Positions 1 through 64,000 of a DNA stretch of 64,000 nt are shown here, in pieces (the first letter of the stretch is position 1; every line of letters starts with the position of its first letter). Source of the stretch: an uncultured bacterium (lineage in GTDB: Bacteria; Fidelibacterota; Marinisomatia; Marinisomatales; UBA1611); the NCBI GenBank assembly GCA_943788175.1, contig CALSPG010000005.1, positions 128,001 through 192,000 on the forward strand. Reading direction: 5' to 3'. The notes below the pieces were generated by a model. It saw only the letters and a list, made by a program, of their open reading frames with translations, did not search any database and had not been told where the DNA came from. The position numbers and the translations under genes were made by a program.

Positions 1-657
1 GACTGTTCCATTTTTCAATTCAATTTTATATTGAAATTCAGGTATTTTTATTAAGTCTAATATCTCTCGACTAACATTTGGCATCGTTTGTTTTTTTTCA
101 AAAGCGGTGACAATACTTTTTAATGAATCTATTTGATTTTTCAATTCTCTTAAATTTGATTCATACTCAAAAAATTGATCTTCAAACTGTAACTTATCTA
201 CCTGTTCAAATCGCCTTACTTGTGGAAGAAGATCACTTTCTTTTTGTGTTTGAAGCGGTGTGTTAAGAGTTTGTAATTGGTCCGGCTTATCGAGCGAAGA
301 AATTTTCGAGTCTTCATTATCCTTTTGTTCTGTTTCTTTAACTATATTGATAATCAAATCTAAGTTTTCAACATTATCATCCATCACAGAAACAGGATTA
401 GAACTTTTAACCCCAGCATTTATGTTTATTGTGTATTTGCCACTACTAATTTTTTTAAGTTTAAAATCGCCTTTTCGATTTAACTTTGTCTTTTTAACCT
501 CTGAGCCATCGGTATCTTTTATTAAAGTCACGGAACCTTTTTTAATAATATTTCCATCTTGATCTTTAACGCTTCCTGATATTGTATAACTAGCTTGAAC
601 AGTATTTAAAAACCACGTGCAGAACAATAATATGATAAATATTTGTTTTTTATTCAT
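1..657 (-). CDS. Secreted protein with carboxypeptidase-regulatory-like Ig domain and coiled coil (3'-partial, absent from ORF track)
   Basis: Manual translation from ATG 657: MNKKQIFIILLFCTWFLNTVQA-SYTISGSVKDQDGNIIKKGSVTL...GDFKLKKISSGKYTINI; open to position 1; overlaps stop of upstream gene. Confidence 0.75.
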   Translation of the reverse strand, partial: MNKKQIFIILLFCTWFLNTVQASYTISGSVKDQDGNIIKKGSVTLIKDTDGSEVKKTKLNRKGDFKLKKISSGKYTININAGVKSSNPVSVMDDNVENLDLIINIVKETEQKDNEDSKISSLDKPDQLQTLNTPLQTQKESDLLPQVRRFEQVDKLQFEDQFFEYESNLRELKNQIDSLKSIVTAFEKKQTMPNVSREILDLIKIPEFQYKIELKNGTV

Positions 658-1786
658 GTTCTCTTTCATTTAAGCTCGCCTTAAAAGCCATCCTACGAAC
701 TTGTTCAGCCCATATTTTTTCTTCTCCAAGCATATAAACCATATCAAGGATATTATCATAGTAAACATAATTTTCTTTTTTTTCAAGAATAGGTAATATT
801 TTTGGAATAACATCGGGATCTTTAAAAGAGCCCAAGTTATCTATCGCTTTTTTTCGAATGTCTAAGGGATAATCGCTGTTACTCGCAATCTCTACAACTG
901 CGAGTTTGACTTCTGGCTCGTTGAACTCTCCTAGAGCAGAAAGCATTGTATTTAAGAGTGTATAATACTGACCTTTTCCAGTATTATATGTATTCAAAAG
1001 TGCCAAGATAAGGTTTTCTTGTTTTACCCCAGCCATAGTATTTATAGCAAATTCACGAACTTCTAAATTAGTGTTTGGATCACCCAACAATTCAGCGAAA
1101 GCGGTTGCAACATCTTCGGGGCTTTTTTTACCTAATATTTGAACGGCTTTATTTCTAATACCCAGCCTAACGTTTGGATCTTTTGCAATGGCAGTAAGAA
1201 CAGGTATTACTTGGTCGCTTTCTAATCCGCCTAATATTTGTGTCAGCATACTTTCTGTTCTGCTCATATTTGCTTTTGCAATTTCATATAAGTCTAGTAA
1301 TACAAGAATTTGATCTTTAGTTCTCACTTTATTCAAATTTTCGGCTATAGTTAAATGTAGGTTGTTTGTTCTATCTTCGAGGATATGCATGCTCTCAACC
1401 ATTGCAAAACTAGCTTTTGGGTTTTCTCTGAAAAGTGCGAGCATTTCTATTGAAGACTTCAAGAATGAGAAATCGACAGCGCTTGTTGTTTCAACCATTT
1501 TTGCAATAGCGTTCAACGCCATTGGGTGTTGAGTATTCGCTAACATTCTACCAGCTTCTATTCTAGCTTTTATATGTTGATCATCATCATTATAAACTTG
1601 AATCATTTCTTCTAAAGCTTGAATATCTCCATCTTGATATGCACTCCTTAGTTTCTGAATATTGTTGAGAAAATTTGGATCGTCAGGATCAATTATCGAC
1701 TTTTTTCCAAAAAAACTTTTAACAGTAGCACAACTTTGAAAAAGTGTAAAACAACAAATTATTATTATTAAATGTCTAATCATCAT
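650..1786 (-). CDS. HEAT-repeat putative lipoprotein
   Basis: Lipobox-like FQSC; repeated 'IR..A...LG' helical units. Confidence 0.7.
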   Translation of the reverse strand: MMIRHLIIIICCFTLFQSCATVKSFFGKKSIIDPDDPNFLNNIQKLRSAYQDGDIQALEEMIQVYNDDDQHIKARIEAGRMLANTQHPMALNAIAKMVETTSAVDFSFLKSSIEMLALFRENPKASFAMVESMHILEDRTNNLHLTIAENLNKVRTKDQILVLLDLYEIAKANMSRTESMLTQILGGLESDQVIPVLTAIAKDPNVRLGIRNKAVQILGKKSPEDVATAFAELLGDPNTNLEVREFAINTMAGVKQENLILALLNTYNTGKGQYYTLLNTMLSALGEFNEPEVKLAVVEIASNSDYPLDIRKKAIDNLGSFKDPDVIPKILPILEKKENYVYYDNILDMVYMLGEEKIWAEQVRRMAFKASLNEREHE

Positions 1787-2516
1787 TTTCCCATTGATGC
1801 AGTGTCAATTGTTTACCGTCAAAGACTGCATACGATGGCTGGTCTTGCCAGTCACCGAGAACCGCTAGTTTCCCTTTTCCTGCATCTATTAATTCATTTA
1901 GATGATAATGGCCACAAACCATGTAGTCAAATCCTTTTTCAAAGTGACTAGAAGCATGTTTTTTAAGTTCTGTTCTAATCTTATCCTTGATTTCAGTTGG
2001 TAACTCTGGGTGGTTCTCTGTTCGAGAGATTTTTCTGGCAATTTTATATGCAGTAGTTGGGTGTAAGAACCGAAAGCACCAAATGAAAAACGGAGAACGA
2101 ATTATCTTTTTTAAAATTCTATACCCATAATCCCAACTTAAGAGTCCATCTCCGTGAGTAATATAAAAGTTCTTTCCTCTAATAGAAAAAGTTGTATCGT
2201 CAAAGTAAGTATGGTTCATTAATTTTTCTTTCATGAAATCTAAAACCCAATAATCATGGTTCCCTGCAATAAACCTTAAATCTACTCCAGCTTTTCGTAA
2301 TTGAAATGCTTTATTATAAAAGTCAAAATATGATTTAGGTATCATATCAGGATATTCAAAATAAAAATCAAACAAATCACCAACAAAAAAAAGCGTGCCT
2401 CTTGTCGTTCTGACAAAATTTAAAAATCTATATAGGGATTGTCTTTTAGCATCTTCTTCGGAAGATTCATTTAACATTAAGTGCACATCTGAAATAAAAT
2501 AAATTGGTAATTCCAT
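1776..2516 (-). CDS. lpxH: UDP-2,3-diacylglucosamine diphosphatase
   Basis: Metallophosphoesterase motifs SDVH, GDLFD, GNHD, HGD, GHYH. Confidence 0.8.
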   Translation of the reverse strand: MELPIYFISDVHLMLNESSEEDAKRQSLYRFLNFVRTTRGTLFFVGDLFDFYFEYPDMIPKSYFDFYNKAFQLRKAGVDLRFIAGNHDYWVLDFMKEKLMNHTYFDDTTFSIRGKNFYITHGDGLLSWDYGYRILKKIIRSPFFIWCFRFLHPTTAYKIARKISRTENHPELPTEIKDKIRTELKKHASSHFEKGFDYMVCGHYHLNELIDAGKGKLAVLGDWQDQPSYAVFDGKQLTLHQWENDD

Positions 2517-2640
2517 GATTTAAAAAATATCTTTATAAATTTAGTTTTAATAAGAGTGTTAAATTTAACAATAAAATTTACTTTTCAGGACATATTGACA
2601 TTATCTTGAATTTTTTCTTAATGTATCAAACATCCTATTA

Positions 2641-5600
2641 ATGTATTTCGTTAATTCTAAAATGACTTTATTAAAATATATAACAGTTACTACTTTATTC
2701 ATCGGTTCACTTTTTGGACAGTCCTTTGGTAAAAATAAAGTTCAATACAGAGATTTCGACTGGTCATACATCCAAACACCTAATTTTGATATATATTTTT
2801 ATGGTAATAATCAGGACTTAGCAGAATTTACCTCAAAAGTTTCTGAAGAAGCCTACGATCAAATATCTACTCACCTTGCATGGGACTTGAAAAAGCGTGT
2901 TTCTATTTTAGTTTATAATTCTCACAATGAATTCCAGCAGACTAATGTTATTGGTCAGTATATGTCTGAAGGCATTGGTGGGGTAACCGAATTGTTTAAA
3001 AATAGGATAGTTTTTCCGTTTGATGGTGATTTCGAACAGTTTAGACATGTTATTCATCATGAATTAGTTCATGCCATGTTGAATGATATGGTTTATGGAG
3101 GTACAGCTCAAAATATGATGGCGAGTAGAACTAGAGTTCGAATTCCTTTATGGTCGAACGAAGGATTGGCCGAATTTTTAAGTTCAAATTGGGATACAAA
3201 AGCAGATATGGTTTTGCGTGATATTGCCATTCATGAAAGAATGCCTACTGTAAATGAGTTGAATTATTTTATGGCATACAAGGGTGGGCAATCCCTGTGG
3301 CGTTTTATTGCTGGTAAATATGGTAGGGAAAAAGTCGGAGAAATATTCCGTTCAATGAAGAAGACGCAAAATGCTGAGAAGGGTTATCAATTAGCTTTAG
3401 GGATGAAGTGGGATGAATTATCTGATCAATGGCACAAGTATTTGAAAAAAGAATATTGGCCAGATATAGCCGATAGAGATCCTCTTGAAGATATGTCAGA
3501 AAAAATTACTGATCATAAAAAAAATAGAAATTTTTACAATGTATCTCCATCTCTTTCTCCTGACGGCAGTACTGTAGCCTTACTTTCAGATAGGTCTGGT
3601 TATTTTGATGTTTACCTTTTAGATGCCGCCACAGGTAAGAAAAAAGCAACATTAGTCCAAGGGAGTCGCTCTGTTAATTTTGAAGAACTTAAGTGGTTGC
3701 AGCCTGGTATATCATGGTCACCTGATGGAGAAAAAATAGTAATTGCAACTAAATCTGGCTCTTCTGATGCACTGCAGATAATAGATGTTAAATCAAAAAA
3801 AGTAAAAAAAATTGCGATTGCCTTAGACGGCGTATTTTCTGCTGCATGGAGTCCCTCAGGAAACGATATTGCATTTGCGGGTAATCATAATGGCTCTAGT
3901 GATATCTATATTTACAATTTCGAAAAAGACAACTTTAAAAAAATTACAAATGATGTTTTTTCAGACTCATATCCATCTTGGAATCAAAATGGAGAGGAGA
4001 TTGCTTTTGTTTCAGATCGAGGTATTTACATAGATGGTAAATACAGCGGGAGAATAGAAGATCATGATTATCGTCAAACTGATATTTATGTTGTTAACAT
4101 AAATAGTGGCGAAATTAGTAGAGTTACGGACACTCCAGATAACGAGAGTTATCCTATTTGGGCAAATTCTGAAAGAACACTTTTCTATACCTCTGACCAC
4201 AACGGTGTTTATAATTTATATAAATATTCATTTAATGAAAATAGCAATAGAGATTCTGATAATAATAATGGTCCAATAGCGATTACAAACGTTTTAACAG
4301 GATTGCAACAGCCTACAATTTCTAAGGATGATAAATCAATAATTTTTGCTGGGTATTCTGGAGTTGGTTGGGACTTGTATGGTTTGAACAACCCATTAAA
4401 TATGAGCAGTAAAAAAATATCCCCTACACAATTCATTAAATCAAGAGATAAAGAAGATTTATCTGTAGCGGATATTCGCGATACAGATAAAATTGAAAGA
4501 ATTGATCTAAATACAAACTCTTCATATTCAAAGTGGGTATTTGCTAAGGGTTATGAGAATTATAACTATTCATTGGATGATAAGAGCCCTAAGAAAGAAA
4601 TAGCTGTCAAAGACACTCTTGTCGACGGTGCTCATATTCCAAAATCATATAAAACAAGATTTACATTAGATATGGTTAGCGGGAACTTGCAAATAAGTAA
4701 TGTGTTTGGTGCCACCGGTATGACTTACTTCGCTTTTAGTGATATCTTAGGTAATCATCAAATACAATTTGGTACAGAGATGGTACTCACTCTTGAAGAT
4801 AGTGATTATTTTTTATCATATGGTTATCTAAAGAATAAAACGGATTACTATTTTGTGGGTTTTCAGAATGCTGACTTTTTTCAAGCTGGTTATTATTCAC
4901 TTGGGCGTTTGAGGCATTATGGGTTGCAATCTTATATATCGCACCCATTTAGTCGTTTTCAAAGAATTGACTTTGGTCTTACATGGCATAATATTAGCTA
5001 TGATATTCTTGATAGGGTAATCAATACCTTTGGGCAAGAAGAATTAATAAAAAGGCCTGGGTCTTCGACAAATTTTTCTACAATTTTACCACGAGCAAGC
5101 TGGGTTATTGATAATTCTATTTTTGGATTTACTGGGCCAATAGATGGGTTCAGACAAAATATTTCTGTTACAGCTAGTCCTGGATGGAAAACTGATTTTA
5201 AGTTTCAAACTATAAAAGTGGATGCCCGAAAATACTGGCGCTTTGGACGTGATTATACTTTAGCTGTTAGAGGATTTTTAGGAAGAAGCCAAGGTAAAAA
5301 TGCTCAGAAATTTTTTCTAGGTGGGATACCATACTTGCTTACAGATTTTCAAAGTGGTACAACAAATGGAGATAGTGATGCTTCTGCATACAGGAGTGTT
5401 TTAACAGATACTTCAAATTCAAACTTAATAACTGACGTCTACTTTACAGAATATGCGTTCCCAATGAGAGGTGCTCGTTTCGCAGAGAGGGTTGGTACTT
5501 ATGCTTCACTTTTTAATTTTGAGGTAAGGTTTCCATTTATTAATTATCTTGCCTTAGGGTTTCCCCTTAAAAGTTGTGTTTGGAAATATAAGAGGTCATG

Positions 5601-5836
5601 CCTTTGTTGATGTTGGAGCAGCTTGGGATTCATCTAAGGAATTTTCTTCAAATAGTTGGCCAGAAAGATATGGTTCAAATGATACAGCAAAATTTTCTCC
5701 TTGGGTCGTTACATCTGGATTGGGCGTAAAAATTAATTTAGGATATTTTTTATTGAGAGTTGAATCTGCCTGGGATAAGAACCCAAGCGGTTATTCAAAG
5801 CCACAATGGTATTTGTCCCTAGGCCCTGATTGGTAA
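2641..5836 (+). CDS. Peptidase-MA-like + PD40/TolB propeller + Omp85-type barrel protein; one extra base near 5570 splits it
   Basis: HELVH...EGLAE zinc motif; SPSLSPDG/WSPDG/PSW repeats; C-terminal RG...EVRFP, FVDVGAAW, GLGVKI barrel motifs; removing one base in 'ccccttaaaagttg' joins 2641-5610 to 5576-5836. Confidence 0.8.
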
Positions 5837-5886
5837 AATATCTGTCTTGATTCCATCACCCGTAGAAACCAATTTCTCCTACTTCT

Positions 5887-7242
5887 ATGGCGAATAAAAA
5901 AAACAAAATAAACTTTTTATGCTCTGAATGTGGCGATGACTTTGCCAAGTGGAATGGGCAATGTCCTAGCTGCAAGGAGTGGGGTACACTTTCCGAGTTC
6001 AAGGTTTTAGGCAATAAAAATATAAAAAGATCTAAGGTTGATTACCGAGATTATAAGGCCCTCAATGATATTTTAGAATCTGACCCTGGAGAAAGAATAA
6101 CTACTAGCATGACAGAAGCAGATAGAGTGCTTGGGGGAGGCCTTTTGCCTGGGTCATTACTTCTATTAGGTGGAAGTCCTGGAGTAGGTAAGTCAACATT
6201 AGCGTTACATATTTGTTCTGGTGTTAACAAACCAATTTTATATGTCTCTGCAGAAGAAAGTGAAGAGCAAGTTGCTATTAGAGCAAAGAGAATAAGTGTT
6301 AGGCCTGATAACCTTCACCTATCAGGTGAGAATGATTTAAATGGAATCCTTATGCACATAGATAGAATTTCACCAGCTATGGTCATTATAGATTCAATCC
6401 AAACTATTGTAAATTCAGATTTAGACTCTTTGCCAGGTTCTCCTAGTCAGATTAGAGATTGTGGGCAAAAATTTTTGGAAGTCAGTAAACAAAATAATGT
6501 TATTATAATGATTATTGGGCATGTCACTAAAGAGGGGACTATTGCTGGGCCAAAAATGCTAGAGCATATGGTAGATACTGTGCTTTATTTAGAAGGCGAT
6601 GATAGATACGAGCACAGAATTTTAAGATCTGCAAAGAATCGGTTTGGAGCTACAAATGAGGTGGGCATTTTTCATATGAATGAAGATGGTCTTAATGAAG
6701 TCTCAAATCCGTCTGAAATGTTTTTGTCAGAAAGAAGTAAAAACATACCAGGAACTTGTATTTATCCATCTTTAGAAGGCACTAGACCGATATTAATTGA
6801 AGTTCAAGCATTGGTTTCCACCGCTAATTTTGGGACACCTCAAAGAAATGTAAATGGTTTTGATTTAAGAAGGCTATCCATGCTTTTAGCAGTTTTAGAA
6901 AAAAGAATGGAGCTAGTTATGGGGGTCAAAGATGTTTTTATCAATTTAGTTGGAGGTCTAAAAGTGGATGACCCAGCAGCTGACTTATCAATTTTATGTG
7001 CAATAGCTTCAAGTTTTATGGATAAATCAATTGATGAAACAATCGTTTTTGTTGGAGAAATTGGTTTAGCAGGCGAAATCAGGTCAATCAGTCGGTTAGG
7101 GCATAGGTTAGCTGAAGTTTCAGCTTTAGGTTTTAGTGGGGCCGTAGTTCCATCAGCGAGTATGAATGGGAAATTAGAAAAGCATAATCTAAAGATTTAT
7201 CCGGTTGACAATGTTAGGCAAGCTTTCGACATATTATTTTGA
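5887..7242 (+). CDS. radA: DNA repair protein RadA/Sms
   Basis: CxxC...CxxC zinc finger, GGSPGVGKST, KNRFG, Lon-like C-terminus. Confidence 0.97.
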   Translation: MANKKNKINFLCSECGDDFAKWNGQCPSCKEWGTLSEFKVLGNKNIKRSKVDYRDYKALNDILESDPGERITTSMTEADRVLGGGLLPGSLLLLGGSPGVGKSTLALHICSGVNKPILYVSAEESEEQVAIRAKRISVRPDNLHLSGENDLNGILMHIDRISPAMVIIDSIQTIVNSDLDSLPGSPSQIRDCGQKFLEVSKQNNVIIMIIGHVTKEGTIAGPKMLEHMVDTVLYLEGDDRYEHRILRSAKNRFGATNEVGIFHMNEDGLNEVSNPSEMFLSERSKNIPGTCIYPSLEGTRPILIEVQALVSTANFGTPQRNVNGFDLRRLSMLLAVLEKRMELVMGVKDVFINLVGGLKVDDPAADLSILCAIASSFMDKSIDETIVFVGEIGLAGEIRSISRLGHRLAEVSALGFSGAVVPSASMNGKLEKHNLKIYPVDNVRQAFDILF

Positions 7243-8372
7243 AGTATTCAATAACCCATTTTGACAAAAAAACTTCCGCTAGAACAGGTCTAATCACAAC
7301 AGATCATGGCAATATTCAGACCCCCGTGTTTATGCCAGTTGGAACTATTGGAGCTGTTAAAACATTTTCCCCCCATGAATTAGAAGGTTTAGGCGCAGAC
7401 ATCATCCTTGGAAACACCTACCACCTTTATTTAAGACCAGGGACTGATATTATTCACGAAGCAGGTGGCCTTCATGCATTTTCAAACTGGACAAAACCGA
7501 TGTTAACTGATAGTGGAGGCTTCCAAGTCTTTTCATTAGCCAACTTAAACAAAATAACAGATGATGGTGTTGAGTTTCAATCCCACTTAGATGGAAGTTC
7601 TCATAATTTGACGCCAGAAAAATCTATGGAAATTCAGCGTTTTTTAGGTTCAGATATAATTATGGCCTTTGATCATTGTCCTCCAGGGAAAGCAGATAAA
7701 AAAGAAGTAATCAAAGCTGTAAAAAGAACGAGCGATTGGTTTAAGAGGTGTAAAATATATTTGCGAAATAATCCTAGCTTATACAGCCACGATCAAACTT
7801 TATTTCCCATAATTCAAGGTGGGGTGGATAAGGAAATGAGAAGAATAAGTATTGAAGGGTTAGTTGAACAAGCAGATTCGGGGATCGCAATCGGGGGACT
7901 AGCTGTAGGAGAGGAAAAAAACGCGATGTTTGACACAATTGACTTTTGTGATTCGTTGCTTCCTAAAGATAGGCCTAGGTATTTAATGGGTGTTGGAAAA
8001 CCTACAGACATTGTAAGAGCGATTAGACTAGGTGTTGATATGTTTGATTGCGTAATGCCGACAAGGAATGGTCGAAACGGTCAAATATTTACATCTGATG
8101 GAACAGTTAACATTACAAATGGAAAATATAAAAATGACCATTCATTAATCGATGAAAATAGTACACATGCTTATGGGCGCATGTTTACAAAGTCATATGT
8201 CAGGCACCTTTTTAATGTTAAGGAGATTCTAGGATTACGCATTGCCTCGACTTTAAACATCTCTTACTACATTTCATTAACAAAAAAAATACAAGAAACT
8301 ATTCAATCGGGTGACTTTGATGTTTGGTCCAACAGTTGGCTTAATGATATGAAATTGAAAAAAGGCATGTGA
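7239..8372 (+). CDS. tgt: tRNA-guanine transglycosylase
   Basis: TPVFMPVGT, TDSGGFQVFSL, DMFDCVMPTRNGRNG. Confidence 0.95.
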   Translation: MKYSITHFDKKTSARTGLITTDHGNIQTPVFMPVGTIGAVKTFSPHELEGLGADIILGNTYHLYLRPGTDIIHEAGGLHAFSNWTKPMLTDSGGFQVFSLANLNKITDDGVEFQSHLDGSSHNLTPEKSMEIQRFLGSDIIMAFDHCPPGKADKKEVIKAVKRTSDWFKRCKIYLRNNPSLYSHDQTLFPIIQGGVDKEMRRISIEGLVEQADSGIAIGGLAVGEEKNAMFDTIDFCDSLLPKDRPRYLMGVGKPTDIVRAIRLGVDMFDCVMPTRNGRNGQIFTSDGTVNITNGKYKNDHSLIDENSTHAYGRMFTKSYVRHLFNVKEILGLRIASTLNISYYISLTKKIQETIQSGDFDVWSNSWLNDMKLKKGM

Positions 8373-8848
8373 TGACTAAAGTAGTAACTCGAGTTATCGA
8401 TGCTTATGTCTACAGAAAGACATCTGAAGGGATTAAATATTTAATTTTAAAACGCGCAAAAACAAAAATTTATGAGCACCTTTGGCAAGGAGTGGCTGGT
8501 AAAATTGAAAAGGGCGAAGAAGCTTGGGAAGCAGCAATTAGAGAGCTCAAGGAAGAAACAAATTTAACACCCGTTACAATGTTCATAGCTGACCATGTTA
8601 GTCAATTTTATGAAAAGCATAAAGATAGAATTAATTTTGTGCCAGTTTTTGGAATCGAAGTTGATTCGGGTGATGTATCAATATCAAGCGAACATTGCGA
8701 GTTTAAATGGGTTGAATTTGAAATAGCTTTATCTCATTTAGTTTGGAATGGACAAAAAAAAGGGATTAATGTAATTAATGAGATGATTATATCTAATGAT
8801 GACAGAATGAAGTGGTCTGGAATTAATCTATCCGATACATTGTTTTGA
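8369..8848 (+). CDS. NUDIX hydrolase, NudB-like
   Basis: WQGVAGKIEKGEEAWEAAIRELKEET Nudix box; SEH motif. Confidence 0.8.
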   Translation: MMTKVVTRVIDAYVYRKTSEGIKYLILKRAKTKIYEHLWQGVAGKIEKGEEAWEAAIRELKEETNLTPVTMFIADHVSQFYEKHKDRINFVPVFGIEVDSGDVSISSEHCEFKWVEFEIALSHLVWNGQKKGINVINEMIISNDDRMKWSGINLSDTLF

Positions 8849-10836
8849 TAAATATTGTAAATATTTCTAGGAGACTAAAATATTTATTTGGTATTACAAT
8901 TTTATCTTGGTCTTTATTTATAGTTCTACGTTTTTCTTTCTTCTTTCTTTTTTATGAACCTTCCAGCTTAATAGACATTTTAAAAAGCTTTTGGATTGGT
9001 ATTAGGTTTGATTTGAGGCTAGCTATTCTTTTGTCATTGCCCTGTTTGATTATTACTATTGGCCCTATAGTTAAATATTGGAAGTTTTCTTATACAGTTG
9101 TTGCTGCAAATTGGACTTACTCATTAGCATTAACATCAGCAATTTTTTTTTACATTTTTGATTTTGCGACCTATGGTTATACTCAACAAAGAATTGACAT
9201 AACCGTTTTTACATTATTGGAAAACTTTACTATATCATTAGGAATGATATGGGAATCTTATCCGGTCATACGATTGTTATTACTCGTATTAATACTATGC
9301 GCACTTTTTATTAAAATTCACAACTGGTTAATAGATGTAACATTAAAAAAGAAGAAAGTTTTTCAAACTAAATATCAGAAAAGTTTTCAACTCATATTAT
9401 GTTTTTTTATATATATATTCGGTTTTTGGGGCACAATTTCTCAATATATGTTGTTGTGGAGCGATGCATTTTTTAGCAGGAGTGCTTTCATTTCTGCCTT
9501 AGCGTTAAATCCTGTTTTATATTTTTATGATACAACAACTTTTCAAGAAGCTGATTTTGAAATAGATAAAGTAAAGGAATCCTATCCTATTATTTCAAAT
9601 TATTTAGGAACGACTAACCCAGATATAAATAATTTAAACTATGTCAGAGAGATTGAACCAAGCATAAAATTGAGCAATCATCCTAATGTAGTGATAATAT
9701 TTATGGAATCAGTTGGTTTAAATAGGTTGGGTATTGCTGGAAATCCGTTAAAGGCGACTCCTTTTCTTGATAGTCTCTCATCTAATGGAATATTCTCTCC
9801 AAAATTTTATATACCTTGGGTCAGTACTTCTAGATCTGTTTTTACGATGCTTACAGGAATTCCAGATGTTGCAAGAAGAACATCATCAAGGAATCCGATT
9901 ATCAGAGATCAATATAGTATTATTTCAGAATTTGAAGATTATGAAAAATATTATATGATAGGCGGAAGCGCTAGCTGGGCCAATATTAGAAGCCTAGTAT
10001 CTTATAACATAAAACAAATGAAGCTGATCGAAATGGATGATATAAATCGACCGAGAGTGGACGTTTGGGGAGTATCTGACCTAGATTTATTCAAAGAAGC
10101 AGACAATATCCTCAAAAATAAAAAAGAGTTATCTAAACCAAGCTTTATAATCATTCAAACAGCCGGGAATCATCGTCCCTATACAATCCCTGACGACAAT
10201 GACGGTTTCATTGTAAATAATATAAAAAAAGATAGTCTTAACAAAGCTGGTTTTAAATCAGTTGAGCAGTTTAATGCAATGAGACTTTTAGATCACTCTA
10301 TAGGAACGTTTTTTGAATTAGCAAAAGAGTCATCCTACTATGAAAACACTATATTTGTCTTATTTGGGGATCATGGTACAGCTGACCCTCAGGCAGAACA
10401 TATGGGCCTTGAAGATTACGAACTTAAATTAAGGTCTTATAATGTCCCATTAATAATTTTTTCTCCAAAAATAATTCAGAATCCACAGATAATAAACCGG
10501 GCATCAGGTTTATCTGATTTGATACCCACGATTGCAGGTCTGTGTAAAATACCATATATGAATAAGACAATTGGAAGAGATCTTTTAAGTTCTGATAATA
10601 ATCTTGCATTCTTAGTAAATAAAAAAATGAATCCAACCAGCTATGGAGTAATAGATGACCAATTTTATTTAAGAGTTTTTCGTGATGGGTCTGGATATGA
10701 ACTGCATAATATTTTAGATAAAAATCCTATAAAAAATGTCAGAAGCATTTTTCCAAATGAAGCGGATTCATTAAAGAAGATAGCTGATGCCATTTATCAC
10801 ACATCAAAGTATATGTTATATCACAATAACAATTAA
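8845..10836 (+). CDS. LTA synthase family / sulfatase-like membrane phosphotransferase
   Basis: N-terminal TM segments, NVVIIFMES, NHRPY, GDHG. Confidence 0.88.
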   Translation: MINIVNISRRLKYLFGITILSWSLFIVLRFSFFFLFYEPSSLIDILKSFWIGIRFDLRLAILLSLPCLIITIGPIVKYWKFSYTVVAANWTYSLALTSAIFFYIFDFATYGYTQQRIDITVFTLLENFTISLGMIWESYPVIRLLLLVLILCALFIKIHNWLIDVTLKKKKVFQTKYQKSFQLILCFFIYIFGFWGTISQYMLLWSDAFFSRSAFISALALNPVLYFYDTTTFQEADFEIDKVKESYPIISNYLGTTNPDINNLNYVREIEPSIKLSNHPNVVIIFMESVGLNRLGIAGNPLKATPFLDSLSSNGIFSPKFYIPWVSTSRSVFTMLTGIPDVARRTSSRNPIIRDQYSIISEFEDYEKYYMIGGSASWANIRSLVSYNIKQMKLIEMDDINRPRVDVWGVSDLDLFKEADNILKNKKELSKPSFIIIQTAGNHRPYTIPDDNDGFIVNNIKKDSLNKAGFKSVEQFNAMRLLDHSIGTFFELAKESSYYENTIFVLFGDHGTADPQAEHMGLEDYELKLRSYNVPLIIFSPKIIQNPQIINRASGLSDLIPTIAGLCKIPYMNKTIGRDLLSSDNNLAFLVNKKMNPTSYGVIDDQFYLRVFRDGSGYELHNILDKNPIKNVRSIFPNEADSLKKIADAIYHTSKYMLYHNNN

Positions 10837-10892
10837 TTTTATATATTCTACTATATACTAAGTTTGTAAATAATCAAGTTAGGCAGGTTTAA

Positions 10893-11348
10893 ATGTTATC
10901 TATTGGATCAAGTGCTCCTGAGTTTCAACTTAATGATCAGGATGGGAATACAGTAAATATTAAAGATTTTGAGGGTCAAAAAGTTTTACTTTGGTTCTAT
11001 CCAAAAGCAAGTACACCTGGCTGAACTATCCAAGGTCAAGGGCTCCGGGATGAGTTCAAAAATTTTGAAAAAAATAATACAGTAGTGCTTGGAATGAGCG
11101 CTGATTCAATAAAAGCTCAAAAGAATTTTTGTACCAAACAAGAGTTCCCATTTCAATTATTATCTGATCCTGAGAAAGAAACAATAAAATCATATGGAGC
11201 AATAGGTTTAAAGAAGATGTATGGTAGAGAATATGAAGGAATTCTTAGAATAGCTTATTTGATTGATGAAAATAGTAAAATAGAAAAAGTTTATGAAAAA
11301 GTTAGTCCAAAGACTCATGCTGGTGAGGTTTTAAAAGACTTAGCTTGA
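10893..11348 (+). CDS. bcp: Peroxiredoxin BCP/PrxQ, probable selenoprotein (Sec44 = TGA 11022-11024), 151 aa
   Basis: MLSIGSSAPEFQLNDQDG...WFYPKASTPG[TGA]TIQGQGLRD continues in frame into ORF 11085-11348; TGA sits at the peroxidatic Cys of PxxxTPGC. Confidence 0.9.
11022..11058 (+). promoter_or_regulatory. Candidate bacterial SECIS hairpin
   Basis: TGAACT-ATCC ... GGAT-G-AGTTCA can pair, enclosing a G-rich apical region (aaggtcaagggctccg). Confidence 0.6.
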
Positions 11349-11351
11349 TTG

Positions 11352-12272
11352 CTATTGATTATTAATTATTAGATAGTTGTCTTGGAATGACATGAACCCT
11401 TCTTCTAAATAACCACTCATTAGAGAGTGCCCTTTAATCCAAAGCTCATTTTTTTTGACTACAAAATCTGTAAGATGGATTGGATTATTTTTAACTGCTA
11501 ACACAGCGCTATTTTCTTTACAAAGTGCGATATCGTTTACTTTAAAGTTTTCAATGTTTTCCCAGTCTTTACGCAATCGATAGCCTCGTTTTTGATCTAT
11601 CTCATCATAAGTAAATGTGTAATGAGGATCTTTTTTTGTAAATGGGCACATAGTATAAATGGGTAAAATCGCACAAATAACGACCCAAAAAGTCGAGTTT
11701 GCTTTCAAGTCGCAATAAAAATTCATGCCGGATCTTAGGTCCAGAGCTTTTTGTATACTATTTGCATTAACAAGTAAGCTGTAGTGTGATAAAAAAATAC
11801 TTTTATCCTCTGTTATCATAATGACGGCGGTTTCATCTAATAAAGCTTTGTATTTCGGAATAAAAACCGGGGAGTATGACAATATGGCTTTTTTAAAATC
11901 AATTCCAAATTTTATTCTTTTTGCGCCTAATTTTTTATTTATTTTGACATTACTTTTTTCAAGAAAAATACCTTTTGCTCCCATGTGCCATAGACCATAA
12001 AGTAATAATAATGACTGCAAAGATGAATTTTCTTCAATTATAACATTATCTTTTGGATTAATACCTTGCTCAGTTAGCCAATTAGCCATCTTTTGAATGA
12101 GTTGATAGAATTCAATATTTTTAAGATTATAATCACTAAAAATACTTTTTTCTCCAAATTTAATTATTTGACCCTCAATTATTGCTTGGGTGCCAGGGTA
12201 GGGGATCATGTATTCTATTGGCTCTATATTGCCAATAGTTTGCGCTTTGTATAATTGAGTTTCTAAATTCAT
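11352..12272 (-). CDS. Degenerate AMP-binding (acyl-CoA synthetase-like) protein
   Basis: ANWLTEQGINPKDNV, LSHYSLLVNA, ELWIKGHSLMSGYL remnants; P-loop missing. Confidence 0.55.
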   Translation of the reverse strand: MNLETQLYKAQTIGNIEPIEYMIPYPGTQAIIEGQIIKFGEKSIFSDYNLKNIEFYQLIQKMANWLTEQGINPKDNVIIEENSSLQSLLLLYGLWHMGAKGIFLEKSNVKINKKLGAKRIKFGIDFKKAILSYSPVFIPKYKALLDETAVIMITEDKSIFLSHYSLLVNANSIQKALDLRSGMNFYCDLKANSTFWVVICAILPIYTMCPFTKKDPHYTFTYDEIDQKRGYRLRKDWENIENFKVNDIALCKENSAVLAVKNNPIHLTDFVVKKNELWIKGHSLMSGYLEEGFMSFQDNYLIINNQ

Positions 12273-12314
12273 GTTATTGATAGGAAGTTATAAAAATAAA
12301 TTCCGTAAATAAGG

Positions 12315-12938
12315 TTACTTTTCAGGCTTAACTTTTCTAGTTATCTGAAAATTATCAGTAGGCCGTGTATACCAGTCACCTGCTAATCTCCCGATAGGTT
12401 CTAATTTTTCAATATCGATTTTATTATTGGATATTATACTATCATCTATGTGAAATAATACAATGCTTCCGATGACAATAAATCCGCTACCCGCAGTTCC
12501 GTCCCCTATCTCAACGATTTGATTTAGATTACATTCAAGACTTATTTTTGCTTCTTTCAGTATTGGCGGAATAATCTTTTTTGATTTTGAGGTACTTAAA
12601 CCAGAAATCTCAAATTCATTAATATTACTATCATAATCTGTTGAGCATTCAACCATTTGCTGAGCAAATGACTCAGAAACTATATTGACTGTAAACTCTT
12701 TTGTGTCTCTTATGTTAACTAAAGTATCCTTTTCTTTTCCATCCCACCCTCTTCGAGCAGGCGCAAACATGATGGTTGGTGGATTAGAACAAACACCGTT
12801 AAAGTATGAAAAGGGTGCAATGTTATCAACTTTTTTTAAACTAGTTGTACCTACAAATGCAATCGGTCTTGGGACAATTGATCCAATCATCAGCTTATGT
12901 GTTTCCTGAAATGTTATCTTATCTGGGTCATAAATCAT
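12315..12938 (-). CDS. Flavin reductase-like family protein
   Basis: VPRPIAFV, NIAPFSYFN, KDTLVNI, IGRLAG. Confidence 0.9.
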   Translation of the reverse strand: MIYDPDKITFQETHKLMIGSIVPRPIAFVGTTSLKKVDNIAPFSYFNGVCSNPPTIMFAPARRGWDGKEKDTLVNIRDTKEFTVNIVSESFAQQMVECSTDYDSNINEFEISGLSTSKSKKIIPPILKEAKISLECNLNQIVEIGDGTAGSGFIVIGSIVLFHIDDSIISNNKIDIEKLEPIGRLAGDWYTRPTDNFQITRKVKPEK

Positions 12939-12941
12939 AAG

Positions 12942-14087
12942 CTAAGAATTCCAAGAATAGATATATTTTTCATCTTCGATTTTTTGCGAATCAGTTGTTA
13001 AGTCTACTGGTTTAAAAGTATCTATCATAACAGCAAACTCTTTAGTCTCTTTTGCCCCAATAGATTCTTCGATTTTTCCTGGCTGTGGCCCGTGTGTTAA
13101 GCCCATGGGATGATAAGTTATCGATTCTGGTTCAACACCTTTCCTGCTCATGAATTTCCCGTCGACATAATATATAATTTCTTCGGAGTCTACATTACTA
13201 TGAGCGTAAGGAGCGGGTATTGAATTTTTATGGTAATCATATAACCTAGGCACAAAAGAACAAACGACGAAGCCTTTAGATTGAAACGTTTGATGAACGG
13301 GAGGTGGTTGATGAATTTTCCCAGTAATTGGCATGAATTCTTTAATGTTTATTTTCCAAGGATAATAATATCCATCCCAGCCAATTATATCAAAAGGGTG
13401 ATTTTGATATTCATAAGATTGAAAACATTCCCCGTACTTAACATCAATTAACGTATTTTGTTCTAAAGACGGTTCATCGTGTTGAGGGGTTATAATATCT
13501 CGTTCAGTAAATGGTGAATGCTCTAATAGTTGACCGAATTTATTTCTGTAGCGTTCAGGTGTTTCAATTGGTTCTTTTGATTCAATGACTAATATTTTTA
13601 ATGGGGAATTAATTTTCATTTTCCATATCACGCCTCTTGGAATAACTACATAATCTCCATAGACTATATCAAAACTCCCAAAATTTGTTTGTAAGGTGCC
13701 TTCCCCGGCACTAATAAACAACAATTCGTCAGCATAAGCATTTTTATAAAGAGTATCCATTGACTTATCGACATGACATTTGGAAATTACTAAATCAGCA
13801 TTCAGAAATAGTGTTTTTCGAGAAAATACAGCATCTCCCTCACTTTTAATATTTGATGTTTTTAAATGATAATGTTTATTTATTTTTTCGATTACATCAA
13901 TTTCATTTTTGGTTTTAGAACCTAAATTTTTTACTGCAGTTGGTGGGTTTATATGATATACATTTGAGTACATGTGGCTAAAACCATTTCTGCTAATTAG
14001 CTCTTCCCAAAAAAGATTTTTATTTTCATCTCTAAATTCAGTGTGTTTTTTTTGTGGTATTTCTCCTCTTTTTTGATAGAATGGCAT
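12942..14087 (-). CDS. hmgA: Homogentisate 1,2-dioxygenase
   Basis: HQPPPVHQTF, PYAHSNVDSEE, HGPQPG. Confidence 0.93.
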   Translation of the reverse strand: MPFYQKRGEIPQKKHTEFRDENKNLFWEELISRNGFSHMYSNVYHINPPTAVKNLGSKTKNEIDVIEKINKHYHLKTSNIKSEGDAVFSRKTLFLNADLVISKCHVDKSMDTLYKNAYADELLFISAGEGTLQTNFGSFDIVYGDYVVIPRGVIWKMKINSPLKILVIESKEPIETPERYRNKFGQLLEHSPFTERDIITPQHDEPSLEQNTLIDVKYGECFQSYEYQNHPFDIIGWDGYYYPWKINIKEFMPITGKIHQPPPVHQTFQSKGFVVCSFVPRLYDYHKNSIPAPYAHSNVDSEEIIYYVDGKFMSRKGVEPESITYHPMGLTHGPQPGKIEESIGAKETKEFAVMIDTFKPVDLTTDSQKIEDEKYIYSWNS

Positions 14088-14093
14088 AATTAA

Positions 14094-15059
14094 TTATATA
14101 ATTTTATTTTCTAAAATTCCTAGTTTTTCAATTTCCATTGTAACAGTGTCACCTTTTTTTATCCAACCACCTGTATTCTCAGGTCGTAATTCTAGGATGC
14201 ATCCAGTACCAACCGTTCCAGAACCGATGTATTCTCCAGGGACTACTTTTGTGTTCATACTTGCACGCTCAATCATATCACCAAAGGAGTGATAAAGATC
14301 ATTTGTGTTTCCATCTGAAATAAGTTTACCGTTTACATGGCAGGTCATTCTTAAATGCAATTTTCCTTTTTCATCCCAATCATTTTCAATTTCATCTGGA
14401 GTAACCATATAAGGACCAAAACTAGATGCAAAGTCTTTCCCTTTTGCAGGGCCGAGACTCATAGGCATTTCTTCTCTTTGGAGATTTCTAGAAGACCAGT
14501 CATTTAAAATTGTATAACCAGCGATGACACTTTTTGCATTTTCAGATTTAATATTAGAACCACCATTACCTATAACAATTGCAAATTCTAACTCATAATC
14601 AAGTTCAGTCGTCGCAAGTGGATATGGAATATCTTGATTATGTCCAAAACAACAGTTCGGGTTTGAAAAATAAAATATAGCTAGTTTATACCAATCTGGA
14701 TTCATTTCTAAGCCTCTGAGTTTTCTTGCAGCACGAACATGTTGCTCAAACGCATAAAAGTCTCTAAAAGCAGGCGGATTAGGAACCGGTGGTAGAATGA
14801 TTGCATCGGATTCTTTTACAGAGAATTGGCGGTGATCGAGTTGCTTTACTTTGTCCTCTAATTCTTTGAGTAATAAAAAATTCTTATCCCATTCATGGAG
14901 CGCACTTTTTAACGATCGCGGTATAGATAAAAATTTTTCATCTTTAAGTTTTTCATTGATGAATTTAGAAGAGTCATAAATATTAATTATGCTATCATCC
15001 ATCTTAAATCCAAAGATCTGTTCAGAGTCTAATTGTCTTTTATAAGTTAATAACTTCAT
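14094..15059 (-). CDS. Fumarylacetoacetate hydrolase family protein
   Basis: RDFYAFEQH, LDYELE, NDWSSR, KGKDF, GSGT; start reassigned to ATG 15059 just past the hppD stop. Confidence 0.88.
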   Translation of the reverse strand: MKLLTYKRQLDSEQIFGFKMDDSIINIYDSSKFINEKLKDEKFLSIPRSLKSALHEWDKNFLLLKELEDKVKQLDHRQFSVKESDAIILPPVPNPPAFRDFYAFEQHVRAARKLRGLEMNPDWYKLAIFYFSNPNCCFGHNQDIPYPLATTELDYELEFAIVIGNGGSNIKSENAKSVIAGYTILNDWSSRNLQREEMPMSLGPAKGKDFASSFGPYMVTPDEIENDWDEKGKLHLRMTCHVNGKLISDGNTNDLYHSFGDMIERASMNTKVVPGEYIGSGTVGTGCILELRPENTGGWIKKGDTVTMEIEKLGILENKII

Positions 15060-15063
15060 TAGG

Positions 15064-16152
15064 TTAAAGATTCCCTCGTTGGCTTTGTTGTCTTTCAATT
15101 GATTCAAATAATGCTTTAAAGTTCCCTTTACCAAAGCTGTTCGAACCTTTTCTTTGAATTATTTCATAAAATAAGGTTGGCCGGTCTTGTATCGGTTTCG
15201 TAAATATTTGTAGCATATATCCTTTTTCATCTCTGTCTACTAAAATACCTAATTCAGCTATTGCATCCAGATCTTCTTCAATATCATCTATTCTTTTTGA
15301 TAAGTCTTCATAATAAGATTTAGGTGTAGGTAGAAACTGAACTCCATTTGATTTTAATTTTTTTACAGTACTAACTATATCTTTTGTGGACATTGCGATA
15401 TGTTGAACCCCTGGGCCATTGTAAAAGTCGATGTACTCTTGGATTTGGGACTTTTTCAAACCATTTGCAGGTTCATTAATGGGCATTTTTACTATTTCAT
15501 TTTCATTTGACATTACAATAGATCTGAGTGAGCTGTATTTTGTAGAAACGTCTTTATCGTCAACAGACCAAAATCGATGCCAACCAAAAATTTTTTCATA
15601 AAATTCACAAACCTTTTTCATATCACCATCCGGTTGGTTTCCAACCACATGATCAATGTGAATGATACCAGTAGAAATATCAGTGTTTGGTGTTTGAATC
15701 TTTTCATAACCAGGTAAAAATGAGCCTTTATATTTAGACCTATCAATAAAAGTGTGTGTTGTGTCTCCGTATGTTTGGATGGTTGCAGTTACTGCTTCAC
15801 CATAACGGTCTTGAATAATTTTTGGTTTTATTACGCTTTTTGCTCCTTTACTAGTCGTTTCTCTCCACGCTTTTTCTGCATCATTTACCGAAAAAGAAAT
15901 ATCCTTTACGCCGTCACCATGTTGATCTATATGTCTACCAATATCAGTTCCTGGAATTAATGGCGAGCTTAGAACAAATTTGACCTGATTCTGTTGCATA
16001 ACATAACTGACTTTTTCACGACTTCCCGTTTCAAGTCCCGAATACGAAACAGGTTTAAATCCAAGAGCATGCTGGTAGTAATATGCAGCTTGTTTTGCAT
16101 TGCCAACATATAATTCGCAATGGTCAAAACCGCTAATTTTAAAATTTTCCAT
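15064..16152 (-). CDS. hppD: 4-hydroxyphenylpyruvate dioxygenase
   Basis: IDHVVGN, GPGVQHIA, LQIFTKP, EIIQR, FGKGNFKALFESIE. Confidence 0.96.
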   Translation of the reverse strand: MENFKISGFDHCELYVGNAKQAAYYYQHALGFKPVSYSGLETGSREKVSYVMQQNQVKFVLSSPLIPGTDIGRHIDQHGDGVKDISFSVNDAEKAWRETTSKGAKSVIKPKIIQDRYGEAVTATIQTYGDTTHTFIDRSKYKGSFLPGYEKIQTPNTDISTGIIHIDHVVGNQPDGDMKKVCEFYEKIFGWHRFWSVDDKDVSTKYSSLRSIVMSNENEIVKMPINEPANGLKKSQIQEYIDFYNGPGVQHIAMSTKDIVSTVKKLKSNGVQFLPTPKSYYEDLSKRIDDIEEDLDAIAELGILVDRDEKGYMLQIFTKPIQDRPTLFYEIIQRKGSNSFGKGNFKALFESIERQQSQRGNL

Positions 16153-16160
16153 ATATTATT

Positions 16161-17249
16161 TTAGTGGATGATAGCTTTTAAAGCATTAAGTAAAGTTATG
16201 TTTTCTTCAGGTGTTCCGATAGATATTCTAATACAGTTTTGCCATCCAAATGCGGACAGTTTTCGAACAATAATACCTTTATTTAAAAGTTTAGTTACGA
16301 TTACATCAGCATCATTGCTATTATTCCATATTGTAGTGATAAAATTTGTATAGCTAACAATGAATTTAATATCTAAGGATTTGAACTCGTTTAATAAATA
16401 CTCTCTTCCTTTTTGATTCTCGCGAACAGTTTTTTCTAAAAAATCAGTGTCATCAAGTGCTGCTATCCCAGCAGCTTGAGCTGGCATAGATGGCTCAAAT
16501 GGGGCTTTTACTTTATTTAGGTTCTCTATGAGATCTTTGTGAGCCAATCCATAACCTAATCGCAAACCACCAAGTCCATATGCTTTAGAGAAGGTTCTTA
16601 AAGTAATCACATTATCATAGCGGTAGAGCATTGAATCTGGATAATCAGATTGGTGTTTAGCATATTCATAATAGGCTTCGTCAAGAATAATCAAGACTCT
16701 GTCAGGTACATGATTATAAAAAGCGTCAAAGTCAGACTTAGTAACGTATGTTCCCATTGGGTTATCAGGGTTAGCTATATATATTATCTTTGTATAATCT
16801 GTGATTTTTTTTGCCATTTCTTGAAGATCATATCTTCGCTCTTTCATTGGCACCCAAATTATTTTTCTTCCTGATGCATTTGCTAGAACACGAAAACCAA
16901 TAAAAGATCCTTCTGTCCCAATTATTTCATCCTCATCCAATAAGAACGTCCTCATTATTGTTGACATTATACCCTCAGAACCGGAACCAATAGTAACATT
17001 TTCTATCTTGACCTTAAATTTTTTTGCTAGTTTACTTCTAAGTTGATATCCAGATGCATCTGGATATCTATTCAAGTTTTTATATGTTTTTTCAATCGCC
17101 TTTATTGCGAGGGGGCTAGGTCCATGAGGGTTTTCATTCGAGGATAGTTTTATATATTTTATTCCATCGTCATTCAACTCTGCTTCTTGAATTGACTTCC
17201 CTGGTTTATACTTTTTGAGTTTTTTTATATAAGATGGTACTAATGGCAT
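16161..17249 (-). CDS. hisC: HisC-family PLP aminotransferase (probably aromatic amino acid aminotransferase in this context)
   Basis: KLSSNENP, NPDNPMG, DEAY, RTFSKAYGL; first gene of hppD operon. Confidence 0.85.
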   Translation of the reverse strand: MPLVPSYIKKLKKYKPGKSIQEAELNDDGIKYIKLSSNENPHGPSPLAIKAIEKTYKNLNRYPDASGYQLRSKLAKKFKVKIENVTIGSGSEGIMSTIMRTFLLDEDEIIGTEGSFIGFRVLANASGRKIIWVPMKERRYDLQEMAKKITDYTKIIYIANPDNPMGTYVTKSDFDAFYNHVPDRVLIILDEAYYEYAKHQSDYPDSMLYRYDNVITLRTFSKAYGLGGLRLGYGLAHKDLIENLNKVKAPFEPSMPAQAAGIAALDDTDFLEKTVRENQKGREYLLNEFKSLDIKFIVSYTNFITTIWNNSNDADVIVTKLLNKGIIVRKLSAFGWQNCIRISIGTPEENITLLNALKAIIH

Positions 17250-17306
17250 ATTAGAATACTTTAGACTTAAAGTCAGACTCCTTTAAATTAGATATGTTCA
17301 ATATTA

Positions 17307-18986
17307 ATGAAGTTATTCAATAGCAAAACAATTATTCTTTTTTTCTTTGTCGCGTATTGCACTTGCAATATTTATTCGTGTGCAGCAATTCAGGCCCCGC
17401 CTGGAGGTCCAAAAGATAATACTCCACCAACTTTATTATTTTCAACGCCTTCTAGTGGAGCTACAAATTTATCTCTGAAAAAAGTTGAATTAGTTTTTTC
17501 AGAGCATTTACTTGAAAAATCAGTAGCCAGTTCGATTAGTATCTTACCTAAAACTTTGTCACCAATATCTGTGCAATACAAAGGTAAAAAATTGATTATA
17601 TATTTACCGGATAATCTCTTAGACAATCAAACATACATATTACTTATCAATAGAGGTTTAAAAGATGAAAATGGAGTTTCAATAGATGAAGGTATTCAAT
17701 TAGCTTTTTCTACAGGTGATATTATCGATACGTCTGAATTGAGTGGGAGAATATTTTTTGATGGCGAGGCTTCGTGCCTTTTGTGGAAGATAAAAGATTC
17801 AACTGATCAACGTGATTTTTTTAACCGGTTGCCCGATTATAGTATAGATGCAAATGATAAAGGTTTTTATAATTTTAATTATTTATCTAACGGTTCTTAT
17901 AAAGTTTTAGGTGTAGAAAGGAGAGAGTCTGGCTCTTTAATAGATCCTAACTCATCATTATATGGCGTTCCGTTCTTTAAAAGAATCCAAATTGATTCTT
18001 CAAATTCAACTATAAATAATATTAATATTTTTTTCCCAAAAGTTTTACGATCTGCAAGTGTTGTAAATGGTAAGTGGGTGAATAATAAAACAGGTATAAT
18101 TACTTTCGATAATCCCATTGATGCTTTCGAAAAACCTATCCTTGTTAGTGTTAAATATGGGGACAAGGATGTTCAGGCAAAAACTTTTCTTCATAATAAA
18201 GATAGTAAAATAGTACATTTTTTATTGGAAGACTCCATAGCTGCAGATATGAAAACAGTAATTAATGTTAAATCAGTATTTGAAGACGGGATAATGGTGA
18301 TCGATTCTGCGGTGATTTCAGCTCGAACAAAGTTATCTCAAGACACAACATATTTAAAAATTAATAATTATAGCACAGGTTCAACTTTAAAAATTGAAGA
18401 AGAAATTATTAATCCGTTCGATATCTATTTTTCAAAAATCATTTATGAAGAAAATATAGATAATGCTTTTTCTTTATTAAAAGATTCTTCAATTATTGAT
18501 TTCAATTTGGTCCAGATTAGTCCAATGCATTATCAAATAAATCCAGTTAAAAATTGGCTGCCAGAGACTGAATATTCTATAAATATAATTAGGGAAAATT
18601 TTAAATTAAATAATAGTAGAAGTATAAAAGATTCAACGATGATTATCAAATTTAAAACATCTAAATACGAACAATTTGGCAACCTCATTGGTGATGTCGT
18701 TTCACCTCAACCTAATTCTATTGTTGCAAGATTAACCTCATTGGAAAAAGCGTCTCATTTTTATGACGCTTATGTAAATTCTAACTTATCTTTTAAAATT
18801 AATAAAATACCTGAAGGGGTTTATTCTTTAATGTTTTATCAAGATCTAGATAAAAATAATAAATATTCTTTTGGACATTTAAGTCCTTACAGGTCTTCAG
18901 AATGGTTTGAGATTAGACCCGATACAATTTCTATTAGAAGTAATTGGGATATGGAAGTAGCAAAAATAAATCTAAGTGAGAAATAG
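17307..18986 (+). CDS. Ig-like (Big_5-type) domain lipoprotein
   Basis: CA...PPGGPKDNTPP N-terminus typical of an FCB-group family. Confidence 0.7.
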   Translation: MKLFNSKTIILFFFVAYCTCNIYSCAAIQAPPGGPKDNTPPTLLFSTPSSGATNLSLKKVELVFSEHLLEKSVASSISILPKTLSPISVQYKGKKLIIYLPDNLLDNQTYILLINRGLKDENGVSIDEGIQLAFSTGDIIDTSELSGRIFFDGEASCLLWKIKDSTDQRDFFNRLPDYSIDANDKGFYNFNYLSNGSYKVLGVERRESGSLIDPNSSLYGVPFFKRIQIDSSNSTINNINIFFPKVLRSASVVNGKWVNNKTGIITFDNPIDAFEKPILVSVKYGDKDVQAKTFLHNKDSKIVHFLLEDSIAADMKTVINVKSVFEDGIMVIDSAVISARTKLSQDTTYLKINNYSTGSTLKIEEEIINPFDIYFSKIIYEENIDNAFSLLKDSSIIDFNLVQISPMHYQINPVKNWLPETEYSINIIRENFKLNNSRSIKDSTMIIKFKTSKYEQFGNLIGDVVSPQPNSIVARLTSLEKASHFYDAYVNSNLSFKINKIPEGVYSLMFYQDLDKNNKYSFGHLSPYRSSEWFEIRPDTISIRSNWDMEVAKINLSEK

Positions 18987-20039
18987 ATGCATTGCGTGAT
19001 ATTAGCAGGGGGAAGTGGTACTAGGTTTTGGCCCTACAGCAGAAAAAACAACCCTAAACAATTATTAAATATTGTTGGTGATCATTCAATGCTACAGATA
19101 ACTGTAGATAGATTAAGAAAATTAAAATCAACATCAGAAATTTATATTATTACAAGGAAAGAGCTTTATAATCCAATTCTTGAAACTACTAAAAATATTA
19201 AACCCGAAAATATAATTATAGAGCCCAGCGCAAAGAATACTGCCCCTGCAATTGCATTAGTCGCTCAAAAAATTTACATGGAAGAAAAAAATGCGATTAT
19301 GGGTGTTTTCCCGGCTGACCATTTAATTGTCGGGCATAATAACTTTGAAAAATCACTTGGCAATGCCTTTAGCATTTTAGAAAAAGAACAAAGTTTGGTC
19401 ACAATAGGAATCAAACCAACTTACCCGAGTACTGGGTATGGTTATATTCAATATGAACGAAACGCTACCAAAGGCTTGGGATACCATGTCAAAACTTTTG
19501 CGGAAAAACCTCACGAGACATTAGCAAAAAGATTTATAAAAAGCGGGGATTTTTTGTGGAATGCTGGAATTTTTGTATGGAAAGTGAATACTTTATTATC
19601 TTCTCTTCAAAAGCATATGCCAGATTTGCACGATGCTATGAAAAAAATCGGAAAATGTTTAGCTGAGTCATCCTCTTTTGATGAAATCTGGGATAGTATT
19701 GTTCCTCAATCAATTGACTATGGTTTAATGGAAAAAGCCAATAATATTTTTGTTATTCCCGCTGATTTTGAATGGAATGATTTAGGATCTTGGGATGCTT
19801 TGTATGATATTTTTTCAAATAAAGAGAAAGATAATGTTGTAAGGGGTTTAGGAACGATAATAGAAGGTGAAAATAATTTGATTCAATCTAATAATAGGTT
19901 TACGGCTATAATTGGGGTAGATAATCTTGTAGTCGTGAACACTGATGATGCAACGCTAGTAGTACCCCGAGACAAGGTTGAAAAAGTAAAAGATCTTGTT
20001 AACTGGCTTGATGAAAAAGGCCATAAGGACTTGTTGTAA
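18987..20039 (+). CDS. manC: Mannose-1-phosphate guanylyltransferase
   Basis: ILAGGSGTRFWP, NTAPAI, FAEKP, WNAG, WNDLGSW. Confidence 0.93.
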   Translation: MHCVILAGGSGTRFWPYSRKNNPKQLLNIVGDHSMLQITVDRLRKLKSTSEIYIITRKELYNPILETTKNIKPENIIIEPSAKNTAPAIALVAQKIYMEEKNAIMGVFPADHLIVGHNNFEKSLGNAFSILEKEQSLVTIGIKPTYPSTGYGYIQYERNATKGLGYHVKTFAEKPHETLAKRFIKSGDFLWNAGIFVWKVNTLLSSLQKHMPDLHDAMKKIGKCLAESSSFDEIWDSIVPQSIDYGLMEKANNIFVIPADFEWNDLGSWDALYDIFSNKEKDNVVRGLGTIIEGENNLIQSNNRFTAIIGVDNLVVVNTDDATLVVPRDKVEKVKDLVNWLDEKGHKDLL

Positions 20040-20303
20040 TTGAAAAATAAAGAACTATTGGAAGAATTCCACTCGCTCGCCGATAAGCTCAACATTAAAA
20101 TTATGAAGGGGAAAGGTGACTTTTCAGGCGGAGATTGTATTGTAAACGAAAAAAAAGTCATAGTCATAAATAATATTAAACCAATTGAGCAAAGATTAAA
20201 TACACTAGCGAGCTGTTTTAAAAATTATGATTTGGAAGGATTATATATTGTTCCAGCTTTGCGAAAATATATTAATGACGCAAATAGATTAGAGTTTAAT
20301 TAG
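20040..20303 (+). CDS. Small hypothetical protein
   Basis: Abuts manC; KGDFSGGDC motif; native codon style. Confidence 0.65.
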   Translation: MKNKELLEEFHSLADKLNIKIMKGKGDFSGGDCIVNEKKVIVINNIKPIEQRLNTLASCFKNYDLEGLYIVPALRKYINDANRLEFN

Positions 20304-20442
20304 GGTTTCTGTTCATATATTTAAACTTGCTATATTAAATAGCGTTTTAAGTGATTATCTTAAAAGATCAAAATTTTTAAAGAATTTATTTTTTAGCAAA
20401 ATCAAAAAAATATGAAAGCAAATAATATTGTGAAAAGCGGCA

Positions 20443-20940
20443 ATGAATAATCTATGGGCTCCCTGGCGCATGGAATACGTTCGCGCTCCCAAAAAAAATC
20501 TTAAAGGAACATTCTCCCAAAAATTAGAGAATGGAACTGATGAAGATAATATGATCCTTTTTAGAGGTACTCATTCTTTTGCTTGCATGAATCTCTATCC
20601 ATATAGTAATGGTCATATAATGGTTATTCCTTACGAAGTTGTGGATAAACCGGAAGATTTAAAAAGCATGGTTTTATCTGAAATAATGAATATTTCTTCT
20701 TTATCAATGAGCATAATTAGAAAAAAAATGAATGCAGAAGGCTTTAATTTTGGTTCTAATATTGGTGCATCAGCAGGAGCAGGGATTGCCGAACATCTGC
20801 ATTTTCATATTGTTCCTAGGTGGAAAGGTGATACTAATTTTATGCCCGCGATTGGCAATACAAAAGTTCATGTACAAGGTTTGCAAGATACTTATGCTGA
20901 ACTAAAACCATTTTTTCAAAATATGGAGTTACCTCAGTGA
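20443..20940 (+). CDS. HIT family hydrolase (Ap4A hydrolase/phosphorylase-like)
   Basis: LWAPWRMEY, NLYPYSNGH, HLHFHIVPRWKGD. Confidence 0.9.
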   Translation: MNNLWAPWRMEYVRAPKKNLKGTFSQKLENGTDEDNMILFRGTHSFACMNLYPYSNGHIMVIPYEVVDKPEDLKSMVLSEIMNISSLSMSIIRKKMNAEGFNFGSNIGASAGAGIAEHLHFHIVPRWKGDTNFMPAIGNTKVHVQGLQDTYAELKPFFQNMELPQ

Positions 20941-21149
20941 GTTTTTATCAAACATGGCTACCATTCATTTATCTGTATGGAATTGGTGGTCTTTCTTTTT
21001 TATTTGGAACTTTTTTAATATTTAGAACAGGAGCTCTGCGCGTAAATGATCCCGTGCATAAGAAATGGGTTTGGGTATTGTTCTATGGATATTTCTTTTA
21101 TGCTTTTATACATGCTTTTTTTATCTATATAGCGATTGAGAGTATTTAA
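20937..21149 (+). CDS. Small two-TM membrane protein
   Basis: Two hydrophobic segments; overlaps both neighbours. Confidence 0.7.
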   Translation: MSFYQTWLPFIYLYGIGGLSFLFGTFLIFRTGALRVNDPVHKKWVWVLFYGYFFYAFIHAFFIYIAIESI

Positions 21150-23011
21150 TGGAGAATATTTTAGGAACAAATTTAGATAGAATAGTTATACTCGCTTACT
21201 TTGCTATAGTAATGGGTTTTGGCGCTTATTTTGGTAAATACAGCAAAACAACATCTGATTATTTTTTTGGTGGAAGACGGTTTGCTTGGTGGCTCATAAC
21301 GATATCAATAGTCGCAACGGGAATTGGCTCTCATAGTTTCGTTAAATATTCTACCAAAGCATATCAGTACGGGTTTTCATCGACAATGACCTACATGAAC
21401 GATTGGTTCTTTATGCCACTATTTTTGTTTGGTTGGCTTCCAATAATTTATTACTTGAGGCTTGGTTCAATACCTGAATACTTTGAACGCAGGTTTAGTC
21501 GTGAAGCAAGATATATCGCTACTTTTATGATATTAATGTATATGATTGGTTACATTGCAATTCAGTTTCTGACCTTGGCGACTGCTCTTTACAAGATATA
21601 TGGCATTCCGTTAATGCTCACAGTGATTTTAATTGCAATCGCGACGACTATCTATATGCATTTTGGGGGGCAAACCTCAGTTATCTTTACAGATTTGATT
21701 CAAGGGTTTATTTTAATTTTTGCTGGGTTACTACTTTTTTATTTAGGACTTAATTATCTCGTTGATAACACATCCTATTCATCTGGTTTAAAAGCCCTAT
21801 GGGAAAACCTTTCCCCAGCAGAAAAGCTTCCTCTTGCTAATTTTAATTCACCACCTGATTTTAATTTTGTAGGTATATTTTGGCAAGATGGTATTGCTGG
21901 ATCTATTGGGTTTTTATTTTTAAACCAAGGCCTAATTATGAGGTTCATGGCAGCTAGAAGTGTTAATGAAGGAAGAAAAGCTGCAGCATTTAATGTATTG
22001 GTTATTTTACCCGTATCAGCAATCGTGGTTTCAAATGCGGGGTGGATAGGAAAAGCCATCGCAAACTCTATTCCGGGTGCTCTTCCTATTGATCTTGCCC
22101 CGAATGATGTATTTGTATCTGTTGCAAATCTAATTACCTCTCCTGGTGTATTTGGTTTTATAATCGCAGCATTATGCGCTGCACTTATGTCGACATCAGA
22201 CACATTGGTAAATGCATCCTCTTCAGTTATTATTAATGACATTTATAGACCCCTAACAAAAAATAAAGCTTCAGATGAAGAACAATTAAAATTAGCTAGA
22301 CTTGCTTCTGTTTTGGTAAAAGTAATTGCAGTCTGCTTGGTTCCATTTTTCAATTCTTTTGATTCAATATATGAAGCTCACGGCTGGTTTCATTCAACGT
22401 TTACGCCACCATTAGTTGTCGGCGTTTTTTTAGGTATCTTTTGGAGAAGGTTCACTTCAACTGCGGTAATTGCAACATTTGTAGTTGGTGCTTTTTTAAT
22501 GATTCTTGGTCAAATGTATCCATCGCTTGTTAGTCCTTTTTCACATGGAATTGAGTTTAGACCTGGAAGAGGCTATTCTTATATCGGAGCGCTGTATAAT
22601 CTTGTTGTTTGTGCTGGAGTGGGCGTAATTGTAACATTGTTTACAAAGCCAAATCCGAGTAAAAACCTTACGGGATTAACCGTATTTGACGTTCATAAAC
22701 TTAAAAGTATTTTTAAAGGTTCTGATGTTAATGAATTAACGGGTAAACCAGTTATCGTTAATTATGAGATTAAAGATTTAGAAGAAGACATGGTCTCTTT
22801 TTCAGAAGATGACATGAAAATTGCGAATGCTAAAAAAGGTGATCTAGTATACATACAGGATTCAAGGTGGTGGCTAGGAGGGCTTAAGTCAATACACGCT
22901 ACTTATGATACACCTCATAAACAAAGTGGAACAGTATTTATAAGTCAAAAGCAATGCGACTCAGGCATGTTTATTGATGGCCTGTCGCTTAAAGCAGAAA
23001 AAGAAATGTAA
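21149..23011 (+). CDS. Sodium:solute symporter with soluble C-terminal extension
   Basis: DYFFGGR, SIPEYFERRF, GGQTSVIFTDLIQ, AALMSTSD. Confidence 0.92.
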   Translation: MENILGTNLDRIVILAYFAIVMGFGAYFGKYSKTTSDYFFGGRRFAWWLITISIVATGIGSHSFVKYSTKAYQYGFSSTMTYMNDWFFMPLFLFGWLPIIYYLRLGSIPEYFERRFSREARYIATFMILMYMIGYIAIQFLTLATALYKIYGIPLMLTVILIAIATTIYMHFGGQTSVIFTDLIQGFILIFAGLLLFYLGLNYLVDNTSYSSGLKALWENLSPAEKLPLANFNSPPDFNFVGIFWQDGIAGSIGFLFLNQGLIMRFMAARSVNEGRKAAAFNVLVILPVSAIVVSNAGWIGKAIANSIPGALPIDLAPNDVFVSVANLITSPGVFGFIIAALCAALMSTSDTLVNASSSVIINDIYRPLTKNKASDEEQLKLARLASVLVKVIAVCLVPFFNSFDSIYEAHGWFHSTFTPPLVVGVFLGIFWRRFTSTAVIATFVVGAFLMILGQMYPSLVSPFSHGIEFRPGRGYSYIGALYNLVVCAGVGVIVTLFTKPNPSKNLTGLTVFDVHKLKSIFKGSDVNELTGKPVIVNYEIKDLEEDMVSFSEDDMKIANAKKGDLVYIQDSRWWLGGLKSIHATYDTPHKQSGTVFISQKQCDSGMFIDGLSLKAEKEM

Positions 23012-23055
23012 TCTTACATTATCAGGGCCGTGATTACCGCTTAAACCTTTTAGTA

Positions 23056-24147
23056 ATGAAAAATAAAAAACACACTCCAAATTATCGCGATTACTTACAA
23101 TTAAAATCACTACTAAAATCGCAAGAATTGGTAAGCGATAAATTAGGTAAAAAAGCTCACGATGAGATGCTTTTTATAATTACCCATCAAGTATACGAGC
23201 TCTGGTTTAAACAAATATTATATGAAATTGATTCAATTTTTGAAGTTTTCAATATTAAAAACGTTGATGAATCAAAAATTGGTACTGTTGTAAGTAGACT
23301 TCATAGAATTAATGAAATAATTCAACTGCTAATTGATCAGATAAAAATTTTAGAGACAATGACACCAATGGATTTTTTAGAATTCAGGGATATGTTAACT
23401 CCAGCTTCTGGGTTTCAAAGTGGGCAGTTTAGAATGATTGAAAATAAAATAGGCCTTCTAAAAAATGAGCGACATACATATGGAGGGAAAAATTACAAAG
23501 ATAAAATACACAAAAATGAATTTAAGGATGTTGAAAATTCAGAAAATTCGGATTCTTTATTTATTTTTGTCGAGAAATGGCTTGAGAGAACGCCTTTTTT
23601 AATATCCGAAGATTATAATTTTTGGGATCAATATAAAAAAGCTGTAAAAAAAATGATTTTAAATGATAAAAAAATTATAGAAAAAAATGGAAGCCTTTCA
23701 GAAGATGAAAAAGAAAGTCACTATAATCAATATAATTCAACAGAAAAAATGTTTAACTCTTTTTTTGATGAGTCAGTTTTTTCAAAAATGAAATCTAGTG
23801 GCCAGTTTAGATTATCATATAAGGCCACGCATGCAGCACTTTTAATTTTATTATATCGAGATCAACCGATATTACATAATCCTTATAGACTACTAAGCAA
23901 ATTAATTGATCTTGATGAACTCCTTACGACTTGGAGATATAAACATCATTTGCTAGCGACAAGAATGATAGGTAAAAAAATAGGAACTGGTGGTTCTGTA
24001 GGAGCCTCATATTTAAAAAAAGCTTTAACGAAGCACAGAGTATTTGAAGATTTAAGCAGTCTAACGACCTTTTTAATTCCACGATCTGAATTGCCGAGTT
24101 TACCTGAGGGTATTATTCGAAAGCTAAGTTTTCATTATGATTCATAA
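23056..24147 (+). CDS. kynA: Tryptophan 2,3-dioxygenase (long type)
   Basis: HDEMLFIITHQVYELWFKQ, PASGFQS, RMIGKKIGTGGS. Confidence 0.93.
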   Translation: MKNKKHTPNYRDYLQLKSLLKSQELVSDKLGKKAHDEMLFIITHQVYELWFKQILYEIDSIFEVFNIKNVDESKIGTVVSRLHRINEIIQLLIDQIKILETMTPMDFLEFRDMLTPASGFQSGQFRMIENKIGLLKNERHTYGGKNYKDKIHKNEFKDVENSENSDSLFIFVEKWLERTPFLISEDYNFWDQYKKAVKKMILNDKKIIEKNGSLSEDEKESHYNQYNSTEKMFNSFFDESVFSKMKSSGQFRLSYKATHAALLILLYRDQPILHNPYRLLSKLIDLDELLTTWRYKHHLLATRMIGKKIGTGGSVGASYLKKALTKHRVFEDLSSLTTFLIPRSELPSLPEGIIRKLSFHYDS

Positions 24148-24161
24148 TATTGATACCTTAA

Positions 24162-25903
24162 TTATAAGCTAAAGTCTTCCTCGATTAATTCCAGACCTCT
24201 TTCTATTGCGTTTTTTAGTTGTAAATCAGATTTAAACTTTATTAAATGATTTTTTAAAAATTGGACTTCGTTTCTGATAGTCTGATCTTTATAAATAATC
24301 TCATAAATAATCATACATAAAAGCCATTCTTTATCATATTTCTTATATACAATTTTTAGTATTGTTATATAATCTTCACTTGCTGATTTTTCATTTCTAA
24401 GGTTTTCAACTTTGCCATATAATTTGTTTAGGTATTCAGTGTCTTCTGTGAGATTTGATGAATGATATGAAATATCTTTTTTAGTTAGTTCTAACTTTTG
24501 ATAATTAATCCAATCAGCTGGGCCACCATAAATAGAGACTATCTTATTTCCACATGCGAGGTCATATTGGCCCCAGTCTGGTTTAAATAACACATCATTT
24601 TTTAGTCTAACAGAGGCATTATTCAATGTTATTAAAATTGGTTTACCTTCGAATTTGATTATACTATTTATAGTACCTGAAACAATTAAACCATTGTAAA
24701 ATTTTATTGTTGAATGCTTTGCAGGTTCAACGTTAATCGTTTTTAATTCTTCATCGCTTAACTCGTATAGTGATTTATTCAGAGGGATTATATGCCCAAG
24801 TGCAGCGCCATAACCTTCAGGTGGGTTACCGTTCCGTGACCATCTATTTCAGCATTTTTGTAACATAGCTGAGTCTTTCCAAGGTAGTTTAAATATGACG
24901 GTTGATTCTTTTTATCATATATACATTTATTTAAAACGCCTGACACTTGTAACCCCGAATCAAAAACTGTGGTTGTTGTATTCTCTGATAAAATAGCTTT
25001 TTCTACAGCGGATTTACCACCAACAACATAGGCCATTGTTCTACTATAATCGGTTAATATATTTTTCAAATTTTTAAAGCTTTCTGTTACAAAAAGTTGT
25101 GGTTGCGGTTTGGTAATATTATAGTCCTGTTTTATACAGTCTAAGCTAATTGGTATTTTTTTTACATTATTTTTTAGACAAGAAACGCTTTCAGAGACTG
25201 ATGACAATAGGCCTGCTCCATAAATTTTAGGGTTAGACAAGTCACCAACTAAACCATACTCAATTGTCCACCAGTTCATTCTTGCGAGTTCGCTAGCTTC
25301 ACTTAGCCATTCTTTCTTGCTAGATATCATTTCAAATTCGTGTTCAATTTCTTTTAAAATTTTAGAATTTACATTTGGGTTTTCTTTTGATATTGAAAGA
25401 TTTCTAACTATTTCATATTGTTTTGCATCACTTTTTGATTCAATCGCTTTCTTTGCTATCTCTCCATATGAGCATAAATATTCAGCATAGTCTTCATTTG
25501 CAATTATTGGAGCGTGCCCGGCTGCTTCATGTATAATATCTGGAGCAGGAGTGTATGTAATATGATTACTTGTTCTAATATCAACAGCAATTGGAAGAAC
25601 TTTGCGTGCCAAAAACTCCATGAAAATAATTGGTGGTATAAACCCTTTCACGCTTGCGGCTCCCCAACCAAACTCATCGAGTTTTCTATCCATGTCATCA
25701 ATTTTCGGAATATGCTCTGTTGGAATCCCAACTTTTTTTATTCCTTCGATATATGATTTCTGAGCATTTTTTTTAAAAAAAGGAATGGATATTTTCATAA
25801 CGTATCGCCAAACGGCTTGGTCAATATGTGAGTATAATGAGTAATCCTGTGTGGAAGTATACTCTAATAATCGTTGTGGAAGACTTGTTCGTGCTTTACT
25901 CAT
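24162..25903 (-). CDS. phhA: Phenylalanine 4-hydroxylase, long form (~580 aa); one base missing near 24820
   Basis: PDIIHEAAGHAP, WWTIEYGL, YGAGLLSS; adding one C in CACC gives HPEGYG and joins 24788-25903 to 24162-24626. Confidence 0.88.
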
Positions 25904-26063
25904 TTTTTAAAATATTTATTAAATCTAAGCTAAAATAACTTTTATATCATTAATATTAGTCAAAATAAAAAAATTAAAAAATGTACACCTTTTCTGTTAC
26001 TATAAAACAAAAACGGATTAAATTCCGCTCTCTTTTTGATATTTAAAAGTACAAAATTTATAT

Positions 26064-26136
26064 TCCGGAGTAGCTCAGTTGGTAGAGCAGGTGACTGTTA
26101 ATCACTTTGTCGGGGGTTCGAGTCCCTCCTCCGGAG
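26064..26136 (+). tRNA. tRNA-Asn (GTT), CCA not encoded
   Basis: Acceptor TCCGGAG/CTCCGGA, D arm TAGCTCAGTTGGTAGAGC, anticodon loop CTGTTAA, T arm GGTTCGAGTCC. Confidence 0.97.
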
Positions 26137-26152
26137 CAATTTATTTGTTCAT

Positions 26153-28294
26153 TTGCAAAATTTGAAATACTATATAGCAATATTCGGTTTAATTATGAGT
26201 TCATGTTCAAATAATATATTACCCCCAGATGTAAAAAGAATCCCTAAAGATATGGAAGCGCATGGAGATGTAAGGACTGATAATTATTATTGGATGCGTT
26301 TGACTGATGAGCAAAAGTCTGCAAAAAAATACGATAACCAAACCCAGAGCGTTGTTGATTATATCGATGAAGAAACAAAATATTTAGAAAATAGTTTAAA
26401 GCATACAAAACCACTCCAAAAAACTCTTTATGATGAGATGGTTGGTCGCATAAAAAAAGATGATGAGTCAGTACCTTATTTTGAAAACGAATACTTTTAT
26501 TATTCTCGTTATGAAGAGGGTCTAGAGTATCCAATATATTGCCGAAAATATAAAAGTCTAGAAAATGATGAAGAAATTATTCTAAATGTAAATATCTTAG
26601 CGGAAGGATATGATTATTTTTCAATTGGGGGGATGTCTATTAGTCCTGATAATAAATGGCTGTCTTATGGAGTTGATACTCTTAGTAGAAGATATTATAA
26701 AATATATTTTAAAAACCTTGTGTCTGGTGATGTGTTAGATCAAACTATTCCAAATACTACTGGAGGTGCGGCTTGGGCTAATGATAATAAAACAGTATTT
26801 TACACCTCAAAAAACAAAGTTACGCTTTTAGGGGAAAAAATATTTAGGCATAAGATTAAAACTGATTATAAAAAAGACGTTCTTATGTATTTTGAAAAAG
26901 ATGAAACGTACTATAACGGTGTTTACCGATCGAAATCAGGCCAATATATCATTATTTATAATAGCAGTACCTTAGTAAGTGACTATCATATTTTAGACGC
27001 GAACGACCCTGATGGCCAGTTCGTTAATTTCTCGCCAAGAGGGAAAAAACACGAATATGATATTCAACATTATGAAGATTACTTTTATATAATATCAAAT
27101 AAAGAAGCGCCAAATAACCGTTTAATGCGAACAAAGGTAAATGCGACTGATATATCAAACTGGGAAGAAGTCATCGCACATCGTAAAGATGTTCATTTGT
27201 TAGGACTAGAAATTTTTAAAAATCATTTAGTATTTAGTGAAAGAAGAGACGGACTAAGAGCTATTAGAATAATGAATATGATATCTGGAAATGATAGCTA
27301 TATTGATTTTGAAGAAAGCACCTATTCCGCATACATTTCTACAAACGAGGAATACGACTCAAATATACTGAGATATAGTTATTCTTCAATGTTAACACCC
27401 TCTTCTGTTTATGATTATAACATGGACACCCAAGAAAAAAAATTACTTAAACAAAGTGAGGTTATTGGTAAAGGATATGACCAGAGTCTTTATGATGCAG
27501 AAACTATCTATGCTTCAGCTAGAGATGGTGAAAAAATCCCTGTTTATTTAGTCTATCGTAAAGATTTAAAAAAAGAAGGCCCTCAACCGCTTTTATTGTA
27601 TTCCTATGGTTCCTATGGTTCAACATCAGATCCATACTTTAGCTCTGCAAGGCTAAGTTTGTTAGATCGTGGAATTATCTATGCGTTAACAAATGTAAGG
27701 GGCAGTCAAATTTTTGGCAGACAGTCATACGAAGATGGTAAGCTATTAAAAAAGAAGAACACTTTTTATGATTTTATCGATGCGGGTAAGCACTTGGTCG
27801 AAAAAAAATATACTTCACCTGATCAATTATTTTGTTCTGGAGGAAGTGCTGGCGGTTTATTGATTAGTGCTGTAGTTAATATGGAACCTGATTTATGGAA
27901 AGGGGCTATTACGGCTGTGCCATTTGTTGATGTAGTAACGACGATGTTAGACCCTTCAATACCACTTACTTCTAATGAGTGGGATGAGTGGGGTGATCCA
28001 AGAGAAGAGGAATATTATCATTATATGTTATCTTACTCTCCGTATGATCAAATTGAGAAGAAAAAATACCCTAATATTTTGGTTACTTCGGGTTTTTTTG
28101 ATTCACAGGTTCAATACTGGGAACCACTTAAATATGTCGCAAAACTAAGGGACTTTTGGGTAGGCAATAATAAATTATATTTATATATGAATATGGATGC
28201 TGGACATGGTGGGAAGTCCGGTAGATTTAAAATCTACAAGGAAATCGCTCTTGAGTATGCCTATTTGTTAGATCTAGTTAATATTAAAAGTTAA
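26153..28294 (+). CDS. ptrB: Oligopeptidase B (S9A), possible lipoprotein
   Basis: GGSAGG, VPFVDV, DSQVQYWEP, AGHGG; N-terminal MSSC. Confidence 0.92.
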   Translation: MQNLKYYIAIFGLIMSSCSNNILPPDVKRIPKDMEAHGDVRTDNYYWMRLTDEQKSAKKYDNQTQSVVDYIDEETKYLENSLKHTKPLQKTLYDEMVGRIKKDDESVPYFENEYFYYSRYEEGLEYPIYCRKYKSLENDEEIILNVNILAEGYDYFSIGGMSISPDNKWLSYGVDTLSRRYYKIYFKNLVSGDVLDQTIPNTTGGAAWANDNKTVFYTSKNKVTLLGEKIFRHKIKTDYKKDVLMYFEKDETYYNGVYRSKSGQYIIIYNSSTLVSDYHILDANDPDGQFVNFSPRGKKHEYDIQHYEDYFYIISNKEAPNNRLMRTKVNATDISNWEEVIAHRKDVHLLGLEIFKNHLVFSERRDGLRAIRIMNMISGNDSYIDFEESTYSAYISTNEEYDSNILRYSYSSMLTPSSVYDYNMDTQEKKLLKQSEVIGKGYDQSLYDAETIYASARDGEKIPVYLVYRKDLKKEGPQPLLLYSYGSYGSTSDPYFSSARLSLLDRGIIYALTNVRGSQIFGRQSYEDGKLLKKKNTFYDFIDAGKHLVEKKYTSPDQLFCSGGSAGGLLISAVVNMEPDLWKGAITAVPFVDVVTTMLDPSIPLTSNEWDEWGDPREEEYYHYMLSYSPYDQIEKKKYPNILVTSGFFDSQVQYWEPLKYVAKLRDFWVGNNKLYLYMNMDAGHGGKSGRFKIYKEIALEYAYLLDLVNIKS

Positions 28295-28309
28295 ATCTAT
28301 AACCATAAG

Positions 28310-29188
28310 ATGAGTAATTCATTACAAGCATATGTTACTATAATTATTTCCACATGTATTTGCATCTTAGTTGCTCTAGCTAGCGCGCAGGGAAGTTTAA
28401 TCCACGGGTCTTTCCCTGTACTTTTTCTTTGTTTGGCAACTACATTCTTCGTTCAATGGCTCGTTTTTTTACCATCATACTATTGGTCAACCGAACGATT
28501 TTATGACTTAACTGGTAGCTTAACTTTTATCGTAGTAGCTACTACAGCTTTTTATTATAAAAATCAATTTTTAGGTAATAGAGTAGATATAAGATCTCAA
28601 GTAATTACAATTTTTATTTTATTATGGGCATTAAGATTGGGAAGTTATTTATTTCTTAGAATTTTGAAAGATAAAGAAGATAGGCGCTTTAAAGATTGGA
28701 AAACTTCGTTTCCTTTATTTTTAAGGACTTGGACCTTGCAAGGGATGTGGATCTTTTTAACCTCTATTGCTGGTTTAACTGTAATCTGTTCTAGAAATAT
28801 TGTAGACCCAGATTTATATTTTTATTTTGGTTGTGGTATATGGGTGTTTGGATTTTTATTTGAATCGATTTCTGATTATCAAAAAAGAAAGTTTAAAATA
28901 GAAAACCCAAAAATGTTTATACAGACTGGATTATGGTCATTATCAAGGCATCCTAATTATTTTGGTGAAATAGTTCTCTGGATTGGAATTGCAATAATTG
29001 CTTTCCCTGTACTAGAAGGGGCTCAGTTTGTTAGCCTAATATCTCCTGTTTTTGTATTTTGGTTATTAACAAAAGTTAGTGGTGTTCCGTTGTTAGAGAA
29101 ACACGCAGACAAAACTTGGGGTAAGAAAAAGGATTATATAAAGTATAAAGAGGATACACCAGTTCTTTTTCCAAAGTTTTTTAAGTGA
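28310..29188 (+). CDS. DUF1295 / steroid 5-alpha-reductase-like membrane protein
   Basis: FYDLTGS, GLWSLSRHPNYFGE, SGVPLLE. Confidence 0.88.
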   Translation: MSNSLQAYVTIIISTCICILVALASAQGSLIHGSFPVLFLCLATTFFVQWLVFLPSYYWSTERFYDLTGSLTFIVVATTAFYYKNQFLGNRVDIRSQVITIFILLWALRLGSYLFLRILKDKEDRRFKDWKTSFPLFLRTWTLQGMWIFLTSIAGLTVICSRNIVDPDLYFYFGCGIWVFGFLFESISDYQKRKFKIENPKMFIQTGLWSLSRHPNYFGEIVLWIGIAIIAFPVLEGAQFVSLISPVFVFWLLTKVSGVPLLEKHADKTWGKKKDYIKYKEDTPVLFPKFFK

Positions 29189-29195
29189 GTTTTTT

Positions 29196-31616
29196 ATGAT
29201 TTGCAAAAAATTATTTTTTTATAACTTAATTTTTTTCTCTCTGTACGCACAAGAAGACCTAAAATACCAGGTCCCGCCGAAAGAAATTCTTGATTTGATT
29301 GATGTGACCATGCCACCAAGAGTTTTAGTTGATGATAATAAAAACTACATGATTTATCTCTATCGTGATACGTATAAGACTATAGAGGAATTATCTGAAA
29401 AAGAGATGCGGCTTGCAGGGTTAAGAATAAACCCAAAGACTAATATTGGCAGCAGAGTTAGTTATTATAATAATATAAAAATTTCGTCAGTTGGGAATAG
29501 TCCTTCAAAAATTTATGATGTAAAAGGAATGCCAAAAAAACCAAGGCTTTCAAATATAAAATGGTCTCCTGATCAAACAAAAATCGCCATGACAAATACG
29601 ACTAAAGAAGGAGTCGAGCTCTGGATTTTAGATTTAAAAAGTTCAAAATTAAAGAGGTTAACAGGTCCCAAGCTCAATGCAAATTTAGGAAGTGTAATAA
29701 ACTGGTTTAAGGATAGTAAATCATTACTTGTAAAGTTTGTCCCCTTAAAAATTCAGCCTATAATTATGGAGGGCGATTTAATACCTTCCGGTCCTAGGAT
29801 TTCAACCAATGACGGTAAAAAAGCGCAAAATCGAACATATCAAGATCTATTAAAGAATAAGAACGATGAAAAAAACTTTGAGAGTTTAGCGATATCAGAG
29901 CTTTACAAAGTCTCTATAAAAGGGAAAAAGAGATTGTGGAAAAAAAATGATATGTATCGAGACATTAGTTTCTCTCCAGATGGTTCTTACGTATTAGTAT
30001 CAACAATTAAAAAACCTTTTTCATATTTAGTTCCCTATTATAGGTTCCCATCAACATATATAATACATGCAGTAAACAGTAAAGAAGTAAAAAGACTAGC
30101 TAGTATTCCACTTATTGAAGACTTACCAAAAGGTTTTATGGCTGTACGTGAAGGCAAAAGAAGCTTTAAATGGAGATTAGACAAGCCAGCTTCAATTTGT
30201 TTTGTGAGTGCCTTAGACAATGGAGATCCGAATCAAGAAGTCCAATTCAGAGATGAATTATTTCAACTTGATTCTCCTTTTAATAATGATCCAGTTTCAA
30301 TTTTAAAAACTCAAAATAGATATTATCAATCATCTTGGTGTAATGATACTCTAGCGATAGTTTCTGATTATTGGTGGAATAATCGAAATCAAAAAACATA
30401 TCTTTTCAACCCCTCTAACCCTTCCAAAGAGCCTTTGGTTATCTCAGATCGAAACTACCAAGATAGATATAGTGACCCCGGAGATTTTGTTGAGGAAAGA
30501 AATAGATATGGCGAGTATGTGTTATTATTAAGAAATAAAAACTTATTTTTGATAGGAGATGGGTTTTCAGCAGAGGGGCAATTCCCATTTTTAGATGAAC
30601 TAAAAATTAGTACTTTAAAAAAGAAGAGGGTTTATGAGTCAAATATTGAAGGGAAAAAGGAATCTATTAGAGATTTCAACCCAGACGACAATAAACTTTT
30701 TGTAAGGATAGAGTCTCCTAATGAATATCCTAATTACTTTTTTAGAGAGCTAGATGGTGAATTAAATCAAATTACATATTTTACAAACCCTTTTAAAAGT
30801 ATTCAAAATGTTCATAAAGAAGTAATTAAATATAAAAGAGAAGATGGTTTAGATCTCTCAGCAACACTTTACTTGCCAGATGGATATAATTTTAGTCAAA
30901 AAGAAAAGCTACCTATGGTTATGTGGGCTTACCCTAGAGAATACAAAGATAAATCAAGTGCCTCGCAGACGACAAAAAACCCAAATCAATTTACATATCC
31001 ATATGCAGGTTCTCCCATTTATTGGTTAACAAGAGGATATGCCGTTTTAGATAATGTCGCTTTCCCCATAGTCGGTGAAGGGAATAAGCAGCCCAATGAT
31101 GACTTCAGAGTTCAATTAGTTAGTAATGCAAAAGCGGCAATCAATAAAGTAGATAATCTTGGTTATGTTGATGTCGATAGAATTGCAGTTGGCGGACATA
31201 GTTATGGCGCATTTATGGTTGCGAACTTACTTTCCCATTCAAATTATTTTGCGGCAGGAATAGCTAGAAGCGGCGCTTATAATAGGACTCTAACACCATT
31301 TGGTTTTCAAAGTGAAGAAAGAAACTATTGGGAAGCGCCACAGGTATATTACAATATGTCACCTTTCATGCATGCAGATAAACTAAAATCTCCGATTTTA
31401 TTAATCCATGGTGAAGCTGATAATAATTCTGGTACATACCCTTTACAATCTGAAAGATACTTTAATGCTTTAAAGGGGTTAGGGGCAACAGCTAGGCTAG
31501 TAATGCTTCCAAAAGAAAGTCATGGATACAGGGCAAAAGAAAGTATTTTGCATATGCTATGGGAACAAGACACATGGCTAGAAAAATTTGTAAAAAATAA
31601 AAAAGAGATTAATTAA
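29196..31616 (+). CDS. Secreted S9 family peptidase (glutamyl endopeptidase-like)
   Basis: GGHSYG, ARSGAYNRTLTPFGFQ, DNNSGT, ESHGY. Confidence 0.9.
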   Translation: MICKKLFFYNLIFFSLYAQEDLKYQVPPKEILDLIDVTMPPRVLVDDNKNYMIYLYRDTYKTIEELSEKEMRLAGLRINPKTNIGSRVSYYNNIKISSVGNSPSKIYDVKGMPKKPRLSNIKWSPDQTKIAMTNTTKEGVELWILDLKSSKLKRLTGPKLNANLGSVINWFKDSKSLLVKFVPLKIQPIIMEGDLIPSGPRISTNDGKKAQNRTYQDLLKNKNDEKNFESLAISELYKVSIKGKKRLWKKNDMYRDISFSPDGSYVLVSTIKKPFSYLVPYYRFPSTYIIHAVNSKEVKRLASIPLIEDLPKGFMAVREGKRSFKWRLDKPASICFVSALDNGDPNQEVQFRDELFQLDSPFNNDPVSILKTQNRYYQSSWCNDTLAIVSDYWWNNRNQKTYLFNPSNPSKEPLVISDRNYQDRYSDPGDFVEERNRYGEYVLLLRNKNLFLIGDGFSAEGQFPFLDELKISTLKKKRVYESNIEGKKESIRDFNPDDNKLFVRIESPNEYPNYFFRELDGELNQITYFTNPFKSIQNVHKEVIKYKREDGLDLSATLYLPDGYNFSQKEKLPMVMWAYPREYKDKSSASQTTKNPNQFTYPYAGSPIYWLTRGYAVLDNVAFPIVGEGNKQPNDDFRVQLVSNAKAAINKVDNLGYVDVDRIAVGGHSYGAFMVANLLSHSNYFAAGIARSGAYNRTLTPFGFQSEERNYWEAPQVYYNMSPFMHADKLKSPILLIHGEADNNSGTYPLQSERYFNALKGLGATARLVMLPKESHGYRAKESILHMLWEQDTWLEKFVKNKKEIN

Positions 31617-31634
31617 ACTTTAATATTAACTCGA

Positions 31635-32015
31635 TTATATAGAGCTTTTTTGCTCCCACTGTTCACATAATAGTCTATACAAAATTCGTTCATTTTCATG
31701 CACGCTCTTGTCAAGCATAATCACTTCTTTAAAGAGCTCTAGATAAGCAATTTTCATATCATCATCTATTTTATTCTTTAAAGACTTACTCAGGTTAACT
31801 ACAAATTTTTTAACCTCATTAATTCCTTTTTCTAATATGCTATCTAAAAACTGCGTTCGTAGTTTAAGCAGTTCTTTATCTTCATCACTGTATCGATCTA
31901 AAATAACATTTAGATATTTTTTTTCATCAGATGAATATTCATAATCACAGTTTGAAATAACATAAGAAATATCAAACATCACAAGCTCTAATAAATGATT
32001 TTGTTTATCATTCAT
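31635..32015 (-). CDS. TerB-like protein
   Basis: Two D-x4/5-E units (CDYEYSSDE; LDKSVHENE). Confidence 0.55.
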   Translation of the reverse strand: MNDKQNHLLELVMFDISYVISNCDYEYSSDEKKYLNVILDRYSDEDKELLKLRTQFLDSILEKGINEVKKFVVNLSKSLKNKIDDDMKIAYLELFKEVIMLDKSVHENERILYRLLCEQWEQKSSI

Positions 32016-32029
32016 TTTATTACCTCATT

Positions 32030-32296
32030 TTATTTATCATTAATATGCTTACAGTCGATAGGGTTTCTAACGCCATCAATCTGACCTTCTTTAACTTTGA
32101 CACCGTAGGCCATAATTCTAACTAAATGTTTATTCAACACGTTATAATTAAAGTCAATTTTTTGCTCAATATTATCCAGCTTTTGTATCAGCCTGGCTTG
32201 TTCTGAGGAAAGAGAGGAGCTTGTTGCTCCAGATAAAATTATAATAGAGAAACAAAGAAAAAACCCTGATATAAATCCTTTTATGTATGTAGTCAT
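32030..32296 (-). CDS. Small exported/membrane hypothetical protein
   Basis: AGGAG before ATG 32296; hydrophobic N-terminus and coiled segment. Confidence 0.6.
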   Translation of the reverse strand: MTTYIKGFISGFFLCFSIIILSGATSSSLSSEQARLIQKLDNIEQKIDFNYNVLNKHLVRIMAYGVKVKEGQIDGVRNPIDCKHINDK

Positions 32297-32395
32297 AATT
32301 AATCTCCTAGTCCTAATTAGATATGAAAGATGATGAAGTATGTTCTTCATACTATCATTTTGATATTACGAACAACCATCTGTTTAAAATTATAT

Positions 32396-33601
32396 TTAAT
32401 TTTGGATTTTATTATTTCTGTAGAGATCTAATCCGGAAGGAATAATTTGATCAAGTTTGCTTCTTGATTCTTTTAGTTCAAAACTAATTGGTAATTCTTT
32501 TTCAGCCTCACTCATTGCAAAAAAAGAAAATTCAACTTTTTTCTTTTGATTTTGTTTGATGTCTCCAAGTTCAAAACTGGATTTCCCGGTATTAAATACA
32601 AAGTCGCCATATAATACTGCTAGGCTTACATTTTTTGCAATTTGTTGACCATTATTTCTAATATACATTGTCGCTTGGATTACTTCTGCTGGTTCAATTA
32701 GGCCATTTTTATTGTTTTGATCATTGATATTAATATCAGTTAATACTAATTCAGGAATCGTTAATGATTTTGTATTGAGCAAAACCATACTTGGTGCATA
32801 AATATCATGTCCAAAAGATTCCGTTATATATGCGGAAATTGATACGGGTTCAGTCACCATCATTTCAGTTGCAAAGATTGTTGCAATTATCTTTTTTGTA
32901 TCGCCAGGTATTATTTTATGAATGATTTTAAAGCCATCGATATCTAAACCGCCAGAATAGTTGTTTAAATCTAGAAAAACTTCAACTCCTTGGGCATTGC
33001 CTTCACCATTGTTTACTAGATCAATAACCAATTCAGCGCTTTTATTTGTTTCTAAAATTTTTTCGTTACCTGGGATATTTAATTGGATGGATGATATCTT
33101 CAATTGTGGAGAAAGTTTTGATTTTTTATAAGATGGATATGTAGCCTGCAAATACCTTGTTACATTTTTAAGTCTATCTTTTTTGACAAATTCATCTACT
33201 AGCCAAGTACCTGATTTGGTGGTATCATCACGAAATATAATATACCCTTTTCCATCTCGTTTGTTGTTTTTGAATTCCCCTTTAAAAATTTCGCCATTAT
33301 TGTAATTATAAGAACCTAAACCGTGTTGCATATCTCTTTTAAAACTACCGGTATATTTTTCTCCATTTTTAAAAGTATAGATTCCACTCCCTCTCTTAAC
33401 ACCCGCTTTAAACCTTCCTCTGTATATATCACCATCTGGGTGAGTCCACTCACCAAAACCATCTTTTATTCCATTTTTATATGAACCTCGATATCGTTCT
33501 CCATTTACATGCGTTCCCATCTTTTTGGATAGTTGCTGGGCTTGTGTTATATCTATTATTAAACAATAGATTGTCGAGATTATGATTATATTTTTTATCA
33601 T
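32396..33601 (-). CDS. Secreted MORN-repeat protein with two Ig/CARDB-like domains
   Basis: Repeated G..Y.G.F....+.G.G units; two 'N.G...A..V' Ig-like domains. Confidence 0.8.
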   Translation of the reverse strand: MIKNIIIISTIYCLIIDITQAQQLSKKMGTHVNGERYRGSYKNGIKDGFGEWTHPDGDIYRGRFKAGVKRGSGIYTFKNGEKYTGSFKRDMQHGLGSYNYNNGEIFKGEFKNNKRDGKGYIIFRDDTTKSGTWLVDEFVKKDRLKNVTRYLQATYPSYKKSKLSPQLKISSIQLNIPGNEKILETNKSAELVIDLVNNGEGNAQGVEVFLDLNNYSGGLDIDGFKIIHKIIPGDTKKIIATIFATEMMVTEPVSISAYITESFGHDIYAPSMVLLNTKSLTIPELVLTDININDQNNKNGLIEPAEVIQATMYIRNNGQQIAKNVSLAVLYGDFVFNTGKSSFELGDIKQNQKKKVEFSFFAMSEAEKELPISFELKESRSKLDQIIPSGLDLYRNNKIQN

Positions 33602-33628
33602 AAGGGCAATTAATTTACTACAGGGACT

Positions 33629-34828
33629 TTATGCTATGAGGTTATTTTGGTCTTTTTTATTTTCTAACGTAACTAGGGTTATTTCTGATTCTACCCCTAA
33701 CCTCATTGGAGGTCCCCAATACCCAGTCCCTCTATTCACATAAATCCATGTTCCGTTGTGATTATGAAGACCAGCAGTGTAAGGATTTGCCATTCGCACC
33801 GCATAAATAAATGGCCAGAATTGACCGCCATGAGTATGTCCAGACAATTGTAAGTCTGCTCCAGCATCATGTGCATTAAAAATACTCCAGGGTTGATGGG
33901 CCAATAATATTTTGGGCGTTTCTTTTGAAACATTCCTAAACGCTAAATGTGCATCACTTTTATGAGAGGGTTTGATTGTTTTACTTCTATAGTCTGTAAC
34001 GCCACCTAAAGATATGATTCCATTGCCTCTTTTAATAATTTCATGACTGTCTAATAAGTTTGTAAACCCTAATTGATCTGTCTTATCAAGCCACTGATCT
34101 ACGCCAGAATAGTACTCATGATTTCCAGTCACAAAAAATTTTCCAATATTAGCGCTTAAATCTTTTAGAGGTTCAACATGTTTTGCTAAATAATCAACAG
34201 AGCCATCCACCATATCACCAGTGATAGCGATTAGATCAGGATTTAACTCATTTACTTTGTTTACTACGCTTTCAACGTAACCTTTTTTAATCGTTGGCCC
34301 GACATGCAAATCAGATATTTGTGCTATTGTAAGTCCTTCCATATCTTTGTGTAAATTATTAATTGGCACATTTGTTTTCATTATAGTAGGGCCCTTTCGA
34401 GCGTTATAAAGCCCCGTCAATGTAGAAGCACTTGTCGTCGTGATAATTCCAATGCTTAACATTTTTTGAATAAACTCTCTTCTTTGAGGGTCAGAAGGTT
34501 CAGGAGTATATCCAAATATGCTTGAGTATTTTGCAGCAAAACCTAAGAGTATATAAATAAGATCTTTTGTAATGACTGCCATGAATGTTAGCGCAAAAAA
34601 TCCTAAACTAATATAACCAGCCCAAGAAAACCAATCTACAAACTCTTCCTCATAACCTCTTGATCTTAAAATCATTGGTATAATAGGAAGGATGCCTAAA
34701 ACAACAACGAAACTCCAACTAATAATTTTTAGAGTGTTGTTAAGATTTAAATAGGGGATTATACGCAGTCCTACTACCGCATGCATAGTTACGAGTATTG
34801 TTGTTGCAAAAATAAAAAATAGTTTCAT
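33629..34828 (-). CDS. Membrane-anchored metallophosphoesterase (YkuE-like)
   Basis: SDLHVG, GDMVD, GNHEYY, HQP, GHTHGGQ. Confidence 0.9.
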   Translation of the reverse strand: MKLFFIFATTILVTMHAVVGLRIIPYLNLNNTLKIISWSFVVVLGILPIIPMILRSRGYEEEFVDWFSWAGYISLGFFALTFMAVITKDLIYILLGFAAKYSSIFGYTPEPSDPQRREFIQKMLSIGIITTTSASTLTGLYNARKGPTIMKTNVPINNLHKDMEGLTIAQISDLHVGPTIKKGYVESVVNKVNELNPDLIAITGDMVDGSVDYLAKHVEPLKDLSANIGKFFVTGNHEYYSGVDQWLDKTDQLGFTNLLDSHEIIKRGNGIISLGGVTDYRSKTIKPSHKSDAHLAFRNVSKETPKILLAHQPWSIFNAHDAGADLQLSGHTHGGQFWPFIYAVRMANPYTAGLHNHNGTWIYVNRGTGYWGPPMRLGVESEITLVTLENKKDQNNLIA

Positions 34829-34918
34829 TTTAAATGTTTATTTAGGTTAATAAAGGCATAGAATTTAATTCTACTCTGCTAAAAAGTATAAGTATCTATT
34901 TTTTTAGAAGGAGGAAAT

Positions 34919-35290
34919 CTATTTGTTGAAAGTCGGTTGTTTTAGAATAAAGGAAGTACCAATCATACCACATACTACTATGATTATTTTCACCCAAGGA
35001 GCCGCGGTGTAAAGAAAAATGACTACAGAAATTGAAATGAAAAACCACATCATTGATATTGAAAAGTATTTAGCTTTTTTAGGCATTCCCTTTCCTTCTC
35101 TAAATCTCATTACACTTTCACCAAAAAGAGGGTGCCTGACTACCCAGTTGTACATCCTTGTAGAACTATGAAAAAAGCAAGCCGCAGCTATAATCATAAA
35201 TATAGTTGTAGGAAGACCGGGGACAACAATTCCAACAAGCCCAAAACCTGTAAAAAGGATACCTGCTGAGAAATATGCTATTTTTATCAC
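34919..35290 (-). CDS. YbaN/DUF454 membrane protein
   Basis: GIVVPGLPTT.F...AA.CF..SS. Confidence 0.88.
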   Translation of the reverse strand: MIKIAYFSAGILFTGFGLVGIVVPGLPTTIFMIIAAACFFHSSTRMYNWVVRHPLFGESVMRFREGKGMPKKAKYFSISMMWFFISISVVIFLYTAAPWVKIIIVVCGMIGTSFILKQPTFNK

Positions 35291-35348
35291 GAAATGGGCT
35301 TTTTTATATGCAAAATTGTTTACGAGATGGAATCAAAATTAATATATT

Positions 35349-35879
35349 TTAAAGACTATTATATTTGAATGATATTACACCACCAACATATTCTACAAAC
35401 TGTATTTTGTATGTTGTGTGGTTTACCGGTTCATAAAAAACAAAAACTCTCTCTGGGTTACTAATCGAGACAGTGTGGCTTTGCATATCATACTGTAGAA
35501 CCTCATTTGTCCCGCCATATTGTACCACTGTTGAATCCTGAAAATAATCTGCCATAAACGTAGCTGGCGAAGACTCTAATTCACTAAATGTCAGGTCTAA
35601 ATATTCAGCAGCATAAACACCTCCTAAAATCAAACTTGGCATCATATAAGTAGACTGCCCCATGGAAACAGGAATCATTTGAAAAGAGAGATGCCATGCA
35701 GAAGATGAGTCAACTTCTGAACCAGATGACAAGTCATAGTAGAACCCGGATGCATTTAATTCATCGATGTCATTGGTGATAACATTCGTACTTGAATCAT
35801 TATTAGTATTTGAATCATTATCCTCACATCCTATGAAAATGAATCCAAGAAGAGATGTGGTTAATATTAGATATTTCAT
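35349..35879 (-). CDS. HmuY-like lipoprotein
   Basis: Start MKYLILTTSLLGFIFIGC (lipobox); YYDLSSG, WHLSF, YDMQSHT, YKIQFVEY..G.ISFKY. Confidence 0.7.
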   Translation of the reverse strand: MKYLILTTSLLGFIFIGCEDNDSNTNNDSSTNVITNDIDELNASGFYYDLSSGSEVDSSSAWHLSFQMIPVSMGQSTYMMPSLILGGVYAAEYLDLTFSELESSPATFMADYFQDSTVVQYGGTNEVLQYDMQSHTVSISNPERVFVFYEPVNHTTYKIQFVEYVGGVISFKYNSL

Positions 35880-35886
35880 TGTTTTA

Positions 35887-38019
35887 TTACCTTTCGTAGT
35901 TTGTTTTAATTTCAATAAAAGCGGTTCTTCCAATGTAGGGACCATATGCTTGATTTGTATGATCTCCAATATTTTTTGAACCAAAAATAATTTGATATGA
36001 TGACGAAGCTTTGTAGATGACCTGTATATCACAGGTTAAATATGACTTGACCAATTCATCAGATGATAAATAATCACCTGTAGCAGGATTAAATTCTTGA
36101 GGATAGTATTCTCCTGTGCCTTTAAAATTCAATGCATAAATCATTTTTTGATTTCCCGGAGAATAAGATAACCGTCCTCCTAATGACAGGGGAATAGTAT
36201 TAGGGATTTGGATACCGTCTTCATCTTCGTTTTTGACGTAATTAAATGTGAGACTTGATGAAAACGCATTATTAATAACCCACTTTGAAATAACTTCGAT
36301 ACCTGTGAAATATGCTTTTTCGATATTTCTATAACTAAGTAAGCCAGGTTCAATCGCATAGTCTTTTATTAAGTTTGAAAACGTATTATTATAAATAAGT
36401 GTGCTTAATTGAAAATTTTTTCTGTTTCTATACTCAACGCCAAAAGTAAAACCTTTTGATACTTCTGGTTTGAGTTTTGAATTCCCCTGGACAGTATATC
36501 CAAATTGTAAATGTTGCCAGTCAATCAAAGACTCCATGAAAGATGGTGCCCTGAATCCATGACCATAAGCTAATCGGTATACCCAGGTATCATTGTCTTT
36601 GTAAGATAATGCTAACCTAGGACTAAATACAGTAGTGTCGCCATAGGCGTCGAATCGTAACCCGGAAATAATATTGATATCTGGCGAAAAATTCCAGGCT
36701 ACTTGATTAAAAATACCAACAACATCTTTTTTCTGAACTCCGCCCGTAATCCTATCGCTTCTATACTCCGGTTTTGAGAACTCGACCCCTCCATTATATA
36801 TAATGTTGTTGAAAGATCGATTGAATAATAATTCATATTCTGTATTATTTTCTTCTGTTTTATCTTCAGTAGATACAGAGCCATCACTATTATTTACTTT
36901 ATAGTCTCGAACATAATTAGCGTTTCTTATTGTTTGTTCAATAGAAAAATCGTCTTTTACATTCCATTTATGGTTAGCTGTTATTTGGCTCCGATCAATA
37001 TTTGTTTTGTTTGTATAAAGTATTAATCCACTTGACAGTCTCGTTGCACCTTCATCAATCTGATTATATTTTTGATGAGTGATGCGGAAATAATGGTTTG
37101 TGGCTTTCCAACTAACTTCATTGTTAAAGTTAATTTTATCAATTTGGTCAGCGCTGATGTATTCAAATTGTTGGCCTTTTAAAAAATGTTGGTAAGTCAG
37201 GTCTGTTGAAAAATCGAAATATTTTAATGGAATGCTAATACTGCTTTTTAGGATAGAATTAACGGGGTCATTACTGATTTGTTTAGGTGTTCCGCCAAAA
37301 CTGCTCGCTCTGTAGCTCGTGGATATAATGGGTGAGTCGTTTAAATCCTCAGTAATAATATTAATAACGCCACCCATTGCATCTGTACCGTAAATAGCAG
37401 ATCCGGGACCTTTTGTTATTTCTATTTTTTTTAGATTATTAGTTGAAATATGATTTAGGTCTACTCTGTTGTTGAACTGGCCTGTGATAGGTTGACCATT
37501 TTTCAAAATTAAAATGTAACGAGAATCTAAACCCAGCATATTGAATATGGCTCCGCCATCAACATTTGTAGAAGTGGAAACACCAGCACGCTGTTCTAAA
37601 AGGTCGCTAATTGTAGTTGCGCCAGATTCGCTGATTTCTTTTTTCCCAATCACTTCTGTAGCTATTGGGACATCACGAAGCAAATATCCGCTTCTTGTGC
37701 TAGTCACAACAACATCATTCATATGAATCAACGTTTCATTCATCAGGACAACTAACTCATTTTGATTATTATCAAAAACTTGATAGTAATTATCAAAAGC
37801 AATGTGACTAAACATAAGTTCTGCTATATTTTGATCGTCAAGCTCAATCGAGAACCGTCCACTGTCATCTGTGACAATGCCTCTTTCGGAGACAGAGTCA
37901 TAAATATTTACTAGAGGGATAGGGTCTTTACTCTTATTGTCAATGACAACCCCGCTTAGGACTAGCTCAGAATGAGCAAGTGAAAGTGTTAAAATAAAGA
38001 GTAAGAGCCAGTTTTTCAT
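35887..38019 (-). CDS. TonB-dependent receptor (CirA/HmuR-like)
   Basis: N-terminal Ig domain, VVVTSTR, IEITKGPGSAIYGTDAMGGVINIIT plug, GFRAPS, LKPE. Confidence 0.93.
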   Translation of the reverse strand: MKNWLLLFILTLSLAHSELVLSGVVIDNKSKDPIPLVNIYDSVSERGIVTDDSGRFSIELDDQNIAELMFSHIAFDNYYQVFDNNQNELVVLMNETLIHMNDVVVTSTRSGYLLRDVPIATEVIGKKEISESGATTISDLLEQRAGVSTSTNVDGGAIFNMLGLDSRYILILKNGQPITGQFNNRVDLNHISTNNLKKIEITKGPGSAIYGTDAMGGVINIITEDLNDSPIISTSYRASSFGGTPKQISNDPVNSILKSSISIPLKYFDFSTDLTYQHFLKGQQFEYISADQIDKINFNNEVSWKATNHYFRITHQKYNQIDEGATRLSSGLILYTNKTNIDRSQITANHKWNVKDDFSIEQTIRNANYVRDYKVNNSDGSVSTEDKTEENNTEYELLFNRSFNNIIYNGGVEFSKPEYRSDRITGGVQKKDVVGIFNQVAWNFSPDINIISGLRFDAYGDTTVFSPRLALSYKDNDTWVYRLAYGHGFRAPSFMESLIDWQHLQFGYTVQGNSKLKPEVSKGFTFGVEYRNRKNFQLSTLIYNNTFSNLIKDYAIEPGLLSYRNIEKAYFTGIEVISKWVINNAFSSSLTFNYVKNEDEDGIQIPNTIPLSLGGRLSYSPGNQKMIYALNFKGTGEYYPQEFNPATGDYLSSDELVKSYLTCDIQVIYKASSSYQIIFGSKNIGDHTNQAYGPYIGRTAFIEIKTNYER

Positions 38020-38030
38020 CTTGAAAGTAA

Positions 38031-38630
38031 TTAATTAGATGAATAATTAGGATCTGTTATCAGTTGATTTAAAAGTTTTTCAACGTCTTTTTCTGAAACA
38101 GGGTCTTTTTTATCACCCATGAAGACAAGACCCATAAATAAGCCGCCTAGGGCTTTAAACATTAGTTCAGGATTTATTTTGGGGAATTCCCCTTCTTTAA
38201 CGCCATCTTCAATTAAGCCTTGTATTACCCCATATAGTCTGTGTTGATATTCTTTCCATGGCTGGCTTTCTAGTTTAATGGTCTTTGGCGCGTTGAAAAG
38301 AAACTCAAAAAGCCCAGGCCTTTCTTGTGCTTTTTCTGCAATCTTAATTAGTAGCTTTATAAAAGAGTTCCTTGGACTCCCAACATCTGCAACAATAGGT
38401 TCCAATGACTCCCAAATATTTTTCCACCCATCTTCTAAAATTTCGCTGAAAACATCTTCTTTTGATTTAAAATAATAGTAAAGAGTGGCTTTGCCAAATC
38501 CAGATTTTTGGGCGATATGGTCCATGGTTGCGCCTTCTATTCCATTTGATTTAAATACTTCTAGAGCACCAGTAAGAATTCGTTGTTTTCTTGCTTCTCT
38601 TTCTTCAATTTGTCTTTGTGATGGAGCCAT
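38031..38630 (-). CDS. TetR/AcrR family regulator
   Basis: ATMDHIAQKSGFGKATLYYYFKSKEDVF HTH. Confidence 0.93.
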   Translation of the reverse strand: MAPSQRQIEEREARKQRILTGALEVFKSNGIEGATMDHIAQKSGFGKATLYYYFKSKEDVFSEILEDGWKNIWESLEPIVADVGSPRNSFIKLLIKIAEKAQERPGLFEFLFNAPKTIKLESQPWKEYQHRLYGVIQGLIEDGVKEGEFPKINPELMFKALGGLFMGLVFMGDKKDPVSEKDVEKLLNQLITDPNYSSN

Positions 38631-38653
38631 TTGCGTTTAACCTATAGTTTGTT

Positions 38654-38673
38654 TTTCGAATCATTGGTCGAAA
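38654..38673. promoter_or_regulatory. Candidate TetR operator
   Basis: TTTCGA-N8-TCGAAA inverted repeat 24 bp upstream of the tetR start in the divergent intergenic region. Confidence 0.4.
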
Positions 38674-38861
38674 TTAAGTTCTTTGATTATAATATGTCCA
38701 AACATTTTTAATGTTGCTTGAAGGTTTTTTTAATATAATGTTTTTGAACAAATCGACATCAATCATTTGATAAGCTTTCATTGCATCTCTATATTTGTAA
38801 ACAAAATTTTTACCACATACCTAGATTTCATCGCAGTCTATAATATTAATAAGGAGAAATA

Positions 38862-39245
38862 ATGAAAACTACTATACGAACATTAAGTTCTATTTTCATT
38901 GTGTTTACAATTGCTTTTGCTTCAGAAGCAAATTTAAATGAAGAAGCTAAGAGCGTTAACAATTCAAGTAGTGACAAACAAGCGGTTAATTCTGATGTTG
39001 CGCCGATTGACATCAAGTTAATCCAAGAGACTAGAATTAAAAAAGCTATCAAGGATAAGAAGTATGCTGACTCTATACACAATAAGCATCTGCAGGAAAA
39101 AAGCCCTAGTAAAACTGATATCCAGGAAAAAGATGTTTTGAGTAGTTGGGCAAAAGATATTCAATCCAAGCTGACAGTTATAAATTTAAAAAGAGAAAAT
39201 GGTAAAAAAGCTATTGAGCTTCCATCGTCTCCTAAATCAAATTAA
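38862..39245 (+). CDS. Small Lys-rich secreted protein (partner A)
   Basis: AAGGAG RBS, signal peptide ending AFA; motif shared with 56339-56746. Confidence 0.8.
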   Translation: MKTTIRTLSSIFIVFTIAFASEANLNEEAKSVNNSSSDKQAVNSDVAPIDIKLIQETRIKKAIKDKKYADSIHNKHLQEKSPSKTDIQEKDVLSSWAKDIQSKLTVINLKRENGKKAIELPSSPKSN

Positions 39246-39257
39246 TTAGGGGCGTAT

Positions 39258-42200
39258 ATGATGAATATTAAAAGAAATAATTTTTGGTCAGCGGCCAAAA
39301 CAATTGCTGCGACTTTGTTCTTTGGGCTTTCAATTGGTAATGCTCAGGGCGTTTTTATTACAGAGATTACTGATCCAAACACCAATAGTCTTGCAACAAA
39401 TGGAGGAAGATTTGTTGAGCTATACAATAACACTGATGCCGATATAGATCTCACTGGTTGGGCTCTCCGTAGATGGACAAACGAACAAATAGATCCTCAG
39501 CCATCTGACCAGGTCCTTTCAGGTTCTATTTCCGCTGGTGGTTTTTATATAATCACTAATATTGCAGAAGGTTTTGAAAGTATTTATGGTTTTGCAGCTG
39601 ATTTAGCAATTGGTTCTGGCGGTCCTGCTGACAGTAATGGCGATGATGACATAGCTCTAATCAATTTAGCTGGAGATGTTGTTGATTTTTATGGTGAAGT
39701 AAATACTAGCTCGGGGACTGATAACACAGGAACTGTTTGGGAATTTGAAGATGGCAGAGCTGAAAGATTAGCGTCAGTTAGTAGCGCTAATGCACTAGGA
39801 ATATCATCTGAATGGAATATTGATAATGATTCTGGCGGTGGAGATGGAGTCCAAGATGTTGACAATATGGATCCTGGTTCATGGATCGGGGAGCCTGTTG
39901 AAGGTAACAGCCCTCCAGTAGTAAATCTTGGGGGTGATAAATATATTTCTGCGAACGATAACGGTGATATAGTAGTAGTGCTTGATGGCTCTGCTGCGTA
40001 TGATGTAGACAATGATGAATTGTCTTATGTTTGGTCTAAAATCCCTTCTTTAGAAGGGGTGGGCGATCTTCCAGTCGTTGAATTAACTTATCCGAATGGG
40101 ACGACAGGTGTTTTCAAATTTCAATTAGCAGTGAGTGACGGGGAGTACACTGTTAAAGACACGATAGTTTTTAACCTTTTAAATTCTTATGAAGTAAAAT
40201 TCATTGTTGATATGTCAGAAGAAACCATTGATGATGATGGTGTTAAGATTACTGGCTTAGGAGATGATTCAGTACCTATGATTGATGAAAATTCTGATGG
40301 GGTTTATTCAGCGATTGTAGATTTATTTGAAGGCGATTATACCTACAACTTTAGAAATGGTTGGAGTTATGAATCTGGTGATAATCTAGGTAATTGTGCT
40401 GGCGGCCAATATGGCAATGATCGAGGTGTTTTTGTAGACCAAGATATGGTATTAGCTTCAGTATGCTGGGAATCATGCGGCCCGTGTTTTCAAGAGCCAG
40501 AAGTTCCTAGCGCAGTTACATTTATACTTGCAGATGGCGCGGATAACACGCTACCTGAAAATCAAGATTATATTACAGAGAGTGTAAAGCTTACTAGAGG
40601 CGCGAGCGGTGCTCTTTTTAACATCGCTATTGAATCCGAATATGAGCAAGGCGTTTCTCCTGAAGGAACAGTTTGGGCCATAGGTTTAACATCTGATAAT
40701 GCATTGGATAATTTTGCTTCCTATTCTAATCTGCACGATGCTGTGAATGGCGCACTTAATGGATTCTCTGAGATTGAAGGTAAAACATTTTCAATGCATG
40801 TTGCTGGCACAGACAAATATTTTGATGTCACTTTTAATTCTTGGACAAATGGCGGAAGTGGCCAAGGTGGTCCTGCAACTCGTGGCTTTAGCTATACTAG
40901 AGTTGCTGTTGAAAATAATGAGTCAGAAGGACCAAGTTTCTCGAATTATACACTCATGGTAAAAGATGCAGAGTCTTATGATGCAGAAGTAGAAGCGACA
41001 TTACCGCCATTAAACGTTGACGGGCAAGGTGTTGTAATCGAAGTTGATTTTGATACATCTGGAGATAATGTTGGTCCTTATGTTGGTGCGTTAGGTCTGT
41101 TTTGGGATGCCAACTTTAGTGGGCAACTCGATGAAGGTGATATGAACATAGCTGATGAATTATTTAGCGATGAAGAGGGAGAGGACGAAGCCACTCCAAA
41201 TAGGGAACATGATGATGAAGATGGACCTGCTGTAATTATGTTAACAGATAACAGCCCAATGGATGAAAGCGATCAGAATGGAAAAGCCGTAGTCCGTTTA
41301 AAGGGTTTAGATTTTATGGCTTTGCAAGGGGCTACTTTCTTTTTTGCTGAGCTTAATAAAGATGGTGAATTAACAGGGACAACGTTCAAAGTTGAACCGT
41401 TCAGTAGTTCGAGTACAATTTTCACTGGTGTAGCTTCAAGAAATGTTGATAATACGAACCAGCCAATCCAGGGCGTATTTGTTTCTGTTGAGAAAGTTGA
41501 TGTGGGTTTTGATGACATGATTAACACAGATTCTGAACCAATGGCTGTCGCTATGGGACTAACGGGCTCTAATGGTGTTTATAGTTTAGGTGCTTCTTCA
41601 TTAATGGCGGGTGATACTGCAGTTGTAGGAGCAGAAACCGTTCTGGATGAAAGATTGATTGTCCTAATGGAAGACCAAGAAGGTGTTGTTGGGCACAGAG
41701 CAGAGTTTATTACAGTTGAGGGTGAAAATCATATGGCTGATATTTCTGTTATTAGATCAAATACGTTAGTTCAAGGCTATGTAACAGATTCTCAAAGCAT
41801 GTCTTTTAATGGTAGCCTTCACGTTCAATTTTTCTTAGGGTCTGACGAAAATCCAATCATGATTGAAGACCATGTTGAAATTGATGAAGGTGGCATGTTT
41901 ACTTTTTGGGCAATGAATGGTGCAGAAGTTGAACTGTCTTATTATGGGATGAGTGGAAATATTAATAGAAACTTCCTCATAGAGGCTGATGACACTATGT
42001 TTAGCGATACAATTGACGCGTATGTTTTTAATTATACTCTTGATTTGACTCCGCCAAGTGAAGCAGTGATAAAAGGTAGAGCCTTTTGGGTTTCCTTAGA
42101 TTCTAGTGGGACCAACATGGACTACACTGACATCCCATTGCCTGGCATGGAGATTAAAATATATAATGAAAATGATATGCTTTTTGCGACAACAGATGCA

Positions 42201-43826
42201 ATGGGTGAGTACAGCATAAATGTTCCGTCTAATCCAACGGCAGGTGTTATTTATTTTGTTAAAACAATAACGATTTTACCTGAGTTAAGAAATGATGCAA
42301 TTGTTGAAGTTACGACATACACTGGTACTCAATCTGAAGTTGACTTTGAATTTTTTCCATATGTCGATGAATATGTGATTTCAGGTCAAATTAAAGATGA
42401 TATTGGGCAGGGCGTTTCTGATGCGGAAGTGAATGTTAGTTCTGTAGATAGCCCAGGTGAAGGTGATCGTGAACACGAGAATGGATGGTATAATTATACC
42501 TACACTGATGCGCAGGGTTATTACGCTATAACCGTTCCAGCTGGTATATATGACATGGATGTTATTGCAGATGGTTTTCTAACAGCAATGCAATCCGGGG
42601 TAGATGCTACTTCAGATATAGTCGTTGATTTTAATTTAACGCCTGTTGGTGATTTTACTGGTTCAGTGCAGGGGGTTGTCTTTTTTCTAGGTGATTATGC
42701 ATCGGAAGATCCAGCCTATATTGAAATATCTAGCGACAGTTACGAAGTGTCAACTTATGCAGATCAAGATGGGTTTTACTCTGTCCAGTTAATTGATGGT
42801 GTTTATGATATTTATGTAAATGCAATGGGGTATGATTCCTATTGGAAACCTGAAGCGTTTGAAATTATGGGTAACACAGTTGTTTTTGATGTGGAGCTAT
42901 TTGCATATGGTTATGCGAATGCGCCTCACATGGTCGACCTATATGATATTCCAAATGATCAAGGCTTACAAATGCGAGCAGTTTGGGATGCGGGAATGCC
43001 AGGTGATTATAATTTTTTCACACAGTTTTCTATTTGGAGAAAAGTAAATAATGCTCCAATTGAACTTTGGGATTACATTGAAACTGTCCCTTGGCATGGA
43101 ATGGATCCATATGCAGCGGTAGTACCGACATTAGGAGATTCGTCTATGCATGGGGTGCATACAAGCACATTTATGGTCACGGCACATACTTCAGATGTAG
43201 GTTCTTGGTTTGACTCTGAACCAATAAGTGGACATTCTATCGATAATCTTCATCCTGGTACTCCAATGGACCTGTCATTTTCCTCAAGTCAAAGTGGAGT
43301 ATCTTTAAGTTGGTCTTCCTCTACAGATGAAGATTTCAGTTATTTCAATATCTATAGACAGGATTTACTTAGTATTGAGTCAGCAGTTGTCTTCACTTCA
43401 ATTGATTCCTTCTATACAGATCTTGAAGTAAGCAGTGTTGGTTCCTATGAATACTGGGTGACAGCTGTCGATCTTTCTGGGTTAGAATCTGAAGCTTCAA
43501 GTTTTGTGTCAGCCGTTCTTTCTGCTGGTGAAGAGATGGGCATGCCTGTAAACTTCGCATTGAAGCAGAACTATCCTAATCCTTTTAACCCCTCTACGCA
43601 GATACAATACGCGTTACCAAGTGAGTCTAAAGTTTTAATCTCTATTTATGACTTAACAGGCCGTAAGGTAAAAACACTTGTGAATGAAGTTCAAAGCGCA
43701 GGGCATAAATCTGTAATGTGGAATGCAACAAATGAGATTGGTAGGCCTGTAAGTGCAGGAATGTATATCTACTCAATACAAGCAGGAAACTTTATACAGA
43801 ATCGTAAGATGGTATTGATGAAGTAA
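39258..43826 (+). CDS. Giant acidic secreted protein 1: lamin-tail domain, PKD-like, Ig/CBM-like, one NQD-repeat domain, carboxypeptidase-regulatory repeats, FN3-like, FlgD/T9SS-type CTD
   Basis: VFITEI..FVELYN..IDLTGW; NYPNPFNPSTQI...SAGMYIY...KMVLMK. Confidence 0.85.
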   Translation: MMNIKRNNFWSAAKTIAATLFFGLSIGNAQGVFITEITDPNTNSLATNGGRFVELYNNTDADIDLTGWALRRWTNEQIDPQPSDQVLSGSISAGGFYIITNIAEGFESIYGFAADLAIGSGGPADSNGDDDIALINLAGDVVDFYGEVNTSSGTDNTGTVWEFEDGRAERLASVSSANALGISSEWNIDNDSGGGDGVQDVDNMDPGSWIGEPVEGNSPPVVNLGGDKYISANDNGDIVVVLDGSAAYDVDNDELSYVWSKIPSLEGVGDLPVVELTYPNGTTGVFKFQLAVSDGEYTVKDTIVFNLLNSYEVKFIVDMSEETIDDDGVKITGLGDDSVPMIDENSDGVYSAIVDLFEGDYTYNFRNGWSYESGDNLGNCAGGQYGNDRGVFVDQDMVLASVCWESCGPCFQEPEVPSAVTFILADGADNTLPENQDYITESVKLTRGASGALFNIAIESEYEQGVSPEGTVWAIGLTSDNALDNFASYSNLHDAVNGALNGFSEIEGKTFSMHVAGTDKYFDVTFNSWTNGGSGQGGPATRGFSYTRVAVENNESEGPSFSNYTLMVKDAESYDAEVEATLPPLNVDGQGVVIEVDFDTSGDNVGPYVGALGLFWDANFSGQLDEGDMNIADELFSDEEGEDEATPNREHDDEDGPAVIMLTDNSPMDESDQNGKAVVRLKGLDFMALQGATFFFAELNKDGELTGTTFKVEPFSSSSTIFTGVASRNVDNTNQPIQGVFVSVEKVDVGFDDMINTDSEPMAVAMGLTGSNGVYSLGASSLMAGDTAVVGAETVLDERLIVLMEDQEGVVGHRAEFITVEGENHMADISVIRSNTLVQGYVTDSQSMSFNGSLHVQFFLGSDENPIMIEDHVEIDEGGMFTFWAMNGAEVELSYYGMSGNINRNFLIEADDTMFSDTIDAYVFNYTLDLTPPSEAVIKGRAFWVSLDSSGTNMDYTDIPLPGMEIKIYNENDMLFATTDAMGEYSINVPSNPTAGVIYFVKTITILPELRNDAIVEVTTYTGTQSEVDFEFFPYVDEYVISGQIKDDIGQGVSDAEVNVSSVDSPGEGDREHENGWYNYTYTDAQGYYAITVPAGIYDMDVIADGFLTAMQSGVDATSDIVVDFNLTPVGDFTGSVQGVVFFLGDYASEDPAYIEISSDSYEVSTYADQDGFYSVQLIDGVYDIYVNAMGYDSYWKPEAFEIMGNTVVFDVELFAYGYANAPHMVDLYDIPNDQGLQMRAVWDAGMPGDYNFFTQFSIWRKVNNAPIELWDYIETVPWHGMDPYAAVVPTLGDSSMHGVHTSTFMVTAHTSDVGSWFDSEPISGHSIDNLHPGTPMDLSFSSSQSGVSLSWSSSTDEDFSYFNIYRQDLLSIESAVVFTSIDSFYTDLEVSSVGSYEYWVTAVDLSGLESEASSFVSAVLSAGEEMGMPVNFALKQNYPNPFNPSTQIQYALPSESKVLISIYDLTGRKVKTLVNEVQSAGHKSVMWNATNEIGRPVSAGMYIYSIQAGNFIQNRKMVLMK

Positions 43827-43849
43827 TTAAAACGATTTATCGTTTGTTT

Positions 43850-43881
43850 AGAAAAGGGGTTTCGTTTGAAGCCCCTTCTCT
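43850..43881 (+). terminator. Probable intrinsic terminator
   Basis: AAGGGGTTTC-GTTT-GAAGCCCCTT hairpin after giant 1. Confidence 0.6.
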
Positions 43882-43917
43882 ATTTAATTTAGACTAAATA
43901 ATTATTAAGGAAATTTT

Positions 43918-44415
43918 ATGATTAAAATTGTAAAAGTACTACTAGCCTCTATGCTGTTTGTTTTATCAACAAAGGTATATGCTCATTGCCAAGTCCCATG
44001 TGGTATTTATGGAGATGCCGTCCGAATCGTACAGATAGAAGAAGATATTACCACTGTACGCAAAGCGATGAATATGATTAATGACCTTGCAGGAAAGTCC
44101 GATGCACAATCATTAAACCAAATCTCTAGGTGGGTTAGAACAAAAGAAGACCATGCTCAAAAAGTTCAAGAGACCGTATTGAATTATTTCTTAGCTCAAC
44201 GAGTAAAAGCAAAAGAAAAAGGGACGAAAGAAAGACAGAAATACGTTGACCAAACGCTCACGCTTCACCAACTCGTTGTCGCTATGATGAAGTGCAAGCA
44301 GACGGTAGAGCAGCGCAATTGTAGTAACGCTTATGAGCTGCTTGATAAGTTCACAAATATATATTTTGATCAGCACGGGATTGACCATTTGAAAAAGCTA
44401 AGAAAAGAAAAATAA
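43918..44415 (+). CDS. sodN: Nickel superoxide dismutase with signal peptide
   Basis: Ni-hook HCQVPCGIY directly after VYA; KEDHAQKVQ, MKCKQ. Confidence 0.9.
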   Translation: MIKIVKVLLASMLFVLSTKVYAHCQVPCGIYGDAVRIVQIEEDITTVRKAMNMINDLAGKSDAQSLNQISRWVRTKEDHAQKVQETVLNYFLAQRVKAKEKGTKERQKYVDQTLTLHQLVVAMMKCKQTVEQRNCSNAYELLDKFTNIYFDQHGIDHLKKLRKEK

Positions 44416-44437
44416 GCTCTATTTAAGTTCTATTTTT

Positions 44438-44476
44438 AAAGCCTCAATGTTATTTTATTGGGGCTTTTTTGTTTTT
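44438..44476 (+). terminator. Intrinsic terminator
   Basis: AAAGCCTCAAT...ATTGGGGCTTT followed by T tract. Confidence 0.75.
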
Positions 44477-44674
44477 AACCGTGGTGTATAATTCTCTCAG
44501 TATTTTACATATTGTAATTTTTTGTTACACATAGCTTTAAATATGTTTTTAGTTAAATATATTTTTTCATTCGTGAAAAATAAAAATACAATTATATTAT
44601 GCATTATGGCATAAATTTTGATATATATAATTATATTGAGCCATATAATAATTGTAGCAAAAAAATTATCTGAT

Positions 44675-47600
44675 ATGAATAAGTTAATAACTAAATATTT
44701 TTATTTTATTTTACTTAGTGGTAGCTCGCTACTTTATTCCCAAAATTATTCCCTTAGCTTTGATGGGGATGATGATTATGTAAGCATTACAGATGATGAA
44801 TCCCTGACAAGCACTAGCGTGATGACTATCAGTGCCTGGTTCAAAAAAGTGTCCGGCTCCCGGCTGGATGAGCCTTGTTGGGAAAGGGACTTCCGATGCG
44901 AATGAGGAATACGTCTTGATGCTCAAGGATGACCAGGTGTATTTTGATGTTGGGCAAGGAGGCGGTCCCTACATCCAGCAAAGCGCAACCATTGATTCTG
45001 AGACTTGGCACCACATCGCTGCCGTTCATACTCGCAGTAATGGTACTTCCATGTTGAAAGTGTATCTAAATGGCGAAGATGTTGGCGGAACAACAATAGG
45101 CGCCACAAGCACCCCCAACGATAATAGCTATCCTCTTACTATCGGTTCCAGGTTTGCCACACCCAGCGCTTTATTCAAAGGCCAAATCGACGATGTTCGC
45201 ATCTGGAGTGATGCATTAGATGGTCAGCAGATCCAAGAAATTATGGATAACAATCTGTCTGGCTACGAAGATGGCTTGGTTGGACATTGGGACTTTAATG
45301 AAGGGGAAGGTTCTTTTTTAACAGACTTAAGTGGTAATGGTAATGATGGTAGTATAAATGGAGCAGTATGGAGTGGGGATGTTTTTGATAATTTAGATGG
45401 TTCTATAACTTTTACGAAAGAAGACTATGCTGACCCAAGTTTAGCAGAGAACCAAGATCGTATTCTTGATAATATATGGATTACTAGAGGCAATGATAAG
45501 CCACTATATAATGCAGCTATAGAAGGTAGTTATAATGATCAGAATAATGATTATAGCATATCACCCGCGGGGACTGAATGGGCTAGCGGGTTAACCGTGA
45601 ACCAATCTTCTATTTTAGATTACAGCGATTTTAAAACTACTGTAGGTAGTAGTATGCAAAATTTACCAGATCAGATATTATCTCTCCACATAATAGGAAC
45701 AGATTTATACTTTGATATAGAGTTCCATTCTTGGACTAATAATCAAAATGGTGGTGGTTTTTCATACACGCGGACTCCTGCGGAAGGACCAGATTTGCCA
45801 GAGGGTTATTTTAGAAAATTAGATTATTCTGATCCTAGTTTAGCAGAGAATCAAGATCGAATTACAGACAATGTTTGGATTACCAGGGGTAGTGACAAGC
45901 CATTATATAATGCAGCATTAGAAGGGAGTTATAACGACCAGAATCGGGACAATAGTATTTCTCCAGCTGGAACTGAATGGGCAAACGGTCCGACGGTGAA
46001 TCATTCTTCTGTTTTTGATTATAAAGGTTTTAAGTCCGCGTTAGGAAATGGACTTCAAAATTTACCGGGGCAAACTCATTCTATGCATATCATCGGCACT
46101 GATATTTATTTTGATGTAGAATTTCATGCTTGGACAAGTGGCAGAAATGGTGGCGGATTTGCATATATTAAAACTCAAGTCCCGGGGCCAGCAGTACCCG
46201 AAGGTTATTTTAGAAAGTCTGACTTTGCCGATCCTTCTTTAGCCGAAAATCAAGATCGCATTACTGATGATATATGGATTGCGAGAAGTAATAGCAGTGA
46301 TACCCAGCAATCATTTTATAATGCTGCTCACGAGAGCAATTATAATAATTCTAGTTATAATGGAGGTCCTTCTCCAGAAGGGACAGAGTGGGCAAGCGGC
46401 CTTACAGAGAATCAGAATTCTATTGAGAGCTATAAGACATTTATAGGTGCTGTAGGAGATGCATACAATCTTCGTAATATTCCAGGGCAGACATATTCCA
46501 TGCATATTATTGGTACAGATCAATATTATGACGTTCAGTTTCACACGTATACTTTTGAACAGGACGGAGGTGGATTTTCGTATGTGAGAACACCAGCAAT
46601 GGGTCCAGAGCTCTTAGATGGTTATTTTAGAAAACCGAGTTATGCGAACCCAAATCTGTCATTTAACCAGGATCGCATCACCGATGAAGTTTGGATTACT
46701 CGAGGGAATGAAAGAGGACTCTACAACGTTTATAATGAAGGTGGTTATAGTGAAAATAATTCTCCTTCAGGTACTCTGTGGTCTATGGGACCTACGTCAA
46801 ATCAAGTATCAACAGATAATTACACTTCATTTCATGATGCGACAGGTGAAAATAATTACGGAGATAACCTAAGCGAATTAGTTGGTGAGATTATGTCAAT
46901 GCATATAATTGGCACTGATATTTATTATGATTTTGAAATCCATAGTTGGGCTGACGGGCATGATGGCGGAGGTGCGTTTTCATATACAAGGACACAAGCT
47001 GAAATAAACACATTTAGTTATCCTGAAAACACAGTTTATTTTGAAAAAGAAGACTATTCAGATCCCAATCTTGAAGAAAACCAAGATAGAGTTAATGATA
47101 GTTTATGGATATCGCGCGGCGATTCTGACCCAATATACAATGTATTTAATGAGAATAGTTTTATAAATGGCATTTCTCCCTCAGGGGCAAAATGGGCACC
47201 TGGGTCAACCTCTTCTCAAAACTCGTATGGTGATTACACAGATTTTATTTCTGCGCTTGATCGAGAACTTAGATTTATTCCAGGGCAAATAATGTCTTTG
47301 AAGCTTGAGGGCAAAGAAGTTTTTTACGATATTTTATTTCATAGTTGGACAAATGACAGTCAAGAAGATTGGAATAATGAAACAAATGGTGGTGGTTTTT
47401 CATATAGTAGAATGCCTGCTGAGATAAGCACTGGATGCACAGATCAATATGCTGACAATTACAGTCCTGATGCTTCGATTGATGATGGTTCATGTATTTT
47501 CTACGAGCAATCGGTTTCTTTTACAAAAACAGATTATAGTGATTATGAATTAGCTGAAAATCAAGATCAAATTGCAGAGGGAGTTTGGATTACAAGAGGT

Positions 47601-50600
47601 AATTCTGACCCCCTATTTAATTCATTTTATGAAGATAGTTATGAAGAAGGTCTTTCTCCTAAAGGCACTAAATGGGCTATTGGTTTAACCTCGTCTCAAA
47701 CAGTTTATGAATATCAGTCTCTTAAAGATGCACTTAGTGGTGACTTAAGTAATATTACTGATCAAACTATATCAATGCACCTTGTTGAACTTGATATTTA
47801 TTTTGATGTACAGTTTTATTCTTGGACAAATGGCAACAATGGTGGTGGTTTTTCATATACTAGAATCCCTTCTGATGTTCCTCCGGTTAATGGTTGTATG
47901 AATCCATATGCAGACAACTATAATCCAAACGCATATTATGATGATGGAAGCTGTATTTATTTTCAAGAGACAGTCACTTTTACGAGGGCAGATAATGTCG
48001 ATCCAAGTATGGCAGAGAATCAAGATCGAATAACAGAGAATGTTTGGATTACCAGGGGTAATGACAAGCCATTATATAATGCAGCATTAGAAGGTAGTTA
48101 TAACGATCAGAATCGAGATAATAGTATTTCTCCAGCTGGAACTGAATGGGCAAACGGTCCGACGGTGAATCATTCTTCTGTTTTTGATTATAAAGGTTTT
48201 AAGTCCGCGTTAGGAAATGGACTTCAAAATTTACCGGGGCAAACTCATTCTATGCATATTATCGGCACTGATATTTATTTTGATGTAGAATTTCATGCTT
48301 GGACAAGTGGCAGAAATGGCGGCGGGTTTTCATATACAAGAACTCCCGTTGATGGTCCAGCATTACCTGAAGGTTATTTTAGAAAGCCTGACTTTGCCGA
48401 TCCTTCTTTAGCAGAGAATCAAGATCGTATTACTGATGATATATGGATTGCGAGGAGTAATAGTAGCGATACCTATCAATCATTTTATAATGCTGCATAT
48501 GAGAGCAGTTTTAATAATTCTAATCACAATGGAGGCCCTTCACCAGAGGGGACAGAGTGGGCGAGCGGCCTTACAGAGAATCAGAATTCCATTGAGGGCT
48601 ATAAGACATTTATAGGTGCTGTAGGAGATGCATACAATCTTCGTAATATTCCAGGGCAGACATATTCCATGCATATTATTGGTACAGATCAATATTATGA
48701 CGTTCAGTTTCACACGTATACTTTTGAGCAGAACGGAGGTGGATTTTCGTATGTGAGAACACCAGCAATGGGTCCAGAACTTGTAGAGGGTTATTTTAGA
48801 AAACCGAGTTATGCGAACCCAAATCTGTCATTTAACCAGGATCGCATCACCGATGAAGTTTGGATTACTCGAGGGGAAAGACAGCCACTATATAATGCTT
48901 TTAATGAAGGTGGTTATAGTGAAAATAATTCTCCTTCAGGAACCCAGTGGTCAATGGGACCTACGTCAAATCATAATTCTTTGTCTGATTATTCTGATTT
49001 TAAGAATGCGACTGGAGGGAATCTTCAAAACATTCCTGGGCAGACGATGTCACTTAATATAACGGGGACAAATCTTTTTTATGATGTAGAGTTTTTATCT
49101 TGGAGTAGAAATGAGGGAGGTGGGTTTTCGTATAGAAGGATTTTAGTCGAGTCTGATATTCCAATTCCGGGTGGAAATAACTCACTAAGTTTTGATGGGA
49201 AGATGATTATGTCGAATTTAATAGCTCATACTTTTGAAAGTATAATAAACTGAGTATTACGCATACAGGCCTGGATTAAAGTTACCGTCGATGTGACGCA
49301 AACTCCTTCTTATGGTTCCAAAATAGAGATTGTGTGTTGGAATGCTGGTGATGCGTCATCAAAGTTTTGAATTTACAAGGTTATGCGAGTCTGGATGACG
49401 GCATATTTGATTGATAATGCTTTTACACTGCCCATCGAATGAATGGCACTTATGTTGCTATTAGTTTAGCAATGTAATAATGTTCATCAAAATTTACGTA
49501 AATGGTGATATTGTTTTTCACAAGATCATTTTTTCGGTGAAATAGTATCCTCAATAATCATTCTGTTCAAATGGGATACGTATCATCTGGATGCACCTAT
49601 TCTTTCCATGGAATATCAATGGTTTGAAATTTGGGTGATAATTCTCTGAGCAGGAGATGAAGAACAACATGATTGACGTTATTCATCAAAATGATTCCAG
49701 GCTAATTGGATATTGGAACTTTAGATGGTGAAGGCTCAACTTTAACAGATCTAAGTGGTAGTGCAAACATGGTAAATAAATGGTGCAACTTGGAGCGGGG
49801 ATGTGCCTATCCCTCCAGTTTATGGATGTACTGATTCTTACGCGTCAAATTTTAATTCAGATGCAAATGCAGATGATGGTAGCTGTGATTATCTGGAAGA
49901 TGGTAATAGTTCTTTAGCTTTTAATGGTGATGCCAATTCAGTAAACATTGATGTAAACACAATTGATGATTATACAATATCTGGCTGGTTTAATTATGAA
50001 ACAGCAGATGATGGGAATTCTATTATCTCAAGTTCTAATGATTATATTCGAATAGTTTCATCATTAGAATCTGAAAACCTTAAAGTACTTGGTTATAATT
50101 CGCCAACAGGTGCAAATCATAGAGGCCAAACTATTTTAGATTCAAATGTTTGGTACCATTTTACTGTAGTCAGGAGTGACGCACAGCTTGCCTTTTACAT
50201 TAACGGCGAATTTGATAGTTATTTTTATGAACCAGGAACAAATATAAATTGGTCAAAAATTGGTCTTCATAGCAATGGTTACCAACATGGGTTCGATGGT
50301 AAAATAGATGAAATTACCATATGGGATGAGGCTTTGAGTGAAACTGATATTCAAGATCTTATGTTTTTAGATTCGCTGCGGGATAATTATAATTCATTTA
50401 AAGCTGATTATAGATTTAATGCTAATAACGGCGACATTTTATATGATCATTCCGGAAATGGGAACCATGGCCAAATTAATGGAGCAACATGGGCTAATGG
50501 ATTTAGAATGCCTTCATCTCAAGTAACTTTTCTTGTAAACATGAGAGAGTTTGCAGAAGATGACGTGCTATCGGAAGGGGTTTATATATCTGGTGGAAAT

Positions 50601-53600
50601 ATTGGTTCTCTTGCGGGATCTATTGATGATCAAACAGGGTTCCAGATGTTTGATGATGATGGAGACCATGTATATGAAGTAACATTAAACCTTGATCGTA
50701 ATTCATTTTATAATTACAAATTTCGAATTGGTTTGACAGATGGGAATTGGCAAGGAAACTGGGAAGGTATACCTCAAGATTGTGGATATGGCGAATGGTT
50801 CGATCGTTCTTTGAATACTTCTAGCGCTGGCAGTCAAATAGTTGGGCCATACTGTTTCAGTAGTTGCGACAATTGTGAAGTGCCGAATATGTCTCTCAGC
50901 TTTGATGGGATGGATGATTATGTGAGCTCAAATTCCAAATAGTGAACTTTATGATTTTACAAATGACTTTTCAGTAGGGGTTCATTTTAAACCTGCCTCT
51001 AATTTTAATGGTGGTTGGTTATTCTCAACAAGGTTATGATGGGCAAGGACAAATGAATCGGATATGGAGCGTATATGCCTATAATGACCGGAATGATTAT
51101 TATCGTTGAATTTGTTACTTCTGATGGATTTCACCAATTTGATGTAGATGCAAATTTTTCACGCAATAGCTGGAATTTGATCATGATGACCTATGATGGA
51201 AGTTACGTAAAGTTTTATGATGAAAATTCATTGTTACATTCAGAACCTATTTCTGCTGAGGTATATAACAGTGATTATGATTTATCAATTGAGTTTCTTA
51301 CCACATGATGATTTGAGTACATATGGAGGTTTTTTTGGAGGTAATATTGATAATTTGAATCTCTGGAATAGAACCTTAATCTTAGATGAAATAATAGATA
51401 ATGACTTCAATTCATTAAGTGGTAATCAAAATGGATTAGTTGGTTTTTGGGATTTTAATGATGGTGAAGGTTCCACATTGACTGATTACAGTGGAAACGG
51501 AAATCATGGCACTATTTACGGTGCCACTTGGACTGATGATTTTCCAATACCACCACATGCAGGGCCTGAATGGTTTGTAGATGAAGATGGGTCAGATGAT
51601 AATAATGGGTCCTATGATTATCCATTTTCTACAATTCAGCATGCGATTAATTCTGCTAATGATGGAGATTCTATTTTTGTTCGTTCAGGAACGTATTATG
51701 AAAACATTAACTTTTATGGAAAAGAAGTAAAAGTTTTCGGTTTAAGCGGGCCAGAAGAAACAATCATTGATGGACAAGCTATGAACAGTGCGGTGGTTGC
51801 TTTCAGGGATTTTGATTATTCAGATGCAGGTATATATGGTTTTACAATTCAAAATGCTGAGTATGGAGTGATGGTATTAAATGGTGGTAGTCCGGAGATT
51901 AAATGGTGTATTGTAAGGGATATTACCTTAGGTGGTGATGGTGGTTTTTACTTAGCAGGAGATGGGATTGGTTCCTCACCGACAGTATCAGAATGTCTGA
52001 TTTATGGGAATGAAAGTAACTCTGGCGAAGGTGGTGGAATTAGAGTTGCGAGTAATAATGGAAGTTCTTCAGCTTTAATTATTAATTGTACAATCGTAGG
52101 CAATAGTCCAGAAGGTATTAGAGTGCATGGTTCTAACACAGTGGTTGATGTTGTAAATACTATCATTTACGATAATCCAACAAGCATCACAAATTTGGGA
52201 ACTATAAACATAACGAATAGTAATGTTCAAGGCGGTTTTGCTGGTGACGGTAATTTCGATGATGACCCTCAATTCTGCAATCCAGTGGCTGGTGATTATT
52301 TGCTCTCTGAGAGCTCTTCTAGTTTATTCTATGTAGAAGACAGCCTATCTGTTGGGTTTTATAATAATCCTGGATGTGAATTTGCATATACAAATTATGC
52401 TCTAAGCCTAAATGGGGATGATGACCAAATTGAACTTGACCCATCGTATTTAGATGGACTTAGTGAATTTACGTTTCAAGCTATGTTTTTTGCGAATCAA
52501 GAACAATCAGGAATTTCAAACATCATTCAGCACGATGGACCAAGCAGTGATTTCTATTTAAGATATGAAGGGAATGGTTTTAAAGCATTTCAAAAAAACA
52601 GTGATTCAGAATATGGGTTCATAAATATAGATGCTCCTAGTTCTAACGTTTGGCACCAAATTACTTTTACCTATGATGGTTCTACTTCTAGACTCTATTT
52701 AGATGGAAATGAGCAAGGTTCATTTGATTTAACTGGGACGTATGTTTCTAATGAAACAATCTACTTAGGCAATTGGGAGCAAAGGGAAGGTTTCAATGGA
52801 GCTATTGATGAGGTATCCTTATTTGATTATGCATTAACCCAAGAAGAAGTTTTAGATTATTCCAACAGAGCTTTGAGTGGTTTAGAGAATGGTGTTCTAG
52901 CTCATTTTAATTTTGATGAAGGCGACGGGAATACACTTTTAGATGTGACTGGTAATGGTAATGATGGGATTATAATAGGTGGATCATGGGTTGATGGAGC
53001 ACCACTTAATGCTCCAGAACCTCCTGAACCTGAAATAACAGCAATTAATGTTGAGATTGATAATAATAATGTAAGTTTTAGTTTCGAGGCCGATACTGCT
53101 GGGTTAGGATTTTTTGATGTGCAATGGGTTTTAGGCTCTGATACCGTAATGTCGTACCAAGGGACTAGTGCCCAGGATTTAAGGCCAGGATTGCATTATG
53201 TTCGCGCGCGGCTTATAGATCAAGGTGGAAATTTAAGAGGGGATGAAGTATTACAGAGTTTTTACATTTTAAATGGTTATGAACAATATTATTATACTGG
53301 ATTTGAAGATACTGTAGACACTGGTCTGCCAGCCGGATGGGGTTCATATTCAAATGGACAAGGGTGGTATGTATCAGACAACCCATTTTTCGAAGTATGG
53401 ACAGCAGAGCCCGGTGTTGGCAATGTTGCAATCTCAAACGATGATGCTGCAGATAACGATGGAGAAAATGATTTCAATAATGGCTCTCAAGACTTTCTTT
53501 ATTTACCGCCATTAGACTTTACTTCATTTGGTGGAGCTGTTGCTTTAGAGTTTGGAAGCTTCTTTACTGGTCATTGGAATCAAACAGCGCATGTTACTTA

Positions 53601-56322
53601 CACTACCGATGGTGGTTCTTCGTGGCAAACGCTTGCTGATATTGAACCAAGTTGGAAATGGGAAAGACAATATTTTGATTTAAGTTTTCTTCAGGGTTAT
53701 GAAAATGTTTCAATATCATTTCATAGTAATGATAATAATGATTGGGGTTCTGGTTTAATAATCGATGATGTATCTATTATCGAAAACTATACATTATCGA
53801 CATCATTCATCACTGGATATGTTTATAGTAGTAATGGAGATAACCCCTTAATAGGTGCTTCAATAATAGCGGTTGAAGAAAATAATTATTTTGATCATCA
53901 AACTATAAGCGATAGCACCGGATATTATTCTCTAGAACTTATTTCTGGAACTAACTATTATTTAAATACCAGCCTTTCAGACTATCAGGATAATGTTCAA
54001 TACGTTTCAGTATCTGATGATAGTCTTTATTTAAATATTTATTTAGATGATTTTCAAGAAGTTCAGGATGCAATAGTTGAAGGGAATGTAATTAACTGGT
54101 ACACAAACGAGAGCGTACCAAATGCTTCAGTTCTTTTTGTGTACTCTGATGACGAAATGCAGACCATAGAATTATTAACAGATGAGTCTGGGTATTTTAT
54201 GGCTCAGGTACCTAGTCAAAAAGATTATGATCTTTTTGTGTATGCTGATGGATATTGGGTGGAGCATGATGCTTTTTATCTAAATGAAAGCGAGCATCAA
54301 GTTTTAAGCGTAGGCATTGCTGAAATGTCCAGCGCATCAAGGTTATATGGAACGATAAGAGATGATGAAACAAATGAATTAATACCCTATGCAGAAGTTT
54401 ATTTGAACTGCGATCAAGCAAGTGACTGGGATCGTACAGGTCAACTAGGTACGTATAGATTATTTAATTATTACCCTGGTGATTGTGATAACGGTGTCTT
54501 GGTTGTCAATGCTCAGGGTTATGAAACGAGCTTACAATCTGTTAGCGATATTGAATTTGAAATAGGTGCTTCTATCAATAAAGACATCTCTCTTTCGCAA
54601 GGCAATAACCCTGAACCAGGAATGCTTTCTGGCACGATAATCTCAAACATAGATGACAATCAAATCCATGGAGCAATATTAAAAGCCTTTAGTATTAATA
54701 GTGGTTTACTCTATGAGACATTTACAGACAGCGGCTACTTTTCTTTTACGTTGCCCGAGTCTGAATATACCGTATCAATTAATGCAGACGGACATCAAGA
54801 AAAACTTGAAAGCATTTATGTTCACTCAGGGTCTCAACTAGACACAGTTATATATCTTGATGAAATATATTCAAACATTTTCTATGGTTTAGTTAGAGAT
54901 AATGATGGAAATCTTATAGATGGTGCGATAATAACTGCTCACTTTGAAGTGGACAATATTTCTTCGGAAATTTCAACTATTTCAAATACGGATGGTTCTT
55001 ATCAGTTAATTGTTCCTGATGGAACTTTTGATTTAGCTGTTTCTCGTACGGGGTATCAAATTTCATGGATTTATGATGTTTCCATTCTCGAAAGTAATAT
55101 TGAACAAGATTTTACGTTAGATCAAATTGGTTCATTTAATGGCGCATTAATGGGCTCAGTGTATTTCTTTGGTAACCTATCAGGTACGGCAACAATTAAT
55201 ATCTGGAATGATACTTATTTTGCTGAAGCTGTAACAGCTGAAAATGGGACTTTCTATATAGATCTCATAAATGGTACATATTCAATTTTTGCTGCAGCAA
55301 ATGGCTATACAAGCGTGGTTATTCCTGATGCAATAACAATCCAAGATAATGTAGTTAATTATGATATTCATTTTAGTCAGCCAGGCTTTGTTGAACCACC
55401 GGTAATATCATCCTTAAGTGATGTCCCGAATGATCAAGGAAGAAAGTTAGATATGTCATGGCTTCCAGGCGACCCTCAGGATTTTGAAAATTTTACCCAA
55501 TATTCTATTTGGAGAAAAATAACGAGCCTGCCTACTGGCTCACCAGAATTATGGCATTACATTGCAACAGAAGACTATGTGCAAGGTTCAGATATCTACG
55601 AAAGGTCTGTGCCAACTTTGATTGACGCAAACCCTGATACGGTTAATCAAAGTACTTTCATGGTTACTGCACATACAGAAGACCCTTTTGTCTTTTTTGA
55701 CTCCCCGCCATTTTCAGGTTTCTCAGTTGACAACCTTTTTCCAGAAGTACCTAGCAATATTAGTGTTTCGTCTTCGATGGCAGATAATTCAATGTATGAA
55801 GTTTCACTATCATGGTCTGAGGCGGGCGATGAAGATTTTGCTTTTTATAATGTTTATAGATCGGACATTAACAGTGACGAATCAGCAATGGTATTTCAAG
55901 TCGTTGAATCTACTTTTACAGATGTTGTTTCCGAGTGGGGTAATTATGAATACTGGGTAACGGCTGTAGATCATAATGGAAATGAAAGTGAGCCTTCTGA
56001 AATTGCGGGAATTCAATTGTCAGTTGAAGAAGAACTTATTCCAGATGAATTTGCATTAAGTCAGAACTATCCAAACCCATTTAATCCATCTACTCAAATA
56101 CGATATGCCTTAGCGGAAAATACAAAAGTGACTGTGACCATCTATAATATGCTGGGTAGTAGGGTTCGTACTCTTGTTAATAATTATCAAGATGCCGGAT
56201 TTAAGAATGTATTATGGAATGCAACCAATGACAACGGTGCCTCTGTATCTGCTGGTATGTATATCTATACAATCCAAGCTGGTAACTTTTATCAAGCTAA
56301 GAAAATGATTTTATTAAAATAA
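44675..56322 (+). CDS. Giant acidic secreted protein 2 (~3900 aa if frameshifts are repaired): 5 LamG, 9 NQDRI repeats, Ig/CBM-like, beta-helix, cleaved-adhesin-like, carboxypeptidase-regulatory repeats, FN3-like, CTD
   Basis: Signal peptide MNKLITK...LYS; ORFs 44618-44905, 44832-49253, 49803-50942, 51075-51308 and 51217-56322 join within LamG domains; a single CTD at the end. Confidence 0.75.
45400..49145 (+). repeat. Nine tandem ~135-aa repeats (F.K.D..DP....NQDRI...WI.R...SP.GT.W...S.HI......YFD..F..W....GGGFSY.R)
   Basis: Counted in the translation of 44832-49253. Confidence 0.9.
45843..48969 (+). repeat. Near-identical ~950-bp direct repeat (45843-~46800 and 48012-~48969, offset 2169)
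   Basis: Repeats 2-4 duplicated as 7-9, with long identical DNA stretches. Confidence 0.9.
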
Positions 56323-56338
56323 TTATATGGAGTTGAAC

Positions 56339-56746
56339 ATGAAAAAAATAATCATACTATCAACATCACTTTTATTAACGTTCGCTTTAGGGCAAAAACA
56401 GATTCCTGGAGACAATGGTGAAGGAAAACTATTTGATGAGAGATCAAATGGGAAGAAGTCATTAGCGATAGATACTGAAATGATTCAAAACATTAGGACT
56501 ATTAAGTCAATTAAGGAAAAAACATTTATTAAAAAACAAATAATGAACGCGGCTCCTAGCGAGAAAAAGTCTTTTAAAGTTTTAAATAGCGATAGCAAGT
56601 TTATGGCGATTAAGAAAATCATTGATCAGATTAAAAGTCAAGACCAAACTATTTCTTCAGAAAAAATAAATACAAATAAGAATAGTACAATATCTAAAGA
56701 TTCGAATAAGATAATTAATTACAAAAAAGGGAACAACACCAAGTAA
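56339..56746 (+). CDS. Small Lys-rich secreted protein (partner B)
   Basis: GGAG before ATG 56339, signal peptide MKKIIILSTSLLLTFALG; motif shared with 38862-39245. Confidence 0.8.
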   Translation: MKKIIILSTSLLLTFALGQKQIPGDNGEGKLFDERSNGKKSLAIDTEMIQNIRTIKSIKEKTFIKKQIMNAAPSEKKSFKVLNSDSKFMAIKKIIDQIKSQDQTISSEKINTNKNSTISKDSNKIINYKKGNNTK

Positions 56747-56766
56747 CCTGCTAAGGCTTTAAAAGC

Positions 56767-59700
56767 ATGAAGAAAAACTTAAATAAAATATTAATATTAT
56801 TTTTTGCAACTCTAACTATAGGGTTTTCTCAAAATAACTATTCTCTCAGCTTTGATGGGGTTGATGATTACGTCAATATCTCTTCTGGTGATGATTTTAA
56901 TGTATCTGATGATCAAGAATTAACTATATCAGCATATATAAAAACAAATGAAAATGGATATTTGTTTAATGCGGAATTTAGCTTTGGGTATTATTTTTAT
57001 ATTTCACAATCATCTGAATTAGCACTATGGTATAACGGCACAGGTAATGGTTGTGGCGCAAATACTGATATAAGAGATGGGGATTGGCATCATGTGGTTG
57101 CTTCATACGACGGCAATTCAATTAAAATTTATATTGATGGTCAATTAGATAACAATTGTGAAAATATGGGATCATTAGAATCTCGCGATGGTTCTATTGA
57201 TATAACAATAGGTAATAGACCTGGCTCTACTCATTTTAATGGAGGAATTGATGAGGTCTCAATCTGGAATAAAGCATTAACTCAAGAGGAAGTCGAAAAT
57301 ACTATCCAGGTCGAACTTAATGGCGATGAAGAAGGTCTAATTGGATATTGGAATTTCAATGATGGAGAGGGTACCACATTAACTGACTTAAGTGGCAATG
57401 GGAATAATGGTACAATCAGCGGTGCTACTTGGAGTAATGATGTGCCAATTTTGCCAACTCCACCAGTAATTGGCGGGAACAATTCATTTAGTTTTGATGG
57501 TGATGATGATAGAGTTGAATTACCTAATCAAATAACAGAAGGATTAACCAGTGTCACTTTCATGGCATGGTTCAATACTACAGATCATTCTGGTTATTCA
57601 AATATTGTCCAAGATGATGGGCCTAGCGGAGCTTTATACATACGGTATAATCCTGATGGTAGTTTTAAATATGTTTTTAAAGCATCGCAAGGTTGGAGAT
57701 CAATTTCAATTAGTCCTCCTTCTTACGGTGTGTGGCATCATGTTGCTATGAGCTGGGATGGGAACAATATAAAGGCTTATCTAGATGGGGAAGAAGTTGG
57801 TAGTTCTAGTGGGTCAGGTACAATGAGTGGTGGAGGGCCGATATATATTGGTAATTGGCAACAGCAAGAGGGCTTTTCAGGGAAAATTGACGATGTCCAA
57901 TATTGGAATATTGCTCTAAGTGAATCTGAAATTCAAACGCACATGAATACAGAGCCAACAGGAAATGAAGAAGGTTTAATTGGATATTGGAATTTCAATG
58001 AGAGTGAGGGATCTGAATTAATAGATTTAAGTGGCAATGGTTATAATGGTACGGTCTATGGTGCTACTTGGTCAGGAGATGGTGCGCCGGTTGAAGCTCC
58101 AGTTTTAGGTTGTACAGATCTATATGCTGAAAATTATGATTCTGAGGCGAATTCAGATGATGGCAGTTGTTCTGGACTACCCTGATAATGGAAACTATGC
58201 ATTAAGTTTTACTGAATCTGAAGATTATATTGAGCTGGCGGAGGATGGATTTGGCTCAGGTATTCCATTACTCTCACTGTTCTTTTTAAATCTTAATCAG
58301 CTCGATGACCTGATCAATAATGCAGCTGTCATTCACAGAGTGGGGATAGAAGTACTTCTGATTTTCACATCTACTATTATCAAATGGGATTAATCTCTTT
58401 TGGTGGGCACATGTCTGAACTAGCTGTGCAAATCAATCGGCAATACCCTTCGCAATTGGCTACAGGAATAATGGCTGGAATAATTCAGCTATTACATGGC
58501 ATGGTTTCAGCAATGGCGATCCTTTATAGGCGGTCGATATTGCGGAAGTCATTTATCCTCCGTACAATGCCACTGATGGTACAATGTCGATCGCGTACGA
58601 TTTACGATCTGGTGAGTACGGGTTCTAAGGAGATCTATCTGAAATGGATGAACTCCAGAGTATGGAATCAAGCTCTGGTTACTGCAGAATTACCCCTCTT
58701 TATCCAAATCAATAATTTAAATGATTCTGCATATGGTGGGCTACTGGAAAATGGATTCTGGTGAAGATGAAATCTTGTATGACCATTCTGGGAATCAAAA
58801 CCACGGATCAATTGTAGGAGCAACCTGGGTAGAAGTTACTTCTGGCTGCACAGGATCCCTATGCTGAAAATTATGATTCTGAGGCTAATTCAGATGACGG
58901 CAGTTGCTCAGGTTATCCAGATAATGGCCAATTTTCTCTGAGTTTTGATGGGATAGATGATTTGGTTCAAATTAATGAGCCTTTGTTTAACCCAAATGAA
59001 TTTTCAATTGTATTTTATATTAAAACTAGTGTGAATGGGAAACAGCTCTTTTGGAGCGGCAGGACAATCACTGCATCACAACATACAGAGAACTCTTTTA
59101 ATTTTGATTTAAATGAAATTGATAATTTTTATACAGGTTTTTTCAATAATAACGATGGTCAATCTTTATGGTCGTATCAAAATATATATGATAACGATTA
59201 TCATCAAATTGTAGTGACATTTGAAAATGGTTTAGCAAAACATTACATTGATGGCAATCTAACAGCCTCTACTGATCTTAATTTTAATTCAATTAATGTT
59301 ACTGATGGCAATTTCTCTACTATAGGCAGGGGTATTGGTCAACCAGGTATTTGGGGAGCAAGGTTTTATGAAGGTAATATAGATGAAATTATAATATTTA
59401 ATAAATCACTAACTGAATCAGATCTTCCTCAATTGCTATCTGGAATTGAATATTCTGATGATATATCAGGACATTATAAATTTAATGCTGGTAATGGTGA
59501 CATTCTATTCGATCACTCTGGAAATCAAAATCACGGTTCAATAAATGGAGCAACTTGGAGTGAAGATGTTTATGTCCCTCCAGCCCCACCGGTCATTGGA
59601 GGTAATAATTCACTCAGTTTCGATGGGGTAGATGACTATGTAGAGATAGATGATGCTGATATTCTTGATGGTATGAATAATTTAACATTACAAACATGGA

Positions 59701-62700
59701 TAAAATTTAATTCTTACAATGATTATTCGGGGGAAGAAAAAGCATACAACCTTATTTCTAAACAGCAATATGGGGCAAATGCAAATGCTGGAATATCATA
59801 TGCTTTATACACTCATCATGATGCAAATCAATTAACATTTCTTATTAGCACAAATCAAAATCAACAAAAAGGTGCAAATCTTTTTGATTACGAATCATTT
59901 ATTAATCTTGATCAATGGCATCATATTGCTGGCGTTTATGATGGTTCTTTTGTTTACCTTTATATTGATGGAAATCTTGTTGCGCAAAGCGATGTGATAA
60001 ATGGTGAAATCGTAGGCACTGGCTATCCCTTAAGGATTGCCTCTAATTTGGGGGTAGATAGAATCGCATTTTTTGATGGTTCTTTTGATAATACATCTAT
60101 TTTATCTACCGCACTAAGTAGTGATGAAATTCAAAATCATATGAATATCTCATTTTCTGGTGAAGAACAAAATTTAGTTGGTTACTGGAACTTTAATGAA
60201 GGTGATGGCACAACTTTTTCGGATTTAAGTAGTAATGGAAAATAATGGTACAATTTATGGTGCTACTTGGTCAGGAGATGGTGCGCCTGTTGAAGCTCCA
60301 GTTTCTGGTTGTACAGATATATATGCTGAAAATTATGATTCTGAGGCGAATATAGATGATGGCAATTGTACTGGATATCCTAATAATGGAGATTACTCTT
60401 TATACTTTGATAGAGATTTAGTAAACGTAGGTGAAATTGGAGACTACAGTTCACAGGTTACGGTAATGGGTTGGGTCAGAACTACAGATGATCAATCTTA
60501 TCATGCTATCATGTCAGGGGATTGTGGAAATATTATGCTTACAATGCATGGGGGTAAAATTCTTTTTGGTTCTCAATGCAGCTCGCCAATTCAGCATGAT
60601 ACATATGGTACCACCGATATAAACAATGGCGAGTGGTATCACGTTGCGGCAACTTATGATGAATATGGCGGAGAAAATAATCTTAAGGTTTATGTTAATG
60701 GTAATTTGGAAGGGCAGTCAACAAAATCTGGGCAATTCTCTGGAGCTACTGGAAACTTCGCAATTGGTAGTAGATCCGGTGGTGGTGAATACATAAATGG
60801 AAATCTGGACATGGTTCGTATCTGGAAGACTGCTTTGACTCAAGATCAAATTAAAGAAAATATGTTGTCAGTTAATGCATTAGTAGATGATGGTCTTCTT
60901 GCGGATTGGCAGGTTAGTGCCGGTGAGGGTAACATTTTATATGATCACTCTGGTAATGGTAATCATGGCTCAATAGACGGAGCAAGTTATTTTGGTGAAT
61001 TTCCTTCATTTGGCTGCATAGATCCTTATGCAGAAAATTATGATCCTGAAGCTGATGTAGATGATGGCGATTGTTCTGGATATCCTGATAATGGAGAATA
61101 TGCTCTTAGCTTTGGAGCAAGTCAAGATCATGTCGATCTAGGTGGTAATATGGATTCAGATGAGCAATTTTCAATTGCTACGTGGGTTTATATAGATGAA
61201 AACATTATTCCTCTTAATGGACAAAGGACATTTATAAATAAAGTTAACAGCTCAAACGGGGACAAGAGTATCTTCCTAGGTAGCTATCAGAGTAAGATTG
61301 GTTTTACCGTTCTTACAGGTGAACAATCAAATATTATGTATGGTAGTAACAACCAAAATGGTTCTCTGGGATTTACTGAAACTCCTCTGGTTCCAGGTTG
61401 GCAGCATATTGGTGCTGTATTTACTGGAGATAGTATGTTGGTATACATTAATGGTGAGCTTGATGCGAATGTCGTTGTATTTCAAAATCCTGGTTCAGTA
61501 AATGATTATGATAATTCTGTTTGGCATATGGCTGATGTATTAGGTGGTTCTGGTAATGTAGGTGGAAAGATTAGTTCAATGAGTCTTTGGAGTATATCTC
61601 TTCAGCAAACTGATATTCAAAATTTAATGTCTGAGTCTCCTGATCCACTTTCTGCTGGGTTAATGGGTATGTGGAAGTTTTCTGAAGGAGAAGGGAGTTT
61701 GTTACATGATCATTCTGGGAATGGGAATCACGGTACAATTACGGGTGCAACATGGAGCGATGATGTTCCATATGTAGGTCCTGAATGGTTTGTAAGTATC
61801 AGTGGTGATGATTTAAATATTGGTTCTCAAGATGAGCCTTTCGCAACTATCCAGCATGGAATAAATGCAGCGCATAATGGTCATATCGTTCTTGTCTCAC
61901 CTGGTACATATACTGAAAACATAAATTATAATGGTAGAAATATTCTGGTTATTTCAGAAATGGGGCCGAGTGAAACAATTATTGATGGAGGTCAAAATGG
62001 ATCTGTTGTTACTTTCAATAGTGGTGAAACAGATGCAGCAACATTAGACGGTTTTACTATTACAAATGGACTCACAGAAAATGGTAATGGAGGCGGAATT
62101 TTTATTGATAATTCAAGTCCAAATATTTTCAATGTAATTGTTGAAAATAATCATGCAAATAGTGGCGGGGGTATTGATCTCAAAGGGGAAACTCAAACGG
62201 TTATTTCAAATAGTATCGTACGCAATAATTCCGCAGAGTGGGGAGCAGGAATTTATTGCCACTCAAATAGTCCAACGATTGAAAATGTAGTGGTTAGTAG
62301 TAATCATGCTACTGTGAATGCTGGAGGTGTTTATGCTCGCGAATATGCTTCCCCTACTATAATAAATTGTACAATCGTTAATAATTCAACGGATGGACAA
62401 GGTGGGGGAATTTTAACGTGGTTTAATTCTACCGTTGATGTGAAAAATTCTATTATCAGAGATAATTATCCTAATGAGTTAGGACATGTCTCTGGTGGTT
62501 CAGTTACACTAAATTATTCAAATATAAGCGGAAACCATGAAGGCTTTTCAGGGTCAAATAATATTAATGCTGATCCTATGTTTTGTAACCAAAGTAATAA
62601 TGATTTTCGAATTACTCAGAATTCACCATGTTTTGGTGCTGGTGAGTCAGGAATAGATATTGGCGCTATTTTCGACGGTGATTACTGTCAAGAACCATTT

Positions 62701-64000
62701 GTTAATCATTCTCTCAGCTTTGATGGGGTGGATGACAATGTTGAACTTGCGAATAGACCAATTACTGGAAGTGTAGATGCCTTTACAATTCTTACCTCTT
62801 TTAAAACAAATAGGTTGAATTCCGATCAACAAATTATTTATGAGCAGTGTGGTAATTATAAAGATTATTCATTATCACTAAATAGTAATTATCACGATTC
62901 TGAAAACCCTAACTCTGATTACACATTAGGATTTTATTTAGCCGTATCTCAAGGAGGGCAGGGGCATGCATACGCTCCTTGGAATCAATTAGTGAGAATA
63001 CTTGGCATAAAGCAGCGATTGTATGGGATGGAGCATATGTTCATATTTATGTAGATAGTGTTTTAGTCTCCACGATAAACTATAACATCGGAGGAAGTTT
63101 TGATATGGATGCTGCTCCTGAGGATGGTCATATAGGATTAGGATGTGTTGATAATCTACCTTTTGATGGTAATTTAGATGAAATTTCATTTTGGGATAGA
63201 GCTTTAACAAATGAAGAATTACTACTTTATATGTCCGAACCACCATCAGGGAATGAAGAAAACTTATCTTCTTACTATAATTTTGATGAAGGCGAGGGAA
63301 CTACCTTAACCGATTTAAGTGGTAATGGAAACAATGGAATTATTAATGGAGCTTTGTGGGATAATTATGGCGCACCAATTGGTCCGACAGGCGGCGAAAA
63401 CAATGAGCCAAATATAAATGGAAGACTTTCTGGAATCATTTCAGCATCGTCTGATAACGCTTTATTAGAAGGTGCTCATATTATAGCTATTTCAGAAGAC
63501 AATAGTTTTAGTGCTGAAGTATATAGTGATACAAATGGTACATATAGTTTAGATCTTGTCGGCTCTTTAAATTATTTTGTTAATATTTCTTATGAAGGGT
63601 TAGTAGATCACAACGAATATCTTTATGTCGCTCCTTTCGAAGAGACGAATCTCAATGCTTCCTTAAATGTACTTGAAGACGCTATTGTCGAAGGTACGGT
63701 TACAGACTGGTATACGAACACACCGTTAGCAAGTGCATCGGTACTCCTTGCTTACACAGATGAAGAAATGGAAACAATTGAATCTATGACAGATGAGAAT
63801 GGTTATTTCATGGTTCAAGTACCAGGTGAAAAAGATTATGATTTATTTGTGTATGCGGATGGATACTGGGTAGAGCATGATGCCTTTTTTCTAAGTTCTG
63901 GTTCGCAGGAAGAAATAAATGTTGGTATTGCTGAGATGTCTTCTGCCTCCAGGTTGTACGGAACAATTAAGGATATTGAAACGAATGAGTTAATTCCGTA
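56767..64000 (+). CDS. Giant acidic secreted protein 3 (3'-partial, frameshifted): about 8 LamG, beta-helix, carboxypeptidase-regulatory repeats
   Basis: Signal peptide; fragments 56767-58185, 58962-60245, 60235-63054 and an open frame ~63160-64000 paralogous to 54065-54390. Confidence 0.75.
58057..60351 (+). repeat. 96-bp direct repeat at LamG junctions (58057-58152 and 60256-60351)
   Basis: 4 mismatches in 96 nt; encodes YGATWSGDGAPVEAPVxGCTDxYAENYDSEAN. Confidence 0.85.

Follow-up and report, generated by a model that had tools for sequence, protein, structure and literature searches.

The window analysed here, a 64-kb stretch of Marinimicrobia DNA, harbours at 10893-11348 a gene that, judged from its sequence, is genuine and encodes a BCP/PrxQ peroxiredoxin with a thioredoxin fold and a predicted enzymatic role; its reading frame carries an in-frame TGA at codon 44 (Table 1). 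Read from the sequence on the + strand, the frame opened by the ATG at 10893 runs ...KVLLWFYPKASTPG-TGA-TIQGQGLRDEF... and shows no further stop or frameshift between this TGA and the terminal one, in agreement with the first-pass annotation of this DNA, which had described a BCP frame starting at the same ATG with both halves in frame and no other stop. The sole Cys of the protein is C80, located 36 residues past codon 44, as had also been noted in that annotation. Translation with table 11 splits the frame into an ORF of 43 aa (10893-11024) and another of 87 aa (11085-11348).

Table 1. Features of the Sec-PrxQ locus (window coordinates)
Feature	Position	Strand	Detail or basis
Possible ribosome-binding site, AGGCAGG, purine-rich	10881..10887	+	5 nt upstream of the ATG; sequence only
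Complete Sec-PrxQ (BCP) CDS	10893..11348	+	151 codons and terminal TGA stop at 11346-11348
Peroxidatic motif P37-K-A-S-T41-P-G-U44 (PxxxTxxU)	11001..11024	+	Read from the sequence
In-frame TGA, Sec codon 44	11022..11024	+	TGA/Cys-codon alternation in 80 related loci
Candidate SECIS hairpin	11040..11057	+	Stem GGGCUC (11040-11045) / GAGUUC (11052-11057); loop CGGGAU (11046-11051)
Cys80 (TGT), candidate resolving Cys, helix alpha3	11130..11132	+	KNFCTKQ; alignment to XcPrxQ residue 84
Arg119	11247..11249	+	Invariant in the 62-row alignment A3

The PrxQ gene and its surroundings

Assignment of the gene to the BCP/PrxQ subfamily relies on profiles, on motifs and on a structural model. One AhpC-TSA domain (Pfam PF00578, E 5.5e-34) covers residues 4-132 and bridges the TGA, and the NCBIfam model for thioredoxin-dependent thiol peroxidases (BCP), NF006960, whose cut-off is 140 bits, gives the protein 167.1 bits when C is substituted for U. 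The TGA occupies exactly the Cys position of the P37xxxT41xxC motif, peroxiredoxins being defined by Pxxx(T/S)xxC in PMC8945050. Across the alignment A3 (62 rows), T41, G43 and position 44 are invariant and P37 is found in at least 90% of the rows. The invariant Arg119 is presumably the conserved active-site Arg of peroxiredoxins. The AlphaFold2 model obtained with this 62-row alignment has a mean pLDDT of 96.8 and presents a helix (42-53) which begins at the Sec site and another one (73-83) which contains C80; its top Foldseek matches are BCP/PrxQ entries with TM of 0.91-0.97, those to BCP/PrxQ entries of the PDB being of 0.86-0.97.

A scan for promoters and terminators around the gene gave nothing above chance upstream of it. 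On its other side, a convergent ORF of 306 aa (11352-12272, - strand) meets PrxQ tail to tail, with 3 nt between the two; its N-terminal matches to AMP-binding/MenE models are weak and far under the cut-offs. Further along, the window holds a cluster for the breakdown of aromatic amino acids (12942-17249, - strand, and 23056-25903), with homogentisate-dioxygenase-like, fumarylacetoacetase-family, 4-hydroxyphenylpyruvate dioxygenase and aminotransferase genes, while genes for a tryptophan 2,3-dioxygenase and an aromatic amino acid hydroxylase lie further along from these. This oxygenase chemistry adjoins the peroxide-removing PrxQ and may or may not be related to it. The hydroxylase gene (24162-25903, - strand; NCBIfam NF010657, a 580-position profile) is split: an ORF at 24788-25903 matches profile positions 3-365, and a second frame at 24162-24866 matches positions 362-576 only with one TGA read through. 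Both frames overlap at 24788-24866, beside a T5 run at 24855, an arrangement that points to a frameshift corresponding to an assembly indel, a pseudogene or a recoding. C-terminal sorting domains of the T9SS are present in two giant proteins of 1522 and 1701 aa (39258-43826 and 51217-56322), in keeping with an organism of the FCB group, and between their genes stands a match to a Ni-type superoxide dismutase (sodN, 43918-44415) that, at 54.5 bits, is below the cut-off of 90.

Codon 44 and the downstream hairpin in related loci

Species-representative genomes were scanned with an alignment of homologs, which provided 80 related loci. Codon 44 reads TGA in 49 of them, 18 have TGT and 13 have TGC, and neither TGG nor any other codon occurs there; the first-pass annotation had proposed such a TGA/Cys alternation in homologs as a check of its reading, and the alternation is present. 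At the protein level, the identity of the TGA forms to the window protein extends from 96% to as little as 45%. Two loci, L001 and L002, run parallel to the window over their full lengths (16.9 and 14.4 kb, respectively) in a collinear arrangement, at a nucleotide identity of about 93%, and both keep the TGA. According to their titles, 24 of the 49 TGA loci come from Marinimicrobia or Neomarinimicrobiota and 4 from Binataceae/'Proteobacteria', most of the others being named 'uncultured bacterium'.

In a quick maximum-likelihood tree of 81 proteins, for which column 44 was left in and the X at this position counted as a gap, the window protein is found within a starred clade of 8 members, all with Sec. 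The Sec/Cys state changes at least six times on this tree, three of these changes being forced by starred branches. A locus titled Gammaproteobacteria (L005) and one titled SAR202, Chloroflexota (L057) nest inside Marinimicrobia clades of the tree, which suggests mis-binned contigs or gene transfer.

Both halves of the PrxQ gene are under strong purifying selection. Compared with L003, pN/pS amounts to 0.058/0.608 for codons 1-43 and to 0.072/0.589 for codons 45-151, and seven further comparisons gave similar values, with a ratio of about 0.1 for the part downstream of the TGA.

According to PMC9312934, the bacterial SECIS is a stem-loop placed immediately 3' of the UGA and bound by SelB. The hairpin at 11040-11057 would be what such an element should look like, and we regard it as a candidate: it starts 15 nt past the UGA and gains a seventh pair in many relatives. 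Its conservation was followed in an alignment (A2) of 69 nt around the UGA for 50 TGA forms, that is, the window and the 49 loci. The RNAalifold consensus recovered five of the pairs of the hairpin. When all seven pairs are considered over the 50 rows, 85.4% of the cells are paired versus a mean of 77.8% after shuffling, none of 500 shuffles reaching 85.4%, and sliding the partner strand by 1-3 columns makes pairing fall to 10-49%. Compensatory changes replace CG by UA (8 rows, one-sided changes being absent), GC by AU (8 rows) and GU by UA (3 rows).

The stem overlies codons L51-R52-D53-E54-F55, which makes conservation of the peptide a confound, and codon usage was counted for the 44 Marinimicrobia-type Sec sequences, L047, L060, L071, L073, L077 and L079 being excluded. 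Leu51 is encoded by CTC in 38/38 cases, a codon that represents 5.4% of the Leu codons of the window; Arg52 is encoded by CGG in 34 and by CGT in 10 of the 44 sequences, CGG accounting for 3.1% of the Arg codons of the window; and Glu54 is GAG in 38/44, against 24% of Glu codons. The synonymous sites in the stem are frozen on codons that the AT-rich genome avoids, and the mean codon entropy is 0.50 for codons 50-55 versus 1.21 for those degenerate codons that are conserved in the rest of the gene (Mann-Whitney p 0.01).

Folding of single sequences gave a different picture, since the window hairpin alone (-5.9 kcal/mol, z -1.1) is indistinguishable from shuffles, a competing 41-nt fold in which the UGA takes part has, in the window, the greater stability of the two (-12.2 kcal/mol, z -2.0, 9/200 shuffles) and a 76-nt stretch folds with a z of +0.16. 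Because this type of folding is not convincing by itself, we relied on the covariation and on the freezing of the codons. Rfam recognized no SECIS family, either in the whole window at gathering thresholds or in 10850-11400 at E up to 10, and returned only a tRNA-Asn and a chance miRNA match. A clade of 11 Cys members is devoid of the hairpin (L046, for example, is at -1.3 kcal/mol). Four Cys forms nested among the Sec forms (L007, L013, L014 and L015) retain it, so its conservation could in part reflect inheritance or the LRDEF peptide.

The Binataceae-type Sec forms (n=4) carry a distinct and stronger hairpin, GGUCGCGG-GUU-CCGCGACC, located 9 nt past the UGA and reaching -15.5 kcal/mol (z -3.3) in L073. 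These loci (L071, L073, L077 and L079) are titled Binataceae, 'Proteobacteria' or delta proteobacterium, their proteins are 45-47% identical to the window protein, their codon 44 stands at locus position 10130 and their hairpin is GC-rich, with an 8-bp stem and a GUU loop. They have no Cys80; Cys104 is present in all of them and Cys91 in three of the four.

Reading of the UGA codon

The genetic code of the organism can be deduced from the rest of the window. Its long ORFs (n=42) end with TAA in 26 cases, TGA in 9 and TAG in 7, and it contains 299 TGG codons. Readthrough of TGA elsewhere in the window extends the other long ORFs only trivially, and a scan for TGA-bridged ORFs outside the annotated genes of the window left PrxQ as the only credible case, with no other selenoprotein gene. 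As TGA is used as a stop and TGG as Trp, the code is the standard one and the UGA of codon 44 is a local recoding event.

Public protein databases give another version of this residue: among the matches listed (77-97% identity), position 44 is W in 119 of 120 homologs, the exception being P0093 with C, and P0002 also presents a W in place of the terminal TGA of the window gene. Because TGG is found in none of the 80 genomic loci, we infer that gene callers applied code 4 to short contigs and thereby turned the TGA into this W, and the homologs P0002-P0121 with W at the catalytic position likely reflect a systematic mis-annotation of the selenoprotein by code 4 calling. The first-pass annotation had predicted that standard gene callers would truncate the protein; this holds for table 11, which does split the frame, but the public sets are mostly mistranslated with W rather than truncated. 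The error is frequent and correctable: an abundant marine antioxidant gene is either split (table 11) or given a meaningless catalytic Trp (code 4).

The machinery for Sec insertion was searched for in the window and around the related loci, which represent a small part of any genome. ARAGORN detected no tRNA-Sec among the 21 tRNAs of the window and the 80 loci. Neither Pfam nor NCBIfam models detected selA, selB or selD among the ORFs of at least 100 aa in the window, these 64 kb being a small part of the genome. The same genes were absent from 105 of the 187 cluster representatives of ORFs flanking the loci, chosen for a SelD- or SelA-like length (290-385 or 420-500 aa), and no SelB-like ORF was found with a translational-GTPase P-loop motif in all 580 flank ORFs; the small part of the genome covered makes both of these negative results weak. 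In Table 1 of Peng et al. 2016, three SAR406 single-cell genomes are listed as 'orphan SelD' with the Sec trait undetected, and on this listing SelD, the selenium donor enzyme, is present in the SAR406 lineage.

Several explanations other than Sec have to be weighed against these data. A pseudogene or a sequencing error, in other words a broken Cys-PrxQ, would account for the division of the frame under table 11; but the TGA cannot stem from faulty reads in this assembly, since 49/80 independent public loci share it, and the identical codon in 49 independent species-level assemblies, together with a pN/pS of about 0.1 downstream of the TGA and the lack of any further stop or frameshift, leaves this explanation with a negligible probability. 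The conservation of the TGA and the selective constraint on either side of it exclude this explanation. A genetic code that assigns an amino acid to TGA (table 4 or 25) would be in line with the W of 119/120 listed database homologs and with the one at the terminal TGA of P0002, and is nonetheless as good as discarded by the TGA codons that close 9/42 long ORFs of the window, by its 299 TGG and trivial readthrough extensions, and by the fact that TGG stands at codon 44 in none of the 80 loci. Finally, the UGA may be decoded under the standard code as something other than Sec, either as Cys through a tRNA(Sec)-like tRNA, as a near-cognate Trp or by low-level readthrough. Some bacteria are reported to insert Cys at UGA in a SelB-dependent manner, and the absence of detected Sec machinery in the window and the locus flanks (a small part of the genome), like the 'orphan SelD' status of the three SAR406 single-cell genomes in the table of Peng et al. 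2016, speaks for such a decoding. Against it, alternation strictly with Cys codons at a redox catalytic site is the classical signature of Sec, a Trp at position 44 would abolish the nucleophile, and SelD, the Se donor, occurs in these same SAR406 genomes according to that table; we consider non-Sec decoding highly improbable.

The reading of the TGA of codon 44 as selenocysteine is thus well supported by the sequence data, owing to the Sec/Cys alternation, the purifying selection, a covarying hairpin with frozen codons and the use of TGA as a normal stop elsewhere, and the same evidence bears out the first-pass proposal of a BCP/PrxQ with Sec in place of Cys. Taken as a whole, the observations are best explained by a BCP/PrxQ peroxiredoxin of Marinimicrobia (SAR406) whose peroxidatic residue is the Sec encoded by UGA codon 44, an explanation that we hold with high confidence.

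Relation to known peroxiredoxins and role of Cys80

Sec peroxiredoxins are an established family of selenoproteins, listed as 'Prx, PF00578, TxxU' in a 2026 review (PMC13188914). The family had already been catalogued by Zhang and Gladyshev (2008, PLoS Genet, PMC2398784), whose Table 2 reports 253 selenoproteins of the Prx family (pfam00578, TxxU) from 34 GOS samples, and whose supplementary sequence file contains a '#Peroxiredoxin' block with entries of the type ...WFYP(K/R)ASTPGU..., the string 'ASTPGU' occurring 53 times. Compared by eye, one of these entries equals the translated L018 and another is near-identical to L003 and about 88% identical to the window protein; the GOS family belongs to the same orthologous group as the window PrxQ and has the same predicted Sec position. 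The first-pass annotation was right in stating that Sec peroxiredoxins had been reported from marine metagenomes, but not in calling this one hidden, since the 2008 GOS selenoproteome supplement already prints the family with U at the site. The parts of the GOS paper available to us (PMC2398784) deal with reads, with no genome context, host taxon, BCP/PrxQ subfamily or discussion of a resolving Cys, whereas the window gene stands in a 64-kb Marinimicrobia context and is described here with its SECIS hairpin and Cys80 pattern. Our search of the literature on selenocysteine PrxQ led to a paper concerning a Sec-type GPx, not a Sec PrxQ, and in the open-access literature we found no paper stating a Sec-PrxQ in Marinimicrobia/SAR406/Marinisomatota, the hairpin or the Cys80 pattern. 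The Sec-PrxQ family is known since its cataloguing in 2008 and the basic picture is unchanged; a minor novelty may lie in linking the family to Marinimicrobia, in describing the hairpin and in the pattern of Cys80.

A close structural reference is the PrxQ/BCP of Xanthomonas campestris (PDB 5iiz, 5iox, 5io2, 5iph, 3gkk, 3gkm and 3gkn), which has the same fold (TM 0.86-0.92), about 33% identity and, in common with the window protein, the motifs STPGC (with U for C in the window protein) and NFC(A/T)KQ, but comes from another phylum and has Cys instead of Sec at the peroxidatic site. PrxU of Eubacterium acidaminophilum (NF040737) is likewise a bacterial Prx with Sec at the peroxidatic position and is cited as the experimental Sec-Prx in PMC13188914. 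The window protein gives only 36.8 bits with NF040737 (a 233-position profile), for a cut-off of 270, and thus belongs to another subfamily. The E. coli-type BCP (the NF006960 equivalog) has its resolving Cys five residues past the peroxidatic Cys; the window protein passes NF006960, yet has Gln49 at this place and the pair Sec44/Cys80. The CxxxxC arrangement exists in the distant Cys homologs L049, L052, L061-L066, L068, L069 and L078.

Alignment by HMMER to the X. campestris PrxQ chains places residue 44 of the window protein on residue 48 and residue 80 on residue 84, and the titles of the PDB entries mention a 'C48S mutant', a 'C84S mutant' and 'LUss' (locally unfolded disulfide). We take C84 to be the resolving Cys of the X. 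campestris enzyme. Position 80 of the 50 Sec forms is C in 36, A in 9, G in 3 and S in 1, the last one being masked (TGN in L031), and nine of the 50 are entirely free of Cys. Cys80 as the resolving Cys is not a rule of the Sec family: as it is missing in 13/50 Sec forms, the Se-S step cannot be essential to this family. The first-pass identification of C80 with the helix-alpha3 resolving Cys agrees, for the window protein, with the alignment to X. campestris residue 84 and with the position of C80 in helix 73-83, but it does not extend to the Sec forms that lack this residue.

For the window protein itself, a Se-S intermediate formed via Cys80 is plausible on the basis of these alignments. 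During translation, the hairpin 15 nt downstream would act as a SECIS and recruit SelB and Sec-tRNA(Sec), so that the UGA would be decoded without termination. U44, which lies where helix alpha2 begins and is activated by T41 and R119, would then attack the peroxide with its selenolate as expected from the family, leaving a selenenic acid at this residue. By analogy with the C48/C84 pair of XcPrxQ, local unfolding would allow Cys80 to condense with U44 into an intramolecular selenenyl-sulfide, whose U44-C80 Se-S bond would finally be reduced by thioredoxin. Relatives devoid of Cys80 would presumably be 1-Sec enzymes that are reduced directly.

The window protein may also function in this last way, with Sec inserted and Cys80 not resolving, the selenenic acid of a 1-Sec peroxiredoxin being reduced directly by thioredoxin or another thiol. 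We judge this possible but rather unlikely. Within the core clade of 60 rows, 8 of the 44 Sec forms that were scored have lost C80, through 3 changes on the tree, and 0/15 Cys forms have done so, a pattern which, with the A, G or S at position 80 of 13/50 Sec forms (nine of them Cys-free) and the A, S or T found there in several database homologs, would be expected if Sec dispensed with a resolving Cys. The difference between Sec and Cys forms is however not significant (Fisher p 0.10, phylogeny ignored; the independent-pairs test is powerless). Moreover, Cys80 is retained in the window protein and in 36/50 Sec forms, aligns exactly with XcPrxQ residue 84 and is kept by all 15 Cys forms of the core clade, which fits an ancestral atypical 2-Cys mechanism. 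The Se-S route through Cys80 remains for these reasons our preferred reading for the window protein.

The long-known metagenomic Sec-Prx family is now tied to Marinimicrobia/SAR406, a dominant uncultured lineage of the ocean, and a dependence of the peroxide defence of these cells on selenium is implied. Two linked readings go further, and we propose them jointly as a tentative view that we think somewhat more apt to fail than to hold: SAR406 bacteria would be regular Sec decoders with a minimal SECIS of their own, and Sec would make the resolving Cys dispensable. The SECIS type may combine a stem of 6-7 bp and the hexaloop CGGGAU, placed 15 nt past the UGA, and the dispensability may be reflected in the loss of Cys80, at least three times in Sec lineages and never in Cys lineages of the same clade, leading to a Cys-free 1-Sec PrxQ. 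The Sec and Cys variants, with Cys80 present or absent, form a comparative set for understanding why Sec replaces Cys, and if the joint reading is true, the losses of Cys80 would represent an experiment of nature on the benefit that a peroxiredoxin draws from Sec.
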